A DNA stretch of 64,000 nucleotides from an uncultured Desulfobacteraceae bacterium (GTDB taxonomy: Bacteria > Desulfobacterota > Desulfobacteria > Desulfobacterales > SKZT01). Positions 1-64,000 of the stretch are shown piece after piece. Position 1 is the first letter of the stretch; each line of letters opens with the position of its first letter. A program made the translations under genes and the position numbers. Location of the stretch: contig CAYZJH010000001.1 of assembly GCA_964478625.1 (NCBI GenBank), positions 76,588-140,587 of the forward strand. Direction: 5' to 3'. The notes below the pieces were generated by a model. It was not told where the DNA came from and searched no databases. It worked only from the letters and a program-made list of their open reading frames with translations.

Positions 1-16
1 AGAGAAAGGCAAAAAA

Positions 17-1954
17 TTGAGTCCGATCGACAATAAGATCATTGACGAAAAATTTGGAGTCATTTTAGCCGAAGCTCAACGTCGTAAAAATGATCGACAA
101 AATATTTCCATACCCAGAATTCACATCGGTTTATCCACTTGTGGTATTGCAGCCGGTGCCATGGAAACGAAAACAGCCTTCGAAGAAACGCTGTTATCAA
201 GGGGAATTGAAGCTCATATTCATTGCGTAGGGTGTATTGGGCATTGCTATGCGGAACCTTGGGTTATCATTGAAAATCCTCAAATGGGATTTCCTCCGAT
301 TTTTTATCCTCAAGTCACAGCAGGAAAAGCCAAAATGCTCACCAAGCTTTATTTAGAGGAAGGAGATCCCAGGCTGGAACATATTCTCGGAGCCATGGAA
401 GAAAACGAGATGATTCCCTCGGTATGGGAGTTTTCAAGATTTAGCCAGGAAAAGCGAATTGTGATGGAGCTTTGCGGTAAAATTGATCCAGATGATATCT
501 ACGAATATATTGCTGAGAAAGGATATTCATCATGGTCCAATGCTTTGAAAAGCCAGCCTGGTGAAGTTTTAAAACAAATTAAAGATTCCGGACTAAGGGG
601 CAGAGGCGGGGCTGGTTTTCCCACAGGAAAAAAGTGGGAACTAGCGCTAAAACAAACCCATTCGGAAAAAATCGTCATCTGCAATGCCGATGAAGGTGAT
701 CCCGGAGCCTACATGGACAGGACTATTCTGGAAAGTAACCCTCATCAGGTGTTGGAAGGTCTTGCCCTTTGCGCTTATGCAATCGGAGCACATAAAGCGA
801 TTTTTTATGTTCGGGCTGAATATCCCCTTGCAGTTAAGACAATTCAGAAAGCTATTTTACAGGCCAGAGAACTGGGTATTGTCGGCGAGAATATTTTGGG
901 TAGTGGATTTAACCTTGAAATTGACGTTTTTCAAGGTTCAGGAGCTTTCGTTTGCGGGGAGGAAACAGCACTGATCCTTTCCATGGAAGGATTACGGGGC
1001 ATGCCTTATCATCGTCCGCCATACCCTGCGGAAAAGGGTTTCCAGGGGCTATCCACAGTCATTAACAATGTTAAAACCCTGGCAGCAGTGCCTCCTATTA
1101 TTAAAAACGGTGCTCCATGGTATCGCCGGATTGGAACCAAAAACAGTCCCGGGACCGCTATTTTTTCTGTTGTCGGAAATGTCACTCATCCCGGCCTGGT
1201 GGAAATTCCGATGGGAGTGACACTCAGGTCTTTAATATTCGATATCTGCGGTGGCATTCCAAATAAGAAAAGGTTTAAAGCAGCGCAAATCGGGGGACCT
1301 TCCGGAGGATGTTTACCCGAAGAATTTCTAGATACACCTATCGATTTTGATTCTTTGACGCAAGCAGGTGCTATGATGGGATCCGGAGGCATGGTAGTCC
1401 TGGACGAAGACACCTGCATGGTCGATGTCGCCAAATATTTTTTAGATTTTACACAAAAGGAATCCTGCGGCAAGTGTACATTCTGCAGAATCGGTACCTG
1501 GCATCTGCTTTCTATCCTGAAGCGTCTGACCATAGGAGAGGGTAAAGAAGGAGATATTGAAACGTTAGAACAGCTCGGCCAAGCAATTAAGGATGGCTCC
1601 TTGTGTGGATTAGGAAAAACTGCCCCCAACCCTGTTCTGACGTCACTGAAATATTTTCGCGAAGAATATGAAGCCCACATCAATGAGGGCCGATGCCCTG
1701 CGGCATCCTGTCGTGCCCTTTCAGCTTTTTATATTGATCTAGAAAAATGCGCTCGAGGCTGTGATGCCTGTATAGGTTGTTGCCCTGTTGATGCTGTATT
1801 TACGACCCTCAGCCGAAAGAAGGGTATTGATCAGCAACTTTGCGTAAAATGCGGCGAATGTAAAGTACATTGCCCACCGGATTACAATGCAATTTTAAGA
1901 ATTTCACCGGCTCACCTTGCCCCCGTAATCGAAAGACCCAAAGAAGAAAATTAA
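17..1954 (+). CDS. NADH-binding flavoprotein of the NuoF/HndC/HydB type. It has an N-terminal thioredoxin-like 2Fe-2S domain, an FMN/NADH core and a C-terminal 2x[4Fe-4S] ferredoxin domain.
   Basis: 645-aa ORF. Motifs GLRGRGGAGFPTGKKW, ICNADEGDPGAY, GSGAFVCGEETAL and ESCGKCTFCR are typical of NuoF. The C terminus has CxxCxxCxxxCP-like ferredoxin motifs. The TTG start is preceded by GAAAGG. The frame is open to the window edge, so the true start could lie upstream. Confidence 0.85.
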   Translation: MSPIDNKIIDEKFGVILAEAQRRKNDRQNISIPRIHIGLSTCGIAAGAMETKTAFEETLLSRGIEAHIHCVGCIGHCYAEPWVIIENPQMGFPPIFYPQVTAGKAKMLTKLYLEEGDPRLEHILGAMEENEMIPSVWEFSRFSQEKRIVMELCGKIDPDDIYEYIAEKGYSSWSNALKSQPGEVLKQIKDSGLRGRGGAGFPTGKKWELALKQTHSEKIVICNADEGDPGAYMDRTILESNPHQVLEGLALCAYAIGAHKAIFYVRAEYPLAVKTIQKAILQARELGIVGENILGSGFNLEIDVFQGSGAFVCGEETALILSMEGLRGMPYHRPPYPAEKGFQGLSTVINNVKTLAAVPPIIKNGAPWYRRIGTKNSPGTAIFSVVGNVTHPGLVEIPMGVTLRSLIFDICGGIPNKKRFKAAQIGGPSGGCLPEEFLDTPIDFDSLTQAGAMMGSGGMVVLDEDTCMVDVAKYFLDFTQKESCGKCTFCRIGTWHLLSILKRLTIGEGKEGDIETLEQLGQAIKDGSLCGLGKTAPNPVLTSLKYFREEYEAHINEGRCPAASCRALSAFYIDLEKCARGCDACIGCCPVDAVFTTLSRKKGIDQQLCVKCGECKVHCPPDYNAILRISPAHLAPVIERPKEEN

Positions 1955-1984
1955 TCATGACAATTTGCTGAAGGAAATAAAGCC

Positions 1985-2626
1985 ATGGTGAAAATCCTGG
2001 TCGATGATAAAATGATTGAAGCTGCAGATGGAGCAAACTTGCTTCAAACCTGCCTAGAAAATAACATTTACATTCCGAACCTGTGTTATCTAAAAGATAT
2101 GGAGCATCCATTCGCCGCCTGCCGCCTATGTTTTGTTGAAATTGACGGTAAGCTTGTTGCTGCATGCACCCAAAAAATAGCCGAAGGTTTGCAGGTTCAA
2201 ACCAACACTCCTGCTGTTCGGGAGTTGCAAAAACTATCCTTTCGACTTTTGCTTTCAGTCCATGAAATTAAATGTAAAGAATGCCCTGCCAATATGCAGT
2301 GTGAACTTCAACGAATTGCAAAATTTCTGAAAGTGGGACTAAAGCCGAAAGGTTTTGGAATGCGCCTTAAGGATCCGGGATTGGATTTCAGTCATCCTTA
2401 TTTAGTGGTTGATCAAAATCGATGTGTACTGTGTGGGAAATGCATTCATATCTGTCGTCAAAAACATGGCCATAGTTACCTGACATTTGCTAAACGCGGG
2501 TTTGATACGGTAATCAGCGCATATACCGAACCTGATGAAATACCCTTAAATTTTTCTGGCTGTACCGCATGTATTGAAATTTGCCCTGTTATGGCTATTT
2601 CACTCAAAGGAGATAAAAAACCTTAG
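1985..2626 (+). CDS. Small FeS protein resembling only the N-terminal part of NuoG/HndD/HydA (2Fe-2S plus 4Fe-4S binding), with no catalytic domain.
   Basis: 213-aa ORF starting 30 nt after the NuoF-like gene. The N terminus (KILVDDKMIEAADGANLLQTCLENNIYIPNLCY...CRLCFVEIDG) matches the 2Fe-2S ferredoxin-like fold of NuoG. CVLCGKCIHIC and CTACIEICP are cluster motifs. Confidence 0.75.
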   Translation: MVKILVDDKMIEAADGANLLQTCLENNIYIPNLCYLKDMEHPFAACRLCFVEIDGKLVAACTQKIAEGLQVQTNTPAVRELQKLSFRLLLSVHEIKCKECPANMQCELQRIAKFLKVGLKPKGFGMRLKDPGLDFSHPYLVVDQNRCVLCGKCIHICRQKHGHSYLTFAKRGFDTVISAYTEPDEIPLNFSGCTACIEICPVMAISLKGDKKP

Positions 2627-2666
2627 AAGCATTTTTTAAGTTACAAAACTTTTTTTCACGGATCAA

Positions 2667-4082
2667 TCATGTTTTTTTGCTCATTTTATATTCTCTGGCG
2701 ATTTTAACCAGAGCTTGAGCCCACTCAGGAGTTCCAAGAGCATGGATATGAGTGTAAGTGGCAAGAACATTTTTATAAACAAATCCGTCTTTATGATCCC
2801 TGATTCCTGAACCGCGTTTCATAGAAAAAACCAGATCGCTTTTTCCTTTGGGGCATTTGAGAACACTGGAATAATGGAATTCATGGCCTTTTAATTCGGT
2901 TCCTACACTGTAATACGGGTTTTTTCTTTCCACGGTGATAACCGTATATCCATGGCCCTGAGGTTTCTTACAGAGGCCGAATTTCAGTGGAAGAACCCCG
3001 GCCATGGGGTAGGATTTATCCTGCAAAACAAGCTCTTCTCCCAAATACATCAATCCTCCGCATTCCGCGTAAACAGGCAACCCACTTTCCGCAAGAAATT
3101 TCAATCTCTTCCGAAAATCTTCCTTTTCAGCCAAAATTTCAGCGTGGGTTTCCGGAAAGCCCCCTCCGATGTAAAGAGCGTCAACCTCTGGAAAATCATT
3201 ATCTTCAAAAGGACTGATAAATATCACAGATGCACCAGCAGCTTTTAACGCCTCGATATTATCCGGATAATAAAATTGAAATGCCGAATCCCTGATGACA
3301 CCTATCGTTGGACTGTCTTTGGCAGTTTGTATGTTATCACCAGGAAATCCTTCCCCAACCAAATGTTCGGTAATTTCTAAGGGGCATGCTTTTTGCGCAA
3401 TATCCAAAACAGCATTTAAATCTATATGGTTCGATACAATATCCCTAATGGCCTTCACAGAATCAATGCCGCGATTGTGTTCAGGGGTAGGAATCAACCC
3501 CATATGCCGTTCAGGAAAATTTTGTTCTTTGAGTTTCGGCACAGCTCCGACCACAGGAATTCCGCAGTGATATTCGATATTTTGGCGAATATTTTTCTGG
3601 TGCCGCAACCCTGCTACATGGTTTAAAATAACACCCTTAAGTTGAACATCAGGATCAAACCTGAGACATCCCAAAACAATGGCCGCTAATGTCCGGGTTG
3701 ATTTAGTGCAATCAAGGCATAATATGACCGGTGTGTTTAATAGTTTGGCCAATTCGGCGGTGCTGGTTTTTCCGAAAGTATCAATACCGTCATATAAACC
3801 GCGATTTCCTTCTATTACGGAAATGTCAGTATACTGGGAATGCCGGAGGAAAGAATGTAGGATTTTTTGATTTGAGATGAGAAAATTGTCCAGATTATAG
3901 CAAGGCCGGCCTGCGGAAAGCGCAAGCCAGCCCGCATCAATGTAATCCGGACCTTTTTTAAAAGGTGCGATAGTTTTTCCCTGTTTTGCCAAAGCCGCGA
4001 TGATTCCAACAGTGATCACCGTTTTTCCGGAGCCTCCCCGTAAGGCAGCAATTAAAATTCTTGGGAGATCGGAAAGCAACAT
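2667..4082 (-). CDS. dsrN: DsrN, a CbiA/CobB-family amidotransferase (cobyrinic acid a,c-diamide synthase-like; siroheme amidase).
   Basis: 471-aa ORF. It has the N-terminal P-loop-like GGSGKTVITVGIIAAL, a C-terminal glutamine amidotransferase region (YAECGGLMYLG) and HEFHYS. It lies directly downstream of dsrD in the dsrABD cluster. Confidence 0.85.
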   Translation of the reverse strand: MLLSDLPRILIAALRGGSGKTVITVGIIAALAKQGKTIAPFKKGPDYIDAGWLALSAGRPCYNLDNFLISNQKILHSFLRHSQYTDISVIEGNRGLYDGIDTFGKTSTAELAKLLNTPVILCLDCTKSTRTLAAIVLGCLRFDPDVQLKGVILNHVAGLRHQKNIRQNIEYHCGIPVVGAVPKLKEQNFPERHMGLIPTPEHNRGIDSVKAIRDIVSNHIDLNAVLDIAQKACPLEITEHLVGEGFPGDNIQTAKDSPTIGVIRDSAFQFYYPDNIEALKAAGASVIFISPFEDNDFPEVDALYIGGGFPETHAEILAEKEDFRKRLKFLAESGLPVYAECGGLMYLGEELVLQDKSYPMAGVLPLKFGLCKKPQGHGYTVITVERKNPYYSVGTELKGHEFHYSSVLKCPKGKSDLVFSMKRGSGIRDHKDGFVYKNVLATYTHIHALGTPEWAQALVKIAREYKMSKKT

Positions 4083-4148
4083 TGGCGTATGAGAAAATAA
4101 CCTAAAAAATCATTCCGAATGGTAATGCCTGAAAACGAAAAACACCGA

Positions 4149-4388
4149 TTAGTCTTCATGCTCAGCATGGGCCTGTTTTCCAGTACCTTTCAGGCCATAC
4201 ATGGATGTACTTCCACTTGACCAATACTCAAGTACTCCATCCTGAACCAACTGATTGATCAGTTTTTTAGCTTCCCTGGGTTTTAAATCAATCAATTTAG
4301 CCAAATCGTTGAAATAAAATTTGGACTTCACCTTCTGTTTTTTGGTAAGCCCATCAACGATCAACTGTTTTGCTTCTTCGTATTCCAT
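4149..4388 (-). CDS. dsrD: DsrD, the small winged-helix protein of the dissimilatory sulfite reductase cluster.
   Basis: 79-aa ORF after dsrB. Sequence KSKFYFNDLAKL...KKLINQLVQDGVLEYWSSGSTSMYGLKG is characteristic of DsrD. Confidence 0.9.
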   Translation of the reverse strand: MEYEEAKQLIVDGLTKKQKVKSKFYFNDLAKLIDLKPREAKKLINQLVQDGVLEYWSSGSTSMYGLKGTGKQAHAEHED

Positions 4389-4412
4389 ACTTCACCCCTT
4401 TTTTTATAATTA

Positions 4413-4440
4413 CGGGGAGCACCAGCGATGGGACTCCCCG
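4413..4440 (-). other. Intercistronic GC-rich stem-loop between dsrB and dsrD.
   Basis: CGGGGAG(14 nt)CTCCCCG is a perfect 7-bp stem in the 65-nt dsrB-dsrD spacer. On the transcribed (minus) strand an A-rich tract follows it rather than a U tract. Confidence 0.5.
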
Positions 4441-4454
4441 TAGTGGGTTTTTAA

Positions 4455-5603
4455 TTAGAACTTGAATTGTGAAGTCTGGCGCCAGGTAAAGTAAGCCGGA
4501 TCACGGAAATCATCGATGAGGTGATGCGAAAATTCCAGTTCGCATTTCTCGAAGAATCTTTCCCATCCGATTCGTTCGGCCCATTCGCCAAGACGTTCAT
4601 ATTTTCTGGCATCGGCGGCATAAACTTCAACCATTTTCTTAATGACATCACAAGTTGATGGCCATCTCGGTGCTTCGTTGGGAATAAAAGCCACAACAAC
4701 TTTTGAGAACTTGGGTGCGCTGATACGGTTGGATACTTTTCCACCAGCCATGATTACGATACCATCACCTTCCTTGTCAGCAAGCGGCAAGGAGGGACAC
4801 ATGGTATAGCAGTTCCCGCAGAACATGCAACGCTCATTGTTAATGGCCACGCTATTGACCTTGGTACCATTAGGCAATTCCACTTTTGCAGGCTTAATGG
4901 CAGCGGTGGGGCATGCTGCAATGGCCAATGGAATTTCACACATTTTGTCAAGGTATTCATGGTCAAGTAGAGGCGGTTTTCGGTGGTAACCCAAAATAGC
5001 GATATCTGAACAGTGAACCGCGCCGCACATATTCAAACAACATGCCAAAGACACCCGGACATGAGCCGGCATTCTGTGATTTTTGAATTCGTCGAAAAGA
5101 ACATCCATAACCGCTTTTACCGGGCCAGAAGCATCCGTGGCCGGGGTATGGCAATGAATCCATCCCTGGGTATGAACGATATTGCTGATCCCTGCGCCGG
5201 TACCACCCACCGGAAACTTGAAACTTCCAGCAGCAAATTTTCGGCTTTCAAGATCATCAATCAACGGCTGAACTTTGTCTTTGCTGTCAACCATAAATTC
5301 GATGTTATTTCGTGTAGTAAAACGCAAATACCCGCCACAATGTTTATCGGCGATTTCACAAATTTCACGAATGTGTGTAACCGACATTAAACGGGCTCCG
5401 CCGCAACGAACCGTGTAGACTTCATCACCTGATTCTGCGACATGCACCAGAACGCCGGGCTTCAGATATTCGTGATATAACCATTTGCCCTTATTTTTAG
5501 CGATGACCGGAGGGTAAAATTCATCATATTTCCGAGGACCAATATCAGTGATCCTATCCTCCATCGGTTTATCCGGATTATATCCTGAAGAAATAAATGC
5601 CAT
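4455..5603 (-). CDS. dsrB: Dissimilatory sulfite reductase beta subunit.
   Basis: 382-aa ORF 12 nt downstream of dsrA. It has a sulfite/nitrite reductase ferredoxin-like fold, siroheme-[4Fe-4S] cysteine motifs ([20 protein letters not shown]) and an inserted ferredoxin domain ([12 protein letters not shown]). Confidence 0.95.
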
Positions 5604-5615
5604 GATTCCCCCTTT

Positions 5616-6929
5616 TTATCTCTGATGGTATTTTCTGAATTCGTTGATGTCGCGATCCCAACCACCTTCGACTTCTTCTTCTTTCCAGAAGATGTAGGGG
5701 TTGGTACGAGGTTCTTGGACCATCCGCGGATCAGGGTCAAGACCAGCCACTTCAAGAAGCTTCTGAAGGCCCTGACGTTTCATCAACTCTCCAAGACGCT
5801 CCCGGTTTTTGCCCTCTTCCATCCACCAGTCCCAAATCGGTTCGATCACGTTTTCCTTAATTTCGGTGTAGGGAGCCTCAGCCTTGATAAAAGGCACGAT
5901 CAGCGTACCCAGTTGAGCACCATCAAGAATCGGAGCTTTCGCGCCTGCAAAAATCGATAAGCCTCGATCGTCGCCGATTCGCAAGGCTCTGGGCATAACA
6001 TTGATACAATGCATGCAGCGAGTACATTCCCTGTTGTCAATTTTCAATGTCTTGCCATCCATCCACATACATTCCGTGGGGCACAACCCGATGACTTCTT
6101 TTTGGATGTCAAATTTACCCCAATCACGTCCGCTGTGGGCACCGGCATTAGGCACAAATTCACCACCGATATAAGCTTGAACAGCTTCCTGATCGATTTT
6201 GATATCATCTTTCCAGGTTCCGATAAAAGACATGTCCGCACGCGCAATCGATGCAACACAACCATTCGGGCACCCGTCAAACTTAAATTTGAATTTATAC
6301 GGGAAGGCTGGACGATGAAGTTCATCCTGATATTCCATTGTCAGGTCGTAACAAAGATCCTGTGTATCGTAACAGGCGTACTCACAACGGGCTTGACCGA
6401 TACAATCTGCAGGGGTTCTCAGGTTGGAGCCTGAACCGCCCAGGTCCTGCCCGATATTGTGTGTCAACTCATAGAAAATTTCTTCGAGCTGCTTGGTGGT
6501 GGTGCCAAGGAAAATAATATCGCCGGTAGAACCGTGCATATTGGTGATTCCACTGCCCCTAAAATCCCATAAATCAACAATTTTTCTAAGGTGTTCAGTT
6601 GTGTAGAATTTTCCACCAGGTTGGGCAACTCGCATGGTGTGAAAATGTGCAACGCCAGGAAACATTTCCGGCTGATCGCAATATCGGCCGATAACGCCAC
6701 CACCATAGCCAAATACGCCAACAATACCGCCATGTTTCCAGTGGGTCCGACCATGCTTAAAGGAAAGCTCAAGGACACCCAAAATGTCTTCGACCACATC
6801 GACCGGGATCTGATATTCGATACCATCTGGGTTTTTGGCCCGTCTCTCGGCCTCTTGCTTCAAGTCGGACACGAAGCTGGGCCAGGGTCCGGATTCTAAC
6901 TGGTCCAACATTGGGATTTCATGTTTCAT
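5616..6929 (-). CDS. dsrA: Dissimilatory sulfite reductase alpha subunit.
   Basis: 437-aa ORF with N terminus LESGPWPSFVSDLK, typical of DsrA. Cluster motifs are CEYACYDTQ, DGCPNGC and CTRCMHCINVMP. A GGAGG RBS precedes the ATG. Confidence 0.95.
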   Translation of the reverse strand: MKHEIPMLDQLESGPWPSFVSDLKQEAERRAKNPDGIEYQIPVDVVEDILGVLELSFKHGRTHWKHGGIVGVFGYGGGVIGRYCDQPEMFPGVAHFHTMRVAQPGGKFYTTEHLRKIVDLWDFRGSGITNMHGSTGDIIFLGTTTKQLEEIFYELTHNIGQDLGGSGSNLRTPADCIGQARCEYACYDTQDLCYDLTMEYQDELHRPAFPYKFKFKFDGCPNGCVASIARADMSFIGTWKDDIKIDQEAVQAYIGGEFVPNAGAHSGRDWGKFDIQKEVIGLCPTECMWMDGKTLKIDNRECTRCMHCINVMPRALRIGDDRGLSIFAGAKAPILDGAQLGTLIVPFIKAEAPYTEIKENVIEPIWDWWMEEGKNRERLGELMKRQGLQKLLEVAGLDPDPRMVQEPRTNPYIFWKEEEVEGGWDRDINEFRKYHQR

Positions 6930-7120
6930 CGTGTTACCTCCATTAATGTTAATAATTCGCTACTCAAAATAAACCGATTTTAAAGCTATGGTTTCTGAGT
7001 CACCTCCTCTCAGCTATGAATATTTTTTAATCTGTCATTTCACTGATGTTTGAATTCAAATTTAATCTTACATGTTTTTAACAACCCATAATAATCATAT
7101 GTATATTTTAAACTCATCTC

Positions 7121-7148
7121 CTATATTACGGCCCTGGTTCCATGTCAA
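7121..7148 (-). promoter_or_regulatory. Candidate sigma70-type promoter for dsrABDN.
   Basis: On the minus strand: TTGACA (7148..7143), a 16-nt spacer, then TATAGG (7126..7121). It sits about 190 nt upstream of the dsrA ATG. The -10 element is weak and the call rests on sequence only. Confidence 0.25.
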
Positions 7149-7261
7149 GGGCCATTATATATTAAGTGATTAATCACCGATTTAAAGGGGCAGATATAGT
7201 ATCAATGCAGCTCTTTGTCAATAAAAAATAAATTTTCAGTGATTGTTTTAAAATCCCCTGC

Positions 7262-8437
7262 TCATGGATGCGTCGCGGCAGCAGAAAAAAAGTGTCGTGC
7301 AAAACGATAAAATATCGAAGCATGAGTATCAATCCTGGGTTTAATCAACGGCAATTCAGGGGACTCCTGAGGATATGTTGCAAGAATGTCGTCAAAAAGG
7401 TTTCTAATTGAAGATTCCGAATGGTAAGATAAGTAAGCACCAAAATGATCGACCAAATTTGGGGAAATGATATTTCTCAGGGCTTTTTGCACCAACCCTT
7501 TGAAAAAACCATCGATGGTTGCCATCACAAAAATATCACTGGCCCAGACTAGATCCCCAACCCCTTTAATGCGATCGATACGATTTTTTACACTCAGATC
7601 CGACAGAAACACCAGTGCCGCCTCCAACAATGATTCAATATCATTTTCATCATTGTATACCAAGGGATAATATCCCCTGGCAGTCACAAGCTTTACCTGA
7701 ACCTGGTCACCATCGATCTTTACAACAAAATCGCCGGCAGCATGATGCCAGGGATGAATCCGTTCAGATGTTTTCAAATTAAGATAGCAGGTATGGATTA
7801 AGGCCGTCTGGCGATATATTTCATAGGCCAGTTTTTCAGAAAGGAAATGATTGCCCGTTTTCTGATCCCAAACCTCAACACGACAATTTCCGCCATGGTC
7901 GATTGAATGAATATGAAACTCATTAAAATCTGAGAACCATTGCCCCAGAAACATTTGAAAATCACAGGAGCCTGCAGCATTGGAGATCTGTCCATATTCA
8001 TAAACGGAGGGGATATACTCGTATGGGAATTCTCGTCGAAGCTTTCCAAGAAGCTCAAACTCCTTTTTGGCAATACTGAGCCCTGCTCTACTAACCGCAA
8101 CGTTTAGAGCAAACTTCCACTCATGCGTTGCCGTTGTCACTTCAACTTTTGAAGGATGATAATATTCTCCGTGTTTTTCAAGAAAAACTGAAATATTATT
8201 AATTTTATCCTGAGAAATCAAAATGTTGGATTGCTGAAAAATCGATGAGATAATCCTTTGGAAACCATTTTCTGATATAAATGCTTCAGTCGCTTTAAAA
8301 TAATCACCATATTTAACATCCCTGCCTGCCTCCGGCGTTCCTTTCATTCGACCAACAAGAAGCCTCTCACCCCATAAAGGATCGGTTTCTTGAATGGAAT
8401 CGGGTAGATCAGATAAGAAAAAATTAAATTTATTCAA
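7262..8437 (-). CDS. Hypothetical protein (391 aa) with no family I can name.
   Basis: Long uninterrupted ORF with non-repetitive composition, between the TPR gene and dsrA on the same strand. No recognisable catalytic motif. There is a faint kinase-fold-like stretch (HPWHHAAGDFVVKIDGD). Confidence 0.6.
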   Translation of the reverse strand: MNKFNFFLSDLPDSIQETDPLWGERLLVGRMKGTPEAGRDVKYGDYFKATEAFISENGFQRIISSIFQQSNILISQDKINNISVFLEKHGEYYHPSKVEVTTATHEWKFALNVAVSRAGLSIAKKEFELLGKLRREFPYEYIPSVYEYGQISNAAGSCDFQMFLGQWFSDFNEFHIHSIDHGGNCRVEVWDQKTGNHFLSEKLAYEIYRQTALIHTCYLNLKTSERIHPWHHAAGDFVVKIDGDQVQVKLVTARGYYPLVYNDENDIESLLEAALVFLSDLSVKNRIDRIKGVGDLVWASDIFVMATIDGFFKGLVQKALRNIISPNLVDHFGAYLSYHSESSIRNLFDDILATYPQESPELPLIKPRIDTHASIFYRFARHFFSAAATHP

Positions 8438-8584
8438 CGGCGATAACTTCTGTTTTCAGCTCAAAACAATCATCCAAGGAAGGTAGCTTGTAAATGAATT
8501 AAAGGGTACAAGGACCAAAATTCAAATCATTCGATTCCTTTTCAACAGGATCGACACTTATAACTTACAGAATCAAGTTCATCA

Positions 8585-9214
8585 TCATCGTTGACTGCGA
8601 TACTCCTCGATTTCCTTCAAAATATTCTCGGCAACCTCATAGCCCAACTCTATAGCTTTTTCACAGTGCCTAGCTGCCAAATCGTGCAATCCCTTTTCAA
8701 GGTATGCTATGGCAAGATTATTATGAGCAACGGCAAAGTTAGGCTCAATTTCAAGGGCTTTCAGGTTGGCTTCGATACTTTCATCCAGTTGACCATTCAT
8801 TAAATAGGCGTTGGCAAGATTTGAATAAGCCTGCACAAAGTTTGGATTCCACCGAACAGCTTTTTCCAAGTTATAAATCGCATCTTCGATTTTCCCCTGC
8901 TGCAGGTATACAAATCCGATGTTTCCATAACCCTCAGAAAAACCAGCCCTTGAGTGGATTGCATCCTTATTGTATTTCAAACAGCCTTCCAAATCCCCCT
9001 TGTTTAAACAAAGGCCTCCAAGAAGCACATAAGCTTCAGCCAGGTTTGGGCTGCAATGAACAGCAGCCTTTAGTGAAGCTTCGGCTTCTTCATAGCGTTT
9101 TTGCCCGATAAGCGCAACAGCAAGGTTATAGTGGGAAGCCCCGCAATCCGGGTTTGAGGCGATTGCCTCTCTAGCTTTGGCGATAAATTCATCCGCATTT
9201 TTGGCTTGAACCAT
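8585..9214 (-). CDS. Tetratricopeptide (TPR) repeat protein.
   Basis: 209-aa ORF built from repeated 34-residue A/Y/L/G/N-patterned units (e.g. AEAYVLLGGLCLNKGDLEGCLKYNKDAI; AVAHNNLAIAYLEKGLHDLAARHCEKAIELG). Confidence 0.8.
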   Translation of the reverse strand: MVQAKNADEFIAKAREAIASNPDCGASHYNLAVALIGQKRYEEAEASLKAAVHCSPNLAEAYVLLGGLCLNKGDLEGCLKYNKDAIHSRAGFSEGYGNIGFVYLQQGKIEDAIYNLEKAVRWNPNFVQAYSNLANAYLMNGQLDESIEANLKALEIEPNFAVAHNNLAIAYLEKGLHDLAARHCEKAIELGYEVAENILKEIEEYRSQR

Positions 9215-9554
9215 GATAATATCCCTAATGATCTTTTATGAATTGATAATATTTTTATAACCTGTTAATCAGTTAATCCATTATATTCAGCTCATTGTTA
9301 AACCTCAAAAAAAGTAAGTATACGCTAATTCATTCTATAATGAAACCCAAAATTCACCTCGGATTTTTCATTTTTCCGAAATGTTTTCAGTTTCTCATCT
9401 CAAGAATTTTTTCTAAGACTTTTTTTCTTGACATGGTACCCTCATTTCTTTACCTTTCAGATATTTTTAACGTATCTTTCATTTACGCATTGCCGCCGAC
9501 GACCAACATGTAGGTTATTCAACTTTTCAATTTTCTGATAGCAAGGGGGATATT

Positions 9555-10592
9555 ATGCTCACAGGATGTTTTACCGCACTGGTGACACCATATTCAGGTG
9601 AAGCGGTCGATTATGAAGGTCTGGAAAAGCTCGCCCAATTTCAGATTAAAAACGGTATCACTGGAATTCTATCAGTGGGGACTACCGGTGAAAGTCCGGC
9701 ATTAACATGGGAAGAACATCTGAATGTTGTTGAAAAAATCGCCGAGCAAACTCGTGGGAAATGCCTTTGCATTGCCGGTACCGGAAGCAACAATACCAAA
9801 GAATCGTTAGAAGCCACCCGGCATGCGGCTAAAGCCAAAGTCGATGCTGTACTTTTGGTTGACCCATATTACAACGGTCCCAGCTCAATTGAAATTCGAA
9901 AAGAGTATATCGGCCCCTTGGCTTCGTCCTTTCCTGAACTGGAAATGATTCCTTACATTATTCCCGGACGTACAGGCACACAACTGTTGCCTGAAGACCT
10001 TGCACTTTTAAATAAAGCCTTCAAAAACGTCAATACCGTTAAAGAAGCCACCGGAAGCATTGAGAATATGCGCCGCACCCGTGAGTGTTGCGGCCCTGAT
10101 TTTACAATCCTTTCCGGCGACGACGGAATGACTTTCGAGATGATGACCGACCCTGGAGTTAAAGGTGCGGGAGTTATTTCGGTTGTTTCCAATGTTGCTC
10201 CGCAAGCGGTTAGTCAAATGGTTTCATTTCTCAATGAAGGAAGGAAAACAGAAGCAAAACAGCTTATGGATTCGCTTACACCGCTGTTCGGACTTGTTAT
10301 GATTAAAACGCAGGAGCAAACACCTTATGGAGAGGTAGTATGCAAAGCTAGAAATCCTATCGGAATCAAGTTATTGATGACGATTTTGGGTATGCCTTCA
10401 GGAGGTTGCCGCCAGCCATTGGGTAAAGCCACACAAAACGCTTTAAAAAAGGTTCTTGATGCAGCACAAACGGTCTGGAAAAATAATCCGGATATTTTGA
10501 GACCTGTACAGGAATTTTTTAATGTAGATATCACTTCCCGTCTGAATGACCCTGCAAACTGGCGTGGTCTGGCTTACGAAAAATATGAATAA
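9555..10592 (+). CDS. Dihydrodipicolinate synthase (DapA/NAL) family lyase with a C-terminal extension of about 50 aa.
   Basis: 345-aa ORF. It has the GTTGE motif (VGTTGESPAL), the tyrosine-containing YIIPGRTG and the Schiff-base lysine context (VNTVKEATGS). A GGGGGA RBS lies upstream of the ATG. Confidence 0.8.
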   Translation: MLTGCFTALVTPYSGEAVDYEGLEKLAQFQIKNGITGILSVGTTGESPALTWEEHLNVVEKIAEQTRGKCLCIAGTGSNNTKESLEATRHAAKAKVDAVLLVDPYYNGPSSIEIRKEYIGPLASSFPELEMIPYIIPGRTGTQLLPEDLALLNKAFKNVNTVKEATGSIENMRRTRECCGPDFTILSGDDGMTFEMMTDPGVKGAGVISVVSNVAPQAVSQMVSFLNEGRKTEAKQLMDSLTPLFGLVMIKTQEQTPYGEVVCKARNPIGIKLLMTILGMPSGGCRQPLGKATQNALKKVLDAAQTVWKNNPDILRPVQEFFNVDITSRLNDPANWRGLAYEKYE

Positions 10593-10618
10593 AATCATTT
10601 TTTAAAATTAAAAAATTC

Positions 10619-10647
10619 GGTGTCAGGTTTTTGCATCACCTGACACC
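10619..10647. terminator. Hairpin terminator between the convergent dapA-like and ykgJ-like genes.
   Basis: GGTGTCAGGT(9 nt)ACCTGACACC is a perfect 10-bp stem. The A-run on the plus side gives a U-run for the minus-strand transcript. Confidence 0.7.
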
Positions 10648-10687
10648 GCTTAAAAACCGGATTTCTAAAAACAAACAATAAATTATC

Positions 10688-11491
10688 CTATTGTTTCCCC
10701 TGGACTCCAAGACCATCTTTTAATTTAAAACCACCATCGGAACTTCCTTGGAACAAAACGGATTTCAGCCATTTTACGGCAAATTTCAACAGCTCGACCT
10801 CGTTTTCTTTTATTTTATTTATCGTTTCAGAATCAATATCATAACGGTTTAAAAAAGAACTGTTAAAGATGAAATCCCTGAATTTGTCGATATCGTAACT
10901 GGCCATAAAAAACATATCCTTGGCCTTTTGAGTCAGCTGGATATTTTTCGGAAAGGATCGTTTTCTCACAACAAGATCGGTCCAACCTGCGTTAATTTCA
11001 TCATGGATGTCCACCCCCTGATCCTTTCGCCATTGGCGAACCGTCCATTCAGTATCTTCTTCAAACCCCTTACAATGAGGTTCATGGACAAAAAAATAGA
11101 ATTCACTTCCATCCGAATCTTCCTTGTGAGAAAGAGATGCAACGCCTATAGGATAGTACCTGCACGTGGTTGGTCTGTCTTTATACACCAGACATCCGTC
11201 TTCACGGACAAATGGGCATGATTGCTGATCATCGTCCAAAAGTCTTAAAGTGACCATGGGAAGGTCTGTTTTTTCCAGAATTTCGGGCTTTGTGTAGATA
11301 GCCAGAAATTTTTCAGAACTCAGATTCAATCGATTTTTCAACCGTATAATATCGTAAGGCGTCAAAATGATATTGATACCCCGGCAACATTGCGTAAAAC
11401 ATGAAACACCTTTATGGCATTTGAATTTGAAACGGCTATCAGAAGATAACCTGACTGGTTCTATGCCCGCCATGGATTCGGCTATACCCAT
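10688..11491 (-). CDS. YkgJ-family cysteine-cluster (zinc/iron-chelating, UPF0153-like) protein.
   Basis: 267-aa ORF with CHKGVSCFTQCCRG near the N terminus, followed by CPFV...GCLVYKDRPTTCRYYP. This is the pattern of the YkgJ/CxxCxxCC family. Confidence 0.7.
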   Translation of the reverse strand: MGIAESMAGIEPVRLSSDSRFKFKCHKGVSCFTQCCRGINIILTPYDIIRLKNRLNLSSEKFLAIYTKPEILEKTDLPMVTLRLLDDDQQSCPFVREDGCLVYKDRPTTCRYYPIGVASLSHKEDSDGSEFYFFVHEPHCKGFEEDTEWTVRQWRKDQGVDIHDEINAGWTDLVVRKRSFPKNIQLTQKAKDMFFMASYDIDKFRDFIFNSSFLNRYDIDSETINKIKENEVELLKFAVKWLKSVLFQGSSDGGFKLKDGLGVQGKQ

Positions 11492-11674
11492 ATTCTTGAT
11501 TTCCTTTCATATATATTTTGGCAAAGGGGATAAAATGTTTGATATGATAAAGATCATTGAATAAAATGTCAAACAGTAAACTCCGGTAAACTCCGGTGAT
11601 ATGATCGGAGGTCAACAGGTTCGATTGAAATTAAATCTTGATTTAAAATACGCTTATGCTATTTGATTTTGCAC

Positions 11675-12118
11675 ATGATGAGTGATCATTTTTCAACCTA
11701 TAGCCCTGGTCGCATTTTTATAGGCAATCTACCCACAGGAGAAGATATTATCCGTGCAGTAGAGTCTTTCTGCCATAAAAATGCCATTCAACAAGCTCTT
11801 TTTTCCATAAGTGGTGCCGTATCATTATTCACAATAGGCGTTTTTGATCAGAAACAGCATGTTCATGTTACTTCAAGAAATGAATTTCCAATGGAAATTA
11901 TTTTCTGCTCTGGTAATATCACTTTAAATGGTGGAAATGCCCATGTACAAGCTCAAATTATTCTAGCGGATCAGTCCGGAAACACTTCCGGGGGATCTCT
12001 TTTTTCAGATACCCTTTTGTTAAGCGGTGAATTACAGCTTATCGAGTTGTTAGGCTCTCCCGCAATCAGAGAGTATGACCAGAATTCAGGCCGGATGCAA
12101 TGGGTTAAAAAAACATGA
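11675..12118 (+). CDS. PPC (DUF296) domain protein.
   Basis: The ORF track starts at TTG 11663; the in-frame ATG at 11675 is more likely. The pattern GRIFIGNLPTGEDIIRAVESFC...ISGAVS...MEIIFCSGNI...HVQAQIILADQSGNTSGGSL matches the DUF296/PPC fold as I recall it. Confidence 0.6.
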   Translation: MMSDHFSTYSPGRIFIGNLPTGEDIIRAVESFCHKNAIQQALFSISGAVSLFTIGVFDQKQHVHVTSRNEFPMEIIFCSGNITLNGGNAHVQAQIILADQSGNTSGGSLFSDTLLLSGELQLIELLGSPAIREYDQNSGRMQWVKKT

Positions 12119-12210
12119 TACCATAATAGGTTTTGAAATACATTCTCATACTGTGCACATCTTATGAATTCAACAATTCTATTTTTATTTTAGGGAATTG
12201 AGGAGGCGAC

Positions 12211-13275
12211 ATGGAACTGACCATAAAAATTGCAGATCACTTAAAACAAAAGCCGGATGACTCGGACCTGACTTTCGGCACCATTTTTACAGATCACATG
12301 TTCAATATGGATTATCATCCTGACAAGGGATGGTACAACCCTCGCATTGAACCGTATAAAGCTTTCGAAATGGATCCGGCTACGATGGTATTGCATTATG
12401 GTCAGGCAATTTTCGAAGGGCTGAAAGCCTTTAGAACACCCACCGGGAAAATTCAACTTTTCAGACCCATGGATAATATCCGGCGAATGAACCGTTCCGC
12501 CCGGGCCCTCTGCATGAAAGAAATCGATGAAAACCTCTTTCTTGATTGTTTAATACAACTGCTCTTAACAGAAAAGAGCTGGGTACCGAGTGCTCCGGGA
12601 ACATCCCTTTATATTCGCCCTACCTGCATTGCCACTGATCCCTATCTGGGTGTCAGATCATCACATACATTCCGCTTTTTTATCATTTTGTGTCCCGTAG
12701 GGGCCTATTACAAGGAAGGCTTTAATCCGATTAAAATATGGGTAACCAAGGATCATGTGCGAGCGGTACGCGGTGGGCTTGGTGAAGCCAAAACACCAGG
12801 AAATTACGCGGCAAGTCTTTTGGCTGCAGAAGAAGCTCACAGAGCCGGTTATACTCAGGTCTTGTGGCTGGATGGTGTGGAATTGAAATATGTCGAAGAA
12901 GTTGGTTCAATGAATATCTTTTTTGTTATCGATGATGAAATTATTACCCCAATGCTAAACGGAAGCATACTACCGGGTATAACCCGTGATTCGGTGATTG
13001 CCTTAGGTAAAAAATGGGGCATGAAAGTGACGGAGAGAAGAATAAGCATTGATGAAGTGATGGATGCATTTCATTCCGGAAAACTGCAGGAAATATTCGG
13101 TTCAGGAACCGCAGCGGTTATTTCACCTGTAGGGGAGCTCAAATACGGTGACAAGGTGATCAAAATCGGTGATGGCAAAGTGGGACCTGTTGCCCATAAA
13201 TTATTCGACGCCATTACGGATATTCAATACGGTAAAGTCGAAGACTCTATGGGGTGGATCATGCCTGTTCAATAG
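12211..13275 (+). CDS. ilvE: Branched-chain amino acid aminotransferase (class IV PLP enzyme).
   Basis: 354-aa ORF. Motifs FTDHMF, HYGQAIFEGLKAFR, GEAKTPGNYAASL and GSILPGITRD are typical of long-form IlvE. GAGGAGG RBS. Confidence 0.9.
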   Translation: MELTIKIADHLKQKPDDSDLTFGTIFTDHMFNMDYHPDKGWYNPRIEPYKAFEMDPATMVLHYGQAIFEGLKAFRTPTGKIQLFRPMDNIRRMNRSARALCMKEIDENLFLDCLIQLLLTEKSWVPSAPGTSLYIRPTCIATDPYLGVRSSHTFRFFIILCPVGAYYKEGFNPIKIWVTKDHVRAVRGGLGEAKTPGNYAASLLAAEEAHRAGYTQVLWLDGVELKYVEEVGSMNIFFVIDDEIITPMLNGSILPGITRDSVIALGKKWGMKVTERRISIDEVMDAFHSGKLQEIFGSGTAAVISPVGELKYGDKVIKIGDGKVGPVAHKLFDAITDIQYGKVEDSMGWIMPVQ

Positions 13276-13327
13276 ATCAAAATCAAATCCTGCACGAGAT
13301 TTCTTCAATAACATATGAGGATCTGAA

Positions 13328-14752
13328 ATGTATACAAACCAGGATTCATCTAACAAAATTTTGTCCAACCACTTGGATTCCTTTATTAAAAAAATGCAAA
13401 ATGATGGACTCGATTCGCATACTATCGATTCATTTGCCTATTATTATCAAAAAGTGGTCAACAATGAAAAAGGGTTCATTTATAACAAGGATATCATTCC
13501 GGTAACGCATGAGGAAATACCCGATTTAAAAGACCTGGAAAATTATGCGGAATCCGGAAAAAAAGTGATGAACAAAACAGTAATGATTGTGCTCAATGGT
13601 GGCCTTGGCACCAGCATGGGGCTGACTGGGCCCAAATCCCTGATTAAAATAAAGCATGGAAAAACATTTTTGGAATTTAAAATGGAACATGCCAAAAACC
13701 TGGGAATCAACCTGGTGCTTATGAATAGTTTTCGTACCCATGAAAAAACACTTACAAGCCTGCGCGAAATGGATATCAAAAATCCATCTGATTTTCCCTT
13801 GAGCTTTCTTCAATATAAGTTCCCTAAAATTAACAGGCACGACCTGTCTCCTGCCGTGTGGCCCAAAGACCCATCCCTGGAGTGGAATCCTCCGGGGCAC
13901 GGCGATATTTATTCTGCACTTTTTTCTTCTCAAATGATGCAAAAGCTTTTGGACCAGAATATACGCTATGCATTTATCTGTAATTCCGACAATTTGGGTG
14001 CCAGAGTCAATGAACCCCTGCTGGGGTATTTTTCAAAAAATGCAATTCCCTTTTTAATGGAAGTAACCCAGAGACGACCTTTAGATGCTAAAGGCGGTCA
14101 TTTAGCAAAGCAAAAAAACGGAAGACTCATCTTAAGAGAGATTGCCCAATGCCCTGAAGAAGAGATTGAGGCATTTCAGGATATACAAAAATATCGTTTT
14201 TTTAACACCAACAATCTCTGGATAGATCTGGTTTTCTTAAAAGATTATTTCTCAAAATATAAAAAATTTTATCTCCCTTTAATCTTAAAGCCCGGCAAGC
14301 TTGATCCGCGAGATGATTTAAGTCCGGATATTTTTCAGGTAGAAACTGCGATGGGCGCTGCAATTTCAATGTTTGAAGGAGCTTCGGCCATCAAAGTCTC
14401 CAAAGCAAGGTTTATGCCGGTCAAAGGCCACAACGATCTGTTGGCTGTTTGGTCTGATTGCTATGTAGTCCAGAAAAATAAAGGAATCGTTTCCAATCCC
14501 GACCGTGATGGGATGGTTCCGATCACAATATCCCTTGATCCTGAATTTTATCGAAAAATAGACATGTTTTTTGACAGGTTCAAGGATGGCCCGCCATCCT
14601 TGGTGCAATGCGATTCTCTAACTGTCAAAGGCAATGTTTTTTTTGGAAAAGATATTAAGGTTAAGGGAAGAGTTCATATCGAAAACACCAAGAAAACGCC
14701 GGCGTTTATTCCTGACGGAACTGTTCTAAACCACGACGTTTTGTTTTTTTAA
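13328..14752 (+). CDS. UTP--glucose-1-phosphate uridylyltransferase of the UDPGP (eukaryote-type) family.
   Basis: 474-aa ORF with the UDPGP signature VLNGGLGTSMGLTGPKS, plus NSFRTHEKT and PPGHGDIY. Confidence 0.8.
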   Translation: MYTNQDSSNKILSNHLDSFIKKMQNDGLDSHTIDSFAYYYQKVVNNEKGFIYNKDIIPVTHEEIPDLKDLENYAESGKKVMNKTVMIVLNGGLGTSMGLTGPKSLIKIKHGKTFLEFKMEHAKNLGINLVLMNSFRTHEKTLTSLREMDIKNPSDFPLSFLQYKFPKINRHDLSPAVWPKDPSLEWNPPGHGDIYSALFSSQMMQKLLDQNIRYAFICNSDNLGARVNEPLLGYFSKNAIPFLMEVTQRRPLDAKGGHLAKQKNGRLILREIAQCPEEEIEAFQDIQKYRFFNTNNLWIDLVFLKDYFSKYKKFYLPLILKPGKLDPRDDLSPDIFQVETAMGAAISMFEGASAIKVSKARFMPVKGHNDLLAVWSDCYVVQKNKGIVSNPDRDGMVPITISLDPEFYRKIDMFFDRFKDGPPSLVQCDSLTVKGNVFFGKDIKVKGRVHIENTKKTPAFIPDGTVLNHDVLFF

Positions 14753-14859
14753 AAATTAAATCATGTCAAATTTAAACGGTTTTACAGCCACCATTTTGAG
14801 TCGAGAATTAAAAATTCTACCCATGTAAACCCTAAAGCATAATTTTTAAGGAGGTATCA

Positions 14860-16380
14860 TTGATTTTACAAAGTTTTACAATTTACGATATTTATAAAAG
14901 AAATGCCATGCTCTTCGGCAGCAATACAGCTCTTGTAAGTGGTGAAAAACGACTCACACACAAACAGCTTTTTGACCAGGTCAACTCTCTTGCCGCAGGA
15001 TTTGCTAAAAAAGGTGTTCGCCGGGGAGATCGCATAGGCATTTTAAGTTTGAACCACGAAAATTTTTTCCATATATTCGGCGCAGCAGCAGCCCTCGGGG
15101 CAATTGTTTCACCTGTCAACTGGCGGCTGTCCAATGAAGAAATTCAATATATTCTGCAAGATTCTTCGCCTTCCGTTATCGTTGTGGACAAAAAACACGG
15201 AGCAAAAATACAAGAACTGATCAGCAACAGCTCAGCCGATGTAACGATGGACAATATTTTTTGTTTTGACAAGGACTGCCCGAACATCAGTCCTTTGGAC
15301 ACCCTTATGGCGAAAGATTCTTTTCAGCCCTTGGATATTACTTCAGATGATGCGTTCTGTATTATTTACACCGCAGCTGTTGACGGCAAACCTCGCGGAG
15401 CCGTATTAAGCCATCAGAACATTATTGCTGCCAATATGCAATTTATGGCTGCCTGGCATCTTACCTGCCATGATGCTTATCTGAATATGTTGCCAATGTT
15501 TCACATAACAGGACTTAATCTGTGTATGGCAGCCATGCATGCCGGCGGAAAAAATGTTGTGATGGACAAATTTGATCAAAAAATGGCGATGGAATTAACC
15601 CAAAAGGAAAAAATCACCATGTTGGGCAGTTTTGCCCCCATTATGTCCAGATTGTTGGATGAATTCGAAACAGGTAACTACGACACATCTTCTCTGAGAA
15701 ACCTGACAGGTTTGGAGGCCCCGGACACTATTGCGGTATTTGAGAAAAAAACCAAAAGCACATTTTGGCCATTATATGGACAATCTGAAACATCCGGAAC
15801 CATAACCCTGGCTCCATTTTCCGAACGACCCGGGTCGGCTGGAAAACCGGCTTTTCTGTCTGAAATTTGTATGGTGGATGAACATGACCATCCGGTTCCT
15901 ATCGGGGAAAAAGGAGAAATCGTCGTTCGAGGACCACTTGTCTTTAAGGGATATTGGAAACAGGCGGAATTGAATCAAAAGACATTCAGAAACAACTGGC
16001 ACCATACCGGAGATCTTGGAAGATTTGACGAGGGGGGGTATTTATGGTTTGCAGGAAGAAAACCTGAAAAAGAACTGATCAAACCCGGAGGAGAAAATGT
16101 ATATCCGGCTGAAGTGGAGGATGTGATCATGGGAAATCCAAAAATACAGGAGGTTTCTGTGATCGGTGTGCCTGATCGGGATTTTGGTGAAGCGATAAAA
16201 GCAGTTTGCGTGTTAAAACAAGGAGAGTCGATAGAAGCTAAAGAATTGGTCGATTTTGTGGCCCAGCGTATTGCCCGATATAAAAAGCCCAAATATGTGG
16301 AATTTGTGGAAGAGCTTCCCAAAACTGCAAGTGGTAATATTGACCGTGAAAAAGTAAAAGAATCTTACGGTAAAATTTAA
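14860..16380 (+). CDS. AMP-dependent acyl-CoA synthetase/ligase (fatty-acid-CoA ligase family).
   Basis: 506-aa ORF. AMP-binding motifs include IIYTAAVDGKPRGAVLSH, YGQSETSG, TGDLGRFDEGGYLWFAGR and a C-terminal PKTASGNIDR. It uses a TTG start after AAGGAGG. Confidence 0.85.
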   Translation: MILQSFTIYDIYKRNAMLFGSNTALVSGEKRLTHKQLFDQVNSLAAGFAKKGVRRGDRIGILSLNHENFFHIFGAAAALGAIVSPVNWRLSNEEIQYILQDSSPSVIVVDKKHGAKIQELISNSSADVTMDNIFCFDKDCPNISPLDTLMAKDSFQPLDITSDDAFCIIYTAAVDGKPRGAVLSHQNIIAANMQFMAAWHLTCHDAYLNMLPMFHITGLNLCMAAMHAGGKNVVMDKFDQKMAMELTQKEKITMLGSFAPIMSRLLDEFETGNYDTSSLRNLTGLEAPDTIAVFEKKTKSTFWPLYGQSETSGTITLAPFSERPGSAGKPAFLSEICMVDEHDHPVPIGEKGEIVVRGPLVFKGYWKQAELNQKTFRNNWHHTGDLGRFDEGGYLWFAGRKPEKELIKPGGENVYPAEVEDVIMGNPKIQEVSVIGVPDRDFGEAIKAVCVLKQGESIEAKELVDFVAQRIARYKKPKYVEFVEELPKTASGNIDREKVKESYGKI

Positions 16381-16404
16381 TTTTTACATAAAAAACCATA
16401 AAAA

Positions 16405-16441
16405 AAGGTGCAATCTCCTTTTCAAAAGGAACTTGCACCTT
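16405..16441. terminator. Bidirectional rho-independent terminator between the acyl-CoA ligase gene and pilQ.
   Basis: AAGGTGCAA-TC-TCCTTTT-C-AAAAGGA-AC-TTGCACCTT forms a long hairpin, flanked by an A-run upstream and a T-run downstream. Confidence 0.8.
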
Positions 16442-16459
16442 TTTTATTTCTTCAGTTCA

Positions 16460-18670
16460 TCAATTTTGATAACTTAACATATTTTTCTGTTCAAGCCGCA
16501 TGATTCTTGGTGTCAGAAATATTAAGAGTTCTTCTTTTCTGCTAAAGTTTCCATCCTTTTTGAATAGCCATTTTAGGACGGGTAATTTACCAAGTACCGG
16601 AACAGAATCAGTAGATTCTTGCTCAGAGGATAGTAAAATACCACCGATCACAATGGTTTCGCCATCATTCACCAATAGTTCTGTTTCCGCTCTTTTTGTC
16701 GAAAGTGAGGGGATACCGTCAACGGAGAATTCGGCAACTTCATCTTTTGCAACCAGGACATTTAGGGTTACCCTGTCATCCGGCGTCACAACGGGTGTGA
16801 CTTCCAAACGAAGGTCAACTTCCTTAAACTGTGTTTGAACCATACCATCAGAACCAATTACAGAGTATGGAATTTCACGCCCTTGTTTAATCACCGCTTT
16901 TTTATTGTTTAAGGTCATTATTTTTGGAGAGGAAACAATTTTACCTTCACCCTTGCTTTCCAATGCAGATAACCTGGCATCTATTACCAATGGAGATCCG
17001 AAAATTCGAGAAAATTGAAATCCTATGGAACCGGCGGGATTTAATACAGGGAGGTTAACTGCTGTATCGTATCCCCACTGCCCCCCTAATCTTGAACTAT
17101 CAATTCTTTCTCCCGAGGAAAAATTCCTTTGAATTGTCGGATCTGGTTGATTACGTCTCCAATCAATGGCATGTGATCCAGGTACTCCATATTGCAGCGG
17201 ATTGCTAGCACCCATCCACGGACCACGAATCACTCTTCCCTGCTCTGATGCCATATCCCATTGGATACCTATTTCCTTGGAAAAATCGCTGGTGACTTCG
17301 ACAATTCTGGCTTCAATAATCACTTGAGGAGTAACCATATCCAACCGCTGAATGATTTCTCTGGCATGTTTAATTTTATCTGCCGTGTCCGTCATAATCA
17401 CCATATTGGTGCGGGTATCCACAGTAATAATTCCCCGGTCCCTGGTGGAAATAAGTTGCAATTTGGGCAGGATGTCTCTTTCAGCTTCTGAATAATTAAT
17501 TGGAAAATATTCAGTCACCAAAGGCTCTACAGCTTTTTCTTCTTCAAGGAGTTTGGCTCGAGCGGCAATCTGATCCTGGCGGTCTTTTTGTTCTTTGGTA
17601 ATGGTTTCCATCCTGGCAATACGAATAACATCAGCTTCTTCCACTTTACCCAACTGGTTCATTTTTAAAATAAGATCCAGTATTTGATCCCAGGGAACCG
17701 GCTTTTCCAAGGTCAAAGTCACAGTTCCGGTGACATCCCTGTCAATTGCGAAATTTTTACCACTGACTTCCCTAAGAATCCTGAAAACATTTCTGATATC
17801 TGTTTCAAAAAAATCAAGGGCGATTTTTTCACCAGTATATGTCTTGCCAGACCCGACTGTTTCCATTCCCAAAATTGCATCCGGTATTTCTGTTTCCTGC
17901 ACCATATTTTTTGCAATTGGAGAAAGTCTTGTTCCAGCGGACATTTGGGCTGATGGGGAAATTGGATCTTCCAAAGGTTCTGATATCATCCGTTGCCAGG
18001 AAGGCAACCCTGCCTCATCTAAAGACTTCGGAGAAATTGAGGAAGCTTCAAAATGGATTTGTAACAAATTATCAGTCTGTTGTGGCTGGAACCCGACTTT
18101 CTCCCTAAGTTCTATAGTTATGATTGCATCTTTCATGGAAGTCGTTTGAATCGGTAAGATTTTGTCAACAGCACTGTCAAACCGATTTGTAATCAGAGGC
18201 CTTTTGTGCTGTTCAGGTAAACGCGTATCCAAAAGTTGGAGGATTACCTTTTTATCCGACATTTCTTTGAGTTCATATCGAATTGGCCGAGTTGTCCCTA
18301 CAGTGATAACGGATCGTCCTTCCGGTAATCCTGAGAATTCAATGCGATTAACCAAGGCAGATTCTTTATGAGCAGGATTTGTTTGATCTCCTGACTTCTG
18401 ATTTCCGGAGATCAACACTGTTTCTTCAGCCATCAACGCCTCTTCCGTCAACAATGGCTCAGGCTCGGCTACAGCAGTCTTTTCTTTTTCTACCAATGTT
18501 GAATCCGTCATCAAAGGGACTTCCGATGCTTTCCCCTCCTCCGGCGAAGTTGTTTGAATTCCGGCACATCCACTTACAATAATTACAATCGCACAAAGTA
18601 AAAGCGAAATCGCATGGGCAAAAAACATAGATATGTTTTTGGTTTTGCGCTTCATATCAATTTTCTCCAA
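16460..18670 (-). CDS. pilQ: Type IV pilus secretin PilQ (AMIN domain, N domains and a C-terminal secretin domain).
   Basis: 736-aa ORF. It has a lipoprotein-like signal (LLLCAIVIIVSGCAG) and the secretin C terminus (VPVLGKLPVLKWLFKK...ELLIFLTPRI). It is the last gene of the pilMNOPQ order. An alternative start is the ATG at 18655. Confidence 0.85.
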   Translation of the reverse strand: MEKIDMKRKTKNISMFFAHAISLLLCAIVIIVSGCAGIQTTSPEEGKASEVPLMTDSTLVEKEKTAVAEPEPLLTEEALMAEETVLISGNQKSGDQTNPAHKESALVNRIEFSGLPEGRSVITVGTTRPIRYELKEMSDKKVILQLLDTRLPEQHKRPLITNRFDSAVDKILPIQTTSMKDAIITIELREKVGFQPQQTDNLLQIHFEASSISPKSLDEAGLPSWQRMISEPLEDPISPSAQMSAGTRLSPIAKNMVQETEIPDAILGMETVGSGKTYTGEKIALDFFETDIRNVFRILREVSGKNFAIDRDVTGTVTLTLEKPVPWDQILDLILKMNQLGKVEEADVIRIARMETITKEQKDRQDQIAARAKLLEEEKAVEPLVTEYFPINYSEAERDILPKLQLISTRDRGIITVDTRTNMVIMTDTADKIKHAREIIQRLDMVTPQVIIEARIVEVTSDFSKEIGIQWDMASEQGRVIRGPWMGASNPLQYGVPGSHAIDWRRNQPDPTIQRNFSSGERIDSSRLGGQWGYDTAVNLPVLNPAGSIGFQFSRIFGSPLVIDARLSALESKGEGKIVSSPKIMTLNNKKAVIKQGREIPYSVIGSDGMVQTQFKEVDLRLEVTPVVTPDDRVTLNVLVAKDEVAEFSVDGIPSLSTKRAETELLVNDGETIVIGGILLSSEQESTDSVPVLGKLPVLKWLFKKDGNFSRKEELLIFLTPRIMRLEQKNMLSYQN

Positions 18671-19352
18671 AAGGTTTTTGAAGTTTGAGTTCCCTTTTCT
18701 GGAGGGTCAATTTACCTAAAACATCATCGACTTCTTCTTCTACAATGACCCGGTCCTTGGATATTTCAACAACTCTGCCTCCGTTTGTTCCCATATAGGT
18801 CCCTGTCGATATGATATATCCTTTTCCCGACGCCTCCTCAACCAAACCTTTATTTCCACCAGGCGCCTGAATAATACCCACCAGTTTTAACTGGCTAAGA
18901 TCAATTCTTTCAAGAGGAGTCCGGGGTATCCGTTTTTCTCGTTCAACTTTTTGGGAAACCTCCACCTCAGACTTTGGCCCTTCCCTGAATAAAGGCATAA
19001 AAGGATCAATCTTGTTATCAGGGTTATAAAGTTCCGGTATTCCTGAGGTCTCTATTTCCATGATCAAGTCATCTGCAGGTAAATTTAATTCGTCTGAAAT
19101 TACAGTATCGCCATCATCTTTCATGACGATTTTTCCCTGATCCAATGCCAGCCCCTGATCACTTTCTTTGGCGATATCATCTTCAGGAGAAACCGGTTGC
19201 TCAGTTTTGGCAGAACCCATTTCAATTTTCTGGCCTACCACTTTGGGCTTTGGGGGCTGTTCTGTTTGATTATTGCAAGCAATCCCCATACACAGAAATG
19301 CTATCCCCAATGAAATGATCCCAACTTTTTTAACCATACGCTGAATATACAT
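18657..19352 (-). CDS. pilP: PilP-like pilus assembly lipoprotein.
   Basis: 231-aa ORF with a lipobox (FLCMGIAC). The C-terminal PilP-type beta domain reads LSQLKLVGIIQAPGGNKGLVEEASGKGYIISTGTYMG...GRVVEISKDRVIV. It lies between pilO and pilQ. Confidence 0.7.
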   Translation of the reverse strand: MYIQRMVKKVGIISLGIAFLCMGIACNNQTEQPPKPKVVGQKIEMGSAKTEQPVSPEDDIAKESDQGLALDQGKIVMKDDGDTVISDELNLPADDLIMEIETSGIPELYNPDNKIDPFMPLFREGPKSEVEVSQKVEREKRIPRTPLERIDLSQLKLVGIIQAPGGNKGLVEEASGKGYIISTGTYMGTNGGRVVEISKDRVIVEEEVDDVLGKLTLQKRELKLQKPFGEN

Positions 19353-19386
19353 AATTATTGGCTACTTTTTTGTTTTTTTCTTTATA

Positions 19387-19995
19387 TTAAGGCTTTGGTT
19401 CGATTTCACGCTCCAAAAATCGATAGGTTACAGCCGTACATCTTGTCATGAGGTTTCCTGACTCATCTGATGCTGCGATATCAATATCTTTTATGTTCAC
19501 AATTCTGGAAAGTCTTGAAACTCTGTCGAAAAACAATGCAAGATTATGGTACCCCCCTTTGACCTGAATTAAAACCGGTATCTCTGAATAAAAACCGGTT
19601 GCCTTATCCGGATTGGGTTGAAAGAGCAAAAATTCCAACCCCGAGTCCTGTCCCGACTTTGAAATACTGGTCAGAAGACTGGGAATTTCTTTTGTTTCCG
19701 GAAGCGCTTGCGATGCAATTTTAAATTGATCTTCGGCATTCTTCATCTCTTGCTGGAATTTTTTTAACTGACTCGCATTGATTTTGGCTGTATCAAGTTC
19801 ACTTTTTAATTTTTTATATCGGGTGTCTAATGTATCAATTTGTTTGAATTTGGGATAATAAAAGAAATATACAAATCCTGAAATCAAAACCAAAAAAGCG
19901 GCGGCACAAATTAAAATTCTCTGCGCTTTAGTCAGTTGGCCGATTTTATCAAACATCGGAGCCAAGGAATTTGAAGAAATGGTTACCTTTTTCAT
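19387..19995 (-). CDS. pilO: Type IV pilus assembly protein PilO.
   Basis: 202-aa ORF with a single N-terminal TM, a coiled-coil segment and a C-terminal ferredoxin-like region (IPVLIQVKGGYHNLALFFDRVSRLSRIVNI). Confidence 0.75.
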   Translation of the reverse strand: MKKVTISSNSLAPMFDKIGQLTKAQRILICAAAFLVLISGFVYFFYYPKFKQIDTLDTRYKKLKSELDTAKINASQLKKFQQEMKNAEDQFKIASQALPETKEIPSLLTSISKSGQDSGLEFLLFQPNPDKATGFYSEIPVLIQVKGGYHNLALFFDRVSRLSRIVNIKDIDIAASDESGNLMTRCTAVTYRFLEREIEPKP

Positions 19996-20036
19996 TGATT
20001 CACAAATTTAATCCATCAGGTGTTAACAAGCCTATT

Positions 20037-20705
20037 TTATAAAGCCTGAGCATCCATCCGCCCGATCTGCATCTTATTCAGATTTACCTCAAACTCCATC
20101 AGGTTTAATCCTTTAATGGTTACTTGCCTGAGAGTCTTTAAATTGACATTGTTAAATAAAGGCGAATCTTCCAGCCGGGTCATAAAATCAGCTACTGTTT
20201 TACTGTCTAACGCAACTCCTTTAATTGTAATAACAGCCTTTTTGGGTTCCTGAAGAGGTAAATCTTTGGAAATCTCAGGCTGCTTTTTAGTCTGCTTTCC
20301 TTTTGCCGGCGCCAGCTGCGGCTGGGCCTGAATTTCTTCGGTCACCTTAAAACTTGTAAACCACATACGATTACCAACAATGATTTCAGTCATGGCCTGA
20401 AGAATTTCAACCGGTTCTCTGCGTTTCGCTTCAAGATTTTCCATGACTTCCGTCTTGCTTTGCAGCACTTGCAGATTTTTTTTGATTTCTGCGATTTCTT
20501 TGTTAATTTTATTATAGGTTTCCAGCTCTCTTTCCGTATCTGTAATAGCCATTTTTAATTTATTGGTTTTATTGGTTAAGCTCATGTTATAAAAAACCAA
20601 TAGTGCCGATATAAAAAATAATATCAGGAAAAAAATGGAAACCTGTTTTCGAATATTCTCTTTTTTTCTTGCTGCTCTAAAAGGCAGTAGGTTTATTCGA
20701 ATCAT
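20037..20705 (-). CDS. pilN: Type IV pilus assembly protein PilN.
   Basis: 222-aa ORF. The conserved N terminus MIRINLLPFR is followed by a TM helix and a coiled coil. It overlaps pilM by 4 nt. Confidence 0.8.
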   Translation of the reverse strand: MIRINLLPFRAARKKENIRKQVSIFFLILFFISALLVFYNMSLTNKTNKLKMAITDTERELETYNKINKEIAEIKKNLQVLQSKTEVMENLEAKRREPVEILQAMTEIIVGNRMWFTSFKVTEEIQAQPQLAPAKGKQTKKQPEISKDLPLQEPKKAVITIKGVALDSKTVADFMTRLEDSPLFNNVNLKTLRQVTIKGLNLMEFEVNLNKMQIGRMDAQAL

Positions 20706-21760
20706 TTATCGTCTACTCTTCTAGTTGCCAATCCCATGCAAATTGCTGCCTGAGGAGCAATTTGCTTGGTATATGATATATCAAACTTGTTTTTATCCAC
20801 ATAAAACGCCTTAAAAGGATCAATGGTCTCAACCTTGGCTGTTGTTTCAGCTGCCAGTAATTGTCTAAATTTCTTAATATTTCCTCCACCTCCACTAAGA
20901 AGTATCGTCTTGATTTGGTCATCGGGATAGGTAGAGTAAAAAAATTCCAGGGCCCTTTGAATCTCATTGCACCAGTCTGCGACAACTGTCGTGACAATCT
21001 CTGTGAGATCCTCAGAGGATATCCGATCCGAATCTTCGGAAAACTTGATCTGTTCTGCTTCATCGTTAGTACAATCAACAAGATTGACAATCTTTTGATT
21101 GATCTGGTCGCATCCAAGCGAAACATCCCTCATAAATACGGAATCTTTGCCTTTCAGGATATTCAGTGAGGTTTTACTAGCGCCGATATCAATCAGGGCA
21201 ACGTTATCATCTTTGGGTTTGTAATTGATCTCAAAAATATTTTGAAGTGCAAAAGCATCGACATCAATGATACAAGGATTCAGGCTTGCCATCTCCAACA
21301 GGCTGATATAACCGTCTATCATTTCCTTTTTGGCCGCCACCAGGAGCACATTCATGCGTTGGGTATTTTCATTATCTCCCAAGATCTGAAAATCAAGGTT
21401 GACATCGTTTATGTCGAAGGGGATATATTGCTCAGCCTCGAATTGAATGGTTTCATGAAGCTGTTCTTCGGTCATGGATTGGACGTTGATTTTTTTTACG
21501 ATTACGGAATATCCGCCTATGGATACAGCCACATTCTGCTCGCGGATATCATAGGTCTTAAACAACTGCTTGATGGCTTCGGCGATTTCCTCGGGTTTTT
21601 TGATGTTGCCTTCTTCAATGGAACCTCGTGGAATATCGATAATACCGAACTTTTTCAAGGTCAGCCTGTCACCCTTTTTAAGACCACCGATTTCAGCAGC
21701 CTTTATACTTCGTGAACCAATATCCAACCCCACAAGACGATTTTTTTTTGTAAAAAGCAT
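20702..21760 (-). CDS. pilM: Type IV pilus assembly ATPase-like (actin-fold) protein PilM.
   Basis: 352-aa ORF with GLDIGSRSIKAAEI near the N terminus and DIGASKTSLNI, an actin/FtsA-like fold typical of PilM. Confidence 0.9.
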   Translation of the reverse strand: MLFTKKNRLVGLDIGSRSIKAAEIGGLKKGDRLTLKKFGIIDIPRGSIEEGNIKKPEEIAEAIKQLFKTYDIREQNVAVSIGGYSVIVKKINVQSMTEEQLHETIQFEAEQYIPFDINDVNLDFQILGDNENTQRMNVLLVAAKKEMIDGYISLLEMASLNPCIIDVDAFALQNIFEINYKPKDDNVALIDIGASKTSLNILKGKDSVFMRDVSLGCDQINQKIVNLVDCTNDEAEQIKFSEDSDRISSEDLTEIVTTVVADWCNEIQRALEFFYSTYPDDQIKTILLSGGGGNIKKFRQLLAAETTAKVETIDPFKAFYVDKNKFDISYTKQIAPQAAICMGLATRRVDDK

Positions 21761-21769
21761 GATGGAAAA

Positions 21770-21967
21770 TTAATCCTCAAATACTTTGTTTTTCTCCTCT
21801 AAATTATATCCCAATGCCAATAGAATCTTGCGTTTTGTTTCCATTCTGCAAGGCATGCCTTTTTCTATCCGGGTTATGGTTATAGGGGAAATATTAGCTC
21901 TTCGAGAAAGCTCAGCCTTGCTGATCATTAAAGATTCTCTAACTTGCTTCAATAAGTTTTTGCTCAT
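21770..21967 (-). CDS. Small XRE-family helix-turn-helix transcriptional regulator.
   Basis: 65-aa ORF. ISKAELSRRANISPITITRIEKG is a classic Cro/C1 HTH. It ends 9 nt before pilM. Confidence 0.75.
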   Translation of the reverse strand: MSKNLLKQVRESLMISKAELSRRANISPITITRIEKGMPCRMETKRKILLALGYNLEEKNKVFED

Positions 21968-22005
21968 TGCTTAATGGACCTTATCTCATTTGATTTTATG
22001 GTCAT

Positions 22006-22023
22006 TAATGAGCTAGCTAATTA
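22006..22023. promoter_or_regulatory. Near-palindromic candidate operator upstream of the XRE-pilM operon.
   Basis: TAATGAGCTAGCTAATTA is an 18-bp inverted repeat with one mismatched pair and an AGCTAGCT core. It lies about 40 nt upstream of the XRE start codon. Confidence 0.3.
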
Positions 22024-22244
22024 TCAGTAACGGGGAAAAGTATTCGAATTGCACTTGGCAAAAAAACCCTAACCTGTTTACTCGCTTGATTTTTTGTGAA
22101 AGTCAAGTAAAATATGCATAATTATTTAAATTTTCATGACAATTGTATTATATTGTAATTAAAAATCAGAGAGTTGCACATATTGTATTTTTCAATTCCA
22201 ACAATTAATGCTGTCTTATTATCTGAATTTGAGGAGGTTATCTT

Positions 22245-23054
22245 TTGGACAACAGTTTGAAACATGAGATTATTTCCTGGTATTTCGACAAGACCGAATA
22301 TGCGAGTCAGCGGGTTATTTGCGAAGAACCCCTTTCCATCCGTATTCAGGGAAAACCCTACTCTGTGGTCATGAGAACTCCGGGCGATGAGAAAGCTCAT
22401 GCAGCAGGTTTTTGCCTCGCCGAAGGCATTGTTGATCAGCCGGAGGATATTTTAGCATTGGGCTTTTGTGATGGGGAAAATACCAACGTTGTGACGGTTA
22501 CCCTAACTCCCGAGAGACAAAAAATAGCCGGAAAACATCTGGACCGGAGGGAATACATCAGCCAGACCAGTTGCGGGATATGCGGGAAATATATTGTGGA
22601 AGAACTCCAGCAGTTACTTTTGCCGATTAAAAAAAAAACAGTGATCAATGCCCAAAAAGGATTGGACTGCCTTGAAGATCTTAACAAATACCAGCCATTG
22701 AGAGACAAAACCCGAGCAGCCCATGCAGCCGTTTTGTTTGACAATAATTACACTATGATTTCAGTTGCAGAGGATGTCGGACGTCATAATGCGCTCGATA
22801 AAGCTGTCGGTAAATTGTTTTTAGAAAAAAAACTTGAAAGTGCGGCCTTTCTGGTTTTATCTTCTCGGATCAGTTACGAACTTGTGCAAAAAGCTGCAAG
22901 AGCGCGAATTCCAATTATCCTTGCAATGTCCCGACCCACAGCACTTGCCGTTTCTCTGGCCTCCGCCCTGAACATCACTCTGGCATGCCGGGCACCTGAA
23001 AAAGGCCTTTTTATATATTGCGGAGCCAAACGGCTTCTCATGGATACAAATTGA
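22245..23054 (+). CDS. fdhD: Formate dehydrogenase accessory sulfurtransferase FdhD.
   Basis: 269-aa ORF. EEPLSIRIQG, MRTPGDEKAHAAGFCLAEGI, the active-site region SCGICG and GRHNALDKAVG are typical of FdhD. The TTG start lies 7 nt after GGAGG. Confidence 0.85.
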   Translation: MDNSLKHEIISWYFDKTEYASQRVICEEPLSIRIQGKPYSVVMRTPGDEKAHAAGFCLAEGIVDQPEDILALGFCDGENTNVVTVTLTPERQKIAGKHLDRREYISQTSCGICGKYIVEELQQLLLPIKKKTVINAQKGLDCLEDLNKYQPLRDKTRAAHAAVLFDNNYTMISVAEDVGRHNALDKAVGKLFLEKKLESAAFLVLSSRISYELVQKAARARIPIILAMSRPTALAVSLASALNITLACRAPEKGLFIYCGAKRLLMDTN

Positions 23055-23123
23055 AAATATTTTCAGGGAAACGCAATAAAGGATCCTGGTCAGTTTAAAA
23101 ATATCTGTCAAATCGCGCAAGAC

Positions 23124-24302
23124 TTATTCGCATAGTTCAAAGAGAGCAGCTGCACCCATCCCACCCCCAATACACATGGATTCGATTCCATACTTTGAAC
23201 CCGACTGAACCATATTCGCCAAAAGAGTTGAGCAGAGTTTGGCCCCGGTGCAGCCAAGGGGATGGCCCAATGCAATAGCCCCTCCATGAATATTGACTCT
23301 TTGAATATCCAGATTAAGTTCCTGGATACAATAAAGTACCTGACATGCGAAAGCCTCGTTGATTTCAAAAATACCAATATCGTTCATATCAAGCCCGGCA
23401 ATTTTCAAAACCCTTGGGATGGCATATTTGGGACCGATACCCATTTCTTCAGGCTTGCATCCCACTGTTGCATAAGCTTTAAGCTTTGCAACCGGTTTCA
23501 AATCAAGCTCTTTTATCTTCTCCTCACACATGATAATGGATACGGCGGCTCCATCGGTTGTCTGAGATGAATTTCCGGCAGTAACAGTTCCACGTGCGGC
23601 GAATGCAGGTTTGAGTTTTTCCAAAGCCTCGAGGCTGGTATCCTCTCTGATTCCGTCATCGAAATCCTGTAAAAAACTTTCTTTCTGATATGTGCCATTT
23701 TGACTCATAACATAACGGGTCGCCGGTGTGGAGACCAATTCCGTAAATAAATTATTTTTTCGCGCTTCAGCCGCTTTCATGTGGGAATAAAATGCAAATT
23801 CATCCTGTGCCTTTCTGGGGATATTATACTTCCTCGCAACATTTTCAGCTGTTAAACCCATAGCGATATATAACTCCGGATGTGCCCGCGTATATGCAGG
23901 ATGCGGACGAGGCATATTACCTCCCATGGGTATCATGGACATGGATTCAACGCCCCCTCCGATCGTAACCTCCGCCCATCCGGCCATAACCCTCAAAGCA
24001 GCCTGACAGATAGCTTCGAGCCCGGATGAACAAAAACGGTTGACTGTTGCACCGGTGACTTCCACCGGAAAACCAGCCATTTGCCCTGCTATTCTTCCAA
24101 TATTGAGCCCCTGTTCAGCTTCAGGAAAACAACAACCAATCATGATATCATCCACATCCTTTTTGGAAAGATTCGGTGTTTTGTCTATGGCGGCATTTAA
24201 TATGAAGGTCAGAAGGTCCTCTGGTCTTGTATCCTTGAAAGCTCCTTTACCCATCTTGCAACCTGGAGTTCGAACAGATGTGACAATATAAGCATCTCGC
24301 AT
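23124..24302 (-). CDS. Acetyl-CoA C-acyltransferase (thiolase).
   Basis: 392-aa ORF. It has the active-site Cys context (VNRFCSSGLEA), a C-terminal NIHGGAIALGHPLGCTGA and CIGGGMG. Confidence 0.9.
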   Translation of the reverse strand: MRDAYIVTSVRTPGCKMGKGAFKDTRPEDLLTFILNAAIDKTPNLSKKDVDDIMIGCCFPEAEQGLNIGRIAGQMAGFPVEVTGATVNRFCSSGLEAICQAALRVMAGWAEVTIGGGVESMSMIPMGGNMPRPHPAYTRAHPELYIAMGLTAENVARKYNIPRKAQDEFAFYSHMKAAEARKNNLFTELVSTPATRYVMSQNGTYQKESFLQDFDDGIREDTSLEALEKLKPAFAARGTVTAGNSSQTTDGAAVSIIMCEEKIKELDLKPVAKLKAYATVGCKPEEMGIGPKYAIPRVLKIAGLDMNDIGIFEINEAFACQVLYCIQELNLDIQRVNIHGGAIALGHPLGCTGAKLCSTLLANMVQSGSKYGIESMCIGGGMGAAALFELCE

Positions 24303-24340
24303 GATCTCATCTCCTTAAATATCTATAAATTGATTCGACA

Positions 24341-26746
24341 TCAATTTCTCAGCGGCTTACCGGTTTTAAGCATGTGTTCAGCCCTGGCCTGAGTTTTTTG
24401 TTCTTTCCAGAAATCCACAAACGCATCCCGTTCGAGTTTTAAGATGACTTCCTCGTCGATTTCACTACCGACCCTGACATCGCCGCCACTGATCACGTAG
24501 CCGATGCGACTGGCCAAAAACGCATCATATTCACTGATCAATCCAGCCGAAAGCATATTGTTCAACTCCATGTTTATTACACCTTGTGCGGCATCACCAA
24601 ATACTCTTACCGGTCTCTTTACAGGAGGTGAATATCCTGCATCAACCATGTTCAACACCTCCTTTTTAGCTTCTCCAATAAGATAATCCATATTGAACAC
24701 AATGCGGTCTTCAGGGCCCAAAAAGCCTAAAGATCGAGCCTGAGCTGCTGATGTCGATACTTTTGCAGTGGCAATATTTCTAAAAACCGGTGAAAAAAAT
24801 TTAGCAAGATCCACCCCCTGGACAACTTCGGGTACCTGGCGAATAAACTTTTTCCAGAGATTTAAACACCCGCCGCCAGCCGGCAATAGACCCACCCCGA
24901 TTTCCACAAGTCCCATATACAATTCAGCATGAGCCACCATTTTATCCGCAGCGCCCAAACAAATTTCACACCCCCCGCCAAGAACCAGCCCATAAGGAGC
25001 GGCCACCACGGGAAAAGGTGAATATTTTGCTTTTTGCATAATTCCTTGGACCTTTTTAATAAATTGTTCAATTTCGTCAAACTTTCCCCGGCGAACCATT
25101 TCTCCCATTAACCGAAGATCGCCGCCTGCTGAGAATGCTCCTGGCATTCCTGTCGTCTGATTTCCGATCACCAAACCTGCCCCGTATTTATCGGTAAAAT
25201 CCAAGCTCTCTTCCAAAAAATCAACAATCTCTTGGTTTATAGCGTTCATTTTTGTATGAAACTCACAACAGAACACATGATCACCGAGATCCACAAGGGA
25301 AGCCGACTTACATGTCTTAACCGTTTTATTCATATTTTTTAACGCCGGCAGTAAGATGATACTTTGGCTCACTTTCTGTTCACGATACTTATGGGTATTT
25401 AAATCGTAATAAAACTTTTTTCCGTTTTCCATTTTATAAAAAGACCTGTTGCCATATTGAAGCATTTTTCGGACATTCTCGGGAATGGAAAACCCTTCTT
25501 GTTCCATTTTGGCAACCGATTCTTCAAGACCTATTGCATCCCATGTCTCAAAGGGACCCAGTTGAAAATTGTATCCCCATTTCATGGCATTATCGATTTC
25601 AATTATGGTTTGAGCGATTTCAGGGATTCTGGATGCTGCATAAATCAGGCTTGTGGCAACAACTTTCCAGGCGAACCTGGCCCCCTTGTCTTTTCCATAA
25701 ACCACTGCCCTGATTTTTTCAGGCAATGTTTCAGCATTCATCGCCTGGGCTAAACATTCAAATTGGCTTTTCGGAACCTCCTTGTACTCAAAATCGCTCA
25801 AATCCAATACTTTCAAGACCTTTTGACCGTCCTTCCATTCCGATTTGTAAAATCCGGCCCCCGATTTATCGCCAAGAAGCTTTTTTTCGATCATCTTATT
25901 AATATAAAGCGGCAGTTTAAAAGACTGTCTGAGTTCGTCATTTTTCACCAATTCATAGGTATTATTTGCCACATGAGCCAGTGTATCCAGACCAACCAGG
26001 TCGCATGTCTTAAACAATGCTGTCTTAGGTCTTCCGAGAACAGGTCCGAAAAGGGAGTCTACCTCTGCAATACTGAGTTTTTGATCCTGCATGGCTTGCA
26101 TTGCCATTACGATTTGTTGAACCCCGATTCTATTTCCGATAAAATTGGGAGTATCCTTTGCCAACACAATTCCTTTCCCAAGAATACGTTCCCCAAAATC
26201 ACATATAAACTCAATAATATCAGTTGATGTCTCTTCTCCGGGTATGATCTCCAAAAGTCGCATATAACGAACAGGATTGAAAAAGTGGGTTCCCAGAAAA
26301 TTTTTTTTGAATTGAAGGCTTAAGTCCTTAGAAAGCTCTCTAATAGGTAACCCTGATGTATTTGTGGAAACAATAGCATCCGGTTTTCGAACCTTCTCGA
26401 TTTTTTGAAAAAGGTCTTTTTTGATTTCAAGCTTTTCTATTACCACTTCCACGATCCAGTCACATTCGGCAAGCTTCCCAAAGTCATCTTCAAGATTTCC
26501 CAGTGAAATCAGATCAGCGTCTTTTGGATCCATCAGCAAAAAAGGTTTTGATTTTAAAATAGCCTCAAAACCGTTCATGACTATTCTGTTTCTTTCTTTA
26601 GGATCTCCTTTCTTGTTTTGGTCAAGATTCGGCGGCACAATGTCCAGAAGCAGTGTTTTGATACCGGCGCTTGCCAGGAGTGCAGCAATACCACCTCCCA
26701 TGACACCGGAACCAATGACTGCACTTTTTCGGATTTTTCTGACCAT
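24341..26746 (-). CDS. Fused 3-hydroxyacyl-CoA dehydrogenase (N-terminal) / enoyl-CoA hydratase (C-terminal) beta-oxidation enzyme.
   Basis: 801-aa ORF with an N-terminal Rossmann motif (VIGSGVMGGGIAALLA). The HADH core is followed by a crotonase-fold region (FSAGGDL...GGGCEICL). It sits 38 nt upstream of the thiolase gene. Confidence 0.9.
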   Translation of the reverse strand: MVRKIRKSAVIGSGVMGGGIAALLASAGIKTLLLDIVPPNLDQNKKGDPKERNRIVMNGFEAILKSKPFLLMDPKDADLISLGNLEDDFGKLAECDWIVEVVIEKLEIKKDLFQKIEKVRKPDAIVSTNTSGLPIRELSKDLSLQFKKNFLGTHFFNPVRYMRLLEIIPGEETSTDIIEFICDFGERILGKGIVLAKDTPNFIGNRIGVQQIVMAMQAMQDQKLSIAEVDSLFGPVLGRPKTALFKTCDLVGLDTLAHVANNTYELVKNDELRQSFKLPLYINKMIEKKLLGDKSGAGFYKSEWKDGQKVLKVLDLSDFEYKEVPKSQFECLAQAMNAETLPEKIRAVVYGKDKGARFAWKVVATSLIYAASRIPEIAQTIIEIDNAMKWGYNFQLGPFETWDAIGLEESVAKMEQEGFSIPENVRKMLQYGNRSFYKMENGKKFYYDLNTHKYREQKVSQSIILLPALKNMNKTVKTCKSASLVDLGDHVFCCEFHTKMNAINQEIVDFLEESLDFTDKYGAGLVIGNQTTGMPGAFSAGGDLRLMGEMVRRGKFDEIEQFIKKVQGIMQKAKYSPFPVVAAPYGLVLGGGCEICLGAADKMVAHAELYMGLVEIGVGLLPAGGGCLNLWKKFIRQVPEVVQGVDLAKFFSPVFRNIATAKVSTSAAQARSLGFLGPEDRIVFNMDYLIGEAKKEVLNMVDAGYSPPVKRPVRVFGDAAQGVINMELNNMLSAGLISEYDAFLASRIGYVISGGDVRVGSEIDEEVILKLERDAFVDFWKEQKTQARAEHMLKTGKPLRN

Positions 26747-26770
26747 AGAAGACCTCCTGATGGTTGGAGT

Positions 26771-26798
26771 TTAAATGAATGAATATTCATTCATTTAA
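26771..26798. promoter_or_regulatory. Perfect 28-bp palindrome, a candidate repressor operator in front of the beta-oxidation operon.
   Basis: TTAAATGAATGAAT|ATTCATTCATTTAA is perfectly self-complementary. It ends about 24 nt upstream of the ATG (26746) and lies just upstream of the AGGAGG RBS. Confidence 0.55.
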
Positions 26799-26984
26799 CA
26801 GGAGGGGGTTGGCTTGTCAAGAAAAATCCTATTGAGTTCATTATTAACGGGTCAATTGAAAAATGGTCTACGATTTTCTTGTATGATGACCACTAACCTG
26901 GTATTATTCAAAAAGTCGCTTATCAAGTCGCACCATTTTAAGAATTTTCTTCATTTAATTGGAAAATCCTGATAAAAATAGAGC

Positions 26985-27710
26985 ATGATTTACTTTTATC
27001 CCCAAAATTCGGAACTGAGAAGCAAGAATTCTCATGCATGCCTTTCCTGCGGAACCCGTATAAATTTAAACAGGCGACGATATTGTTCGTCAGATTGCAG
27101 ACAACAATTAAAAGATTACCTAAACAGGCGCACCGGCCTTTTGGTTGCATTAAATACCCGATATGCCACCTTTTATTTCACAAAATTCACTATTTTCATG
27201 GACATTTTGCCTTACGGTACAAATCAGATTTTCAGTTTTATCATTTCCAGAAAACCAGGAAACAAGCCTGTATTCGATTTTTGCGATATGGTTCAAGCCT
27301 TGGGAAGTTTATGGTGGTCTGAAAAAAAGAGAACGCGTAAAAGATACAGGGCTAATTTACAGGTATTCGAAATGGCTGAAATGGTTGATTCAGAACTAAG
27401 CCGGATTGTTCCCACACGAGTTACGGTGCCAAGAGTCAGAAAAAAAGATCTGAGCATTCTATGCCTTAACAAAACCGATCTCTTATCAGATGAATGCGAA
27501 GGTAAATTAAAATGTGCGTATCGGCGACAAGCCAAAAAACACCATCCTGATCATGGCGGTGACGCCTCAAAATTTCGTCACCTCCAAAATGCTTATGAAA
27601 ATGTAAATCGGTGGTTAAAAAATCCCACCTTTCTTCGGATGAATGGTTTTCCGGACAAATGGCTTTATGAGGGAAGCACAAACCGGTGGATTCAACCCTC
27701 AAGCATCTAA
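26985..27710 (+). CDS. Atypical J-domain protein with an N-terminal zinc-ribbon-like CxxC...CxxxC and a C-terminal DnaJ domain.
   Basis: 241-aa ORF. The N terminus reads CLSCGTRINLNRRRYCSSDC. The C terminus reads KCAYRRQAKKHHPDHGGDASKFRHLQNAYENV, including the HPD tripeptide. The start codon is uncertain. Confidence 0.6.
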   Translation: MIYFYPQNSELRSKNSHACLSCGTRINLNRRRYCSSDCRQQLKDYLNRRTGLLVALNTRYATFYFTKFTIFMDILPYGTNQIFSFIISRKPGNKPVFDFCDMVQALGSLWWSEKKRTRKRYRANLQVFEMAEMVDSELSRIVPTRVTVPRVRKKDLSILCLNKTDLLSDECEGKLKCAYRRQAKKHHPDHGGDASKFRHLQNAYENVNRWLKNPTFLRMNGFPDKWLYEGSTNRWIQPSSI

Positions 27711-27736
27711 TAAAAAATTTTTGGGGTTCTTAATCT

Positions 27737-28537
27737 TTAATGTTTAGGTAATATTTTGACGGTGGTTCGGGTTTTTGCTCCCGAGGATTTTTTATAAGGA
27801 ATCGTTCGGACAATTTCCAGCCGCTTTTCTGCAAACAACTGAATACATTTCGGATAGAGCTGCCACTCAATTTCTAGTCCTTTTTTGCGAATGTCATCCA
27901 AAGTCTCATCCGGAAAAATCTCAAATGATTTTTGACCGATAATGGGACCGGTATCTTCACCGTAATCGACAAAATGAACCGTGCATCCTCCAACTTTACA
28001 TCCGTAATTATAGGTTGCTTCGTATCCGTCAGCACCGGGAAATGCCGGCAGGAGTGCGGGGTGGATATTCATGATACGAGGTTTGGCGGAATCGGTATTG
28101 ACTCTATCAATAAAATAGGGGCTGAGGATCCTCATAAAGCCGGCCAGAACCAGCAGATCGAAAGGGTAAGAATTCATTTTTTTCAGAAGCAGACTTTCGG
28201 CTGTGGCTCGAACTTCAAAAAATCGCCGAATTTGATCTCGGGGAGTTTTGGAAGGAAAAAGATTCTGTTTTGAAAAAATTTCCTCAAAATCAAAATCAGA
28301 TGGAAGGCATATGCTCTCACCATCTTGCTGAAAACCATGAAAAATTGACCGGTAATCTACAACGAAGTGTGGAATATTATGTTTTTTGGCCCGTTGCAAT
28401 CCATTTGATTTAGGATTGTCCGATCCGACAAAACATATTTGTCCATCAATATCATTTTTTTCGCATGCGTCAATAATCGCCTGGAGATTAGAACCACCAC
28501 CCGAAATCAATACCCCTATTTTGATTTGATTTTCCAT
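27737..28537 (-). CDS. purN: Phosphoribosylglycinamide formyltransferase (PurN) carrying an internal insertion.
   Basis: 266-aa ORF. Motifs IGVLISGGGSNLQAIIDAC, LVLAGFMRIL, NIHPALLPAFPG and GCTVHFVDYGEDTGPII are PurN-like. There are about 40 extra residues between the first two conserved blocks relative to E. coli PurN. Confidence 0.8.
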   Translation of the reverse strand: MENQIKIGVLISGGGSNLQAIIDACEKNDIDGQICFVGSDNPKSNGLQRAKKHNIPHFVVDYRSIFHGFQQDGESICLPSDFDFEEIFSKQNLFPSKTPRDQIRRFFEVRATAESLLLKKMNSYPFDLLVLAGFMRILSPYFIDRVNTDSAKPRIMNIHPALLPAFPGADGYEATYNYGCKVGGCTVHFVDYGEDTGPIIGQKSFEIFPDETLDDIRKKGLEIEWQLYPKCIQLFAEKRLEIVRTIPYKKSSGAKTRTTVKILPKH

Positions 28538-28555
28538 TTGTCTTAAACTATCGGA

Positions 28556-29323
28556 TCAATCGTTTTTTTTAATTGGTTCCCCGTTTTCTTCATCCTCATA
28601 TGGATTTTTACGGGCAAAAATCCGAGCACCAATAATGCTGACTTCATAAAGAATCATCAAAGGAAAAGCCATCATGATCTGGGTGATCACATCAGGCGGG
28701 GTCAAAACGGCTGCCCCGACAAAAAACAACAAAAGTGCATATTTACGGTTTTTCTTTAAAAACTCAACTGAAACCAAGCCTAACCTGGAAAAGAGTGTGA
28801 TAATCAATGGCAGTTCAAATACGACTCCAAAAGCAATCAGCAATTTGGATGCAAACGAAAAGTACTCTTTCATGGACGGAAGCGGTCGGATGAATTCAGT
28901 GGCAAAACCGAGAAAAAATTTAAAACCGAATGGAAAAACAATAAAATAACCAAAAAGGGCACCACCAATGAAAAAGAAAGAGCACAGAAATACCACGGGC
29001 AAAAGGATCATACGTTCTTTCTTATAGAGACCCGGGGCCACAAACTTCCAGAACTCATAAAGAATCACCGGAGATGCTGCCATGATTCCTGCAAGAAACG
29101 CCGTTTTCAGATAAACAAAAAAGGCTTCGGGAAGGTTTGTAAAAATCAGCTGATCACCTTCACCCATGACATCTGTGAGTGGTTTCATCAAAATTTCAAA
29201 AAGTTTTTCCTTGAAAAAATAGGCAACAAAAAAACATACACCAACAGCCACGAAACTGACGATCAATCTGCTTCGGAGTTCTTCCAGATGGGCGGTAAAG
29301 GGAGCTTTATCTTCCTCTTTCAT
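28556..29323 (-). CDS. tatC: Twin-arginine translocase subunit TatC.
   Basis: 255-aa ORF with an N-terminal HLEELRSRLI and six predicted TM segments. FVAPGLYKKER and LTPPDVITQ are TatC hallmarks. Confidence 0.9.
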   Translation of the reverse strand: MKEEDKAPFTAHLEELRSRLIVSFVAVGVCFFVAYFFKEKLFEILMKPLTDVMGEGDQLIFTNLPEAFFVYLKTAFLAGIMAASPVILYEFWKFVAPGLYKKERMILLPVVFLCSFFFIGGALFGYFIVFPFGFKFFLGFATEFIRPLPSMKEYFSFASKLLIAFGVVFELPLIITLFSRLGLVSVEFLKKNRKYALLLFFVGAAVLTPPDVITQIMMAFPLMILYEVSIIGARIFARKNPYEDEENGEPIKKND

Positions 29324-29329
29324 ATTTTG

Positions 29330-29761
29330 TTAAACCTTGGTCCGGTTTTCCGTCTTTTCATCTTTTGGTTCACTTAAATTTTCTTCCACCTCCTTTTCCG
29401 AAACAACCTGGGATTCCTGGTTTCCTTTCTCCGGCGGCTCGATATATGATTCTTTTTTTTCCCCGTGGTGCTCGTGTGAAACCGGCCCTCCTGAACCAAT
29501 TTCATTTAACTGACGTTTTTCATCTCCCAAATTTTGTGATCCACCTTTGTTTAAATCCTTGTTCAGGTTGTCAAATGACCTCTTGACATCTGAAAGCGGC
29601 TTATCGATCTCCAGCGAATCTTTTAGTTCGGATGTGGCCTTTTTAAACTCTCCCAATGCCTTTCCCAAGGCTTTAGCTAAATCAGGAAGCTTTTTCGGCC
29701 CGATGACAATCAGCGCAATGGCCATAATCAATAAAAACTCAGGCATACCAATGCCAAACAT
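29330..29761 (-). CDS. TatA/TatB-family twin-arginine translocase subunit (its length suggests TatB-like).
   Basis: 143-aa ORF. MFGIGMPEFLLIMAIALIVIGPKKLPDLAKALGKALGEFKKA is the canonical TatA/B TM plus amphipathic helix. The tail is acidic. It lies 6 nt upstream of tatC. Confidence 0.8.
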   Translation of the reverse strand: MFGIGMPEFLLIMAIALIVIGPKKLPDLAKALGKALGEFKKATSELKDSLEIDKPLSDVKRSFDNLNKDLNKGGSQNLGDEKRQLNEIGSGGPVSHEHHGEKKESYIEPPEKGNQESQVVSEKEVEENLSEPKDEKTENRTKV

Positions 29762-29911
29762 GGAAATACTCTCCGTTATGTTTCCAAATTTATTCTGTGC
29801 CGCAACCGATGCAGGTAAAAACGGCTGTATTTTTTAGTACTTGGTTTCATAAAAAGTGTCAACCGCATCCAGAAAAGCTCAGGACAAAGACACTATTGGA
29901 TTTGCCGGATT

Positions 29912-31192
29912 TTACCTGTTGTCAATGGGAATATAATCCCTTTTAACAGGACCGATATATATCTGCCTGGGACGTGCAATGCGCCAGTCAGGATCATTCA
30001 CACTCTCTCTCCATTGGGAAATCCATCCGGGCAAACGGCCTATGGCAAACATGACAGTAAACATATTGGTGGGAATTCCAATAGCCCTCAAAACAATCCC
30101 ACTGTAAAAATCAATATTAGGATAAAGATGCTTTTCAATAAAATAATCATCATTCAAGGCTATTTCCTCGAGTTCCATGGCAATATCCAGAAGGGGATCT
30201 TTGATTTTATATTTTTTCAAAACCTTATGGCACATTTCTTTCATGATTTTGGCCCTTGGATCATAGGTTTTGTAAACTCGATGTCCAAAACCCATGAGTC
30301 TAAATGGATTCTCTTTATCCTTTGCCATTTCCACAATTTTTTTGATGCTTTCCCCTTTTGAGTGAATCTGCTCTAACATTTCAATGACCTTTTGGTTCGC
30401 ACCCCCATGAAGAGGCCCCCAAAGCGCCGCGATACCTGCGGATATTGATGCATACAAATTGACTCTTCCACTTCCTACAACCCTGACAGCTGAAGTGGAA
30501 CAGTTTTGTTCATGATCTGCATGCAGAATCCAAAATACGCTCAGCGCCTGTACAAGATCTTCATCGATTTCATAGGGCCTAACAGGTGTATCAAACATCA
30601 TGTTTAGAAAGTTGGCGCAATAGGATAAGTCCGGGCGAGGATATACAACTTTGTGGCCCAAAGAAATCTTATAGGACATGGCCGCCATCGTTCTGATCTT
30701 GGACAACAATCTCGTTACCATAATATTGATTTCTTCTTCGGCCGTTTGCAACGCAGGATAAAAACTCCTTAACGCATTGACCATCGAGGATAGGATACCC
30801 ATGGGATGAGATGCTCTCGGAAAATTTTGATAAAATATTTGCATATCCTCATGAACGAGCGAGTGATCGTTTAACAGTACGGAAAACCGATTCAACTCTT
30901 TTCTTGAAGGAAGCTCACCGTTAATTAATAGATATGCTGTTTCTTTAAAAGTGGAGTGTTCCGCAAGTTGTTCAACAGGAATACCTCTGTACCGAAGAAT
31001 ACCTTCTTCGCCATCCATAAATGTAATTGAGCTGGTGCAGCTTCCTGTATTGGCAAACCCGGGGTCCATTGTTATAAAACCAGTCTTTTGACGCAATCTG
31101 GTAATGTCAATGGCTTTTTCACCTTCTGTGCCGCAAATCACGGGAAATTCATATTCTTTTCCCTCAATAATCATTTTAACAAATTCAGTCAT
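29912..31192 (-). CDS. gltA: Citrate synthase.
   Basis: 426-aa ORF. LHADHEQNCSTS, GPLHGGAN, GFGHRVYKTYDPRA and the DFYSG region are citrate synthase signatures. Confidence 0.9.
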   Translation of the reverse strand: MTEFVKMIIEGKEYEFPVICGTEGEKAIDITRLRQKTGFITMDPGFANTGSCTSSITFMDGEEGILRYRGIPVEQLAEHSTFKETAYLLINGELPSRKELNRFSVLLNDHSLVHEDMQIFYQNFPRASHPMGILSSMVNALRSFYPALQTAEEEINIMVTRLLSKIRTMAAMSYKISLGHKVVYPRPDLSYCANFLNMMFDTPVRPYEIDEDLVQALSVFWILHADHEQNCSTSAVRVVGSGRVNLYASISAGIAALWGPLHGGANQKVIEMLEQIHSKGESIKKIVEMAKDKENPFRLMGFGHRVYKTYDPRAKIMKEMCHKVLKKYKIKDPLLDIAMELEEIALNDDYFIEKHLYPNIDFYSGIVLRAIGIPTNMFTVMFAIGRLPGWISQWRESVNDPDWRIARPRQIYIGPVKRDYIPIDNR

Positions 31193-31570
31193 ATTTCCTC
31201 CAGTTGGGTATTACTTTTCCTCATTTCAGTCCGCAAATGATTTCATGTGCTAAAAGGAAAGTGGTCGTTTGAGCAGGACAAAAAAATGCACCAACATTTT
31301 CGGTTCCAAAGGCCTGTCAATTTCTGATATTGTGCAGTATAAGTTGCGTTTCATACACTAAAAAAGCCTTGCGGTCAACTGGAACATCAGTATATAGATA
31401 ATATCCATATCCCATGAGTGTCAGTGTTTTTTAAAAGACTCAAATTGTTTGCATAATTCTTTTCGACCATTGTCTAATGCTGATTCGGGCTGGTTCGGGC
31501 TGGCTTTGTTCAATCTTAAACATCTTTTATCTGTTGTTAAACAGCACAATCCATGGGACAGGAGGTAAAA

Positions 31571-32383
31571 ATGTCATTTAAAGAAAATTTGTTAAAAAAA
31601 ATCAAAATTGACAGACTAGTCGAGCACATAATTTCTACAATAGGCCCTATCGAAAGTGATAAAAAGGTAGACAAGCATGCCATGCGGGAACTACTTGAAC
31701 TGGGGCCCTATGAAATGCGAAAAGAAAGAGATCTCGAACTTTATATCAGACAAAATGATCCGGAAGATAAAAAACGGATTTTAGTTTTGGACAACGATCT
31801 TTCCATTTATCATACCCATGTGGAAGATGTAGCTTTGAGAAAAAGCCCAACCGTCAAAGAGATGGTAAGCATCAGAAACATCATTAAGATTTTAAATGAT
31901 AAAGATGTGGTTAAAAGTAAAAAAGAAGAGTCTGTGAAGATCATTCAAAAAGAGTGCATTGGACTGCTTAATCTTGATTATACGAAATCGGATATAGATC
32001 AAATCAAAGATGATGGGAAAGCGGCATTGGATTGGGATGACAAAGAGGGTGTAGAAGAAGCCCTGGAACTTTTTGCAGAACTTTTGGAATTTGTCCCCCC
32101 GCCAAAGGTTTTTAGAATTCCTGATTTTAAATTACTTGGAAAACTTCATGAAGGTGAAAAGGGTGAAAAATTATATGGGCCCATTATCTTATACAATCCC
32201 ATTAGAAAAGAACTGAAACTAATCGAAAAAAGAATTGGAAGTTATGACAAAGCAGGTATTGAAATGCTTCATCAAATTGCACAGGGAAATGAAAAGGCCG
32301 GTAAAGAAAAATTCGAGGTTTTTGATTATCTGAGTGCGCAGGTTTTCAAAAAACAAGGCCAAAATTATGGCAATATCATCTAA
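31571..32383 (+). CDS. Hypothetical protein, lysine/glutamate-rich, with no family I can name.
   Basis: The ORF track starts at 31553. I prefer the ATG at 31571, which lies 6 nt after AGGAGG. About 270 aa, with no TM segment and no recognisable motif. Confidence 0.55.
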   Translation: MSFKENLLKKIKIDRLVEHIISTIGPIESDKKVDKHAMRELLELGPYEMRKERDLELYIRQNDPEDKKRILVLDNDLSIYHTHVEDVALRKSPTVKEMVSIRNIIKILNDKDVVKSKKEESVKIIQKECIGLLNLDYTKSDIDQIKDDGKAALDWDDKEGVEEALELFAELLEFVPPPKVFRIPDFKLLGKLHEGEKGEKLYGPIILYNPIRKELKLIEKRIGSYDKAGIEMLHQIAQGNEKAGKEKFEVFDYLSAQVFKKQGQNYGNII

Positions 32384-34179
32384 TGAGCACCGGACGTTGA
32401 GGATTTTTTTGGAAACTGAATGCAGAACGTACTTCCTTTGCCGACCCTGCTTTCGACAGTTACTTTTCCATTATGGGCTTGAATAATATGTTTTACGATC
32501 GCAAGCCCAAGACCGGTTCCACCCAATTTCCTGCTTCTGGCTTTATCGACTCGATAAAAACGTTCGAACAGACGCGGAAGATGCTCCTCTTCAATACCAT
32601 ACCCGTGATCTCGAATACTAATTTGTACTACACCCGATTTCTCTTCGGCCTCAATTTCAATGCTGCTGCCCGGAGTACTGTATTTGATTGCATTGTCCAG
32701 TAAATTCACCACAGCCTGTTCCATAAGAGGAGAATCCATATCTGCGGAGAGTGAATCATCACAATTATACTCAATCCGTATTTTTTTTTCTTCGGCTTTT
32801 GTCTCCAGCACCTGAAGAGCAGTTCGAATGACATCGCCCACAAAAACATTCACCATTGAAATCTCTTTGCGATCGCTATCTCTTTCAATCCTCGAAAGAT
32901 TCAGAAGGTCCTCAATGATCGCTACCAAGCGATGCACATGCCGGTCAATAATAGATAGAAACCTTCTTGTGTCTTCAGGGGTTTTATCGGCATCTTGAAG
33001 AAGGGTTTCAACAAAGCCGAGGATTGCCGTCAAGGGAGTTTTAATTTCATGGGAAACATTAGCCACGAAATCCTGTCTCATATTTTCAAGACGTCTGAGG
33101 CGGGTCACATCATTTAATACGACCAAAATTCCAATACGCACCTCTTTTGCATCCCGCAAAGGGGTACTGTGGACATTTAAAACCCTTTCTTTATCCTGAT
33201 AAAAAATTATATCGCATTCCAGGGCCTCACCGTTTCTCAAGGCTTTTTTAGTAAACTTTTGAAGTTCCGAATTTCTGATTGCCTCCTGAATGCTTCTGTT
33301 TTCCATCTCCCACGGATCTTTGTTAAACATCGCTGCAGCAACTTGGTTTATTCTCAAGATACGTTCCTCGAGATCAAAGGCGATAACCCCCTCTTTCATA
33401 CTTGACAGCACTGCTTCCAGTTCATTTCGATGTTTAATAACGCTTTTCATCCTTTCATCGAGCTGTGTGGCCATTTGGTTCAGGGCAATTGCCAGGCTTG
33501 CCATTTCCTTGGTTTTCGGAATATACAAACGATGGCTTAGATCTCCTTTTGCAAAACGTTGCGCACCTTGCGTCATCTTCTCCAGCGGCATGCTGAGGCG
33601 ACGCGAGACAAAAAAACTGATTCCGGCAGCCAAAAACGTTACAAAAACACCGGCCATTATAATTTTAAATGTAATGGATTCAAAAGTTTTATCAATGACT
33701 GCCAAAGACATGGCAGTTCGAATTACGGCAATGATAGAATTTTCCTGTTTTACCGGAATAGCCACATACAGCATGCGCTCCTGCAAGGTAGTGCTGTGTC
33801 GGATTGCATCTCCCAAATGCCCACTTAACGCACTGAAAACCTCAGGGCGCTTTCCATGATTTTCCATCTTGTCAGGGTCTTCACCCGAGTCCCCTATTAC
33901 TTTTCCTGATGGAATAATCACGGTAATTCGAATGTCCGAATGGGTACCGATCTTTTTACAAAACTCGTTTATTTCATGAGGTTTTTCAAGGGAGAACTGG
34001 TTGGTGAGTATTTCTCTGAAAATTATTGCACGAGCTTGCAGTTCTTCTATTTTTTGATTGAGAAAAAAATCTTTCATGGCCATGGAGAAATACCAGCTCA
34101 CCGAGAGAAGGGCAAAAAGCGTTATAAAGAGATAAGAAGGATAAAGTCGCCATAAAAGCCGTTTCAGAGGTCTTTTCAT
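32380..34179 (-). CDS. PhoR-like sensor histidine kinase (2 TM, HAMP, PAS, HisKA, HATPase_c).
   Basis: 599-aa ORF. The H-box is FVANVSHEIKTPLTAI. The N/G boxes are NLLDNAIKYS, RDHGYGI and GGTGLGLAIVKH. It lies directly downstream of the OmpR-type regulator. Confidence 0.8.
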   Translation of the reverse strand: MKRPLKRLLWRLYPSYLFITLFALLSVSWYFSMAMKDFFLNQKIEELQARAIIFREILTNQFSLEKPHEINEFCKKIGTHSDIRITVIIPSGKVIGDSGEDPDKMENHGKRPEVFSALSGHLGDAIRHSTTLQERMLYVAIPVKQENSIIAVIRTAMSLAVIDKTFESITFKIIMAGVFVTFLAAGISFFVSRRLSMPLEKMTQGAQRFAKGDLSHRLYIPKTKEMASLAIALNQMATQLDERMKSVIKHRNELEAVLSSMKEGVIAFDLEERILRINQVAAAMFNKDPWEMENRSIQEAIRNSELQKFTKKALRNGEALECDIIFYQDKERVLNVHSTPLRDAKEVRIGILVVLNDVTRLRRLENMRQDFVANVSHEIKTPLTAILGFVETLLQDADKTPEDTRRFLSIIDRHVHRLVAIIEDLLNLSRIERDSDRKEISMVNVFVGDVIRTALQVLETKAEEKKIRIEYNCDDSLSADMDSPLMEQAVVNLLDNAIKYSTPGSSIEIEAEEKSGVVQISIRDHGYGIEEEHLPRLFERFYRVDKARSRKLGGTGLGLAIVKHIIQAHNGKVTVESRVGKGSTFCIQFPKKSSTSGAH

Positions 34180-34188
34180 TTTTTTATT

Positions 34189-34881
34189 TCAAGATCTTTC
34201 TTTGAAGCGATAACCCACGCCTCTGACCGTTTCGATATATTTGCCTGCATCGCCCAACTTTTTCCTGAGCCCTACAATTTGAACATCCACACTTCGGTCG
34301 GTGACAGCATAATTATCGCCTTTTGCCGCATCAACAATTTGTGACCGTGTAAAAACCCAACCCGGACGCTTGGCAAGAAAATGAAGAACCTGGAATTCCG
34401 TAAAAGTGAGTTCCACCGGAATTGCATTAACGGTGACTTCACGACGTTGAGGGTCAATCACGAAAGAATGAACACTCAGAGGCATACTTTCATCAGAAAT
34501 TTCTTCAGATTTTCTTCGTAAAACAGCTCTGATCCGTGCAATCAATATCTTTGGGCTGAAAGGTTTTGTTACATAATCATCGGCTCCAAGTTCGAGCCCT
34601 GAAACAATATCCGACTCGTCTCCCCTGGCGGAAAGCATGATAATGGGTATTGTCTTTGTTTTATCCTGTGATTTTAAAGCCCTCGTCACCTCAAGGCCGT
34701 CGATTCCCGGAAGCATGAGGTCCAAAATAATCATATCCGGTATTTCAGATTTAGCAACTTTAAGGGCTTTTTCACCGTTATTTGCTGTGAAAACCTTATA
34801 TCCTTCACGGGAAAGGTTAAAAGTTATCAGCTCTAAAATGTCTTCCTCATCATCAACAACAAGAATCTTTTCATTGGCCAT
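34189..34881 (-). CDS. OmpR/PhoB-family response regulator.
   Basis: 230-aa ORF. The receiver domain has VVDDEEDI, ILDLMLPGIDG and a lysine later. The C-terminal winged helix reads LTFTEFQVLHFL...IETVRGVGYRF. Confidence 0.85.
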   Translation of the reverse strand: MANEKILVVDDEEDILELITFNLSREGYKVFTANNGEKALKVAKSEIPDMIILDLMLPGIDGLEVTRALKSQDKTKTIPIIMLSARGDESDIVSGLELGADDYVTKPFSPKILIARIRAVLRRKSEEISDESMPLSVHSFVIDPQRREVTVNAIPVELTFTEFQVLHFLAKRPGWVFTRSQIVDAAKGDNYAVTDRSVDVQIVGLRKKLGDAGKYIETVRGVGYRFKERS

Positions 34882-35123
34882 GGGCTAAGCAACCTCTGCG
34901 GATAAAAAAAATAATCGATAATGTTTGGGATGAAAAAAGCTTTGGATAAACGATTATCTTTTTTTACAGGAATTTCCCCCTAAAGTCAAAGATTCTGGAA
35001 ATAATCAAAAATCAGGGAACATATTCATCACATCATGTCCCGTCTTTGGTTACAAATGGAATCCCAAGTGTCCAGCCGGTTTTCTTCTTGATAAAATGAT
35101 TGATTTTCTATAGATTATTGTCC

Positions 35124-35894
35124 ATGGGATATGTTTTTGATTTTAATGATGCCGTGGTTTGTGAAAAATGGCTATCAAATTTACACAACCGAGCCATCGC
35201 AGATTCACAATACCGGTTGATGCTGGATATGCTTAAAGCTCATCCGGGCCAATCCTTATTGGATATAGGCTGCGGAATCGGCAATGGACTGGTTTTCTGT
35301 CATGAAAAAGGACTTCAAGTTACCGGGATTGATCCATCGCCTTACATGCTGGATATAGCAGGAAAATACGTTGGCCATGGAGTCGAACTCTACCGAGGAA
35401 AAGCCGAAGACCTCCCTTTTGACGACAATTCGTTTAACTATGCAAGCCTAATAACCTGCCTCGAATTTGCAGATGACCCGCGAAAAGCACTGGAAGAAGC
35501 TTGCCGAGTAGCGAAAGACAAAGTTTTTATCGGCATTATCAACCGGTACGCATTAAGCAGAGTTAAAATACGAATCAAAGGACTTTTTACAGATACGGCT
35601 TATAATCATGGACATTTCTTAAGTATTTGGGATTTAAAAAAAATTGTTATTGATCTTCTTGGAGATGTTCCTTTTGAATGGAAAAGCACTCCCTTACACC
35701 CTGTGACAGCTGGTAAAATCAGAAATTATTGGAGAAATCTGAATGTGGTCAAAAAATGTCCTTTTGGCGCCTATATCATCATGACCGTCACCCTGTTACC
35801 TCGATTCAGAACCCGTCCTCTTGAACTGAAAATTTGTCCCAAACGAAGCACCGGAGTGGTACCCGGATTAACTTCGGATAAAAGCGGTACATAA
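35124..35894 (+). CDS. Class I SAM-dependent methyltransferase.
   Basis: The ORF track starts at TTG 35100; the ATG at 35124 is more plausible. Motif I is LLDIGCGIGNG, with a downstream acidic residue and the LPFDDNSFNY pattern. Confidence 0.75.
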   Translation: MGYVFDFNDAVVCEKWLSNLHNRAIADSQYRLMLDMLKAHPGQSLLDIGCGIGNGLVFCHEKGLQVTGIDPSPYMLDIAGKYVGHGVELYRGKAEDLPFDDNSFNYASLITCLEFADDPRKALEEACRVAKDKVFIGIINRYALSRVKIRIKGLFTDTAYNHGHFLSIWDLKKIVIDLLGDVPFEWKSTPLHPVTAGKIRNYWRNLNVVKKCPFGAYIIMTVTLLPRFRTRPLELKICPKRSTGVVPGLTSDKSGT

Positions 35895-36013
35895 TAGCTC
35901 TTTAATCGCTACATGAATAAAAAATTGGCGCATCCCTTAATGCATGATCTGTAATCCAAAGGACACGCCCATTTTTTCAAATTTAAAAATACCGCAAACC
36001 AATTTATGGAATT

Positions 36014-36229
36014 TTATGAAGCACTTGTTGACTTGAACGGTCTTAAATTCACCGCCTGCTTTCCCTTCGATGTTTCTCTGATTTCAAAAACAACACGGTC
36101 ATTGGACTGGAGTCCGAAATATCCGAATTCTTTTATCCCGGAATTATGAAGAAAAATATCTCCGAATTCTTCAGTAGTTACAAATCCATAACCTTTCTTT
36201 TCACTATACCATTTGATATGACCTTCCAC
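36014..36229 (-). CDS. Cold-shock domain protein (CspA family).
   Basis: 71-aa ORF. GHIKWYSEKKGYGFV is RNP-1-like and DIFLHNS is RNP-2-like. A noncoding leader of about 260 nt lies upstream. Confidence 0.9.
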   Translation of the reverse strand: MEGHIKWYSEKKGYGFVTTEEFGDIFLHNSGIKEFGYFGLQSNDRVVFEIRETSKGKQAVNLRPFKSTSAS

Positions 36230-36491
36230 CAGTAACTTTTCCTTTCCGTTGTTTTTTACAAATGCTCAACACACCAACCGGATACTGAATCAAAAATAAT
36301 GGCATATGACAGATTTATCAGGTGAGCCGTGAAGAAACAGTGTAAAATTAATCCCTAAAAAATTTAAATTATTCCTTTTTTGGTGAAATGTCAAACATGG
36401 AAAAAATTTCAACCATAATATTCATTTAAGATGGTTCCAGAGCCTCCATGTTTAAAAAATTGTTCCGATAAAAACCGGCTTTAGAGATTCG

Positions 36492-37718
36492 CTACATGGC
36501 ATCCTTATCACTTGCTTCAATGGCTTTATCTATTTCCGCTTTTAACTGAGGCGGCAAATCGGGAATATCCAGATTAAGAAATCCTTGTATGATTGTGGAT
36601 ACGGCCTCGTCTTCAGTCAGTCCTCGGGACATGAGATAAAGAATTTCTTCTTGGGCAATTTTTCCCACCGCAGCTTCATGAGACATTTCAACACCATCGG
36701 TATGCCCCTCCAACTCAGGTATGGCATGAATCTTACCACCGTTTAAAATAAGCCCTTTACATTCCAGATGAGCCTTCACTCCCGGAACCTCACCGACCAG
36801 GTGACCCCGGGCAATAATATTTCCGCCATTACTAATTGTTCGGGCAATAATTTCAGCCCGTGTACCCGGTTTTTTCAGAAAAACCCTGCCTCCGATGTCA
36901 TATTCACTGTCCGGTGCGCCGACGATTATGCTGTAGAATCGGGCTATAGAATTTTCTCCAACCAGGTGGGTCGTTGGATACATTTGTAGTGATTTCACCG
37001 GTTTCATGCAAATATAATTATTAAGAAAAAGTCCCCCTTCTTCAACCCGGGCTACGCTTCGCGGACGAACCAGCATGTCTTCGGCCCAGTTATGAATCAT
37101 TGTAAATGACACCTTTGCGTTTTTTTTGATGAAAAATTCCGAAATACCGATATGGAGGCCTTTCATCAGGTGGGGAGAAGTCGCACAACCGGTGATGATA
37201 TGCAATTCCGAGTCTTCTTCTGCGATAATAATATTATGGACAACCTGTTGCAGGCCCTCCTTGTCAATATAAAGGCAGGCCTGGATCGGGTAAATACTTT
37301 TTTTTCCGGGAAGTGCGCGGATTACATAACCATCCTGGAGATTCAACTCTGCAGTCGCCGTGTATTTGTCGGTATCCACAGAGGCCAGTTTCCAGTAATA
37401 ATCCTCGATCCAATCGTATTTTTCAAGGGCTTTCCTTATGGGGATAACTTCTATACCATCCTGTTTTGTTTTACAGTGAATAACCTGACTATCTTTTTGA
37501 AAAAATGTCCCTCCGCGGTCCTTTTCCGTTAAATCCAATCCGGACATGATCAATCGCTCTTGTTCTTCCTTGGGAATCGACAGGAGTTCATTATCCGACA
37601 AATATTTGTGGGGTATATCGGATGTGTCGAAGTCTTCCAGATGAATATCCGGTCCTAAAACCGCCGATTTTTTTATTGCTTCTTTTGCTTTTTTTTTTAA
37701 TTCCTCCCGATTACGCAT
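36492..37718 (-). CDS. SufB/SufD-family Fe-S cluster assembly scaffold protein.
   Basis: The ORF track gives 37754. I prefer the ATG at 37718, which lies 8 nt after AAGGAG and yields MRNREELKKK. A SufBD-type beta-helix region and the C-terminal SHEAAVGKIAQEEILYLMSRGL are typical. Confidence 0.8.
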   Translation of the reverse strand: MRNREELKKKAKEAIKKSAVLGPDIHLEDFDTSDIPHKYLSDNELLSIPKEEQERLIMSGLDLTEKDRGGTFFQKDSQVIHCKTKQDGIEVIPIRKALEKYDWIEDYYWKLASVDTDKYTATAELNLQDGYVIRALPGKKSIYPIQACLYIDKEGLQQVVHNIIIAEEDSELHIITGCATSPHLMKGLHIGISEFFIKKNAKVSFTMIHNWAEDMLVRPRSVARVEEGGLFLNNYICMKPVKSLQMYPTTHLVGENSIARFYSIIVGAPDSEYDIGGRVFLKKPGTRAEIIARTISNGGNIIARGHLVGEVPGVKAHLECKGLILNGGKIHAIPELEGHTDGVEMSHEAAVGKIAQEEILYLMSRGLTEDEAVSTIIQGFLNLDIPDLPPQLKAEIDKAIEASDKDAM

Positions 37719-38461
37719 CTCACACACTCCTTGTATCCCATTTGGCCTATGCATTCTAAAATTTCACGAGGGTTGGTCGTGCAGCTTAATACTCCATCAT
37801 AAAGAACCTGACCTTTATCGGCGGTAACATAATCAAGAATATACCCCGTATGAGTAATAATCAGTCCCATTTTGGTACGAGCCTGCTTTTGTTTAATTAC
37901 CGGTTTATAATTTTCAGGATGAATTTGCTTTTCCAGAAGATCTGCTATGCTGTTGCCAACAAGAGAAATATTTTCAAGATCCACGCCCGATTCAGGTTCA
38001 TCGAACAGCATCAAATCGGCATTTTGTGCCATAAGCTGCAAAAGCTCGGACCGTTTTATTTCACCGCCGGAAAATCCGGCATTCACATCTCTGTCCAGAA
38101 AATTCAGAAAATCAACTCGATCGGCCAATTCTTCAACCTTAACTTCTTTTCCGGCGCAGATATTGACCATTTGACGGGTTTTTAACCCGTTAATGGTCGG
38201 AGGTCTCTGGTAAGACATACCGATTCCCAGCCTGGCGCGTTCATTGATGGGCATATGGGTGATTTCTTCACCCTTAAAGTACATTTTACCACCAATCACC
38301 TTGTATTGAGGATATCCCATGATCGTCATCAAAAGTGAGGTTTTACCCGAACCATTGGGGCCGAACAAAACATGGGTTTCACCAGGTTTTATTTCCAGAT
38401 CAATGTGTTTAAGGATGACATTACCCTCCAACTCCACCTGCAGATCTTCAATTTGCAGCAT
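37697..38461 (-). CDS. sufC: Fe-S cluster assembly ATPase SufC.
   Basis: 254-aa ORF with Walker A GPNGSGKTSL, the ABC signature FSGGEIKR and Walker B LMLFDEPESG. It overlaps the sufB/D start by 22 nt. Confidence 0.9.
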   Translation of the reverse strand: MLQIEDLQVELEGNVILKHIDLEIKPGETHVLFGPNGSGKTSLLMTIMGYPQYKVIGGKMYFKGEEITHMPINERARLGIGMSYQRPPTINGLKTRQMVNICAGKEVKVEELADRVDFLNFLDRDVNAGFSGGEIKRSELLQLMAQNADLMLFDEPESGVDLENISLVGNSIADLLEKQIHPENYKPVIKQKQARTKMGLIITHTGYILDYVTADKGQVLYDGVLSCTTNPREILECIGQMGYKECVRCVIGRN

Positions 38462-38699
38462 AAACTCCTCCTGTGCGAATTCACTTTAAGATCGCACTGA
38501 TAAATGATGTTCTCTTAACCATCTTATCCCTTTAATTTCACGGTTCTCATATTTCCAGGCTAAAAATCTAACCATCACCTTCACATATTCAAGCTCCCAA
38601 AACAGATTCTTCTTACCTAACCCTTCAGCAGACATCAACCATTCACCAGATTGACACCCAAACTTAAAGTCAGGGTTAAAAGGTGCTTCAGATCCGTCG

Positions 38700-39116
38700 C
38701 TATTTAGGCTCGGTAGGATACCTTGATCGATGCCACTCGTGCCAACCTCCTTTCAAAGCGTACACTTTTTCAAAACCCCTGTCATTCATTTGCTTCGCCA
38801 CCCAGGCGGAGGTTCCTTCGCCAGGTCAGGCGCAATACAGAATATAAGTTTTTCCAACATCATAATTATCTATCCAATCTTTCAAATTAGCCGGGTCTTC
38901 GTGGACAGCACCGCTGATTTTTATATCACTTGCCCTCCAGTCACTGCCTGACCTCACATCTAAAAAAATTACATCCGGATTATCCATCATCTCCCGAGCT
39001 TCCTCCTTGGTCATACGAGGAATTTCTTTTGCCCATATTTCCTGTGATGCCGTGATCACAGCCACCATCACCAACAGCGGCAAGATGATCAAAGCTTTTA
39101 TCCTGATAATGCTCAT
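38700..39116 (-). CDS. Secreted single-domain rhodanese (sulfurtransferase) with an in-frame TGA at codon 97, a probable selenocysteine (YCA-U-PGEG active-site loop).
   Basis: The ORF track stops at TGA (38828..38826) after ...GKTYILYCA. The same frame continues PGEGTSAWVAKQMNDRGFEKVYALKGGWHEWHRSRYPTEPK to TAG (38702..38700), which completes the rhodanese fold. The signal peptide is MSIIRIKALIILPLLVMVAVITASQEIWA. A GC-rich hairpin follows the TGA. Confidence 0.65.
38793..38825 (-). promoter_or_regulatory. Candidate bacterial SECIS-like stem-loop immediately 3' of the in-frame UGA.
   Basis: The mRNA reads UGA-CCUGGCGAAGGAACCUCCGCCUGGGUGGCGAAG. CCGCC pairs with GGCG around a UGGGU loop at +15..+33. 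An alternative pairs GGCG at +4..+7 with CGCC at +18..+21. Folded by eye only. Confidence 0.4.
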
Positions 39117-39165
39117 ATCATTTTCCTTTCTTTCTTGGTTACACGATATTTCGATCGCCCTGGCA

Positions 39166-40455
39166 TCAACATCCTGATCTCAAAAAGATCGTTCTGAAAG
39201 CCGACAATACAATAAAAACGAAAACTAAAATCAACGCTATCAGCATATCAGGATCGGTAACCAATAGAACAACCGTCCCTGACATAAAAGTCGCTGCTGC
39301 AACAATTCCAGGCAGCACCAACCCCCTGTTTTCCATTTTAACCGAACCTGAAATTTGCCGAATTACATAAAGATTTAAAATTCCATGTGAAATAAGCCAA
39401 AGATAAAAAGCACTCCGACAGAGTGTTTCAGTGAAATTTTTACCCGCCATCCCCGCGATCAGCATGCTCAGAATACCAATGGACAAAATAACCATGATCA
39501 TATTTCCCTGTAAAACTTTTTTGGTCAACATGGAAAAAATTTGTCCGGACCTGGCCTTGGAAACTACAACAGAGGAAACACCCATCAATAGAGTGTTGAC
39601 GGAAGCAAAGCTTCCGGCAAGGATTGCTATTCCCATTATCTTACGGCCAGTTTCACCTGAGATAGCACGGGCAACGACAGAATGAGGAACAGTGCTGTCT
39701 GAAAGACGTTGTGAAGACGCAAAGTTCATGGAAACATTTCCCCAAAACCAAAAAACAGCTACGACCGCAATAATTGCCGTTATGATGGAAATCAATACAA
39801 AGGATGATCGCTTCTGGTAGGCTGCGTCATAATAATAGGCCAGATCAGCAGCCATAAAAAGCCAGAAAAGCAATGCCATTGACCTCCAATCCACATAAGT
39901 TGGTTGCACCACCTCATGAATTTCAGAAACCTGATTTGCACGGTTCAAAAACCCCAAAGCTATTAATATGAGCATCGACACGACGAAAACAACAACTGCC
40001 CATTTCTGAATGTGCCTTGAGGCATCAGGAATCAAAAAATTCAAAGCAACGATGAATATGAGAAAACATATGGAAAAAAGTAGATTCGGAAACCAATAAA
40101 AAAAAATTTCATTCAGGGCATATCCAGCCATGGCCAGGATAAGAGTCGATGCACCAATGCAAAAGGGAATCAGGGAGGAAAACTGCAATGTCGTAAAAAA
40201 CCATCGTAAATCGACTTTATTGATCGTAATTTTCTCATTGAAATCTGGTGAATTCAAAAACCAGAAATATAAGTATGCAGTCCACAAGTGGATCACGGCA
40301 ATACAGGGAAGCGCCCACAGAAACCATTTCCCTAAATTCCCCGCACTGTTGCCCAAAATTACAAGAGACAAAGGAGATATCATAAACCCTATGGCTATGC
40401 TTGTTGTCGTAAAAAAACTGGTTTGAGGCATATTGGGCTCGTTCATTGGAATCAA
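39166..40455 (-). CDS. Polytopic membrane permease, probably APC-superfamily-like; substrate unknown.
   Basis: 429-aa ORF with about 12 hydrophobic segments. It resembles amino-acid/polyamine-type permeases only loosely (e.g. VARAISGETGRKIMGIAILAGSFASVN). It ends 49 nt upstream of the rhodanese gene. Confidence 0.55.
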   Translation of the reverse strand: MIPMNEPNMPQTSFFTTTSIAIGFMISPLSLVILGNSAGNLGKWFLWALPCIAVIHLWTAYLYFWFLNSPDFNEKITINKVDLRWFFTTLQFSSLIPFCIGASTLILAMAGYALNEIFFYWFPNLLFSICFLIFIVALNFLIPDASRHIQKWAVVVFVVSMLILIALGFLNRANQVSEIHEVVQPTYVDWRSMALLFWLFMAADLAYYYDAAYQKRSSFVLISIITAIIAVVAVFWFWGNVSMNFASSQRLSDSTVPHSVVARAISGETGRKIMGIAILAGSFASVNTLLMGVSSVVVSKARSGQIFSMLTKKVLQGNMIMVILSIGILSMLIAGMAGKNFTETLCRSAFYLWLISHGILNLYVIRQISGSVKMENRGLVLPGIVAAATFMSGTVVLLVTDPDMLIALILVFVFIVLSAFRTIFLRSGC

Positions 40456-40543
40456 TACCTTCGATTGTCAGTTTCCCTCCAGGATCCAGGCATGTCTTTT
40501 TAATCAAACGATATCTTTACATTTGGACTTGATCCTCTGGTTG

Positions 40544-42493
40544 TCAAGCTGACCCTTTGTTTTCATTTTTTTTCAATAATACGAAGATATCTCCTTCAAC
40601 AGGTTTGTCGTTTTCTTTTCTCAACACAACAGGGCTATGATGGATGATTTGGAATCCTTTTTTTTCAGAAAGAACCCTGATGTATTTGCCTGCGTGAGCA
40701 AAGCGCCCTGTAGAACGTAAGCGATAGCCTTCCTCGCGGAATCGTTCCGTTGAAAATACAAAACACCCCCCATGAGTTATTCTGTTTTTGAGGTTTGAAA
40801 ATAATGGTTCCAAGTCACCCATATACACGAGAACATCTGCTGCAATCACCAAGTCAAATGTTTCACTGCTTTCCCCTAAAAATTCATTAATTTCTGAAAC
40901 ATGTAATTGGTTGTAAATATTTTTTTGTTGTGCGACACCAATCATGTCCGGCGAAATATCCACACCCACCATATATCCAGCGATATCATGAAAAACTTTT
41001 CCAGCCAAACCGGTCCCGCATCCCAAATCCAGAACATGTTTAAATTTCATATCCTTTCCGACAGATTGATCCAAAGCCTTTCGGAGAAGCTGCGGTGTCT
41101 GGTAGGAAAGTTTGCAGGTCAAATGGTTTTCAAATCGTTTTGAATATTGGTTAAAAAGCTCTTTGACATATTCCGGCGGTGCGTTTTTGGGGTTTTCTCC
41201 CGCCAATGCGGCTGCCATGTATTTGGCGGAGTGATTGCCTGGATCAAGCTGAGCAGCTTTTTGAAGCGCCGACAAAGCTTGACTTGTCTGTCCCATTTCA
41301 ATCAATGTGGTCCCGATATTGTGATAGGCATCGGCATATCCTGGAAAAAGTTTGGCTGCCTGGTTAAAAGCTATAAGAGCCTCCTGAAGTCTTCCCCGGG
41401 TTTTAAACAAGATACCGATATTCTGAAATACATGGGGGTTGTTTGGTTCCAGAGATATTGCCGTTTGATAGGACTTGAAAGCCTCTTGATTTTTTCCGGT
41501 TGCGCTTAAAGCGACCCCGAGGTTGTTATGGGTTTGGGGATGTTTCGGGTCTATTTCAATGGCCTTTTTATAAGCTTCAATGGCTTCTTCGATCCGGCCT
41601 TCGCTTTTCAGGGCAATTCCCAGGCTGTTATAGGCCTCTGCAAATGCAGGTTTTTTTTCAATGGCTTTTTCAAACTCTTCAATAGCCTCCGCCATTTTTT
41701 TATTGGCAAGCAGGTAGTTTCCATAACGATGATGAGCTTCGGCCGAATCCCTCGCCAAAAGTACGGCTTTTTGAAACGCCGCAGCAGCTTCGGCTTGTTT
41801 ACCTGCCGACTCAAAAGCAGCACCTAAATTTTGATAAGCTTGAACATTTTCAGGATCTGTTTGAATGCATTTTCTAAACTCTTCAACAGCCTCTTGAATT
41901 TTTCCCAGAAAAAGGAGTGCTTTTCCCAACCGGTTGCGGGTTTCCACCATGTCCGGTTTTTTATCCAAAAATTGTCTGAGTACTAAAATGGCCTCTCCCG
42001 GTTGATCATGCTTCAACAATATCCCGCTCAGGTTATGGCAAGCCTCGATATTTTCGGAATCTAAATCAAATGCTTTTTGAAATGCGTCGATGGCCTCGGA
42101 AATTTTACCCGTTTTACTGAGCACTTTTCCCATCATGTTGTAGGTTTCCGGATTTTTGGGATTCAGAGCAAGAGCTGTTTGAAAAGCATCTAATGCATCA
42201 GCGGCATCACCCATGGCACAGAGCGCAAGGCCCAGATGATTGTAAAAATAATCTCTTTCCGGTGCGCTGTGAATGGCTCGGGAAATCAATTCAGCTGCTA
42301 AACCGGGATTCTTGTTTCGGTAATAAATGCCGCCGAGCAGGTAAAGGGCATCAGGATTTTCCGGATCAAGGTCTAACAATTTTTCATAAAGAAATTGAGC
42401 TTCAGTGAATTTTCCATCCTGATTCGCAGCAATTGCCTTATCCAGCAACTCTTGTATTTTCATCTCTTTTTGTTCCATGTCCTTCTTTTTCAA
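40544..42493 (-). CDS. TPR-repeat protein fused to a C-terminal class I SAM-dependent methyltransferase domain.
   Basis: 649-aa ORF. About 12 TPR units fill residues ~10-430. The C terminus has VLDLGCGTGLAG (motif I) and DLVIAADVLVYMGDL. Confidence 0.8.
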   Translation of the reverse strand: MKKKDMEQKEMKIQELLDKAIAANQDGKFTEAQFLYEKLLDLDPENPDALYLLGGIYYRNKNPGLAAELISRAIHSAPERDYFYNHLGLALCAMGDAADALDAFQTALALNPKNPETYNMMGKVLSKTGKISEAIDAFQKAFDLDSENIEACHNLSGILLKHDQPGEAILVLRQFLDKKPDMVETRNRLGKALLFLGKIQEAVEEFRKCIQTDPENVQAYQNLGAAFESAGKQAEAAAAFQKAVLLARDSAEAHHRYGNYLLANKKMAEAIEEFEKAIEKKPAFAEAYNSLGIALKSEGRIEEAIEAYKKAIEIDPKHPQTHNNLGVALSATGKNQEAFKSYQTAISLEPNNPHVFQNIGILFKTRGRLQEALIAFNQAAKLFPGYADAYHNIGTTLIEMGQTSQALSALQKAAQLDPGNHSAKYMAAALAGENPKNAPPEYVKELFNQYSKRFENHLTCKLSYQTPQLLRKALDQSVGKDMKFKHVLDLGCGTGLAGKVFHDIAGYMVGVDISPDMIGVAQQKNIYNQLHVSEINEFLGESSETFDLVIAADVLVYMGDLEPLFSNLKNRITHGGCFVFSTERFREEGYRLRSTGRFAHAGKYIRVLSEKKGFQIIHHSPVVLRKENDKPVEGDIFVLLKKNENKGSA

Positions 42494-42507
42494 AATTCAC
42501 TTCTCCA

Positions 42508-44115
42508 TCAATGTTTAAAAAATCCTTTTCCCGGCGGAGCATAGTTCCTTTGAATGATTTTCCGGTAATCATCCTGTTCTTTTTCCCATCGTTCGTCATC
42601 CCAACCCAAAGTATGCTCGCAAAGACTTCGGATTCGCTGCATGTGATTTTTTGCTCCGCCCGGTAAAATAAGTCCGATCCGCACTCTTCGAAGAAGCAAA
42701 TCTGCAAGGTGGCGAACGTGTTCATATTTGGAAGCATAAGGCAACTCCGCCCATATTGTGGGCGTATCCGGTATCAGTTCCAAATCTTCAGGTGACGCTT
42801 CCCGGACAAGTTTTTCAGCACCATTTCCATACCTGCCCAATAAACGACGCTTGGTTTTTTCCGAAAGGTTTACATTTGTGGAAAATTCGCCGACAGCATT
42901 TGAAAATAAAGGGTTTTGGGTATGGAGGGAAGGAATAAAGGAAATGTAAGATCGGCACAAATTGAGAACATCCCACGCAATTTTTCTGAATGTTGTCAGT
43001 TTTCCTCCTGCAACAGAGATTAGGCCCTTGTCAGTTCGCAAAAAGTGTTCTCTTGACTCTGAAGACGGATCCTTTTGGGTTTTACTGAATACGGTTCGAA
43101 CACCTGCAAAAGTTGAAATGCAGTCATCGCAGGTAATTTTTAAGGAAGGGAAAAAAGCCTGTACGCCCCTGATCAGATAGCTTATTTCCTTTTCAGTAAT
43201 TTTTGGAGAATCGACCTGAGTTTTCGGATGCTCCAGGTCGGTTGTGCCGAACAAAACAACACCTTCCCAGGGAATCGTAAATACAAACCTTCCGTCTTCA
43301 GGGTGCAGGCAACTGATGGCGTGTGAAACCGGAAGTCTTTTTGATGGAAATACCAAGTGGCTCCCTCTGAGCAAACGGACATGGAAATCAGTTCCATCAA
43401 GCGGATGAAGGTGATCGGTCCACGGGCCTGTGGCATTTACGACAACGGAACTCCAAAAATTGTCCGAATCCGAAATTTCAACATCCTCGGCACCAACTCC
43501 CACAACATTTCCTTGACGATTCCGATGGATTTTTTTAACCCGGACATAATTGGCCGCTGCTCCGCCATTGGCGATACCTTCCTGAATGAGCCTCAATACC
43601 AGCCTGGAATCATCAACCTGAGCGTCATTGAAACGAAATCCCCCGATAAGTCCTTTTGAACAAAGATAAGGTTCTGAATGTATAATTTCTTTCGAACTAT
43701 AAAACCGATGCTGGTTTTTGAGCGCCATAAGGTCATAAACCATCATCCCCAGTCCTAACATCCACTTACCGGGGGTCTGATTTTTAAACACCGGCAAAAA
43801 GAATCCCAATGGTTCCACAAGCCCCGGAGCTTCTCTGAGGAGTCTTTGCCGATGAACCACTGAGGTCCGGGTCAACCCCAATCTGCCTTGCCCGAGATAT
43901 CGGAATCCGCCATGGACCAGTTTGGAAGATCGGCTCGACGTACCCCAGGCAAAATCATTTTGCTCCAAAAGAAGTGTTTTCAGGCCAAGCTTTGTGGCTT
44001 CGTGGAATATCCCTGCTCCAGAAATACCTCCCCCAATAACAATTATATCCCATTGTTTAGGAATATCTCTTCCTTTAAAGTGTATCATGGATTGATTGTC
44101 TTTCCGTATTATCAC
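42508..44115 (-). CDS. FAD-dependent glycerol-3-phosphate dehydrogenase-like oxidoreductase (GlpD/GlpA family).
   Basis: 535-aa ORF with the dinucleotide fold DIIVIGGGISGAGI, plus GTSSRSSKLVHGGFRYL, characteristic of GlpD. The start is either GTG 44115 or ATG 44088. Confidence 0.8.
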   Translation of the reverse strand: MIIRKDNQSMIHFKGRDIPKQWDIIVIGGGISGAGIFHEATKLGLKTLLLEQNDFAWGTSSRSSKLVHGGFRYLGQGRLGLTRTSVVHRQRLLREAPGLVEPLGFFLPVFKNQTPGKWMLGLGMMVYDLMALKNQHRFYSSKEIIHSEPYLCSKGLIGGFRFNDAQVDDSRLVLRLIQEGIANGGAAANYVRVKKIHRNRQGNVVGVGAEDVEISDSDNFWSSVVVNATGPWTDHLHPLDGTDFHVRLLRGSHLVFPSKRLPVSHAISCLHPEDGRFVFTIPWEGVVLFGTTDLEHPKTQVDSPKITEKEISYLIRGVQAFFPSLKITCDDCISTFAGVRTVFSKTQKDPSSESREHFLRTDKGLISVAGGKLTTFRKIAWDVLNLCRSYISFIPSLHTQNPLFSNAVGEFSTNVNLSEKTKRRLLGRYGNGAEKLVREASPEDLELIPDTPTIWAELPYASKYEHVRHLADLLLRRVRIGLILPGGAKNHMQRIRSLCEHTLGWDDERWEKEQDDYRKIIQRNYAPPGKGFFKH

Positions 44116-44130
44116 GATTTCGGTAAAATA

Positions 44131-45780
44131 TTAATCTGTCAATTTTCCGGGATTCATTTGTTTTTCAGGATCCACATAAGAATATAGGGTTCGAATCAGA
44201 TCAATGCCCAGCTTTCCTTTTTCTGCAGAAAGGTATGGGAGATGATCCACACCGATTCCATGCTGGTGGCTGATCGTGCCATGGGAATGAAGAATTTCCA
44301 GGCTTGCAGCTTTTTTCAAGATCTTCCATCGAGACAGCGTTTGTTCAGGTGTATCAGCCAAGCGAAACAAAAATGTCGTGTATATATTTGAACCTGTGGG
44401 ATATACGTGAGAGAGGTGCGAAAAAGTGAATACTTTTTCACCGCATGAAGAAAGCCCTCGCTTGAGAGCTGTTTGGATATTTTCCATTGTGGAAGTAACC
44501 TTGTCCCAATTAACAGCTGTCTCAAGGGTATCCACGGCATACCCCATGTCCCATAAAGTATTTCTGAGATAGGGGGCTAAAAAACGATTTTTTTTCCATG
44601 CTTCACCCATGATTTTTCCTGCCCAGACTCCCCTGAATTTTCGGATTTGTGAAGACACCTCCTTAATACTTTGTGAAACCATTCCTGAAGACCCGGCAAA
44701 ACCAATAAGCGCCATACAAATACCTTGATTAGGAAACCCCCGGATTTTGAGATACTTGTTTAAAATCCAAACCCAGGGTTTGTGACCGGCTAAAGACATA
44801 TTTGTTTCAGTCTCCCGGGGATTGCTGAGCCGCATCATGGAAATGGGAATTCCTTTGCCCATAATTTCTCTTACAAATTCCAAAGCATTTTCCCAAAAAG
44901 GGAAAAAAACTCCATAGACAACATCTCTTTGGGGCAATCCAGAAACCTTAACCGTAACGTGGGTTAATATCCCCATCCTTGCCTCGGAACCCAAGACCAG
45001 ATGTTTAATATCCGGACCGGCAGCGGAAGACGGTATCGGATGAATATCGATTTTTCCCCTTGGCGTAATCACCTGACCTCCCGCAAAGAGCCCGCCAATA
45101 CTCCCATACTTTAAAGATTGCTGTCCGCTGGAGCGTGTCACGACCCACCCACCAAGAGTCGAAAATTCAAAAGATTGTGGGAAGTGTCCCAAGGTAAACC
45201 CCCTTGGATTCAAATGTCTTTCGATTTCAGGTCCTCTTATACCTGCCTCAAATGTTGCAAGTCTCGTGTAGGGATTAAATGCAACCATACGATTAAAGCG
45301 TTCGAGAGAAATGATTAAGACGGGTCTTTTGCCGCCGGGAACGGTCAAGTGACCGACAACGGAAGTTCCACCTCCATATGGGATTATAACTACCCCGTGC
45401 TTTTTTGCATAACACAGCAGGTCTCTGATCTGTTGAATATTTTCGGGAAATGCAACACCATCCGGAAATCGGTTAAGCATCCCACCACGCAATCCAATCC
45501 AGTCAGGAAGGCTCTGTCCATGAGCGTGATAGAGTCTTTGTCGTGGTGAAGTATCGATCAAGAAATTGGCTTCAAGCCGAGATGGTGGGACTTTGGATAG
45601 ATATTTGTCCAAAGAATAGTCTTTCTGACTTTTTCCGGGTCCGATTGCATCGGAAAGCATAGATTTTGCTTCTACCGGAATATCAACACTAACATTTTCA
45701 TATCCCCATCCGTTCCAACGCAGCTTTTCAATTTCATCCCTCATCTGTTTTCGCAATCCTTTCCAAGGCCGATTTCGCAT
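44131..45780 (-). CDS. FAD-linked oxidase resembling alkyl-dihydroxyacetonephosphate synthase (AGPS).
   Basis: 549-aa ORF. The N-terminal RWNGWGYE motif, HAHGQSLPDW, the FAD-binding PCMH region (IIPYGGGTSVVG) and C-terminal SHQHGIG fit my recollection of AGPS-type enzymes. Confidence 0.7.
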   Translation of the reverse strand: MRNRPWKGLRKQMRDEIEKLRWNGWGYENVSVDIPVEAKSMLSDAIGPGKSQKDYSLDKYLSKVPPSRLEANFLIDTSPRQRLYHAHGQSLPDWIGLRGGMLNRFPDGVAFPENIQQIRDLLCYAKKHGVVIIPYGGGTSVVGHLTVPGGKRPVLIISLERFNRMVAFNPYTRLATFEAGIRGPEIERHLNPRGFTLGHFPQSFEFSTLGGWVVTRSSGQQSLKYGSIGGLFAGGQVITPRGKIDIHPIPSSAAGPDIKHLVLGSEARMGILTHVTVKVSGLPQRDVVYGVFFPFWENALEFVREIMGKGIPISMMRLSNPRETETNMSLAGHKPWVWILNKYLKIRGFPNQGICMALIGFAGSSGMVSQSIKEVSSQIRKFRGVWAGKIMGEAWKKNRFLAPYLRNTLWDMGYAVDTLETAVNWDKVTSTMENIQTALKRGLSSCGEKVFTFSHLSHVYPTGSNIYTTFLFRLADTPEQTLSRWKILKKAASLEILHSHGTISHQHGIGVDHLPYLSAEKGKLGIDLIRTLYSYVDPEKQMNPGKLTD

Positions 45781-45886
45781 CTACTTAAACCCATCCAGCC
45801 ACAGCACCTTGTCTTCGAACAGTGATTACCCTTGTGTTGTCTAACAGAAAATATCATCTTTGAGATGTGATACACCTTTTTTGCAT

Positions 45887-45922
45887 AAAAAAAGGGCCTT
45901 TTAGGTAAAAAGCCCTTTTTTT
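45887..45922 (-). terminator. Rho-independent terminator after the HEAT-repeat gene.
   Basis: AAAAAAAGGGC(14 nt)GCCCTTTTTTT. The stem is followed by a U-run on the minus-strand transcript, 22 nt after the stop codon. Confidence 0.8.
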
Positions 45923-45943
45923 CTGATCCAGTCGTTTAACTCT

Positions 45944-46822
45944 TCACAGTTGACTCATAATTTTTTTAGCAGCTGCCTGAACGTCCAAATCGGGGTCTGC
46001 ATACATTGCAGCAATTTTTTTCTTAAAGTTGATTATCCGAGTCTTATCAGCCTCTGCAATACATTCCAACGCAAGAAGTCTAATCCGTGAATCTTCATCT
46101 TTGAGGCAACCGATATATGCGTCCAGGTGCTCCTCGGGTTCGGTTAATGCCTTCAGTAATACAAGGGCATCATATCGAAGTTCGGGATTGGAATCATTTA
46201 AATAAGTTAGATACACATCTATGACTTCATCTTGTTTTGAAGTCAAATGCCACAGGTTAAAAAGAATACATCTTTTCTGCTCCAGAGCCCCATATTTCAA
46301 TCGATCAGATAGTATCGTAAAAACGCGGTCATCTCCAAGGTCGGTCAATGCGTTCACAGCTGCCTGCATCACATCCAAATCCGAATCAAACAAAAGGGAG
46401 ATCAATGGTATTGCCGCTTGAAAATTACCATTCCAACCCAGGGCACTTGCAGCGTACATGCGCAACTCGGCGTCATTACTTTCTAAATCTATTAAAAGTT
46501 GGTCAATCAGAGCTTGGGTTTTTTTTAGCGTGGGAAAAATTACCCGAAGCTGTATCGCGGCAATGTATCTTATTTCTTCATTTTCCTCGCTATCGGATAG
46601 CATTCTGTAAAGCGGCCAGGCAATTTCCTCTTTAGCTGAGCTTCCTAACATTAAAATGATTTTCTGCTTAATGGCGTTGTCTGCATATTTCAAGGCATTG
46701 AGCAGTAACGGAATTGCAGCTTCCCGATCTTCTAAAAACAATTCTTTGGATTCAAGAAACTTATCCACTTTACTGAGAACACGCTCCCCGGGATTAAACG
46801 GAATTACATTGATTTGTTTCAT
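45944..46822 (-). CDS. HEAT/PBS-lyase-like repeat protein.
   Basis: 292-aa ORF of repeated ~30-residue helical units (e.g. DAELRMYAASALGWNG; DLDVMQAAVNALTDLGD; DSRIRLLALECIAEA). Confidence 0.7.
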   Translation of the reverse strand: MKQINVIPFNPGERVLSKVDKFLESKELFLEDREAAIPLLLNALKYADNAIKQKIILMLGSSAKEEIAWPLYRMLSDSEENEEIRYIAAIQLRVIFPTLKKTQALIDQLLIDLESNDAELRMYAASALGWNGNFQAAIPLISLLFDSDLDVMQAAVNALTDLGDDRVFTILSDRLKYGALEQKRCILFNLWHLTSKQDEVIDVYLTYLNDSNPELRYDALVLLKALTEPEEHLDAYIGCLKDEDSRIRLLALECIAEADKTRIINFKKKIAAMYADPDLDVQAAAKKIMSQL

Positions 46823-47078
46823 GATTTTTTCGTATTTGTTTTTATTTCAAATTCAGGCATTCTCAGGAAACATTAATAAACATTCTTTTCAAAATTTTAA
46901 ATCATGATTTTTTATACAACAAATTTATAAATTATCGCAAGATTAAAAAAATTGATTACAATCAGGTTTGGGCAACCTAAACAGAATGGTTCTTACTGGT
47001 TTATATGGCAAATACAATCCCCAAAAAAGCCGCAGCTATGATTTACTCGGCTTTTAGACTTTTGAGGAATAAAATAGT

Positions 47079-49214
47079 ATGCGAATGCGTTGGAAATTTT
47101 TAATCGTCTTGCTGGGCATTTCATTAGTTCCCATGTTCATCATGCGTATCAATGGTCAACAAACGATGCGTTCATTGGGCCAGGATTTGGCCACCCACTC
47201 CAAAAACGCCTTAATCATTGAAACCAAAATTGCTCTGAAACGCCTGGTGGAAGATCATGCCCGCGTCCTGAAACGCGAGCGGGAGTTGCTGGAAATGACA
47301 CTTTCCCTGCTTTCATCGGAAATCCAGAAAAGACTTTATTACCTTGAAGACAACTCTTTTATTGAAACGGAAATCTTTTTCTCATCCGGAACAATTGCAT
47401 TACAAGAACATCATGAAAAGGAGATGTATTGTGTTCTAAAACATCAAAATCAATGCCTTCCCATGAAAGTAGATTTTAAAAAACAAGGCATTTATGACCT
47501 CACCTTGACTGAGGGAAAAAATGAGGATCAAGATATTTCACACAGGCTTGCCTCATTGCTTTCTTTAAACTTTGCCATCAAAAACAAACATCCTGAATTA
47601 ATTCTTTGGCAATATGTCATTATGGAAACCGGTACTGAAATGATCTATCCTTTTCCGGGCCATGAATACAGACATCGCATGAGGAGCATGTCCCCATTGC
47701 CGGATTGGTATCTTGCAGCAAAAGAAAAAAGACATATCAACTGGTCGCACCCAACTCTGGATCCAATAACCGGCGGAATTGTGTTTTTTGTATCCGCGCC
47801 TTTTTATGACCTGGAAGGAAATTTTACGGGCGCATCGGCTCTTGCAGTTCCTCTGACTGTTTTTCTTCATGAAAACAAACACATACGGATGCTCTCTGAT
47901 CATGTAATCTCCCTGCTGGTCGAACCTGAACACTCTGCAGAACGGCCCATAAGAATCATTGCACAGGAATCGGCTCATGAAAAAAGACATAGGCACTGGT
48001 TTGCAGCAGCTTCTCCCCAATGGCTGAAATCACCCGACCTTGCTCAGTTACAGGAAATGGCCGAAGATCTCAAAAATTATCATTCCGATGTCCGCGAAAT
48101 AGAATATGGAGGCATTTCAAACCTGATGGCTTATCAATCTTTTGATGAGCACGGTACGGCACTTCTCTTAATAGTGCCTAAGGAAGATATTTTAAAAGAT
48201 GCCAACCTCATTGAAAAATATGTTCATGATAAAATCGATGAACAAATCGTTTTTACCGGCATCATTTTACTCACTATTTTTATCGTGATTATCGTTTTGT
48301 CGTTTATATTGTCCCGATCATTTACAATTAACATTTCCAGGTTGGCAGAAGCTGTCGCGCGTGTTGCCTCCGGAGACTTTCATGCACGGGTAGATTTAAA
48401 AACCCGTGATGAATTGGGGCAACTCGGAAAAGCTTTCAATGGGATGATTCCCGCCCTTGAGGAACGAGTTCACATGAAACAATCTCTGGATTTGGCCGTT
48501 GAAGTTCAGCAGAGTTTGTTCCCATCAAAGACCCCAAAAATTGAAGGCATTTCTATCGCCGCAAACAGCCTTTACTGCCAGGAAACAGGTGGTGATTTTT
48601 ATGATTTTATAGACATTTATCGGAATGACACAACTGGCACTGCGGTTGTTGTTGGTGATGTGACCGGCCATGGCCTGTCCGCTGCATTACTCATGGCGAC
48701 CTCCAGAGCATTTTTAAGATCACGCCTCACACAACCAGGCTCCATGGGACAAATTATCACCGATATCAACCGCCTGATATCCGAAGATACCATTGAAACC
48801 TCCCAGTTTGTAACATTATTTTATCTGGAAATTGACCATGACCACAAAAGTTACCGATGGATCAGAGCAGGCCATGATCCGGCAATCATTTATGATCCTG
48901 TAATGGATAGGTTTTCGAACCTTGACGGTAAAGGTCCCGCTTTAGGGATAATGAGTGATTTTAAATATGAGGAAACGCCGGCTGTTAAATTTCTGTCAGG
49001 CCAGATTCTTCTTATAGGAACAGACGGCATCTGGGAAACACGAAATCCAGAGGGTGAAATGTATAATAAACAGAGAATCAAAACCATCATCCGAAACAAC
49101 CGTCAAAATTCTGCTGAGCAGATCCTGGAAGCCGTCACCAGCGCTCTTCTGCATTTCAGGGGAAACCGGCGCCAGGATGATGATGTTACAATGGTGATCA
49201 TTAAAATGGATTAA
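47079..49214 (+). CDS. Membrane-bound SpoIIE/PP2C-family protein phosphatase with an extracytoplasmic sensor domain and HAMP.
   Basis: 711-aa ORF. The order is N-terminal TM, a ~350-aa periplasmic region, a second TM, HAMP (RLAEAVARVASGDF) and then PP2C motifs (GGDFYDF, VVVGDVTGHGLSAALLMA, GTDGIWE, DDVTMV). Confidence 0.85.
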   Translation: MRMRWKFLIVLLGISLVPMFIMRINGQQTMRSLGQDLATHSKNALIIETKIALKRLVEDHARVLKRERELLEMTLSLLSSEIQKRLYYLEDNSFIETEIFFSSGTIALQEHHEKEMYCVLKHQNQCLPMKVDFKKQGIYDLTLTEGKNEDQDISHRLASLLSLNFAIKNKHPELILWQYVIMETGTEMIYPFPGHEYRHRMRSMSPLPDWYLAAKEKRHINWSHPTLDPITGGIVFFVSAPFYDLEGNFTGASALAVPLTVFLHENKHIRMLSDHVISLLVEPEHSAERPIRIIAQESAHEKRHRHWFAAASPQWLKSPDLAQLQEMAEDLKNYHSDVREIEYGGISNLMAYQSFDEHGTALLLIVPKEDILKDANLIEKYVHDKIDEQIVFTGIILLTIFIVIIVLSFILSRSFTINISRLAEAVARVASGDFHARVDLKTRDELGQLGKAFNGMIPALEERVHMKQSLDLAVEVQQSLFPSKTPKIEGISIAANSLYCQETGGDFYDFIDIYRNDTTGTAVVVGDVTGHGLSAALLMATSRAFLRSRLTQPGSMGQIITDINRLISEDTIETSQFVTLFYLEIDHDHKSYRWIRAGHDPAIIYDPVMDRFSNLDGKGPALGIMSDFKYEETPAVKFLSGQILLIGTDGIWETRNPEGEMYNKQRIKTIIRNNRQNSAEQILEAVTSALLHFRGNRRQDDDVTMVIIKMD

Positions 49215-49254
49215 CAACGCAATCCCCTAAAGCCAATCCTGGAGGTTGAAGAAC

Positions 49255-50007
49255 TCAGGTACCTGAATTTTCAACAAATAAAAGCCAATTAAATCGTGCC
49301 AGAATGCTTTGGAATTCAGTGCTTACGGGGGCTGAAATTTCAACCACCGAGCCATTTATCGGATGCAGGAAGCTTAAAGCAACAGCATTAAGCAGCAGGC
49401 ACCTGCAGTTAAAATGATGCCTGAAAAATTGGTTATGGGCGGTCACGCCATATTTCGTATCACCAATAATAGGATGTCTGATATGTTTCATGTGCCGACG
49501 CAGCTGATGCCTTCGCCCTGTTTCAGGAAACAGGGCCACCAGAGAATAACGGCTGGTAGGATACTTATCGACTTCAAAATTGATTTCAATGGTAGCAAGC
49601 CGCAAGTATCGACTGATGCTATAGCATTGGTCAGCTGTCGAAAAATCCATGCCCGGCACCCCTTTATATCTGATATCCTTAATATCGTATTGAATCGTTC
49701 CATGCTCCGGAGTATAACCCCGCACGATAGCCATATACTTTTTCGTTACCTGACCTGACTGAAATAATTCTGCGGTTTTTTTTGCCGTTTCGGAATTCAG
49801 GGCAAACAACAATACTCCTGCAGTGGGCCTGTCTAACCTATGAACCGGAAAAACATGACGACCGATTTGATTGCGGACGATTTGAAGGGCAAATTCTTTT
49901 TCATTTCGGTCAATCGGACTGCGATGCACCAATAATCCGGCTGGCTTGTTGACAGCAATCAGATAGGGGTCTTGATAGAGTATTTCCAATTGTTGTAGTA
50001 TGGGCAT
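49255..50007 (-). CDS. RluA-family pseudouridine synthase (TruC-like).
   Basis: 250-aa ORF. ILYQDPYLIAVNKPAGLLVH and the catalytic HRLDRPTAGVLLFA, together with HQLRRH, are RluA/TruC signatures. Confidence 0.85.
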   Translation of the reverse strand: MPILQQLEILYQDPYLIAVNKPAGLLVHRSPIDRNEKEFALQIVRNQIGRHVFPVHRLDRPTAGVLLFALNSETAKKTAELFQSGQVTKKYMAIVRGYTPEHGTIQYDIKDIRYKGVPGMDFSTADQCYSISRYLRLATIEINFEVDKYPTSRYSLVALFPETGRRHQLRRHMKHIRHPIIGDTKYGVTAHNQFFRHHFNCRCLLLNAVALSFLHPINGSVVEISAPVSTEFQSILARFNWLLFVENSGT

Positions 50008-50231
50008 CAGCTATTTTTGATAATTTTTCCGGAGGCTTTTCAGCACAACAAACATTTAAAAGGTTCGCACTCTTCTGCATAAAACTCAGAACTACTGCGC
50101 AGGATAGAGATCCGTGCAAGATGAATCACTTTATTAACCATTTTGGCCGCTGTCCACAACCATAAAATATAGATAAAAAGCCGTTACTCTGATAATAACA
50201 AAACAATTTAAAGAATTTCGAGGGCAACAAT

Positions 50232-50714
50232 ATGGCGCAGGAAACCAAATGTTTTCCCGCAAACAGCGAAGAAATTTTTTCATTAATCAAAAAGATTTTT
50301 GAAGAACTTATGCCTTTTGACAGATTATTGGGAGTTAAAATTATCGAGATAGGATTCGATGATGTTTGCGTGCGGGTGGACATGAAAACGGAATTTGTGG
50401 GAAATTTTGCAAAAGGGATTCTTCATGGTGGTGTTATTTCATCCGTGTTGGATTTAACAGGCGGTTTAATTGCTTATGTCGGTGTCATTAAAAGAATATA
50501 TGGACAAAGCCTTGATGAAATCATGCATCGTTTTTCACGTATGGGGACTATCGATTTGCGGGTGGATTATCTTCGCGCCGGTAAAGGAAAATACTTCCTT
50601 ACCCGAGGATCCATTTTAAGGATCGGTAATAAAGTGGCTGTGGTTCGCACAGAGTTTAAAAATGATGAGTCTGTTTTGATCGCCGCAGGCACTGGCACCT
50701 ATCTTGTCGGGTAA
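50232..50714 (+). CDS. Hotdog-fold thioesterase (PaaI/4HBT-like).
   Basis: 160-aa ORF. GILHGGVISSVLDLTGG is typical of PaaI-family thioesterases. Confidence 0.75.
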   Translation: MAQETKCFPANSEEIFSLIKKIFEELMPFDRLLGVKIIEIGFDDVCVRVDMKTEFVGNFAKGILHGGVISSVLDLTGGLIAYVGVIKRIYGQSLDEIMHRFSRMGTIDLRVDYLRAGKGKYFLTRGSILRIGNKVAVVRTEFKNDESVLIAAGTGTYLVG

Positions 50715-50785
50715 ATAGAGACGGTCTTTTTTTTACAATTTTTCTCTTCTGATTTCAATCAAAATTATTGCAAACAGGAAACGCC

Positions 50786-51382
50786 ATGATCAACTACACG
50801 GGAATCAATCATTTGGCAATGGTAACCGGCGATATGAACAAGACTATCAGATTCTGGCGAGACCTTCTCGGAATGAGATTAGTGGCCGGTTTAGGGCACC
50901 CGGGATATCGTCACTATTTTTTTGAAATATCCAAACATGATATGATCGCTTTTTTTGAATGGGATGGCATTGAAAAAGGAAAACTGAAGGACCACGGAGT
51001 TCCTGTTAAAGGACCTTATACTTTTGACCATGTCTCCATTGAAGTGGAATCTGATGAAGACCTATGGAAATTGAAAGATACCTTTGAAGCTGCGGATATC
51101 TGGGTTTCAGAAATTATCGATCATGGATTTATTCACTCCATCTACGCATTTGATCCAAACAATATTCCCATTGAATTCAGCGCACCGGTAAAAGAATTCG
51201 ATATCAGAAAATCTCCCCGAATGGCGGATAAAAGCCCATGTGAAACTGCACTGGAAGGCCCTGAACCTCGGTCGGGACACTGGCCTCCGGTTATCCGTGA
51301 TACCCCTGAGAACGAACGAACCATTTATCCCGGCGAGGGAACTATTTTGAAAAAAGCCGATTTTAAAATTAAATCAGAATGA
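50786..51382 (+). CDS. VOC (glyoxalase/bleomycin-resistance/dioxygenase) family protein.
   Basis: The ORF track starts at TTG 50768; the ATG at 50786 gives MINYTGINHLAMVTGDMNKTIRFWRDLLGMRL, a classic VOC beta-alpha-beta start. A second half-domain has FDHVSIEV. Confidence 0.75.
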   Translation: MINYTGINHLAMVTGDMNKTIRFWRDLLGMRLVAGLGHPGYRHYFFEISKHDMIAFFEWDGIEKGKLKDHGVPVKGPYTFDHVSIEVESDEDLWKLKDTFEAADIWVSEIIDHGFIHSIYAFDPNNIPIEFSAPVKEFDIRKSPRMADKSPCETALEGPEPRSGHWPPVIRDTPENERTIYPGEGTILKKADFKIKSE

Positions 51383-51431
51383 CCCTTGCAATCGAATAAA
51401 ATAAACATTAGAGTCAATAGTTATAGAGATG

Positions 51432-51476
51432 AGCCTCTTTTGAATGAGTGTAAATTCAGCTCAGCAAAAGGAGGCT
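51432..51476 (+). terminator. Probable terminator after the VOC gene.
   Basis: AGCCTCTTTTG(22 nt)CAAAAGGAGGCT forms a stem with one bulge, followed by a T-rich sequence. Confidence 0.45.
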
Positions 51477-51599
51477 TTCATATTTTAAGAATAAATTAAA
51501 CACCGATCGACCGTAATTCCGCAAATACGGGCCAAATTTTCGGCAACTGTCAAAAATCGGTCATCAAATCCAATTTTTAAAAAATTAAGGAGCGTTTAA

Positions 51600-52598
51600 A
51601 TGAGGTCATTTTTGAGAAGTGCTTTAGTGATTTTATGTTTTTGCAGTTTTTTTGTCTTTCCATCTTTTGCAGAGGAAAATGCCGCCTCGGGTGAAAATCA
51701 AATAGCCGCTTCCGTAAATGGAACAGCGATTACAAAGGTCGAATTGGAACGTGAAATTCTCAATCTCAGTCACCGGTATGCCATTCAAATGCAAGATTCT
51801 GATATTCCGGATGATATTGAAACAAAAGCTTTAGATAATTTAATCACCAAACAACTGCTTTATGAGGCAAGCCAAAAAGCTCAAATAAAAGTCACGGATT
51901 CGGAAGTCGATAAAAATCTTCAGCAGGCAATCGATAGGTTTCCTAACAAAGAGGCCTTTGAAGCCGTTCTTGAACGTGAAAATGTCACCGAAGAAGAACT
52001 GAAATCCGAAATTCGATATGGTCTTGCCATCCAAACGTATGTTGAAGATAATTATGTTTCCAAAACCAGTGTTTCAGATGAAGAATTAAAGAATTATTAT
52101 GAATCCAACCCTGATTTGTTCAAACATCCGGAAATGGTCAAGGCAAGCCATATCCTGATTAGATTCGATGAGCAGGCAGATGAAGCTCAGAAAATGGAAG
52201 CACGGAAAAAAATTGACGATATAGCAAAACAATTAAAGGATGGAAAAGATTTCGCGGAGCTTGCTAAAACCTATTCCGAGTGCCCCAGCAGCAGTAATGG
52301 AGGTGATCTTGGTTCGTTTAGGCGAGGACAGATGGTCAAACCATTTGAAGATGCAGCGTTCTCGTTGAATGCCGGAGAAATAAGCCCAGTGGTTGAAACA
52401 CGTTTTGGCTATCATATTATCAAAGTTTTTGAAAAACAGTCTGAAGGATCGTTTCCCTTAGATCAGGTAAAACCGCAAATTCAGCAAGTCCTTACAAGGG
52501 AAAAGGTTCAAAAACTTATGGAAAAAGACATTGAAACTCTCAAATCAAAAGCCGATATTAAAACTTTTGTGACCCTGGATGAAAACACCAAAAAATAG
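51600..52598 (+). CDS. Secreted parvulin-type peptidyl-prolyl isomerase (SurA/PrsA-like).
   Basis: 332-aa ORF with a signal peptide (ALVILCFCSFFVFPSFA). The PpiC domain reads ASHILIRF...GGDLGSFRRGQMVKPFEDAAFSL...FGYHIIKV. Confidence 0.85.
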   Translation: MRSFLRSALVILCFCSFFVFPSFAEENAASGENQIAASVNGTAITKVELEREILNLSHRYAIQMQDSDIPDDIETKALDNLITKQLLYEASQKAQIKVTDSEVDKNLQQAIDRFPNKEAFEAVLERENVTEEELKSEIRYGLAIQTYVEDNYVSKTSVSDEELKNYYESNPDLFKHPEMVKASHILIRFDEQADEAQKMEARKKIDDIAKQLKDGKDFAELAKTYSECPSSSNGGDLGSFRRGQMVKPFEDAAFSLNAGEISPVVETRFGYHIIKVFEKQSEGSFPLDQVKPQIQQVLTREKVQKLMEKDIETLKSKADIKTFVTLDENTKK

Positions 52599-52623
52599 GT
52601 AATCCTTTACTTCATGAATAATT

Positions 52624-52652
52624 CGGCGGGGTTAATATTCAATACCCCGCCG
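52624..52652. terminator. Bidirectional hairpin terminator between the PPIase gene and the 95-aa gene.
   Basis: CGGCGGGGT(11 nt)ACCCCGCCG is a perfect 9-bp GC-rich stem, with T-rich sequence downstream on the plus strand. Confidence 0.75.
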
Positions 52653-52718
52653 AGTTTGGTTTTGATAGATATGCCCCCGAAGGGGGAATGGATTGTCTGT
52701 TCAGGTTTGCTGTCAGCT

Positions 52719-53006
52719 TTAACCCGCTTTTTGCCACTGGTGGATAAGATAATCAAATAGCAGTTTTTCCAGCATGTAAAATCCTCTGTTGTCAACTACC
52801 TTTATGCTCTTATCCTTATAAGAAAAATCCTCGCAATAAGCATACATTTCCGGGTGTTCCTGTATTATTGCCTCCCATACCATTTCCGGTTTATCGGTTG
52901 TGCATAAAGCACTGATGATATCCATAACCGACACCTTACCATCCGGCGTAAACCGGATTTGATCCTGGTCAAGAGTGAACATTAAACTTTTTATCATTTT
53001 ATTCAT
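52719..53006 (-). CDS. Hypothetical small protein (95 aa), translationally coupled to the upstream histidine kinase.
   Basis: Its ATG lies 1 nt after the kinase stop codon (TAGtATG). It has no receiver-domain motifs. It weakly recalls Bro-N/KilA-N-type N termini (IRFTPDGKVSVMDIISAL), and that resemblance is not a confident call. Confidence 0.5.
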   Translation of the reverse strand: MNKMIKSLMFTLDQDQIRFTPDGKVSVMDIISALCTTDKPEMVWEAIIQEHPEMYAYCEDFSYKDKSIKVVDNRGFYMLEKLLFDYLIHQWQKAG

Positions 53007-53007
53007 A

Positions 53008-54246
53008 CTAACATTCCCATGTAATCAAAATAGTGGTACCTTTTTCCAGTGATGATTCGATAGAAAAAAAACCTCCCGACAGTTCAGTTCGTTCTTTCAT
53101 GCCGATGATTCCCCAACCTTTTTCAGAATTTTTGGGAGATAAGGCATTGATAATTTCAAAACCGGAACCATTGTCTTCTATGCTGAAAACCAATGTATTT
53201 TTATCCTTTTTGATGGCCAGCTTTACCTGATCAGCACCGCTGTGCTTGGCAACATTATTCAAAGATTCCTGCAAGATGCGGTAAATGATAAGCTTCAAGG
53301 AATTCGGTATATCTTTTTCTTCTATCCCGAAATCTTGGACTATTGAAATTTCAGGAAATTTCTTTTTAAACTGACGGCAATGCCAGTTGATCGTGGCTAA
53401 AATCCCCAAGTCATCAATACAGGGAGGCCTCAAGTCCGTAATGATTCTTCTGACCTCACGAATGCTTCGATCAGCCATTTCAAGAGCCGGTTGAAGAGTC
53501 TTCTGTGATAAATACTGTTGGTTTTCCATGGACTCAATTTTGTGACTTAAGTAAAATTTGATTCCAGCAAGATTTTGAGCGATGGTATCATGAAGCTCCC
53601 TGGCGATCCTTTTTCGCTCGTTTTCATGTGCTATCAACAATTGGGCCGAAAGAAACCGAAGAATTTTCTCAGATTTTTTGAGTCTGGATTCCATATTTTT
53701 TCGCTCGGAAATTTCTACGGAATTTCCAAGGATCGCAGGGTTACCATTATAGTTAATCAGAGAATTCCTGCGAATGGTCCAGATAATCTGCCCGTCTTTT
53801 CTTATTCCTCGTACCTCATACTCCGAGGGAGTAGCTGTTCCCTGTAATCGTTTTTCCCTTAAAGCTGCAATTGTTGTCCGGTCCTGGGCCGGAACCAGGT
53901 CAAGAGAATCTTTGCCGATCAGTTCTTCCCGTTCATACCCGTACATATCAGCAAATCGCTGATTGCAAAATACGATCCTACCCTCTTGAACAATAAAAAT
54001 GCCCGTCAAAGAATTTTCAACCACGAGACTGTAAAGCCATTGCCGATCTTCGTTCGCCTGTAATGTTTTGATGCAGTCTTCGTACTTTTCTATTTTGCCT
54101 CTCAGCTGGTGATTTTCCTCTGATAGGACATTTAATTCAGTGTCGGTCTCCATATTAACTTTCGGTATATTGATTTTTTTTAAGGATTCGTATTTTCGCG
54201 GCGCCTTTTTTTTTGGCCAATTGAGATATCCCCGCCTGGCCACCAC
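53008..54246 (-). CDS. Cytoplasmic PAS-domain sensor histidine kinase of the HisKA_3 (NarL/DegS-partner) type.
   Basis: 412-aa ORF with a coiled coil and a PAS domain (FCNQRFADMYGYEREELIGK). The H-box is ERKRIARELHDTIAQNL, and the HATPase region has NNVAKHS, DNGSGF and GWGIIGMKER. The start is GTG 54246 or ATG 54153. Confidence 0.8.
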   Translation of the reverse strand: MVARRGYLNWPKKKAPRKYESLKKINIPKVNMETDTELNVLSEENHQLRGKIEKYEDCIKTLQANEDRQWLYSLVVENSLTGIFIVQEGRIVFCNQRFADMYGYEREELIGKDSLDLVPAQDRTTIAALREKRLQGTATPSEYEVRGIRKDGQIIWTIRRNSLINYNGNPAILGNSVEISERKNMESRLKKSEKILRFLSAQLLIAHENERKRIARELHDTIAQNLAGIKFYLSHKIESMENQQYLSQKTLQPALEMADRSIREVRRIITDLRPPCIDDLGILATINWHCRQFKKKFPEISIVQDFGIEEKDIPNSLKLIIYRILQESLNNVAKHSGADQVKLAIKKDKNTLVFSIEDNGSGFEIINALSPKNSEKGWGIIGMKERTELSGGFFSIESSLEKGTTILITWEC

Positions 54247-54536
54247 CCAATGATAATGGTATCAATCCAAAATTTTAGGGCCCTATTTTATCACAAAAGC
54301 CTTAAAACACACAATCTAATTTTTACTGCATAGGAATGGTTCCAAATATTTTAAAAGAGTTTCCGGTTTTAATAATTTTGTCAAATATCATTTTACGCTG
54401 AAAATAGTATTTGTGAATCTTTCAAAAAAAATAACAAAATGGAAGTCATTATAATCAAAATGAAAACCTATTCAAAAACTCCCTTGACAGTATAATTTTA
54501 TGATTTATTTTTCCGTCTGAAAGATGGTTAACATTC

Positions 54537-54545
54537 TGATATAAT
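54537..54545 (+). promoter_or_regulatory. Candidate extended -10 promoter (TGnTATAAT) for the hsp20 array.
   Basis: TGATATAAT sits about 200 nt upstream of the first hsp20 ATG, inside a ~500-bp AT-rich noncoding region. A separate CTTGACA at 54483..54489 lacks a properly spaced -10 element. Confidence 0.3.
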
Positions 54546-54743
54546 AGAATTTAAATTCATTACAAAACAATATTTACAAAACGGATACAGGTGATTTTCA
54601 TTAATTTTTTTTAATTAGTGTAGATTTACCGACTGATTGTTTTTTGCATTACTTTTTACTTATTTTTTAGTCAAAAACAAAATCATATATCAACACGGAA
54701 AATTCGTAAAATTAAACGTCATATTGATCGAGGAGGTGAAACC

Positions 54744-55220
54744 ATGGCAATGATCAGGCTGAAACAACCGGCATATCCGGGGGCGGGGTTCGTAGGAGGG
54801 CGTTTCGGAAAAAATGTCAATATCTTTGAAAATGAAATGAATCGCCTGTTCAATCAATTTTTTGGAAATGATCTGTCCACTGCATATTCAAGCGCATTCC
54901 CAGCGATAAATATTTATCAGGATCAGGACAACATTTACCTGACAGCTGAACTTCCGGGAATGGATACCTCTGAGGTCATCATTGACATCGAGCAGGATAG
55001 TATTCAGATACGAGGGGAACGGAAAATCGAAAACGAAGGTGAAAACTTATGTTATCACAGGCGCGAAAGAGAGGGTGGAACCTTTTCCCGGAAACTGACC
55101 TTCAGGAATAAGATCGACCCAAACAAAGTCACTGCAGGACTAAAAGACGGTATTCTGAAGGTAACCATGCCAAAAGCGAAGGAATTTCAACCGAAAAAAA
55201 TTGTTGTTAAAACAGAATAA
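54744..55220 (+). CDS. Hsp20/alpha-crystallin small heat-shock protein (type A of the array).
   Basis: 158-aa ORF. The alpha-crystallin domain reads FPAINIYQDQDNIYLTAELPGM...YHRREREGGTFSRKLTF...DGILKVTMPK. GAGGAGG RBS. Confidence 0.9.
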   Translation: MAMIRLKQPAYPGAGFVGGRFGKNVNIFENEMNRLFNQFFGNDLSTAYSSAFPAINIYQDQDNIYLTAELPGMDTSEVIIDIEQDSIQIRGERKIENEGENLCYHRREREGGTFSRKLTFRNKIDPNKVTAGLKDGILKVTMPKAKEFQPKKIVVKTE

Positions 55221-55267
55221 CCTTTCCAGAATCAAGGGTGGACTAATATCAATTGAAGGAGGATACG

Positions 55268-55663
55268 ATGGAACCTAAAGACATTCAGGTACAGGAAAAA
55301 AAAGAGATTGAATCTCAGGGTGAAATGACTCAGGAAGGCCCGTTTTTTGTACCGAACGTTGATATATTCGAAGATGATGACAATATAGTCCTGCTTGCGG
55401 ATATGCCTGGAGTCAGCAAGGACAATGTTGATATGCGCTTAGAGGACGGCCAGTTACGAATACGAGGAAAAGTATCCAAAGAGGTGCCTGGAGATTATGT
55501 CCTTTCAGAATATTCCATAGGAGATTATTTTAGCAATTTCGCCTTATCCACAGCTATAAACCAGGCCGCAATTCAGGCTTCCATGAAAAACGGAGTTCTG
55601 AGAGTTGTTTTGCCGAAATCGGATCAATCAAAACCCAGAAAGATTTCCATAAAGTCAAATTAA
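55268..55663 (+). CDS. Hsp20/alpha-crystallin small heat-shock protein (type B of the array).
   Basis: The ORF track starts at TTG 55253; the ATG at 55268 follows GAAGGAGG. The domain reads VDIFEDDDNIVLLADMPGV...NGVLRVVLPK. Confidence 0.9.
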   Translation: MEPKDIQVQEKKEIESQGEMTQEGPFFVPNVDIFEDDDNIVLLADMPGVSKDNVDMRLEDGQLRIRGKVSKEVPGDYVLSEYSIGDYFSNFALSTAINQAAIQASMKNGVLRVVLPKSDQSKPRKISIKSN

Positions 55664-55693
55664 AAAAAATCAATTAACAAGGAGGAATTTACA

Positions 55694-56152
55694 ATGTTAC
55701 CGAAAAGATTTCTTGATTTTCCGGATTGGAATGTGGGTAATCCTTTTTTAGACTTCGAGCGTATGAGGCGTGAAATGAACAGACTTGCCGAGGGCTTCAG
55801 AAGTGGGTTACCTTCTTTTACAACCGCTGGGGTTTTCCCTCTGACCAACGTGACCGAGGACAATGACCACTACTATGTCAGAGCTGAACTTCCAGGTATG
55901 AATACCCAGGATATCGAAATTTCGGCAACTGACAGCAGCCTTTCCATTTCAGGTCAAAGAATCATCCCCAAAGAAGGAGACAATGTCCGGTATCATCGTC
56001 GGGAGAGAGAAGCGGGAAAATTCAGCAGAATGATAAGCCTTCCCGGTACCGTTGACACGGATAAGGTAGAAGCAAGCTTTACAGACGGCATCCTTAAAAT
56101 TGTTCTTCCGAAATCCGAGGCTATGAAACCAAAACAGATCGAAGTCAAATAA
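55694..56152 (+). CDS. Hsp20/alpha-crystallin small heat-shock protein (type A paralog).
   Basis: 152-aa ORF. FPLTNVTEDNDHYYVRAELPGM...YHRREREAGKFSRMISL...DGILKIVLPK is clearly paralogous to 54744..55220. Confidence 0.9.
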   Translation: MLPKRFLDFPDWNVGNPFLDFERMRREMNRLAEGFRSGLPSFTTAGVFPLTNVTEDNDHYYVRAELPGMNTQDIEISATDSSLSISGQRIIPKEGDNVRYHRREREAGKFSRMISLPGTVDTDKVEASFTDGILKIVLPKSEAMKPKQIEVK

Positions 56153-56189
56153 ACCATAGAATGTTATTCACAGAGGGGAGGGATTGCAA

Positions 56190-56600
56190 ATGACTGAAAT
56201 GAATACTAAAGAGATTCAGGCTAGAGAAAAAAAAGATGTGTCTGCCGTACCTGAACAGACAAAGCCCGGACTTCTTTTTACACCGGCTGTAGATATCTTC
56301 GAAAATGATCAGGAGCTGACCGTCATTGCCGACCTGCCAGGGGTAAAGCCTAATAATCTCGAAATCGACCTAAGAAAAGATACACTCAGTATTATCGGTG
56401 ATGTGGAACCTCCTGAAAATTCAGGTGAAATTGATCATATCAGGGAATTTAGAACCGGTCGGTTTTTCAGACAATTTACTTTGTCGGAAGTTATTGACCA
56501 AAATAAGATAGAGGCATCCTTAAAGAATGGCGTTTTACGATTGAGGCTTCCTAAAGTAGAAAAAGCCGTACCTCGAAAAATCACGGTACAAGAAGGATAG
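56190..56600 (+). CDS. Hsp20/alpha-crystallin small heat-shock protein (type B paralog).
   Basis: The ORF track starts at TTG 56184; the ATG is at 56190. VDIFENDQELTVIADLPGV...NGVLRLRLPK is paralogous to 55268..55663. Confidence 0.9.
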   Translation: MTEMNTKEIQAREKKDVSAVPEQTKPGLLFTPAVDIFENDQELTVIADLPGVKPNNLEIDLRKDTLSIIGDVEPPENSGEIDHIREFRTGRFFRQFTLSEVIDQNKIEASLKNGVLRLRLPKVEKAVPRKITVQEG

Positions 56601-56773
56601 CATTATATTTAACCACGCTCTAGTCACGAAGGAAACATTCCAAACACGGAACATGTTTCATGTGTTGGTATTGAAAGGCCGATCGGTTATCTTATTCCGA
56701 ACCGGCCTTTTTACTTTATTGAGCAAAATAGTCTTGGCCCTCGGGTCGAATCTTTTAAAAAGGCTCAGTGAAG

Positions 56774-57454
56774 ATGGCACTAAAAAATTATTACATTATA
56801 TTGGGAATTTCTCCAAATACGAGCGCTGAAGGCATCCGTGGCGCTTTTCGTCAATTAGCAAAAAAATTTCATCCGGATAAGGCAGGGGGGGAAAAAACGG
56901 CTTTTTTTCAAGATATTACAGAGGCTTATGAAGTTCTTTCCGACCCTGAAAAACGCAAGCTATATAACCAAAAGCTGACCAGCGAAACAAAACGTTTTCA
57001 AGACATTCCTGTACGTCAGGCTCCAGAGCCATTTAAAAGGAAAGAAAAAGATTTAAGTTCAAAACAGAAATATCAGCCCCACAGAAAACATGAATCTCCG
57101 ATAAATAATAAGGATAAAAACCGTCCGGAAAATGTTTATCAAAGACATGGATGGAGTGAATTTAACAGAAATATTCTAGAAATGGATGCATTCTTGACAC
57201 CTCAGGAGGCCTTCTCAGGATGCACCGTAGATCTGACGCTTTCTTTTCCGGTTCAATGCATGGCATGCGCCGGCACGGGGCGTGATTTTGTCTTTAATTG
57301 TATCCGATGCGGTGGAAGGGGCTATAGAATTATGAAGGTTCCCGTTGAAATCGATCTGCCGTCAAGATTAACCGATGGTGACAATATCAAAACCACTGTT
57401 GCTTTATCCCAAGAAAATTATTTGCATCTTTTAATTCATGTATATATTATCTGA
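56774..57454 (+). CDS. Truncated DnaJ-like co-chaperone (J domain plus a partial CxxCxGxG zinc finger, with no G/F region or full C-terminal domains).
   Basis: The J domain is YYIILGISPNTSAEGIRGAFRQLAKKFHPDK...AYEVLSDPEKRKLYN. Later comes CMACAGTGRDFVFNCIRCGGRGY. About 226 aa from the ATG at 56774. Confidence 0.75.
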   Translation: MALKNYYIILGISPNTSAEGIRGAFRQLAKKFHPDKAGGEKTAFFQDITEAYEVLSDPEKRKLYNQKLTSETKRFQDIPVRQAPEPFKRKEKDLSSKQKYQPHRKHESPINNKDKNRPENVYQRHGWSEFNRNILEMDAFLTPQEAFSGCTVDLTLSFPVQCMACAGTGRDFVFNCIRCGGRGYRIMKVPVEIDLPSRLTDGDNIKTTVALSQENYLHLLIHVYII

Positions 57455-57616
57455 GGAGTTTATGTGTGAAAAATTCCGGAACCGTATGCAAATGGTTGTC
57501 AGTTTAAGCATAATTTTCGGATTTATCACACAATCAATCCTTATCGCCGGCCTTTGTCCGATCAGGACTTAGGCTTAATTAGACCAAACTCACCATAACA
57601 GAAAGGATAAATAAAT

Positions 57617-59071
57617 ATGCCGCTTTTTATGGGTGCACGCAGAAAAACAACGCTAAAATACCATTTGTTACTGACCTTATTAGCCGGGGCATTGGTCTTT
57701 ACAAGTGTTTTTTCAGCCGAAGCAAAAACTGTTCCCCCGCCAATGGTACCCCAGAGTTTCACGGAATTGGCTGAGAGTGTCAGTCCAGCAGTTGTCAACA
57801 TCAGAACGGTAAAAACCATCAGAGGTGGTGGTCCGGTATTCAGACATTTCCAACGGGAGCCGTTTGGCCAGAATGACCCTTTCAGAGACTTTTTTGAGCG
57901 ATTTTTTGGTGAAGAACAGCAACGGGAATACAAGCAAAGAAGCTTGGGCTCCGGCTTTATCATAGATCCCGAGGGATATATCGTAACGAACAATCATGTG
58001 ATTGAAGGTGCTGATGAAATCGTTGTCAAATTAAAAAACGGAAAAGAATTCGATGCCGAGATTGTAGGCAGGGATCCTAATACTGATTTGGCATTGTTAA
58101 AAGTGAAATCTCCTGAAAATTTTCAAGCCTTAAAATTAGGGGATTCTGATCAGTTGAAGGTTGGTCAATGGGTAGTGGCAATTGGGAGCCCTTTCGGTCT
58201 GGAACAAACAGTTACAGCTGGAATCGTTAGTGCAAAAGGCCGAGTCATCGGTTCCGGTCCCTATGATGATTTTATTCAGACAGATGCATCCATAAACCCA
58301 GGAAACAGCGGGGGCCCACTTACCAACATGGAAGGTGAGGTTATCGGAATCAATACAGCTATAGTTGCTAGCGGACAAGGGATTGGATTTGCCATTCCGA
58401 TTAATTTAGCCAAAGGCATTATTGAACAGCTAAAAGCCACCGGGGAGGTAACCCGCGGATGGCTGGGTGTGGCAATTCAGGATCTCACCCAAGAGATGGC
58501 AGACTATTATAACCTTAAGGATCGTAAAGGGGTACTGGTAGCTAAGGTTTTTGAAAACGATCCCGCTGATAAAGCCGGGATAAAAGCGCAGGATATCATC
58601 ATTTCAGTTAACGGAAAAAAAATAGAGACCAGTAGGGAACTGACCTCAATGATTGCAGGCCTGGTTGTTGGAGAAAAAGCCAAAGTTACAGTGCTTCGCA
58701 ATGGAAAAGAGAAAACCTTTACAGTCGATATTGCCAAACGCGATGAAGATAAACTGGCATCCGGTAAACCATCGAGAAGCGAGGAAGCCGGAGAACTGGG
58801 TGTTCAGGTTTCTGATATTACACCAGAGATTGCCGATCGACTTAATATTACAGAAACCGAAGGGGTGGTGGTAATAGGAGTTGACCCCGCAAGTAAAAGC
58901 GCTGTAGCAGGAATACAAACAGGAGATGTCATACGAGAAATTAACCGTAATCGGGTCAAAAACGTTGAAGATTTTAAAAATATCCTCCTCACCATCAAGC
59001 AGGGGGAACCTATCAGCATGTTCATTCACAGGGTAAATGTAGGGTTTGTTGTAGTGAGAATGGTCAAATAG
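57617..59071 (+). CDS. Periplasmic serine endoprotease DegP/DegQ/HtrA with two PDZ domains.
   Basis: 484-aa ORF with a signal peptide. The catalytic triad contexts are TNNHV, DLALLKV and GNSGGPL, followed by two PDZ-like regions. Confidence 0.9.
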   Translation: MPLFMGARRKTTLKYHLLLTLLAGALVFTSVFSAEAKTVPPPMVPQSFTELAESVSPAVVNIRTVKTIRGGGPVFRHFQREPFGQNDPFRDFFERFFGEEQQREYKQRSLGSGFIIDPEGYIVTNNHVIEGADEIVVKLKNGKEFDAEIVGRDPNTDLALLKVKSPENFQALKLGDSDQLKVGQWVVAIGSPFGLEQTVTAGIVSAKGRVIGSGPYDDFIQTDASINPGNSGGPLTNMEGEVIGINTAIVASGQGIGFAIPINLAKGIIEQLKATGEVTRGWLGVAIQDLTQEMADYYNLKDRKGVLVAKVFENDPADKAGIKAQDIIISVNGKKIETSRELTSMIAGLVVGEKAKVTVLRNGKEKTFTVDIAKRDEDKLASGKPSRSEEAGELGVQVSDITPEIADRLNITETEGVVVIGVDPASKSAVAGIQTGDVIREINRNRVKNVEDFKNILLTIKQGEPISMFIHRVNVGFVVVRMVK

Positions 59072-59092
59072 GAAGGTCTTTTATGTTTTCAT

Positions 59093-59124
59093 AAAAGAGG
59101 GCGATTAAATAATCGCCCTCTTTT
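59093..59124. terminator. Bidirectional rho-independent terminator between degP/htrA and groEL.
   Basis: AAAAGAGGGCGATT-AAAT-AATCGCCCTCTTTT is a perfect 14-bp stem including the flanking A/T runs. Confidence 0.85.
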
Positions 59125-59183
59125 ATTACCATTTTACAATCAGGTAGTGGATTATTTACTTATTCCAAAATCATTTCTATCCA

Positions 59184-60824
<1,641 letters not shown>

Positions 60825-60835
60825 CTATGCTGAAA

Positions 60836-61123
60836 TTATTCCATAACACCTAATATGTCATCTTCTCTCATGAATAAATGCTCGACACCATCAATTTTTA
60901 TTTCAGTGCCCGCATATTTGGAAAAAAGAATACGATCACCGACTTTTACATCCATAGCGGTTCGTTTGCCATCTTCTCCCATCCTGCCCGGCCCTACTGC
61001 TACAATTTTACCCTGATGCGGTTTCTCTTTGGCAGAATCAGGGATTATTATCCCGCCAGGAGTTTTATTTTCTTGTTCTTCTCTCAACACCAGAATTCGG
61101 TCACCTAAAGGTCTGATCTTCAT
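60836..61123 (-). CDS. groES: Co-chaperonin GroES (Hsp10).
   Basis: 95-aa [15 protein letters not shown]...[24 protein letters not shown] is canonical. It lies 23 nt upstream of groEL. Confidence 0.95.
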
Positions 61124-61312
61124 ATTTCTTTATCCTCCTTTTTTTGTTTTTATCTGATTATAGCACTACGGTTCAGGTTCGATAAGACCTGGGAACCGCT
61201 TGATTTATTTGTCTGCAGGAAAGGTGGCTTTAGGGAAAACAGCCGCGGTTTAGGAAAGAAACATAAGTGGAGGTCGAATTGATTAATTTAACATAAAAAA
61301 ATGCCGATCTTT

Positions 61313-61342
61313 TCATTCGATTCTTGCTCCTCATTCGATTCT
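61313..61342. repeat. 12-nt direct repeat pair in the groES upstream region.
   Basis: TCATTCGATTCT occurs at 61313..61324 and again at 61331..61342 (18-nt register). This is about 190-220 nt upstream of the groES ATG, within a 430-nt noncoding gap. Confidence 0.4.
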
Positions 61343-61553
61343 GATCAATCACAGGGCCTGTCACCTGGCATAACCAAACATTAAATCAGGTACTGGAAAA
61401 CCTTACAACATCTGATTACCATATCTGCTGTAATTTCAAAATGTTAAAACGATATAAGCCTGTTTTTAACGTAAATAAATAATCACCATTTTTACCCTGT
61501 CAAGGCATTTGACACGCTTTTTTATGGTTTTTAAATGCTGAGTCTCACCCTCT

Positions 61554-62768
61554 TTATGGACAAGCATCAAGGTTGAGCCAGTGTCCCATTTTCAGCTTCT
61601 TGCATTCAAGATAGCACCTGTTAAATTCATTCGGTTCTATTTCAATCGGGACTTGTTCAACAATAGTGAGTCCATAACCCTGCAACCCAATAATCTTTTT
61701 TGGATTATTGGTCATTAACCGTATTTTTCTGACTCCCAAGTCTACCAGTACTTGAGCGCCGATTCCATAATTTCTGAGATCCGGTTTAAAACCAAGCTTC
61801 TGATTGGCTTCGACAGTATCCAGACCTTTATCCTGAAGGCAATACGCCTTAAGTTTGTTCACCAGACCGATGCCCCTTCCTTCCTGGCGAACATACAACA
61901 ATACGCCGGAACCCGCGTCATCCATCATTCTCATGGCTTTCTCAAGCTGATCACCGCAATCGCATCTGAGAGACCTGATAATATCTCCTGTGAAACATTC
62001 TGAGTGGACTCTGACCAAAACGGGTTCTTCAGGGACTATTTCTCCTTTTACTAGTGCAATATGTTGAAAATCTTCGACATCATTATCATAAATGATAATT
62101 TTGAACTCCCCGGCATGGGCTGTGGGAATAACAGATTCCACCGCCCTGTGAACAAAGGATTCCTTCTGCATCCGATATTCGATCAAATCCTGAATAGTGC
62201 ATATATTTATGCCGTGTTTTTTGCTGAATTCTTCCAAAGAAGGCATTCTTGCCATATTTCCGTCCTCATCCATGATTTCACAAATTACTCCTGAAGGATT
62301 CAGACCTGCTAATCTCGCCAGATCTACAGAACCTTCGGTCTGTCCTGCCCTGACAATGACACCGCCGGTTTTGGCTCTTAGCGGAAAAATATGGCCAGGC
62401 CTTACCAAATCAGTGGGTCTGGCTCCATCTGCAATCGCTGTAAGAATCGTTCTGGCACGGTCTTGCGCCGATGCCCCGGATGTCACGCCACATCGGGCAT
62501 CAATTGAAACAGTAAAACCTGTTTGAAAAGGTGAGGTGTTGTCCACCACCATAAGGGGCAATTCCAGAGACTCAACCTTTTCTTTTGTTAAAGAAAGACA
62601 AATAAGGCCTCGTCCATATTTGGCCATAAAGTTTATGACCTCCGGGGTAACCTTTTCTGCAGCAATCGTTAAGTCCCCTTCATTTTCTCGGTCTTCATCA
62701 TCGACAAGAATAACCATCCGGCCATCGGCAATATCTTGAATGGCCTCTTCTATTGAAACAATTGGCAT
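61554..62768 (-). CDS. ribBA: Bifunctional 3,4-dihydroxy-2-butanone-4-phosphate synthase / GTP cyclohydrolase II.
   Basis: 404-aa ORF. The RibB part has [11 protein letters not shown] and [12 protein letters not shown]. The RibA part has [11 protein letters not shown] with zinc cysteines (CDCG) and RQEGRGIGL. Confidence 0.95.
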
Positions 62769-62786
62769 GAAAAATCTCCTATTTTT

Positions 62787-63716
62787 TTACTTTAAAGCAT
62801 TTACAATCACCAACACATTTTCTCTCATCATCCCGATGTATGTCGCCCCTGCGGTACCGACTTCCCCCATGGAATCAGAATATAGTTCTCCACCAACGAC
62901 CACACCTGTCTCACGGGCAATTTCACGAATCATTTTTGGGTTGACACTAGTTTCCAGAAAAATCGCCGGTGCTTGATAACTTTTGATCGAGTCAATGACA
63001 TTCTTAAGTCTCTGAGGCGTTATTCCGGCTCCCACCTCACTACCGGTCGACCATCCAACCGGCGCAAGACTTAAATAATTATGCTCGGCATTGAAACGAT
63101 ATTCTCTGCAAAAGTAGTTGAACGCATCATGACTTGAAACCAGAATTCGTTTTTGCGGAGCAATTTGATTCACCTGCTCCCGGATCCAGATATCCAACAC
63201 TCTCAATTGTTCCAGATATAGTTTGGCCCGAGCCTGGTATTCATCACTGTGATCCGGGTCTATCCCGATGACCGCCCTTGTGATATTGTTGACATATACA
63301 GCCGCATTCCTAGGCGAAAACCATGCATGAGGGTCCAGGATCTTTTCCCCCTCCTGTTCAATTTCCAGTGGCCGGATACCCTCCGTGCAAGTCACCAAGG
63401 GTTTGCCTGCATCTTTGGCCAAAACAGCCATCCAGTTTTTGCCTTCGAGATATAATCCATTTTGAAGTGCCAAATCGGCGGCCATAACCATTCGGGCATC
63501 CTGTGGGGTCGGCATGTAGGTATGCGGATCTGCACCGGGAGCTAAAATGCATTTCACAATACATCGATCACCCACAATTTGTGATGCAAAATCAGCAATT
63601 TGGGTTGTAGAAGCGACTAATACCGGACGATCACCAGTTTTTTTACACATACCGGTTTCTGAATTGATAAAAAAACTAAAAACCAGAACTAAAGAAATCA
63701 AAAGCACTCGGTGCAT
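62787..63716 (-). CDS. Metal (Zn/Mn) ABC-transporter substrate-binding lipoprotein, TroA/ZnuA family.
   Basis: The ORF track starts at 63761. The ATG at 63716 gives the signal-like MHRVLLISLVLVFSFF...GMC. Metal ligand contexts are GADPHTY, DPHAWFSP and SSHDAFNYF. It ends 18 nt upstream of ribBA. Confidence 0.8.
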   Translation of the reverse strand: MHRVLLISLVLVFSFFINSETGMCKKTGDRPVLVASTTQIADFASQIVGDRCIVKCILAPGADPHTYMPTPQDARMVMAADLALQNGLYLEGKNWMAVLAKDAGKPLVTCTEGIRPLEIEQEGEKILDPHAWFSPRNAAVYVNNITRAVIGIDPDHSDEYQARAKLYLEQLRVLDIWIREQVNQIAPQKRILVSSHDAFNYFCREYRFNAEHNYLSLAPVGWSTGSEVGAGITPQRLKNVIDSIKSYQAPAIFLETSVNPKMIREIARETGVVVGGELYSDSMGEVGTAGATYIGMMRENVLVIVNALK

Positions 63717-63878
63717 ATATTTTACCCAAACTGATCGATTTGGCAGGGAAGTATCCGTCATACCGGCGATAGCCGGAATCCAAGAGATTAACCACCGGAC
63801 TAGAAACCGGCCTTCGCCGGTATGGTGTCATTAGATTCTCCCAAATAAAATCGCTAATTTTAGATTTTGATATGTTCA

Positions 63879-63894
63879 ATCAGGTTATCCTGAT
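63879..63894. promoter_or_regulatory. Inverted repeat upstream of the metal-binding-protein/ribBA operon, a possible metalloregulator site.
   Basis: ATCAGG-TTAT-CCTGAT has 6-bp arms and a 4-nt spacer. It lies about 165 nt upstream of the proposed start codon. Confidence 0.25.
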
Positions 63895-64000
63895 CATGGT
63901 TTAAACAAAACCTATAAAATGCATTTTCCAAACAAACGGGGATGATCTAATACAGGTTTTGTGCTCCAATATCAAACTTGGCTTAATATCGGCAAATGGA

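What the first reader, a model, noticed from the sequence alone, without database searches (positions are those of the whole stretch)
38700..39116. In-frame UGA splits a secreted rhodanese, giving a probable selenocysteine sulfurtransferase with a C-A-U active-site loop
The ORF track ends this gene at TGA (38828..38826) straight after ...DVGKTYILYCA, inside the rhodanese active-site loop and before the C-terminal half of the fold. Read through in the same frame, the sequence continues for 41 codons (PGEGTSAWVAKQMNDRGFEKVYALKGGWHEWHRSRYPTEPK) to a TAG at 38702..38700. That supplies the missing loop, helix and the 'L-x-GG-x-x-W' end of a rhodanese domain, which is unlikely by chance. The TGA falls two residues after the conserved Cys, producing C-A-U-P. 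As I recall, some rhodaneses carry Y-C-x-C-P here, so a Cys/Sec pair is plausible. The UGA is followed by a GC-rich stem-loop (CCGCC/GGCG around a UGGGU loop at +15..+33), compatible with a bacterial SECIS. The protein has a clear signal peptide. Sulfate-reducing deltaproteobacteria are selenoprotein-rich, and 'rhodanese-related sulfurtransferase' appears, from memory, in computational selenoproteome surveys. A standard annotation would nonetheless truncate it or call it a pseudogene.
Basis: partly seen in the sequence, partly recalled or inferred. Interest (0 to 1): 0.78.

Follow-up and report, generated by a model that had tools for sequence, protein, structure and literature searches.

The report
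Known selenocysteine rhodanese, mis-annotated as truncated
This gene encodes a small secreted rhodanese in which an internal UGA is read as selenocysteine; it belongs to an already catalogued selenoprotein family (NCBIfam NF041203, "rhodanese_LYCAU"), so the finding is correct but not new.

Summary
The ORF 39116..38826 (-) ends at TGA straight after ...KTYILYCA, and 41 further in-frame codons complete a rhodanese domain. In 24 Sec-form relatives' loci whose DNA was read, the stop at this column is always TGA. The terminal stop varies. dN/dS after the TGA is 0.05-0.26, so that region is translated. A small hairpin 16-17 nt downstream shows compensatory changes, and its synonymous sites are frozen. 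TGA ends 13 of 36 other long ORFs here, so the codon is not reassigned genome-wide. The read-through protein scores 166 bits against NF041203 "rhodanese_LYCAU, rhodanese-related (seleno)protein" (cutoff 115). Reviews list this CxU form and credit Zhang and Gladyshev 2005. The UxU variant, which I also found, was published in 2007. Details added here: Cys95 is the canonical catalytic residue (Cys or Sec in 120 of 122 full-length relatives). Sec97 lies in a 2-residue loop expansion, and relatives carry Ser, Cys or other residues there. An APC-type permease gene is a conserved upstream partner in the closer clade. Two caveats remain. No Sec machinery lies in the window. The hairpin also survives in some non-Sec relatives. 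The biochemical function is untested. Novelty: already known. Interest: low.

The parts
38700..39116 (-). Complete selenoprotein CDS: 138 codons plus the TAG stop, with Sec at codon 97. It is a member of NF041203 rhodanese_LYCAU.
   Evidence: 166.4 bits against a cutoff of 115; profile positions 4-126 of 126.
39030..39116 (-). Predicted Sec-type signal peptide (codons 1-29, MSIIRIKALIILPLLVMVAVITASQEIWA, with cleavage before KEIPR).
   Evidence: Hydrophobic segment at residues 1-25. The n/h/c-region pattern and the A-x-A-like ends are shared by homologs. This is an inference, because no signal-peptide predictor was run.
38832..38834 (-). Cys95 codon (TGC), the canonical rhodanese catalytic position. 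It is TGA (Sec) in the UxU relatives.
   Evidence: Among full-length relatives, 115 of 122 have C and 5 of 122 have 'W', which is TGA. L040, L041, L044 and L083 carry TGA here. Short-loop relatives align their catalytic Cys here.
38826..38828 (-). In-frame UGA, read as Sec97.
   Evidence: The codon is TGA in all 24 Sec-form loci read. Downstream dN/dS is 0.05-0.26.
38796..38808 (-). Candidate bacterial SECIS hairpin. It has a 4-bp core stem (CGCC/GGCG) and a 5-nt loop UGGGU, +18..+30 after the UGA. A C.A mismatch followed by 2 more pairs extends it to 38793..38811.
   Evidence: Pairing is 91.4% in register versus 26-71% when slid, with compensatory CG/UA/UG and GC/CG pairs. RNAalifold finds the same stem. 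Third-base entropy at stem codons is 0, versus 1.3-1.9 bits elsewhere. The loop G at position 2 is invariant.
38700..38702 (-). True stop codon (TAG).
39166..40455 (-). Conserved upstream partner gene: a 429-aa polytopic membrane protein of the APC/AA_permease_2 type. It is on the same strand with a 49-nt gap, so it is probably co-transcribed.
   Evidence: Pfam AA_permease_2 scores 28.1 bits against a cutoff of 27 over residues 13-404. About 9-10 hydrophobic segments are predicted. It sits directly upstream in L005-L009, L035-L037, L078, L079 and L081.

Best explanation
The gene encodes a 138-residue precursor of a periplasmic single-domain rhodanese selenoprotein of the 'LYCAU' (CxU) family. 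Shown or strongly supported: the UGA at 38828..38826 is translated rather than terminating, and the product is a full rhodanese domain. Inferred step 1: SelB carrying Sec-tRNA(Sec) is recruited by the small hairpin 16-17 nt downstream (4-5 bp stem, loop N-G-N-N-N) and inserts selenocysteine at codon 97. Inferred step 2: the N-terminal signal peptide sends the protein through the Sec translocon to the periplasm, leaving a mature protein of about 109 aa. Inferred step 3: Cys95, the canonical rhodanese catalytic residue at the strand-to-helix junction, and Sec97, two residues later in a loop expanded by two residues that caps the following helix, act as a chalcogen pair. The protein accepts sulfane sulfur (or selenium) as a persulfide or selenopersulfide, and can close a C95-S-Se-U97 selenenylsulfide, so it works as a sulfur carrier or redox relay rather than a classic thiosulfate:cyanide transferase. 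The loop carries a conserved Glu instead of the usual basic residues. Inferred step 4: in this clade it works together with the APC-type permease encoded directly upstream, possibly handling a sulfur or selenium solute at the periplasmic face. The biochemical substrate is unknown. The confidence given (0.9) applies to the core claim, that this is a Sec-containing member of the known LYCAU rhodanese family whose UGA is decoded. The specific chemistry in steps 3-4 is much less certain (about 0.3).
For: Read-through is supported by the conserved TGA. Downstream dN/dS is 0.05-0.26, against 0.06-0.39 upstream, with synonymous sites near saturation. The domain is completed by the read-through.
Assignment as Sec rests on several points. 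The internal codon is always TGA while terminal stops vary, and four orthologs use TGA both internally and as the terminator of the same gene. TGA is an ordinary stop in 13 of 36 long ORFs of the window. Cys occupies the column in 16 of 122 relatives. The hairpin shows covariation and frozen synonymous sites. The protein matches the curated selenoprotein model NF041203 above its cutoff. Published selenoproteome surveys list this CxU form and its UxU variant (PMC13188914, PMC9312934, PMC1976440).
The geometry comes from an AlphaFold model of the Cys-form relative P0194 (pLDDT 90). The strand ends at Y86, C87-A88-C89 forms the connector, and the helix starts at P90. The rhodanese fold is confirmed at TM about 0.7.
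Cys95 as the canonical residue: it is Cys or Sec in 120 of 122 relatives, column 97 is variable, and short-loop relatives (CAKGLTS) delete columns 97-98.
Partner gene. The periplasmic polysulfide-sulfur transferase Sud (1qxn) is among the few solved relatives found by sequence.
Against: No selA, selB, selD or tRNA-Sec gene lies in the window, so the host's Sec-decoding trait is assumed from the family and taxon. The hairpin is small (-7.0 kcal/mol), and the window's MFE fold of the region is different. It is also intact in 3 of 5 non-Sec relatives, so it is not diagnostic on its own. Rfam has no matching family. No experiment shows selenium incorporation, export, sulfur transfer or a Se-S bond for this family. 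In the literature I could search, the function is listed only as predicted. The permease link holds in one clade only and could reflect inherited synteny.
Confidence: 0.9

Rival explanations
1. Sec97, not Cys95, is the true catalytic nucleophile. It occupies the canonical rhodanese Cys position of a normal 7-residue loop (U-P-G-E-G-T-S), and Cys95 is an auxiliary or resolving residue at the end of the strand. This is a rival only for the mechanism sub-claim, not for the selenoprotein assignment.
For: The gapless phmmer alignment to 6mxv puts the query's column 97 on that protein's catalytic Cys (YFYCGGGFRSA against LYCACPGEGTSA). In the AlphaFold model the equivalent residue caps the N-terminus of the active-site helix. 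Sec is normally found at catalytic positions.
Against: Column 97 is Ser in 51, Cys in 16 and Q/G/E/D/L/R/T in 22 of the 122 full-length relatives, and it is deleted in short-loop relatives. Column 95 is Cys or Sec in 120 of 122. The Sud and NoxA-3 alignments place the catalytic Cys on column 95 with a 2-residue gap after it. The strand motif K-T-Y-I-L-Y-C matches canonical rhodaneses whose Cys follows directly (KTYILYCASGGRS).
Confidence: 0.22
2. The UGA is decoded, but the conserved hairpin is not the SECIS. It would reflect another constraint, such as mRNA stability, translational pausing or codon bias over the T-S-A-x-x-A motif. SelB recruitment would then depend on another element, or a different amino acid is inserted.
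For: The hairpin is intact in the Cys (TGT), Arg (AGA) and Ser (TCT) relatives L085, L087 and L088. It has only 4-5 bp. There is no Rfam hit. The window-only fold is not significant.
Against: Synonymous sites in the stem are invariant, while other four-fold sites are free. Compensatory changes occur at two pairs. As far as I recall the bSECISearch model, the spacing and the G-containing apical loop fit the bacterial SECIS consensus. Four of the five non-Sec replacement codons are one step from TGA, which is consistent with recent Sec loss and a relic SECIS. No other conserved structure was found in the 57 nt after the UGA.
Confidence: 0.08
3. The gene is a pseudogene or carries a nonsense mutation, or the real product is the 96-aa truncated protein annotated in public records.
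For: Gene callers report a 96-aa product. The truncated ORF still scores above the Pfam threshold (26.9 against 22.2 bits).
Against: The same TGA is found in all 24 Sec-form loci read, from Desulfobacteraceae to a Dehalococcoidaceae MAG. Purifying selection downstream is as strong as upstream. The truncated form lacks the active-site helix and the GGW end of the fold, and it falls below the NF041203 cutoff.
Confidence: 0.01
4. UGA is reassigned genome-wide (code 4 or 25, Trp or Gly), so no selenocysteine is involved.
For: Some database entries of relatives read W at these columns (YCAWP, YWAWP).
Against: Those W residues are TGA codons mistranslated by gene callers on short contigs, and even the terminal TGA was read through. 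In the window TGA terminates 13 of 36 long ORFs, including housekeeping genes. L007-L010 end the same gene with TGA. The host is a dsrAB-carrying sulfate reducer related to Desulfobacteraceae.
Confidence: 0.01

Closest known systems
NCBIfam NF041203.1 'rhodanese_LYCAU', rhodanese-related (seleno)protein. [quoted passage not shown] Both reviews attribute it to Zhang and Gladyshev 2005, Bioinformatics 21:2580.
   Same: The match is full length and above the curated cutoff (166.4 against 115 bits). The protein has the same L-Y-C-A-U motif, the same size and the same taxa (Thermodesulfobacteriota, i.e. deltaproteobacterial sulfate reducers).
   Different: No difference was found, so this gene is a member. 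Details added here are the loop-expansion reading, the hairpin statistics and the permease partner in one clade.
UxU variant of the rhodanese-related sulfurtransferase selenoprotein (Zhang and Gladyshev 2007, PMC1976440, Fig. 3A).
   Same: It is the same family and has the same downstream hairpin. I recovered such forms myself (L040, L041/L043, L044, L083: TAC TGA GCC/GAT TGA).
   Different: The window's gene has Cys (TGC) at the first position, so it is the single-Sec CxU form.
Sud, the periplasmic polysulfide-sulfur transferase of Wolinella succinogenes (PDB 1qxn).
   Same: Both are small single-domain rhodaneses. Sud is exported, and export is predicted here. Sud is one of only four solved relatives detectable by sequence (E = 1.7e-4). 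Its catalytic Cys aligns with Cys95.
   Different: Sud has no Sec and a canonical-length loop. Similarity is weak. No polysulfide reductase genes lie next to the window's gene. The comparison is a functional analogy only.
Other rhodanese-fold selenoproteins: forms 1, 2 and 4 (UxxS, UxxG), the rhodanese-like protein ExtH encoded in the Geobacter ext cluster, and TsoB (UxxxxU) (PMC13188914, PMC5877670).
   Same: All have a rhodanese fold with Sec in or at the active-site loop, and are predicted to handle sulfur or selenium in the cell envelope.
   Different: In those forms Sec replaces the catalytic Cys itself (U at loop position 1). They differ in size or domain architecture (ExtH is 49 kDa; TsoB is a DsbD fusion). 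TsoB's model scores only 20.8 bits here against a cutoff of 805.

Membership tests
NF041203 rhodanese_LYCAU (rhodanese-related selenoprotein, CxU form) | Whole-protein score at or above the curated cutoff (115 bits), with full-length coverage of the 126-position profile. | tested here: met
   The score is 166.4 bits with U written as C and 159.5 bits with U written as X. Coverage is profile positions 4-126 of 126.
NF041203 rhodanese_LYCAU (rhodanese-related selenoprotein, CxU form) | An L-Y-C-A-U motif, with U encoded by in-frame TGA two residues after the Cys. | tested here: met
   The sequence is ...ILYCA-TGA-PGEGTS. The same motif and codon occur in orthologs.
Bacterial selenoprotein (general criteria) | An in-frame UGA conserved across orthologs, with protein-level conservation continuing after it. 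| tested here: met
   All 24 Sec-form loci read carry TGA. Downstream dN/dS is 0.05-0.26.
Bacterial selenoprotein (general criteria) | Homologs with Cys at the Sec column (a Cys/Sec pair). | tested here: met
   Sixteen of 122 full-length relatives have Cys at column 97, for example P0179, P0194, P0195 and P0212. Column 95 is itself a Cys/Sec pair in the UxU forms.
Bacterial selenoprotein (general criteria) | A SECIS stem-loop shortly downstream of the UGA, with a G-containing apical loop. | tested here: met
   The hairpin starts 16-17 nt after the UGA. Its loop is N-G-N-N-N with an invariant G. Covariation and frozen synonymous sites support it. One caveat is that it also persists in 3 of 5 non-Sec relatives. 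SelB binding was not tested.
Bacterial selenoprotein (general criteria) | The host encodes the Sec machinery (selA, selB, selC, selD). | not testable with these tools
   None was found in the 64-kb window.
Bacterial selenoprotein (general criteria) | Selenium actually incorporated (75Se labelling or mass spectrometry). | not testable with these tools
   This needs an experiment.
Rhodanese homology domain (Pfam PF00581) | A domain match above the gathering threshold, and the alpha/beta rhodanese fold. | tested here: met
   The score is 53.5 bits against 22.2, covering profile positions 1-101 of 102. The model of the relative P0194 has pLDDT 90 and TM about 0.7 to many solved rhodaneses.
Catalytically active rhodanese sulfurtransferase (GlpE/PspE/TST type) | A catalytic Cys directly after the central strand. 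| tested here: met
   Cys95 follows K-T-Y-I-L-Y. It aligns with the catalytic Cys of canonical KTYILYCASGGRS proteins and of Sud.
Catalytically active rhodanese sulfurtransferase (GlpE/PspE/TST type) | A canonical-length active-site loop (Cys plus five residues, typically with basic or polar residues that bind thiosulfate). This definition comes from my own knowledge of the family. | tested here: not met
   The loop is two residues longer (C-A-U-P-G-E-G-T-S against C-A-K-G-L-T-S in short-loop relatives). It carries a conserved Glu (98 of 122).
Sud-type periplasmic polysulfide-sulfur transferase | Close sequence relationship to Sud, and association with polysulfide reductase genes. | tested here: not met
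   The match to 1qxn is only E = 1.7e-4. The neighbours are an APC-type permease and SufC/SufBD-like genes, and no psr genes are present.

The most novel reading that the evidence does not exclude
The APC-type permease and the periplasmic CxU seleno-rhodanese form a dedicated two-gene module of sulfate-reducing Thermodesulfobacteriota. The module would capture a sulfane-sulfur or selenium species in the periplasm on a Cys95/Sec97 selenenylsulfide relay and hand it to the transporter. This would be a new chalcogen-uptake or detoxification route. The persistence of the hairpin in non-Sec relatives could additionally point to an RNA function beyond Sec insertion.
Probability: 0.2. Interest if true: 0.45.

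Novelty: already known. Interest (0 to 1): 0.15.

Why it matters
The main value is correct annotation. Public records hold this gene, and well over a hundred cluster representatives of its relatives, as 90-96-aa fragments or as proteins with spurious Trp residues. Selenoproteome counts and functional inference for sulfate reducers are distorted as a result. The family has no experimentally established function. Three observations give concrete starting points for biochemistry: the canonical Cys is retained, Sec is an added second chalcogen in an expanded loop, and a permease gene travels with it in one clade. None of this changes current understanding of selenoproteins.

Tried and rejected
(1) Folding the window's 66 nt alone gave z = -0.18, and the MFE structure differs from the conserved hairpin. 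Single-sequence folding was uninformative, and only comparative analysis resolved the stem.
(2) Rfam gave no hit over the whole window at gathering thresholds. A permissive scan of 38650..38900 gave only a chance snoRNA hit.
I used an N-terminal profile instead.
(4) After I thought no relative had Cys at column 97. That was an artefact of a top-150 list dominated by truncated entries. The alignment-seeded search found 16 Cys forms.
(5) The 'W' at columns 95 and 97 in some hits looked like Trp substitutions. DNA showed they are TGA.
(6) I expected the hairpin to be absent from non-Sec relatives as a negative control. It was absent or weakened in only 2 of 5, so that control is not clean.
(7) A scan of the window for other TGA-interrupted genes gave only adjacent same-frame genes and antisense noise.
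(8) A survey of about 50 window ORFs for SelA, SelB or SelD found none, and no tRNA was found.
(9) The promoter and terminator scan around the gene pair was uninformative.
(10) The PDB sequence search for the permease found nothing.
(11) The SufC/SufBD genes downstream are not conserved neighbours, so I rejected a link to Fe-S assembly.

Full report
**Observation.** On the minus strand an ATG ORF runs from 39116 to a TGA at 38828..38826, giving 96 aa that end ...DVGKTYILYCA. The same frame continues for 41 codons (PGEGTSAWVAKQMNDRGFEKVYALKGGWHEWHRSRYPTEPK) to TAG at 38702..38700. The truncated ORF matches only the first two thirds of the Pfam Rhodanese profile (26.9 bits, positions 1-69 of 102). 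The read-through covers the whole profile (53.5 bits, positions 1-101 of 102).

**Is the TGA conserved?** A word-indexed search of 5.8 billion proteins returned 22 intact homologs at 53-74% identity, and every one ends ...K(T/S)YILYCA. An exhaustive profile search of 1.84 billion cluster representatives gave 1373 hits. Nearly all of the top 150 end exactly at that column (...YC[ADTEK]) or two residues earlier (...LY). I read the DNA of 24 loci of relatives that carry a stop at this column (L005-L010, L033-L038, L040-L045, L078, L079, L081, L083, L084). They include Desulfobacteraceae and Syntrophobacteraceae MAGs, Desulforhabdus sp. TSK and a Dehalococcoidaceae MAG. The internal stop is TGA in every one. 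The terminal stop varies among TAG, TAA and TGA, and four orthologs use TGA for both. Several lineages (L040, L041/L043, L044, L083) carry two TGAs (TAC TGA GCC/GAT TGA), which gives Y-U-x-U.

**Is the downstream region translated?** Nei-Gojobori estimates between the window and 12 orthologs give dN/dS of 0.05-0.26 for the 41 codons after the TGA. The 41 codons before the motif give 0.06-0.39. Synonymous differences are at or near saturation in both regions. This excludes a pseudogene or a genuinely truncated product. TGA terminates 13 of 36 long ORFs in the window, so the codon is not reassigned genome-wide.

**The hairpin.** The 66 nt around the TGA align without gaps in 14 distinct Sec-form sequences. 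A stem at alignment columns 26-30 and 36-40 closes a 5-nt loop with an invariant G at loop position 2. In the window this is CGCC-UGGGU-GGCG at 38808..38796, starting 17 nt after the UGA, or 16 nt where the fifth pair forms.
- The stem is paired in 91.4% of cells, against 26-71% when the 3' partners are slid by 1-3 columns.
- Pair 27-39 shows CG:7, UA:4, UG:2 and one mismatch. Pair 26-40 shows GC:5, CG:4 and five mismatches. The switch at 26-40 follows the Ser codon changing between TCN and AGY.
- RNAalifold independently returns the same stem.
- Third-base entropy across 32 four-fold-degenerate codon columns in 18 Sec-form genes is typically 1.3-1.9 bits. It is 0 at the two stem codons (Ala GCC in 18 of 18; the codon before the second Ala ends in G in 14 of 14). 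The second Ala uses only G or A, which are its two pairing options.

So the stem is under RNA-level selection. Its spacing and G-containing loop fit the bacterial SECIS consensus as I recall it from the bSECISearch model; I did not re-read that paper. There are caveats. The hairpin is weak (-7.0 kcal/mol), and the window's own MFE fold is a different, non-conserved structure. The same stem is fully intact in three of five non-Sec relatives examined (Cys TGT, Arg AGA, Ser TCT), and is weakened in the other two (Cys TGT 4/5, Leu TTA 3/5). Four of those five replacement codons are one mutation from TGA, which fits recent Sec loss leaving a relic SECIS. Even so, the hairpin cannot be called diagnostic on its own.

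**Family assignment.** The read-through protein scores 166.4 bits (159.5 with X at the Sec position) against NCBIfam NF041203.1 'rhodanese_LYCAU', an equivalog named 'rhodanese-related (seleno)protein'. The curated cutoff is 115 bits, and coverage is positions 4-126 of 126. The truncated ORF scores 86.7 bits, below the cutoff.
[quoted passage not shown] - Both credit Zhang and Gladyshev 2005 (Bioinformatics 21:2580).
- The 2007 Olavius symbiont study reports eight such genes in deltaproteobacterial symbionts, with no Cys homologs in that dataset. It also describes the UxU variant (PMC1976440).

The finding is therefore a correct rediscovery of a catalogued selenoprotein family.

**Anatomy of the active site.** An alignment-seeded search recovered about 120 full-length relatives. 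Aligned to the window protein, column 94 is Tyr in 122 of 122. Column 95 is Cys in 115 and 'W' in 5. Column 97 is Ser 51, 'W' 23, Cys 16, gap 10 and other residues 22. Column 100 is Glu in 98, and column 103 is Ser in 117. The 'W' residues are TGA codons translated as Trp by gene callers on short contigs. L083 reads TAC TGA GCC TGA, and even its terminal TGA was read through. L084 reads TGT GCC TGA.

Column 97 is variable, however, whereas column 95 is essentially invariant as Cys or Sec. Within-family relatives with a canonical-length loop (C-A-K-G-L-T-S, C-Q-K-E-G-T-I) align with a gap exactly over columns 97-98. Canonical rhodaneses with the same strand (KTYILYCASGGRS) place their catalytic Cys on column 95.

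I conclude that Cys95 is the canonical rhodanese nucleophile and Sec97 sits in a two-residue expansion of the active-site loop. The alternative is that Sec97 is the canonical position. It is supported by a gapless alignment to 6mxv and cannot be excluded without experiment.

An AlphaFold model of the Cys-form relative P0194 was confident (mean pLDDT 90, about 97 at the site). It puts C87-A88-C89 (equivalent to C95-A96-U97) in the three-residue connector between the central strand and the active-site helix, which begins at the following Pro. Foldseek confirms a standard single-domain rhodanese fold, with TM about 0.7 and rmsd about 2 A.

**Localisation and context.** The N-terminus has basic residues, a hydrophobic core of about 20 residues and an ...IWA|KE end. 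Most homologs conserve this pattern, so a Sec-pathway signal peptide and a periplasmic location are likely. The Dehalococcoidaceae member lacks it. The window belongs to a sulfate reducer: dsrAB lies at 4455-6929, and the closest genomic ortholog is a Desulfobacteraceae MAG.

Directly upstream on the same strand, 49 nt away, is a 429-aa polytopic membrane protein. It has a borderline Pfam AA_permease_2 match (28.1 bits against 27), no NCBIfam name and no solved relative. This gene precedes the rhodanese in every closer-clade locus with enough flank (L005-L009, L035-L037, L078, L079, L081). That includes loci where it is only 29-35% identical and the other neighbours differ. It is absent next to four non-Sec relatives and next to the distant Sec forms. 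The SufC-like and SufBD-like genes downstream are not conserved neighbours.

**Mechanism.** It is well supported that the UGA is translated, and that the product is a complete rhodanese of the LYCAU selenoprotein family.
- Inferred: SelB-dependent Sec insertion directed by the downstream hairpin.
- Inferred: export to the periplasm.
- Inferred: a Cys95/Sec97 pair that carries sulfane sulfur (or selenium) and can form a selenenylsulfide. The conserved Glu in the loop argues against a classic thiosulfate-binding site.
- Speculative: functional coupling to the upstream permease.

Sud, the periplasmic polysulfide-sulfur transferase (1qxn, E = 1.7e-4), is the nearest functional analogy but not a family match.

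**What remains open.** No selA, selB, selD or tRNA-Sec gene lies in the window, and I found no other selenoprotein gene there. The host's Sec trait therefore rests on the family and taxon. The papers I could search report no experimental function for this form.

**Verdict.** The family is already known and curated, so interest is low. The practical consequence is an annotation correction: the gene should be annotated as 138 aa with Sec97. Two minor leads remain, the conserved permease partner and the hairpin's persistence in non-Sec relatives.

Noticed in passing
L083 456-875; L084 512-925; proteins P0173, P0187, P0206, P0208, P0220, P0256: Metagenome gene callers translated this family's TGA codons as Trp, apparently by choosing code 4 or 25 on short contigs. 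This produced spurious 'YCAWP' and 'YWAWP' proteins, and in L083 even the terminal TGA was read through. Twenty-three of 122 'full-length' relatives carry such a W at the Sec column.
   Followed up: yes
L085, L087, L088 (non-Sec relatives); compare window 38796-38808: The SECIS-like hairpin is fully intact in relatives whose Sec codon is replaced by Cys (TGT), Arg (AGA) or Ser (TCT). It is either a relic of recent Sec loss or a sign that the hairpin has another role.
   Followed up: partly
window 39166-40455 (-): An uncharacterised 429-aa APC/AA_permease_2-like membrane protein has no NCBIfam name and no solved relative. It is a conserved upstream neighbour of the CxU rhodanese in Desulfobacteraceae, Syntrophobacteraceae and Desulforhabdus loci.
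   Followed up: partly
window 4455-6929 (-): dsrB and dsrA (dissimilatory sulfite reductase) match at equivalog level, which identifies the host as a sulfate or sulfite reducer.
   Followed up: no
window 36492-38461 (-): SufC-like and SufB/SufD/SmsB-like genes lie directly downstream of the rhodanese, and their ORFs overlap by 58 nt as listed. Both score below the equivalog cutoffs, so they may be a divergent minimal SUF-like system. They are not conserved neighbours of the rhodanese.
   Followed up: partly
L005 3525-3671 versus window 36492-38461: The 80%-identical ortholog locus keeps only the last 49 aa of the SufBD-like gene (96% identical), about 110 nt after the rhodanese. SufC and most of SufBD are missing, so an indel or rearrangement separates the two genomes here.
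   Followed up: no
L010 / L045 (Dehalococcoidaceae MAG) 3001-3327: A distant Sec-form member (YCI-U-HNEESS) lies outside the Thermodesulfobacteriota and lacks a signal peptide. This suggests a cytoplasmic version, or horizontal transfer of the selenoprotein gene.
   Followed up: no
L041 1887-2402 and 210-1022: The UxU form in this metagenome contig lies just downstream of a Tpx-like thiol peroxidase ORF, and a CxxCH (NapC/NirT-like) ORF lies further upstream. This hints at a redox-stress context in that lineage. The ORFs were judged by eye from their N-terminal sequences only.
   Followed up: no
window 22245-23054 (+): FdhD, the formate dehydrogenase accessory sulfurtransferase, is present without an adjacent formate dehydrogenase gene in the window. 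FDH is commonly a selenoprotein in such organisms, so this is indirect and weak support for a Sec-using host.
   Followed up: no
window 40544-42493 (-): A 649-aa TPR-repeat protein with a C-terminal class I methyltransferase domain lies upstream of the permease. The same order (DAO/GlpD-like gene, TPR-methyltransferase, permease, rhodanese) is kept in the close relatives L079 and L081, and the TPR-methyltransferase, permease, rhodanese part in L005 and L037.
   Followed up: partly

What the first reader, a model, noticed from the sequence alone, without database searches (positions are those of the whole stretch)
40544..45780. AGPS-like flavoenzyme, GlpD-like dehydrogenase and TPR-methyltransferase operon as a candidate bacterial ether-lipid module
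Three minus-strand genes are packed with 14-15 nt spacers. The first is a FAD-linked oxidase with the N-terminal RWNGWGYE motif and overall layout I associate with alkyl-dihydroxyacetonephosphate synthase. The second is a GlpD-type FAD glycerol-3-phosphate dehydrogenase, which would produce DHAP from G3P. The third is a 649-aa TPR protein with a C-terminal SAM methyltransferase. Mesophilic sulfate reducers are known to make alkylglycerol ether lipids, and their genetic basis is only partly resolved. An AGPS gene next to a DHAP-generating enzyme is a coherent, testable candidate route. No acyl-DHAP acyltransferase or reductase is visible in the operon. The role of the TPR-methyltransferase is unexplained.
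Basis: partly seen in the sequence, partly recalled or inferred. Interest (0 to 1): 0.6.

Follow-up and report, generated by a model that had tools for sequence, protein, structure and literature searches.

The report
AGPS-like flavoenzyme paired with GlpD-like dehydrogenase
The three genes are real, but the "ether-lipid synthase" belongs to a widespread sister family of that enzyme that almost always sits next to its own glycerol-phosphate dehydrogenase, in many bacteria with no known ether lipids, and its function is still untested.

Summary
Three co-directional minus-strand genes encode an AGPS-like flavoenzyme, a GlpD-like dehydrogenase and a TPR protein with a SAM-methyltransferase domain, in an uncultured Desulfobacterales sulfate reducer (dsrAB lies in the window).

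- The flavoenzyme has the AGPS fold (TM 0.85-0.89) and the catalytic Arg/Arg/Tyr/His-x-His residues. It belongs, however, to a sister clade about 32% identical to true AGPS.
- True bacterial AGPS genes sit beside fatty-acyl reductase, acyltransferase and SDR genes.
- The window's clade has a GlpD-like gene directly downstream in 74 of 80 genomes, from Pseudomonas and Marinobacter to Chloroflexota, Bacillota and Desulfobacterales. An FGGY kinase follows in 56 of 69. A FadR-type or AraC (GliR) regulator often sits upstream.
- This is the P. aeruginosa PA3026-PA3024 operon type. The same glycerol-to-alkyl-DHAP idea was proposed for it in 2021, and its deletion gave no phenotype.
- Ether lipids of sulfate reducers are already explained by the enzyme Ger.
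- The TPR-methyltransferase is linked to the pair only in this narrow lineage.

Most likely the GlpD-like enzyme makes a DHAP-type ketone, and the AGPS-like enzyme then swaps the group on C1. This would serve fatty-acid-responsive glycerolipid turnover rather than main-line ether-lipid synthesis. The function is untested.

The parts
44131..45780 (-). AGPS-like FAD flavoenzyme of the PA3026-type sister clade of alkyl-DHAP synthase. The probable true start is at 45744 (537 aa).
   Evidence: Pfam finds FAD_binding_4 plus FAD-oxidase_C. The best PDB sequence hits are AGPS 2uuu at 1.3e-80 and 4bby at 1e-65. The AF2 model (pLDDT 85) matches AGPS at TM 0.85-0.89. R317, R406, Y467, H505 and H507 correspond to Dictyostelium R352, R447, Y508, H544 and H546. 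The middle His of the HHH loop is Gln. The NJ tree places it in the W clade.
42508..44115 (-). GlpD-like FAD-dependent glycerol-3-phosphate-type dehydrogenase, the near-obligate partner of the flavoenzyme. The probable start is at 44088 (526 aa).
   Evidence: Pfam finds DAO plus DAO_C. PDB hits are 3da1 at 1.7e-77 and E. coli GlpD 2qcu at 4e-59. The E. coli positions R54, Y55, H233, R317, R332 and K354 are conserved in the alignment. NCBIfam PRK12266 scores 293.7 bits, below the 360 cut-off. A homologue lies directly downstream of the flavoenzyme gene in 74 of 80 loci.
40544..42493 (-). TPR-repeat protein with a C-terminal class I SAM-methyltransferase domain. It is a lineage-specific companion of unknown substrate.
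   Evidence: Pfam finds TPR families plus Methyltransf_31/12/25/11 at residues 485-584. The C-terminal domain gives only weak, generic methyltransferase hits, such as UbiG, BioC and Bud23. It is 72% and 69% identical and syntenic in L088 and L089. It is absent from all 80 more distant loci.
39166..40455 (-). Polytopic membrane protein that weakly resembles APC-type permeases. It is conserved downstream in this lineage only.
   Evidence: AA_permease_2 scores 28 bits and no NCBIfam model hits. It is syntenic in L001, L002, L088 and L089.
45887..45922 (-). Terminator-like hairpin flanked by A and T runs. It marks the 5' boundary of the unit, after the HEAT-repeat gene.
   Evidence: Sequence. The fold has a 16-bp stem at -18.3 kcal/mol with z -3.18.
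45944..46822 (-). HEAT-repeat protein upstream. It is syntenic in the lineage but separated from the unit by the terminator-like hairpin.
   Evidence: Pfam finds HEAT_2 and HEAT. Synteny is shown.

Best explanation
**What it is.** The first two genes are a copy of a widespread, tightly coupled gene pair. The prototype is P. aeruginosa PA3026/PA3025 in the GliR regulon.

**How it most likely works.**
- Step 1: the GlpD-like flavoprotein oxidises a glycerol-3-phosphate-type substrate at C2 to a DHAP-type ketone. The substrate could be G3P itself or, as I think more likely, a 1-O-acyl or 1-O-alkyl derivative.
- Step 2: the AGPS-like flavoprotein uses the non-redox AGPS mechanism. It enolises the ketone, forms a covalent adduct on flavin N5, and expels and replaces the group on C1.

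**Likely role.** I read the pair as a fatty-acid-responsive module for glycerolipid turnover or salvage. I do not read it as the organism's main ether-lipid biosynthesis route.

**This lineage.** In this Desulfobacterales lineage the usual FGGY kinase and FadR-type regulator are missing from the locus. A TPR-methyltransferase and a permease-like protein follow instead, and their roles are unknown.

**Shown versus inferred.** Shown: family membership, the gene pairing, the fold, conservation of the catalytic residues, and the type of regulator. Inferred: the substrates, the direction of the reaction, and the physiological role.
For: **Fold and chemistry**
- The flavoenzyme has the AGPS fold, including the N-terminal domain.
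- Sixty-one columns are invariant in both clades. They include Dictyostelium R352, R447 and Y508, which mutagenesis showed to be important for catalysis (PMC3509576), and H544 and H546.

**Coupling**
- A GlpD-like gene lies directly downstream in 74 of 80 genomes, and within 3.2 kb in 2 more.
- The G3P-site residues of GlpD are conserved in the partner.

**Link to lipids**
- A regulator with a FadR_C (acyl-CoA-binding type) domain lies upstream in 18 loci from Chloroflexota, Bacillota, Acidimicrobiia, Myxococcota and Desulfobacterales.
- In Pseudomonas the regulator is the AraC protein GliR. GliR also induces phospholipase C PlcA and the lipid kinase YegS (PMC8151288).

**Salvage or catabolic flavour**
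- An FGGY kinase is present in 56 of 69 loci with enough sequence downstream.
- The clade's loci lack fatty-acyl reductase and acyltransferase neighbours, whereas true bacterial AGPS loci have them.
- The clade occurs in aerobes without known ether lipids.
Against: - No enzyme of this clade has been assayed.
- The P. aeruginosa operon deletion had no phenotype on the media tested.
- FGGY kinases normally act on small soluble sugars and polyols, not on amphiphiles.
- Thirteen columns separate the two clades. They include H545 to Q in the catalytic loop and three Asp-to-Asn or Asp-to-Gln changes beside catalytic residues. The chemistry or substrate may therefore differ from AGPS.
- The window locus lacks both the kinase and the regulator, so the lineage-specific version may do something else.
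- The tree is neighbour-joining, midpoint-rooted and has no outgroup.
Confidence: 0.45

Rival explanations
1. GlpD makes DHAP from G3P. An unlinked acyltransferase makes acyl-DHAP. The flavoenzyme is a true AGPS that exchanges the acyl group for a fatty alcohol to give alkyl-DHAP.
For: The flavoenzyme has the AGPS fold and catalytic residues. JGI names clade members alkyl-DHAP synthase. The host is a Desulfobacterales sulfate reducer with beta-oxidation genes nearby. Distant agps homologues were noted in some ether-lipid producers (PMC13159169).
Against: The protein is in a clade separate from true AGPS. No FAR, GNPAT-type acyltransferase or SDR reductase lies in the locus, whereas true bacterial AGPS loci have them. 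The pair is common in Pseudomonas, Marinobacter and Massilia, which are not known for ether lipids. Ger alone yields mono- and diethers from the D. alkenivorans gene expressed in E. coli. DHAP supply needs no dedicated enzyme. Regulators and kinases of catabolic type accompany the pair.
Confidence: 0.15
2. This model is ordinary redox metabolism of glycerol. The kinase, where present, and the GlpD-like enzyme form a second glycerol/G3P catabolic route induced during lipid breakdown. The AGPS-like protein is a conventional dehydrogenase or an electron-transfer partner for GlpD, not a group-transfer enzyme.
For: FGGY kinase plus GlpD is the classical glycerol route. FadR or GliR control fits use of the glycerol released from lipids. 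All other VAO-family relatives are redox enzymes. The HHH loop is altered to HQH.
Against: All AGPS-specific catalytic residues and the AGPS-specific N-terminal domain are retained. The D-lactate dehydrogenase relatives match far more weakly. The P. aeruginosa operon deletion grows normally on glycerol. Many loci, including the window, have no kinase.
Confidence: 0.15
3. This model is a soluble polyol-phosphate pathway built like erythritol catabolism. An FGGY kinase phosphorylates a polyol. The GlpD-like enzyme oxidises the polyol phosphate. The AGPS-like enzyme then isomerises or cleaves the resulting ketose phosphate through enolisation.
For: The kinase scores best against xylulokinase, at 260 bits, which is below that model's cut-off. 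Pairing of an FGGY kinase with a GlpD homologue is known from Brucella EryA/EryB (my own recollection, not checked here). The first step of AGPS chemistry is enolisation.
Against: FadR_C-type regulators point to acyl-CoA or lipids rather than sugars. No sugar or polyol transporter recurs beside the trio. The residues of the G3P site of GlpD are conserved. Co-regulation in P. aeruginosa is with a phospholipase C and a lipid kinase.
Confidence: 0.1
4. The three genes are neighbours by chance and do not work together.
For: The consensus promoter and terminator scans were uninformative. The methyltransferase is absent from distant loci.
Against: The pair is adjacent and co-directional in 74 of 80 genomes across many phyla. 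Spacers are 14-42 nt. The full order is conserved at 71-77% protein identity.
Confidence: 0.02

Closest known systems
P. aeruginosa PA3026-PA3025-PA3024 operon, activated by the divergent AraC regulator GliR/PA3027 (Kotecka et al. 2021, PMC8151288)
   Same: It has the same protein clade and the same order, with the FAD oxidoreductase followed by the GlpD homologue. Pseudomonas loci recovered here are 46-50% identical to the window protein. They carry a GliR equivalog at 667-678 bits, above the 570 cut-off. In both cases the function is unproven.
   Different: The window lacks the FGGY kinase, the YegS lipid kinase and any adjacent regulator. It has a TPR-methyltransferase, a permease-like protein and a rhodanese downstream instead. 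The host is an anaerobic sulfate reducer.
Canonical alkyl-DHAP synthase (AGPS, EC 2.5.1.26): Dictyostelium 2UUU, guinea pig 4BBY, the M. xanthus MXAN_1676 operon, and bacterial metagenomic homologues
   Same: It shares the three-domain fold including the N-terminal xWNGWG domain, FAD binding, and the catalytic Arg, Arg, Tyr and outer His residues.
   Different: Identity is only about 32% and the clade is separate. The loop reads HQH instead of HHH, and twelve other columns are fixed differently. Neighbours are a GlpD-like gene and a kinase, not FAR, acyltransferase and SDR genes. There are no AGPS-acyltransferase fusions of the kind seen in the true clade.
Ger, the glycerol ester reductase (modified PlsA) of Desulfatibacillum alkenivorans and Thermotoga
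   Different: It is an unrelated protein of about 150 kDa that reduces ester bonds in place under anoxic conditions. Nothing like it is in the window, where the largest ORF is 801 aa.
E. coli GlpD and Bacillus-type G3P dehydrogenase (2QCU, 3DA1)
   Same: It shares the DAO plus DAO_C architecture. Residues at E. coli positions 54, 55, 233, 317, 332 and 354 are conserved.
   Different: It scores below the NCBIfam equivalog cut-offs. It is almost always encoded next to the AGPS-like gene. In P. aeruginosa it coexists with the housekeeping GlpD.
M. tuberculosis Rv2249c (glpD1) / Rv2251 (flavoprotein) / Rv2252 (lipid kinase) neighbourhood
   Same: As I recall, a GlpD homologue and an AGPS-like flavoprotein are neighbours there, with a YegS/Rv2252-type lipid kinase nearby, as in Pseudomonas.
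   Different: This was not checked here, because no mycobacterial sequence was retrieved. The literature search found nothing functional.

Membership tests
Canonical AGPS (alkylglycerone-phosphate synthase, EC 2.5.1.26) | VAO-type FAD-binding and cap domains plus the AGPS-specific N-terminal domain | tested here: met
   Pfam domains. PDB phmmer gives 1.3e-80 to 2uuu. The AF2 model matches 4bby and 5ae1 at TM 0.85-0.89, against 0.67 for D-LDH. The xWNGWG motif is present in both clades.
Canonical AGPS (alkylglycerone-phosphate synthase, EC 2.5.1.26) | Catalytic residues Dictyostelium R352, R447 and Y508 | tested here: met
   They correspond to window R317, R406 and Y467. All three are 100% conserved in 119 clade members and in 120 true AGPS sequences. 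Their roles are taken from PMC3509576.
Canonical AGPS (alkylglycerone-phosphate synthase, EC 2.5.1.26) | His-His-His active-site loop | tested here: not met
   The window has S-H-Q-H-G. The middle His is Gln in 114 of 119 clade members and His in 120 of 120 true AGPS sequences. The outer two His residues are conserved.
Canonical AGPS (alkylglycerone-phosphate synthase, EC 2.5.1.26) | Groups with eukaryotic and bacterial true AGPS in a tree | tested here: not met
   The NJ tree shows two clades. Mean identity is 52% within the window's clade, 44% within the true AGPS clade and 32% between them. The tree has no outgroup and is midpoint-rooted.
Canonical AGPS (alkylglycerone-phosphate synthase, EC 2.5.1.26) | Encoded with fatty-acyl reductase and DHAP acyltransferase functions | tested here: not met
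   True bacterial AGPS loci L085-L087 carry NAD_binding_4, PF01553 acyltransferase and SDR genes. None is adjacent to the window unit, and none turned up among the 29 window ORFs scanned with Pfam. None recurs in the 80 related loci.
Canonical AGPS (alkylglycerone-phosphate synthase, EC 2.5.1.26) | Converts acyl-DHAP plus fatty alcohol to alkyl-DHAP | not testable with these tools
   This needs an enzyme assay.
PA3026/PA3025-type module (GliR regulon type) | Flavoenzyme of the PA3026 clade directly followed by a GlpD homologue on the same strand | tested here: met
   The arrangement holds in 74 of 80 loci. Clade membership is shown.
PA3026/PA3025-type module (GliR regulon type) | FGGY carbohydrate kinase downstream | tested here: not met
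   tblastn finds no FGGY match anywhere in the 64-kb window. The kinase is present in 56 of 69 other loci with enough sequence.
PA3026/PA3025-type module (GliR regulon type) | Adjacent AraC (GliR) or FadR-type regulator | tested here: not met
   The window gives no significant match to either regulator. The upstream gene is a HEAT-repeat protein.
GlpD (FAD-dependent sn-glycerol-3-phosphate dehydrogenase) | DAO plus DAO_C architecture and conserved G3P/DHAP-site residues | tested here: met
   The alignment to 2qcu conserves R54, Y55, H233, R317, R332 and K354. The roles of these residues come from my memory of the E. coli structure paper, which I could not retrieve.
GlpD (FAD-dependent sn-glycerol-3-phosphate dehydrogenase) | Reaches the curated equivalog score | tested here: not met
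   PRK12266 scores 293.7 against a cut-off of 360, and PRK13369 scores 261.2 against 352.
Ger / PlsA-type or ElbD-type bacterial ether-lipid enzymes | A Ger-like (about 1,400 aa) or ElbD-like multidomain protein is present | tested here: not met
   The largest window ORF is 801 aa and is FadB-like. The rest of the genome is not available.
Class I SAM-dependent methyltransferase with N-terminal TPR array | Rossmann-type SAM-binding motif (DLGCGTG) after the TPR repeats | tested here: met
   Pfam Methyltransf_31/12/25/11 at residues 485-584. The motif is invariant in three orthologues. Only generic methyltransferase matches were found, so no substrate can be assigned.

The most novel reading that the evidence does not exclude
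The pair could be an oxygen-independent route for breaking or remodelling the sn-1 ether or ester bond of glycerolipids. The GlpD-like enzyme would oxidise 1-O-alkyl- or 1-O-acyl-glycerol-3-phosphate to the DHAP derivative. The AGPS-like enzyme would then run AGPS chemistry in the exchange or reverse direction and release the fatty alcohol. Where the FGGY kinase is present, it would first phosphorylate free alkylglycerol. This would give anaerobes such as this sulfate reducer a way to turn over ether lipids without the O2-dependent alkylglycerol monooxygenase. A related variant is a redox-neutral swap of acyl for alkyl on lysophosphatidic acid that needs neither a DHAP acyltransferase nor a reductase.
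Probability: 0.2. Interest if true: 0.8.

Novelty: new member of a known kind. Interest (0 to 1): 0.42.

Why it matters
- The family is large. At least 597 species-level genomes carry it, and thousands of protein clusters match.
- It keeps the unusual non-redox flavin machinery of AGPS, yet it lives in bacteria with no known ether lipids, and it always has its own GlpD-like partner.
- Working out its reaction would do one of two things. It could reveal unrecognised ether-lipid synthesis in common bacteria. Or it could reveal a missing pathway for ether-lipid or glycerolipid turnover, including an anaerobic one relevant to sediment lipid biomarkers.
- For annotation, the result warns against reading automatic "alkyl-DHAP synthase" labels (KEGG K00803-style) as evidence of ether-lipid biosynthesis.

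Tried and rejected
- **Promoter and terminator scan.** The consensus scan over 38400-47200 found fewer promoter-like sites than shuffles and no useful terminators. The terminator-like hairpin after the HEAT gene was found by eye and confirmed by folding.
- **Methyltransferase substrate.** NCBIfam and PDB searches with the C-terminal domain gave only weak, generic class I hits.
- **Missing kinase and regulators.** I searched the window for an FGGY kinase, a FadR or AraC regulator and a YegS kinase, and found none. No paralogue of the flavoenzyme is in the window or the loci, so no outgroup was available for the tree.
- **Papers not held.** The E. coli GlpD structure paper and Grossi et al. 2015 are not held. 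The supplement of the Ger paper listing genomes with agps homologues is not held either.
- **Literature searches.** The search on the mycobacterial Rv2249c/Rv2251 pair found nothing functional. The search for bacterial alkylglycerol degradation found nothing relevant. A 2026 AGPS docking paper gave no list of tunnel residues, so the hydrophobic tunnel could not be compared residue by residue.
- **Weak leads dropped.** The PA3026 and PA3025 mentions in an alkane proteomics paper and a cis-2-decenoic acid array paper were too thin to use.
- **HQH as a clade marker.** I considered HQH against HHH as a strict marker and rejected it, because 5 of 113 clade members with the motif have HHH.

Full report
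**1. Observation**

The region holds three minus-strand ORFs at 44131-45780 (549 aa), 42508-44115 (535 aa) and 40544-42493 (649 aa, TTG start).

Public gene calls for the identical proteins start the first two genes later, at 45744 and 44088. That gives 537 aa and 526 aa and a 42-nt first spacer. The TTG start of the third gene has a GGAG upstream.

A 16-bp terminator-like hairpin (-18.3 kcal/mol, z -3.2) follows the upstream HEAT-repeat gene. The unit therefore starts at the flavoenzyme gene.

Pfam confirms FAD_binding_4 plus FAD-oxidase_C in the first protein and DAO plus DAO_C in the second. The third has a long TPR array followed by a class I SAM-methyltransferase domain.

The window also carries dsrA and dsrB genes and a DsrN-like gene. 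DsrA is 85-88% identical to Desulfatitalea and Desulfococcus proteins. The host is therefore an uncultured Desulfobacterales sulfate reducer.

**2. Is the flavoenzyme AGPS-like?**

Yes, at the level of fold and catalytic residues.
- Sequence search of the PDB gives Dictyostelium AGPS at 1.3e-80 and guinea-pig AGPS at 1e-65. D-lactate dehydrogenase scores only 2e-23.
- An AlphaFold model (pLDDT 85.4, pTM 0.86) matches AGPS structures at TM 0.85-0.89 over the whole chain, including the N-terminal domain. It matches D-LDH at about 0.67.
- Dictyostelium R352, R447 and Y508 were shown by mutagenesis to matter for catalysis (PMC3509576). These three and the outer two histidines of the HHH loop are invariant in the window's relatives.

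**3. Is it an AGPS orthologue?**

No.
- A search with Dictyostelium AGPS recovered eukaryotic AGPS plus many prokaryotic sequences 42-47% identical to it. All carry HHH, and some are fused to a PF01553 acyltransferase domain.
- In a neighbour-joining tree these form one clade. The window protein and its relatives form another. Mean identity is 44% within the first clade, 52% within the second and 32% between them.
- Thirteen alignment columns are fixed differently in the two clades. They include the middle His of the loop (H545 to Q) and three acidic residues next to catalytic residues (D237 to Q, D355 to N, D448 to N).
- Caveats: the tree has no outgroup, and HQH is not absolute, because 5 clade members keep HHH.

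**4. Genomic context separates the clades**

Three bacterial loci of the true-AGPS clade carry NAD_binding_4 (fatty-acyl reductase type), PF01553 acyltransferase and SDR genes beside AGPS. That is the full textbook ether-lipid set.

A scan of species-representative genomes with an alignment of the window's clade hit at least 597 genomes. The best 80 loci include Pseudomonas, Marinobacter, Massilia, Duganella, Nevskiales, Pseudovibrio, Chloroflexota, Bacillota, Holophagales, Vulcanimicrobiota, Acidimicrobiia, Myxococcota and Desulfobacterota.

| Feature near the flavoenzyme gene | Loci |
|---|---|
| GlpD-like gene directly downstream, same strand | 74 of 80 |
| GlpD-like gene within 3.2 kb (additional) | 2 |
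| FGGY kinase, among loci with enough downstream sequence | 56 of 69 |
| FadR-type regulator upstream | 18 |
| AraC regulator upstream | 24 |

No transporter, lipase, reductase or acyltransferase recurs.

The GntR-family regulators carry the FadR_C domain in four different phyla. One passes the NCBIfam FadR cut-off. The nearest Desulfobacterota relatives outside the window's own lineage have the standard order, AGPS-like, GlpD-like, FGGY, usually preceded by FadR.

**5. What is already known**

The Pseudomonas loci carry an AraC regulator that passes the NCBIfam equivalog model for GliR. This is therefore the P. aeruginosa PA3027 / PA3026-PA3024 system.

Kotecka et al. 2021 (PMC8151288) reported the following.
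- GliR strongly activates PA3026-PA3024, the lipid kinase PA3023 and the phospholipase C PlcA.
- In silico they proposed exactly the route glycerol to G3P to DHAP to (acyl-DHAP) to alkyl-DHAP.
- Deleting the operon gave no phenotype on the media and Biolog plates they tried.

For sulfate reducers, Ger (a modified PlsA) from D. alkenivorans produces 1-alkyl monoethers in E. coli, and in later work also diethers (PMC13159169, PMC11150832). The Ger paper also mentions "distant homologs of agps" in some Ger-containing genomes.

**6. The GlpD-like partner**

It aligns along its length with E. coli GlpD and with a Bacillus-type G3P dehydrogenase. It keeps the residues at E. coli positions 54, 55, 233, 317, 332 and 354. 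I recall these as the substrate and phosphate site, but I could not retrieve that paper. It scores below the curated GlpD equivalog cut-offs. Its substrate is therefore G3P or something very like it.

**7. The third gene and the lineage-specific frame**

The TPR-methyltransferase is found only in the window's own lineage.
- It is 72% and 69% identical and syntenic in two relatives whose flavoenzymes are 77% and 71% identical.
- The HEAT-repeat protein upstream and the permease-like protein and rhodanese downstream are syntenic there too.
- It is absent from the other 80 loci.
- Its methyltransferase domain gives only generic matches.
- No FGGY kinase or FadR or AraC regulator is in the 64-kb window.

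**8. Most likely mechanism**

Shown:
- Two flavoenzymes are coupled almost without exception.
- One has a G3P-dehydrogenase active site.
- The other has the AGPS active site, whose chemistry requires a ketone at C2 and a leaving group on C1.
- Regulators are of an acyl-CoA-sensing type or co-regulate phospholipase and lipid kinase genes.

Inferred:
- The GlpD-like enzyme generates the DHAP-type ketone for the AGPS-like enzyme, which then swaps the C1 substituent through a flavin N5 adduct.
- I favour lipid-linked substrates (1-acyl- or 1-alkyl-G3P) and a turnover or salvage role. My reasons are the kinase, the catabolic-style regulators, the lack of reductase and acyltransferase partners, and the occurrence in bacteria without known ether lipids.
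- My confidence in this mechanism is about 0.45. Family membership itself is close to certain.

Rivals:

| Rival model | Confidence |
|---|---|
| Plain glycerol catabolism, with the AGPS-like protein as an ordinary redox enzyme | 0.15 |
| A soluble polyol-phosphate pathway | 0.10 |
| Chance adjacency | 0.02 (effectively excluded for the pair) |

**9. Novelty and verdict**

The locus is a new member of an already noticed but uncharacterised module, in a variant frame that lacks the kinase and the regulator. It is interesting mainly because the whole family is unexplained.

The boldest reading still open is an oxygen-independent ether-cleaving or acyl/alkyl-swapping pathway. I give it a probability of about 0.2.

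Noticed in passing
window 38700-39116 (-); also L088:14678-15097 and L089:14814-15233: The rhodanese gene downstream of the cluster is called as 96 aa because of an in-frame TGA inside 'ILYCA*PGEGTS'. Reading through gives 138 aa with a conserved rhodanese C-terminus. The TGA is at the same position in two relatives. With Cys in place of the stop, the Pfam Rhodanese score doubles from 26.9 to 53.5 bits and the match spans the stop. It is probably a selenocysteine-containing (C-x-U) secreted rhodanese. The hairpin after the UGA is not statistically distinctive.
   Followed up: partly
window 2667-6929 (-): dsrA (5616-6929), dsrB (4455-5603) and a CobB/CobQ-like DsrN-type gene (2667-4082) are present. 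DsrA is 85-88% identical to Desulfatitalea and Desulfococcus proteins, which places the window in an uncultured Desulfobacterales sulfate reducer.
   Followed up: partly
window 45887-45922 (-): A perfect 16-bp hairpin flanked by an A-run and a T-run lies right after the HEAT-repeat gene. It looks like a bidirectional intrinsic terminator. The consensus scanner missed it.
   Followed up: yes
window 14860-16380 (+), 23124-26746 (-): An acyl-CoA synthetase-like gene, a thiolase and an 801-aa FadB-like fusion of 3-hydroxyacyl-CoA dehydrogenase and enoyl-CoA hydratase are present. Fatty-acid beta-oxidation capacity is therefore encoded in the same window.
   Followed up: no
proteins P0212, P0229, P0237, P0239 (metagenomic): Some prokaryotic members of the true AGPS clade are fused to a PF01553 acyltransferase domain (about 790-820 aa). 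This would be a single-polypeptide DHAP acyltransferase plus AGPS.
   Followed up: no
L004:12952-14403 and L027 (between the FGGY and GlpD-like genes): A PLP-dependent decarboxylase (Pyridoxal_deC) lies inside or right after the operon in two distant loci, one from Desulfobacterales and one from Chloroflexota. Its meaning is unknown.
   Followed up: no
window 16460-21760 (-): A type IV pilus assembly cluster is present, with PilM-like (20702-21760) through secretin PilQ-like (16460-18670) genes.
   Followed up: no
window 47079-49214 (+): A membrane sensor protein combining HAMP and SpoIIE (PP2C phosphatase) domains lies divergent to the HEAT gene. It is syntenic in the relatives L001, L088 and L089.
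   Followed up: no
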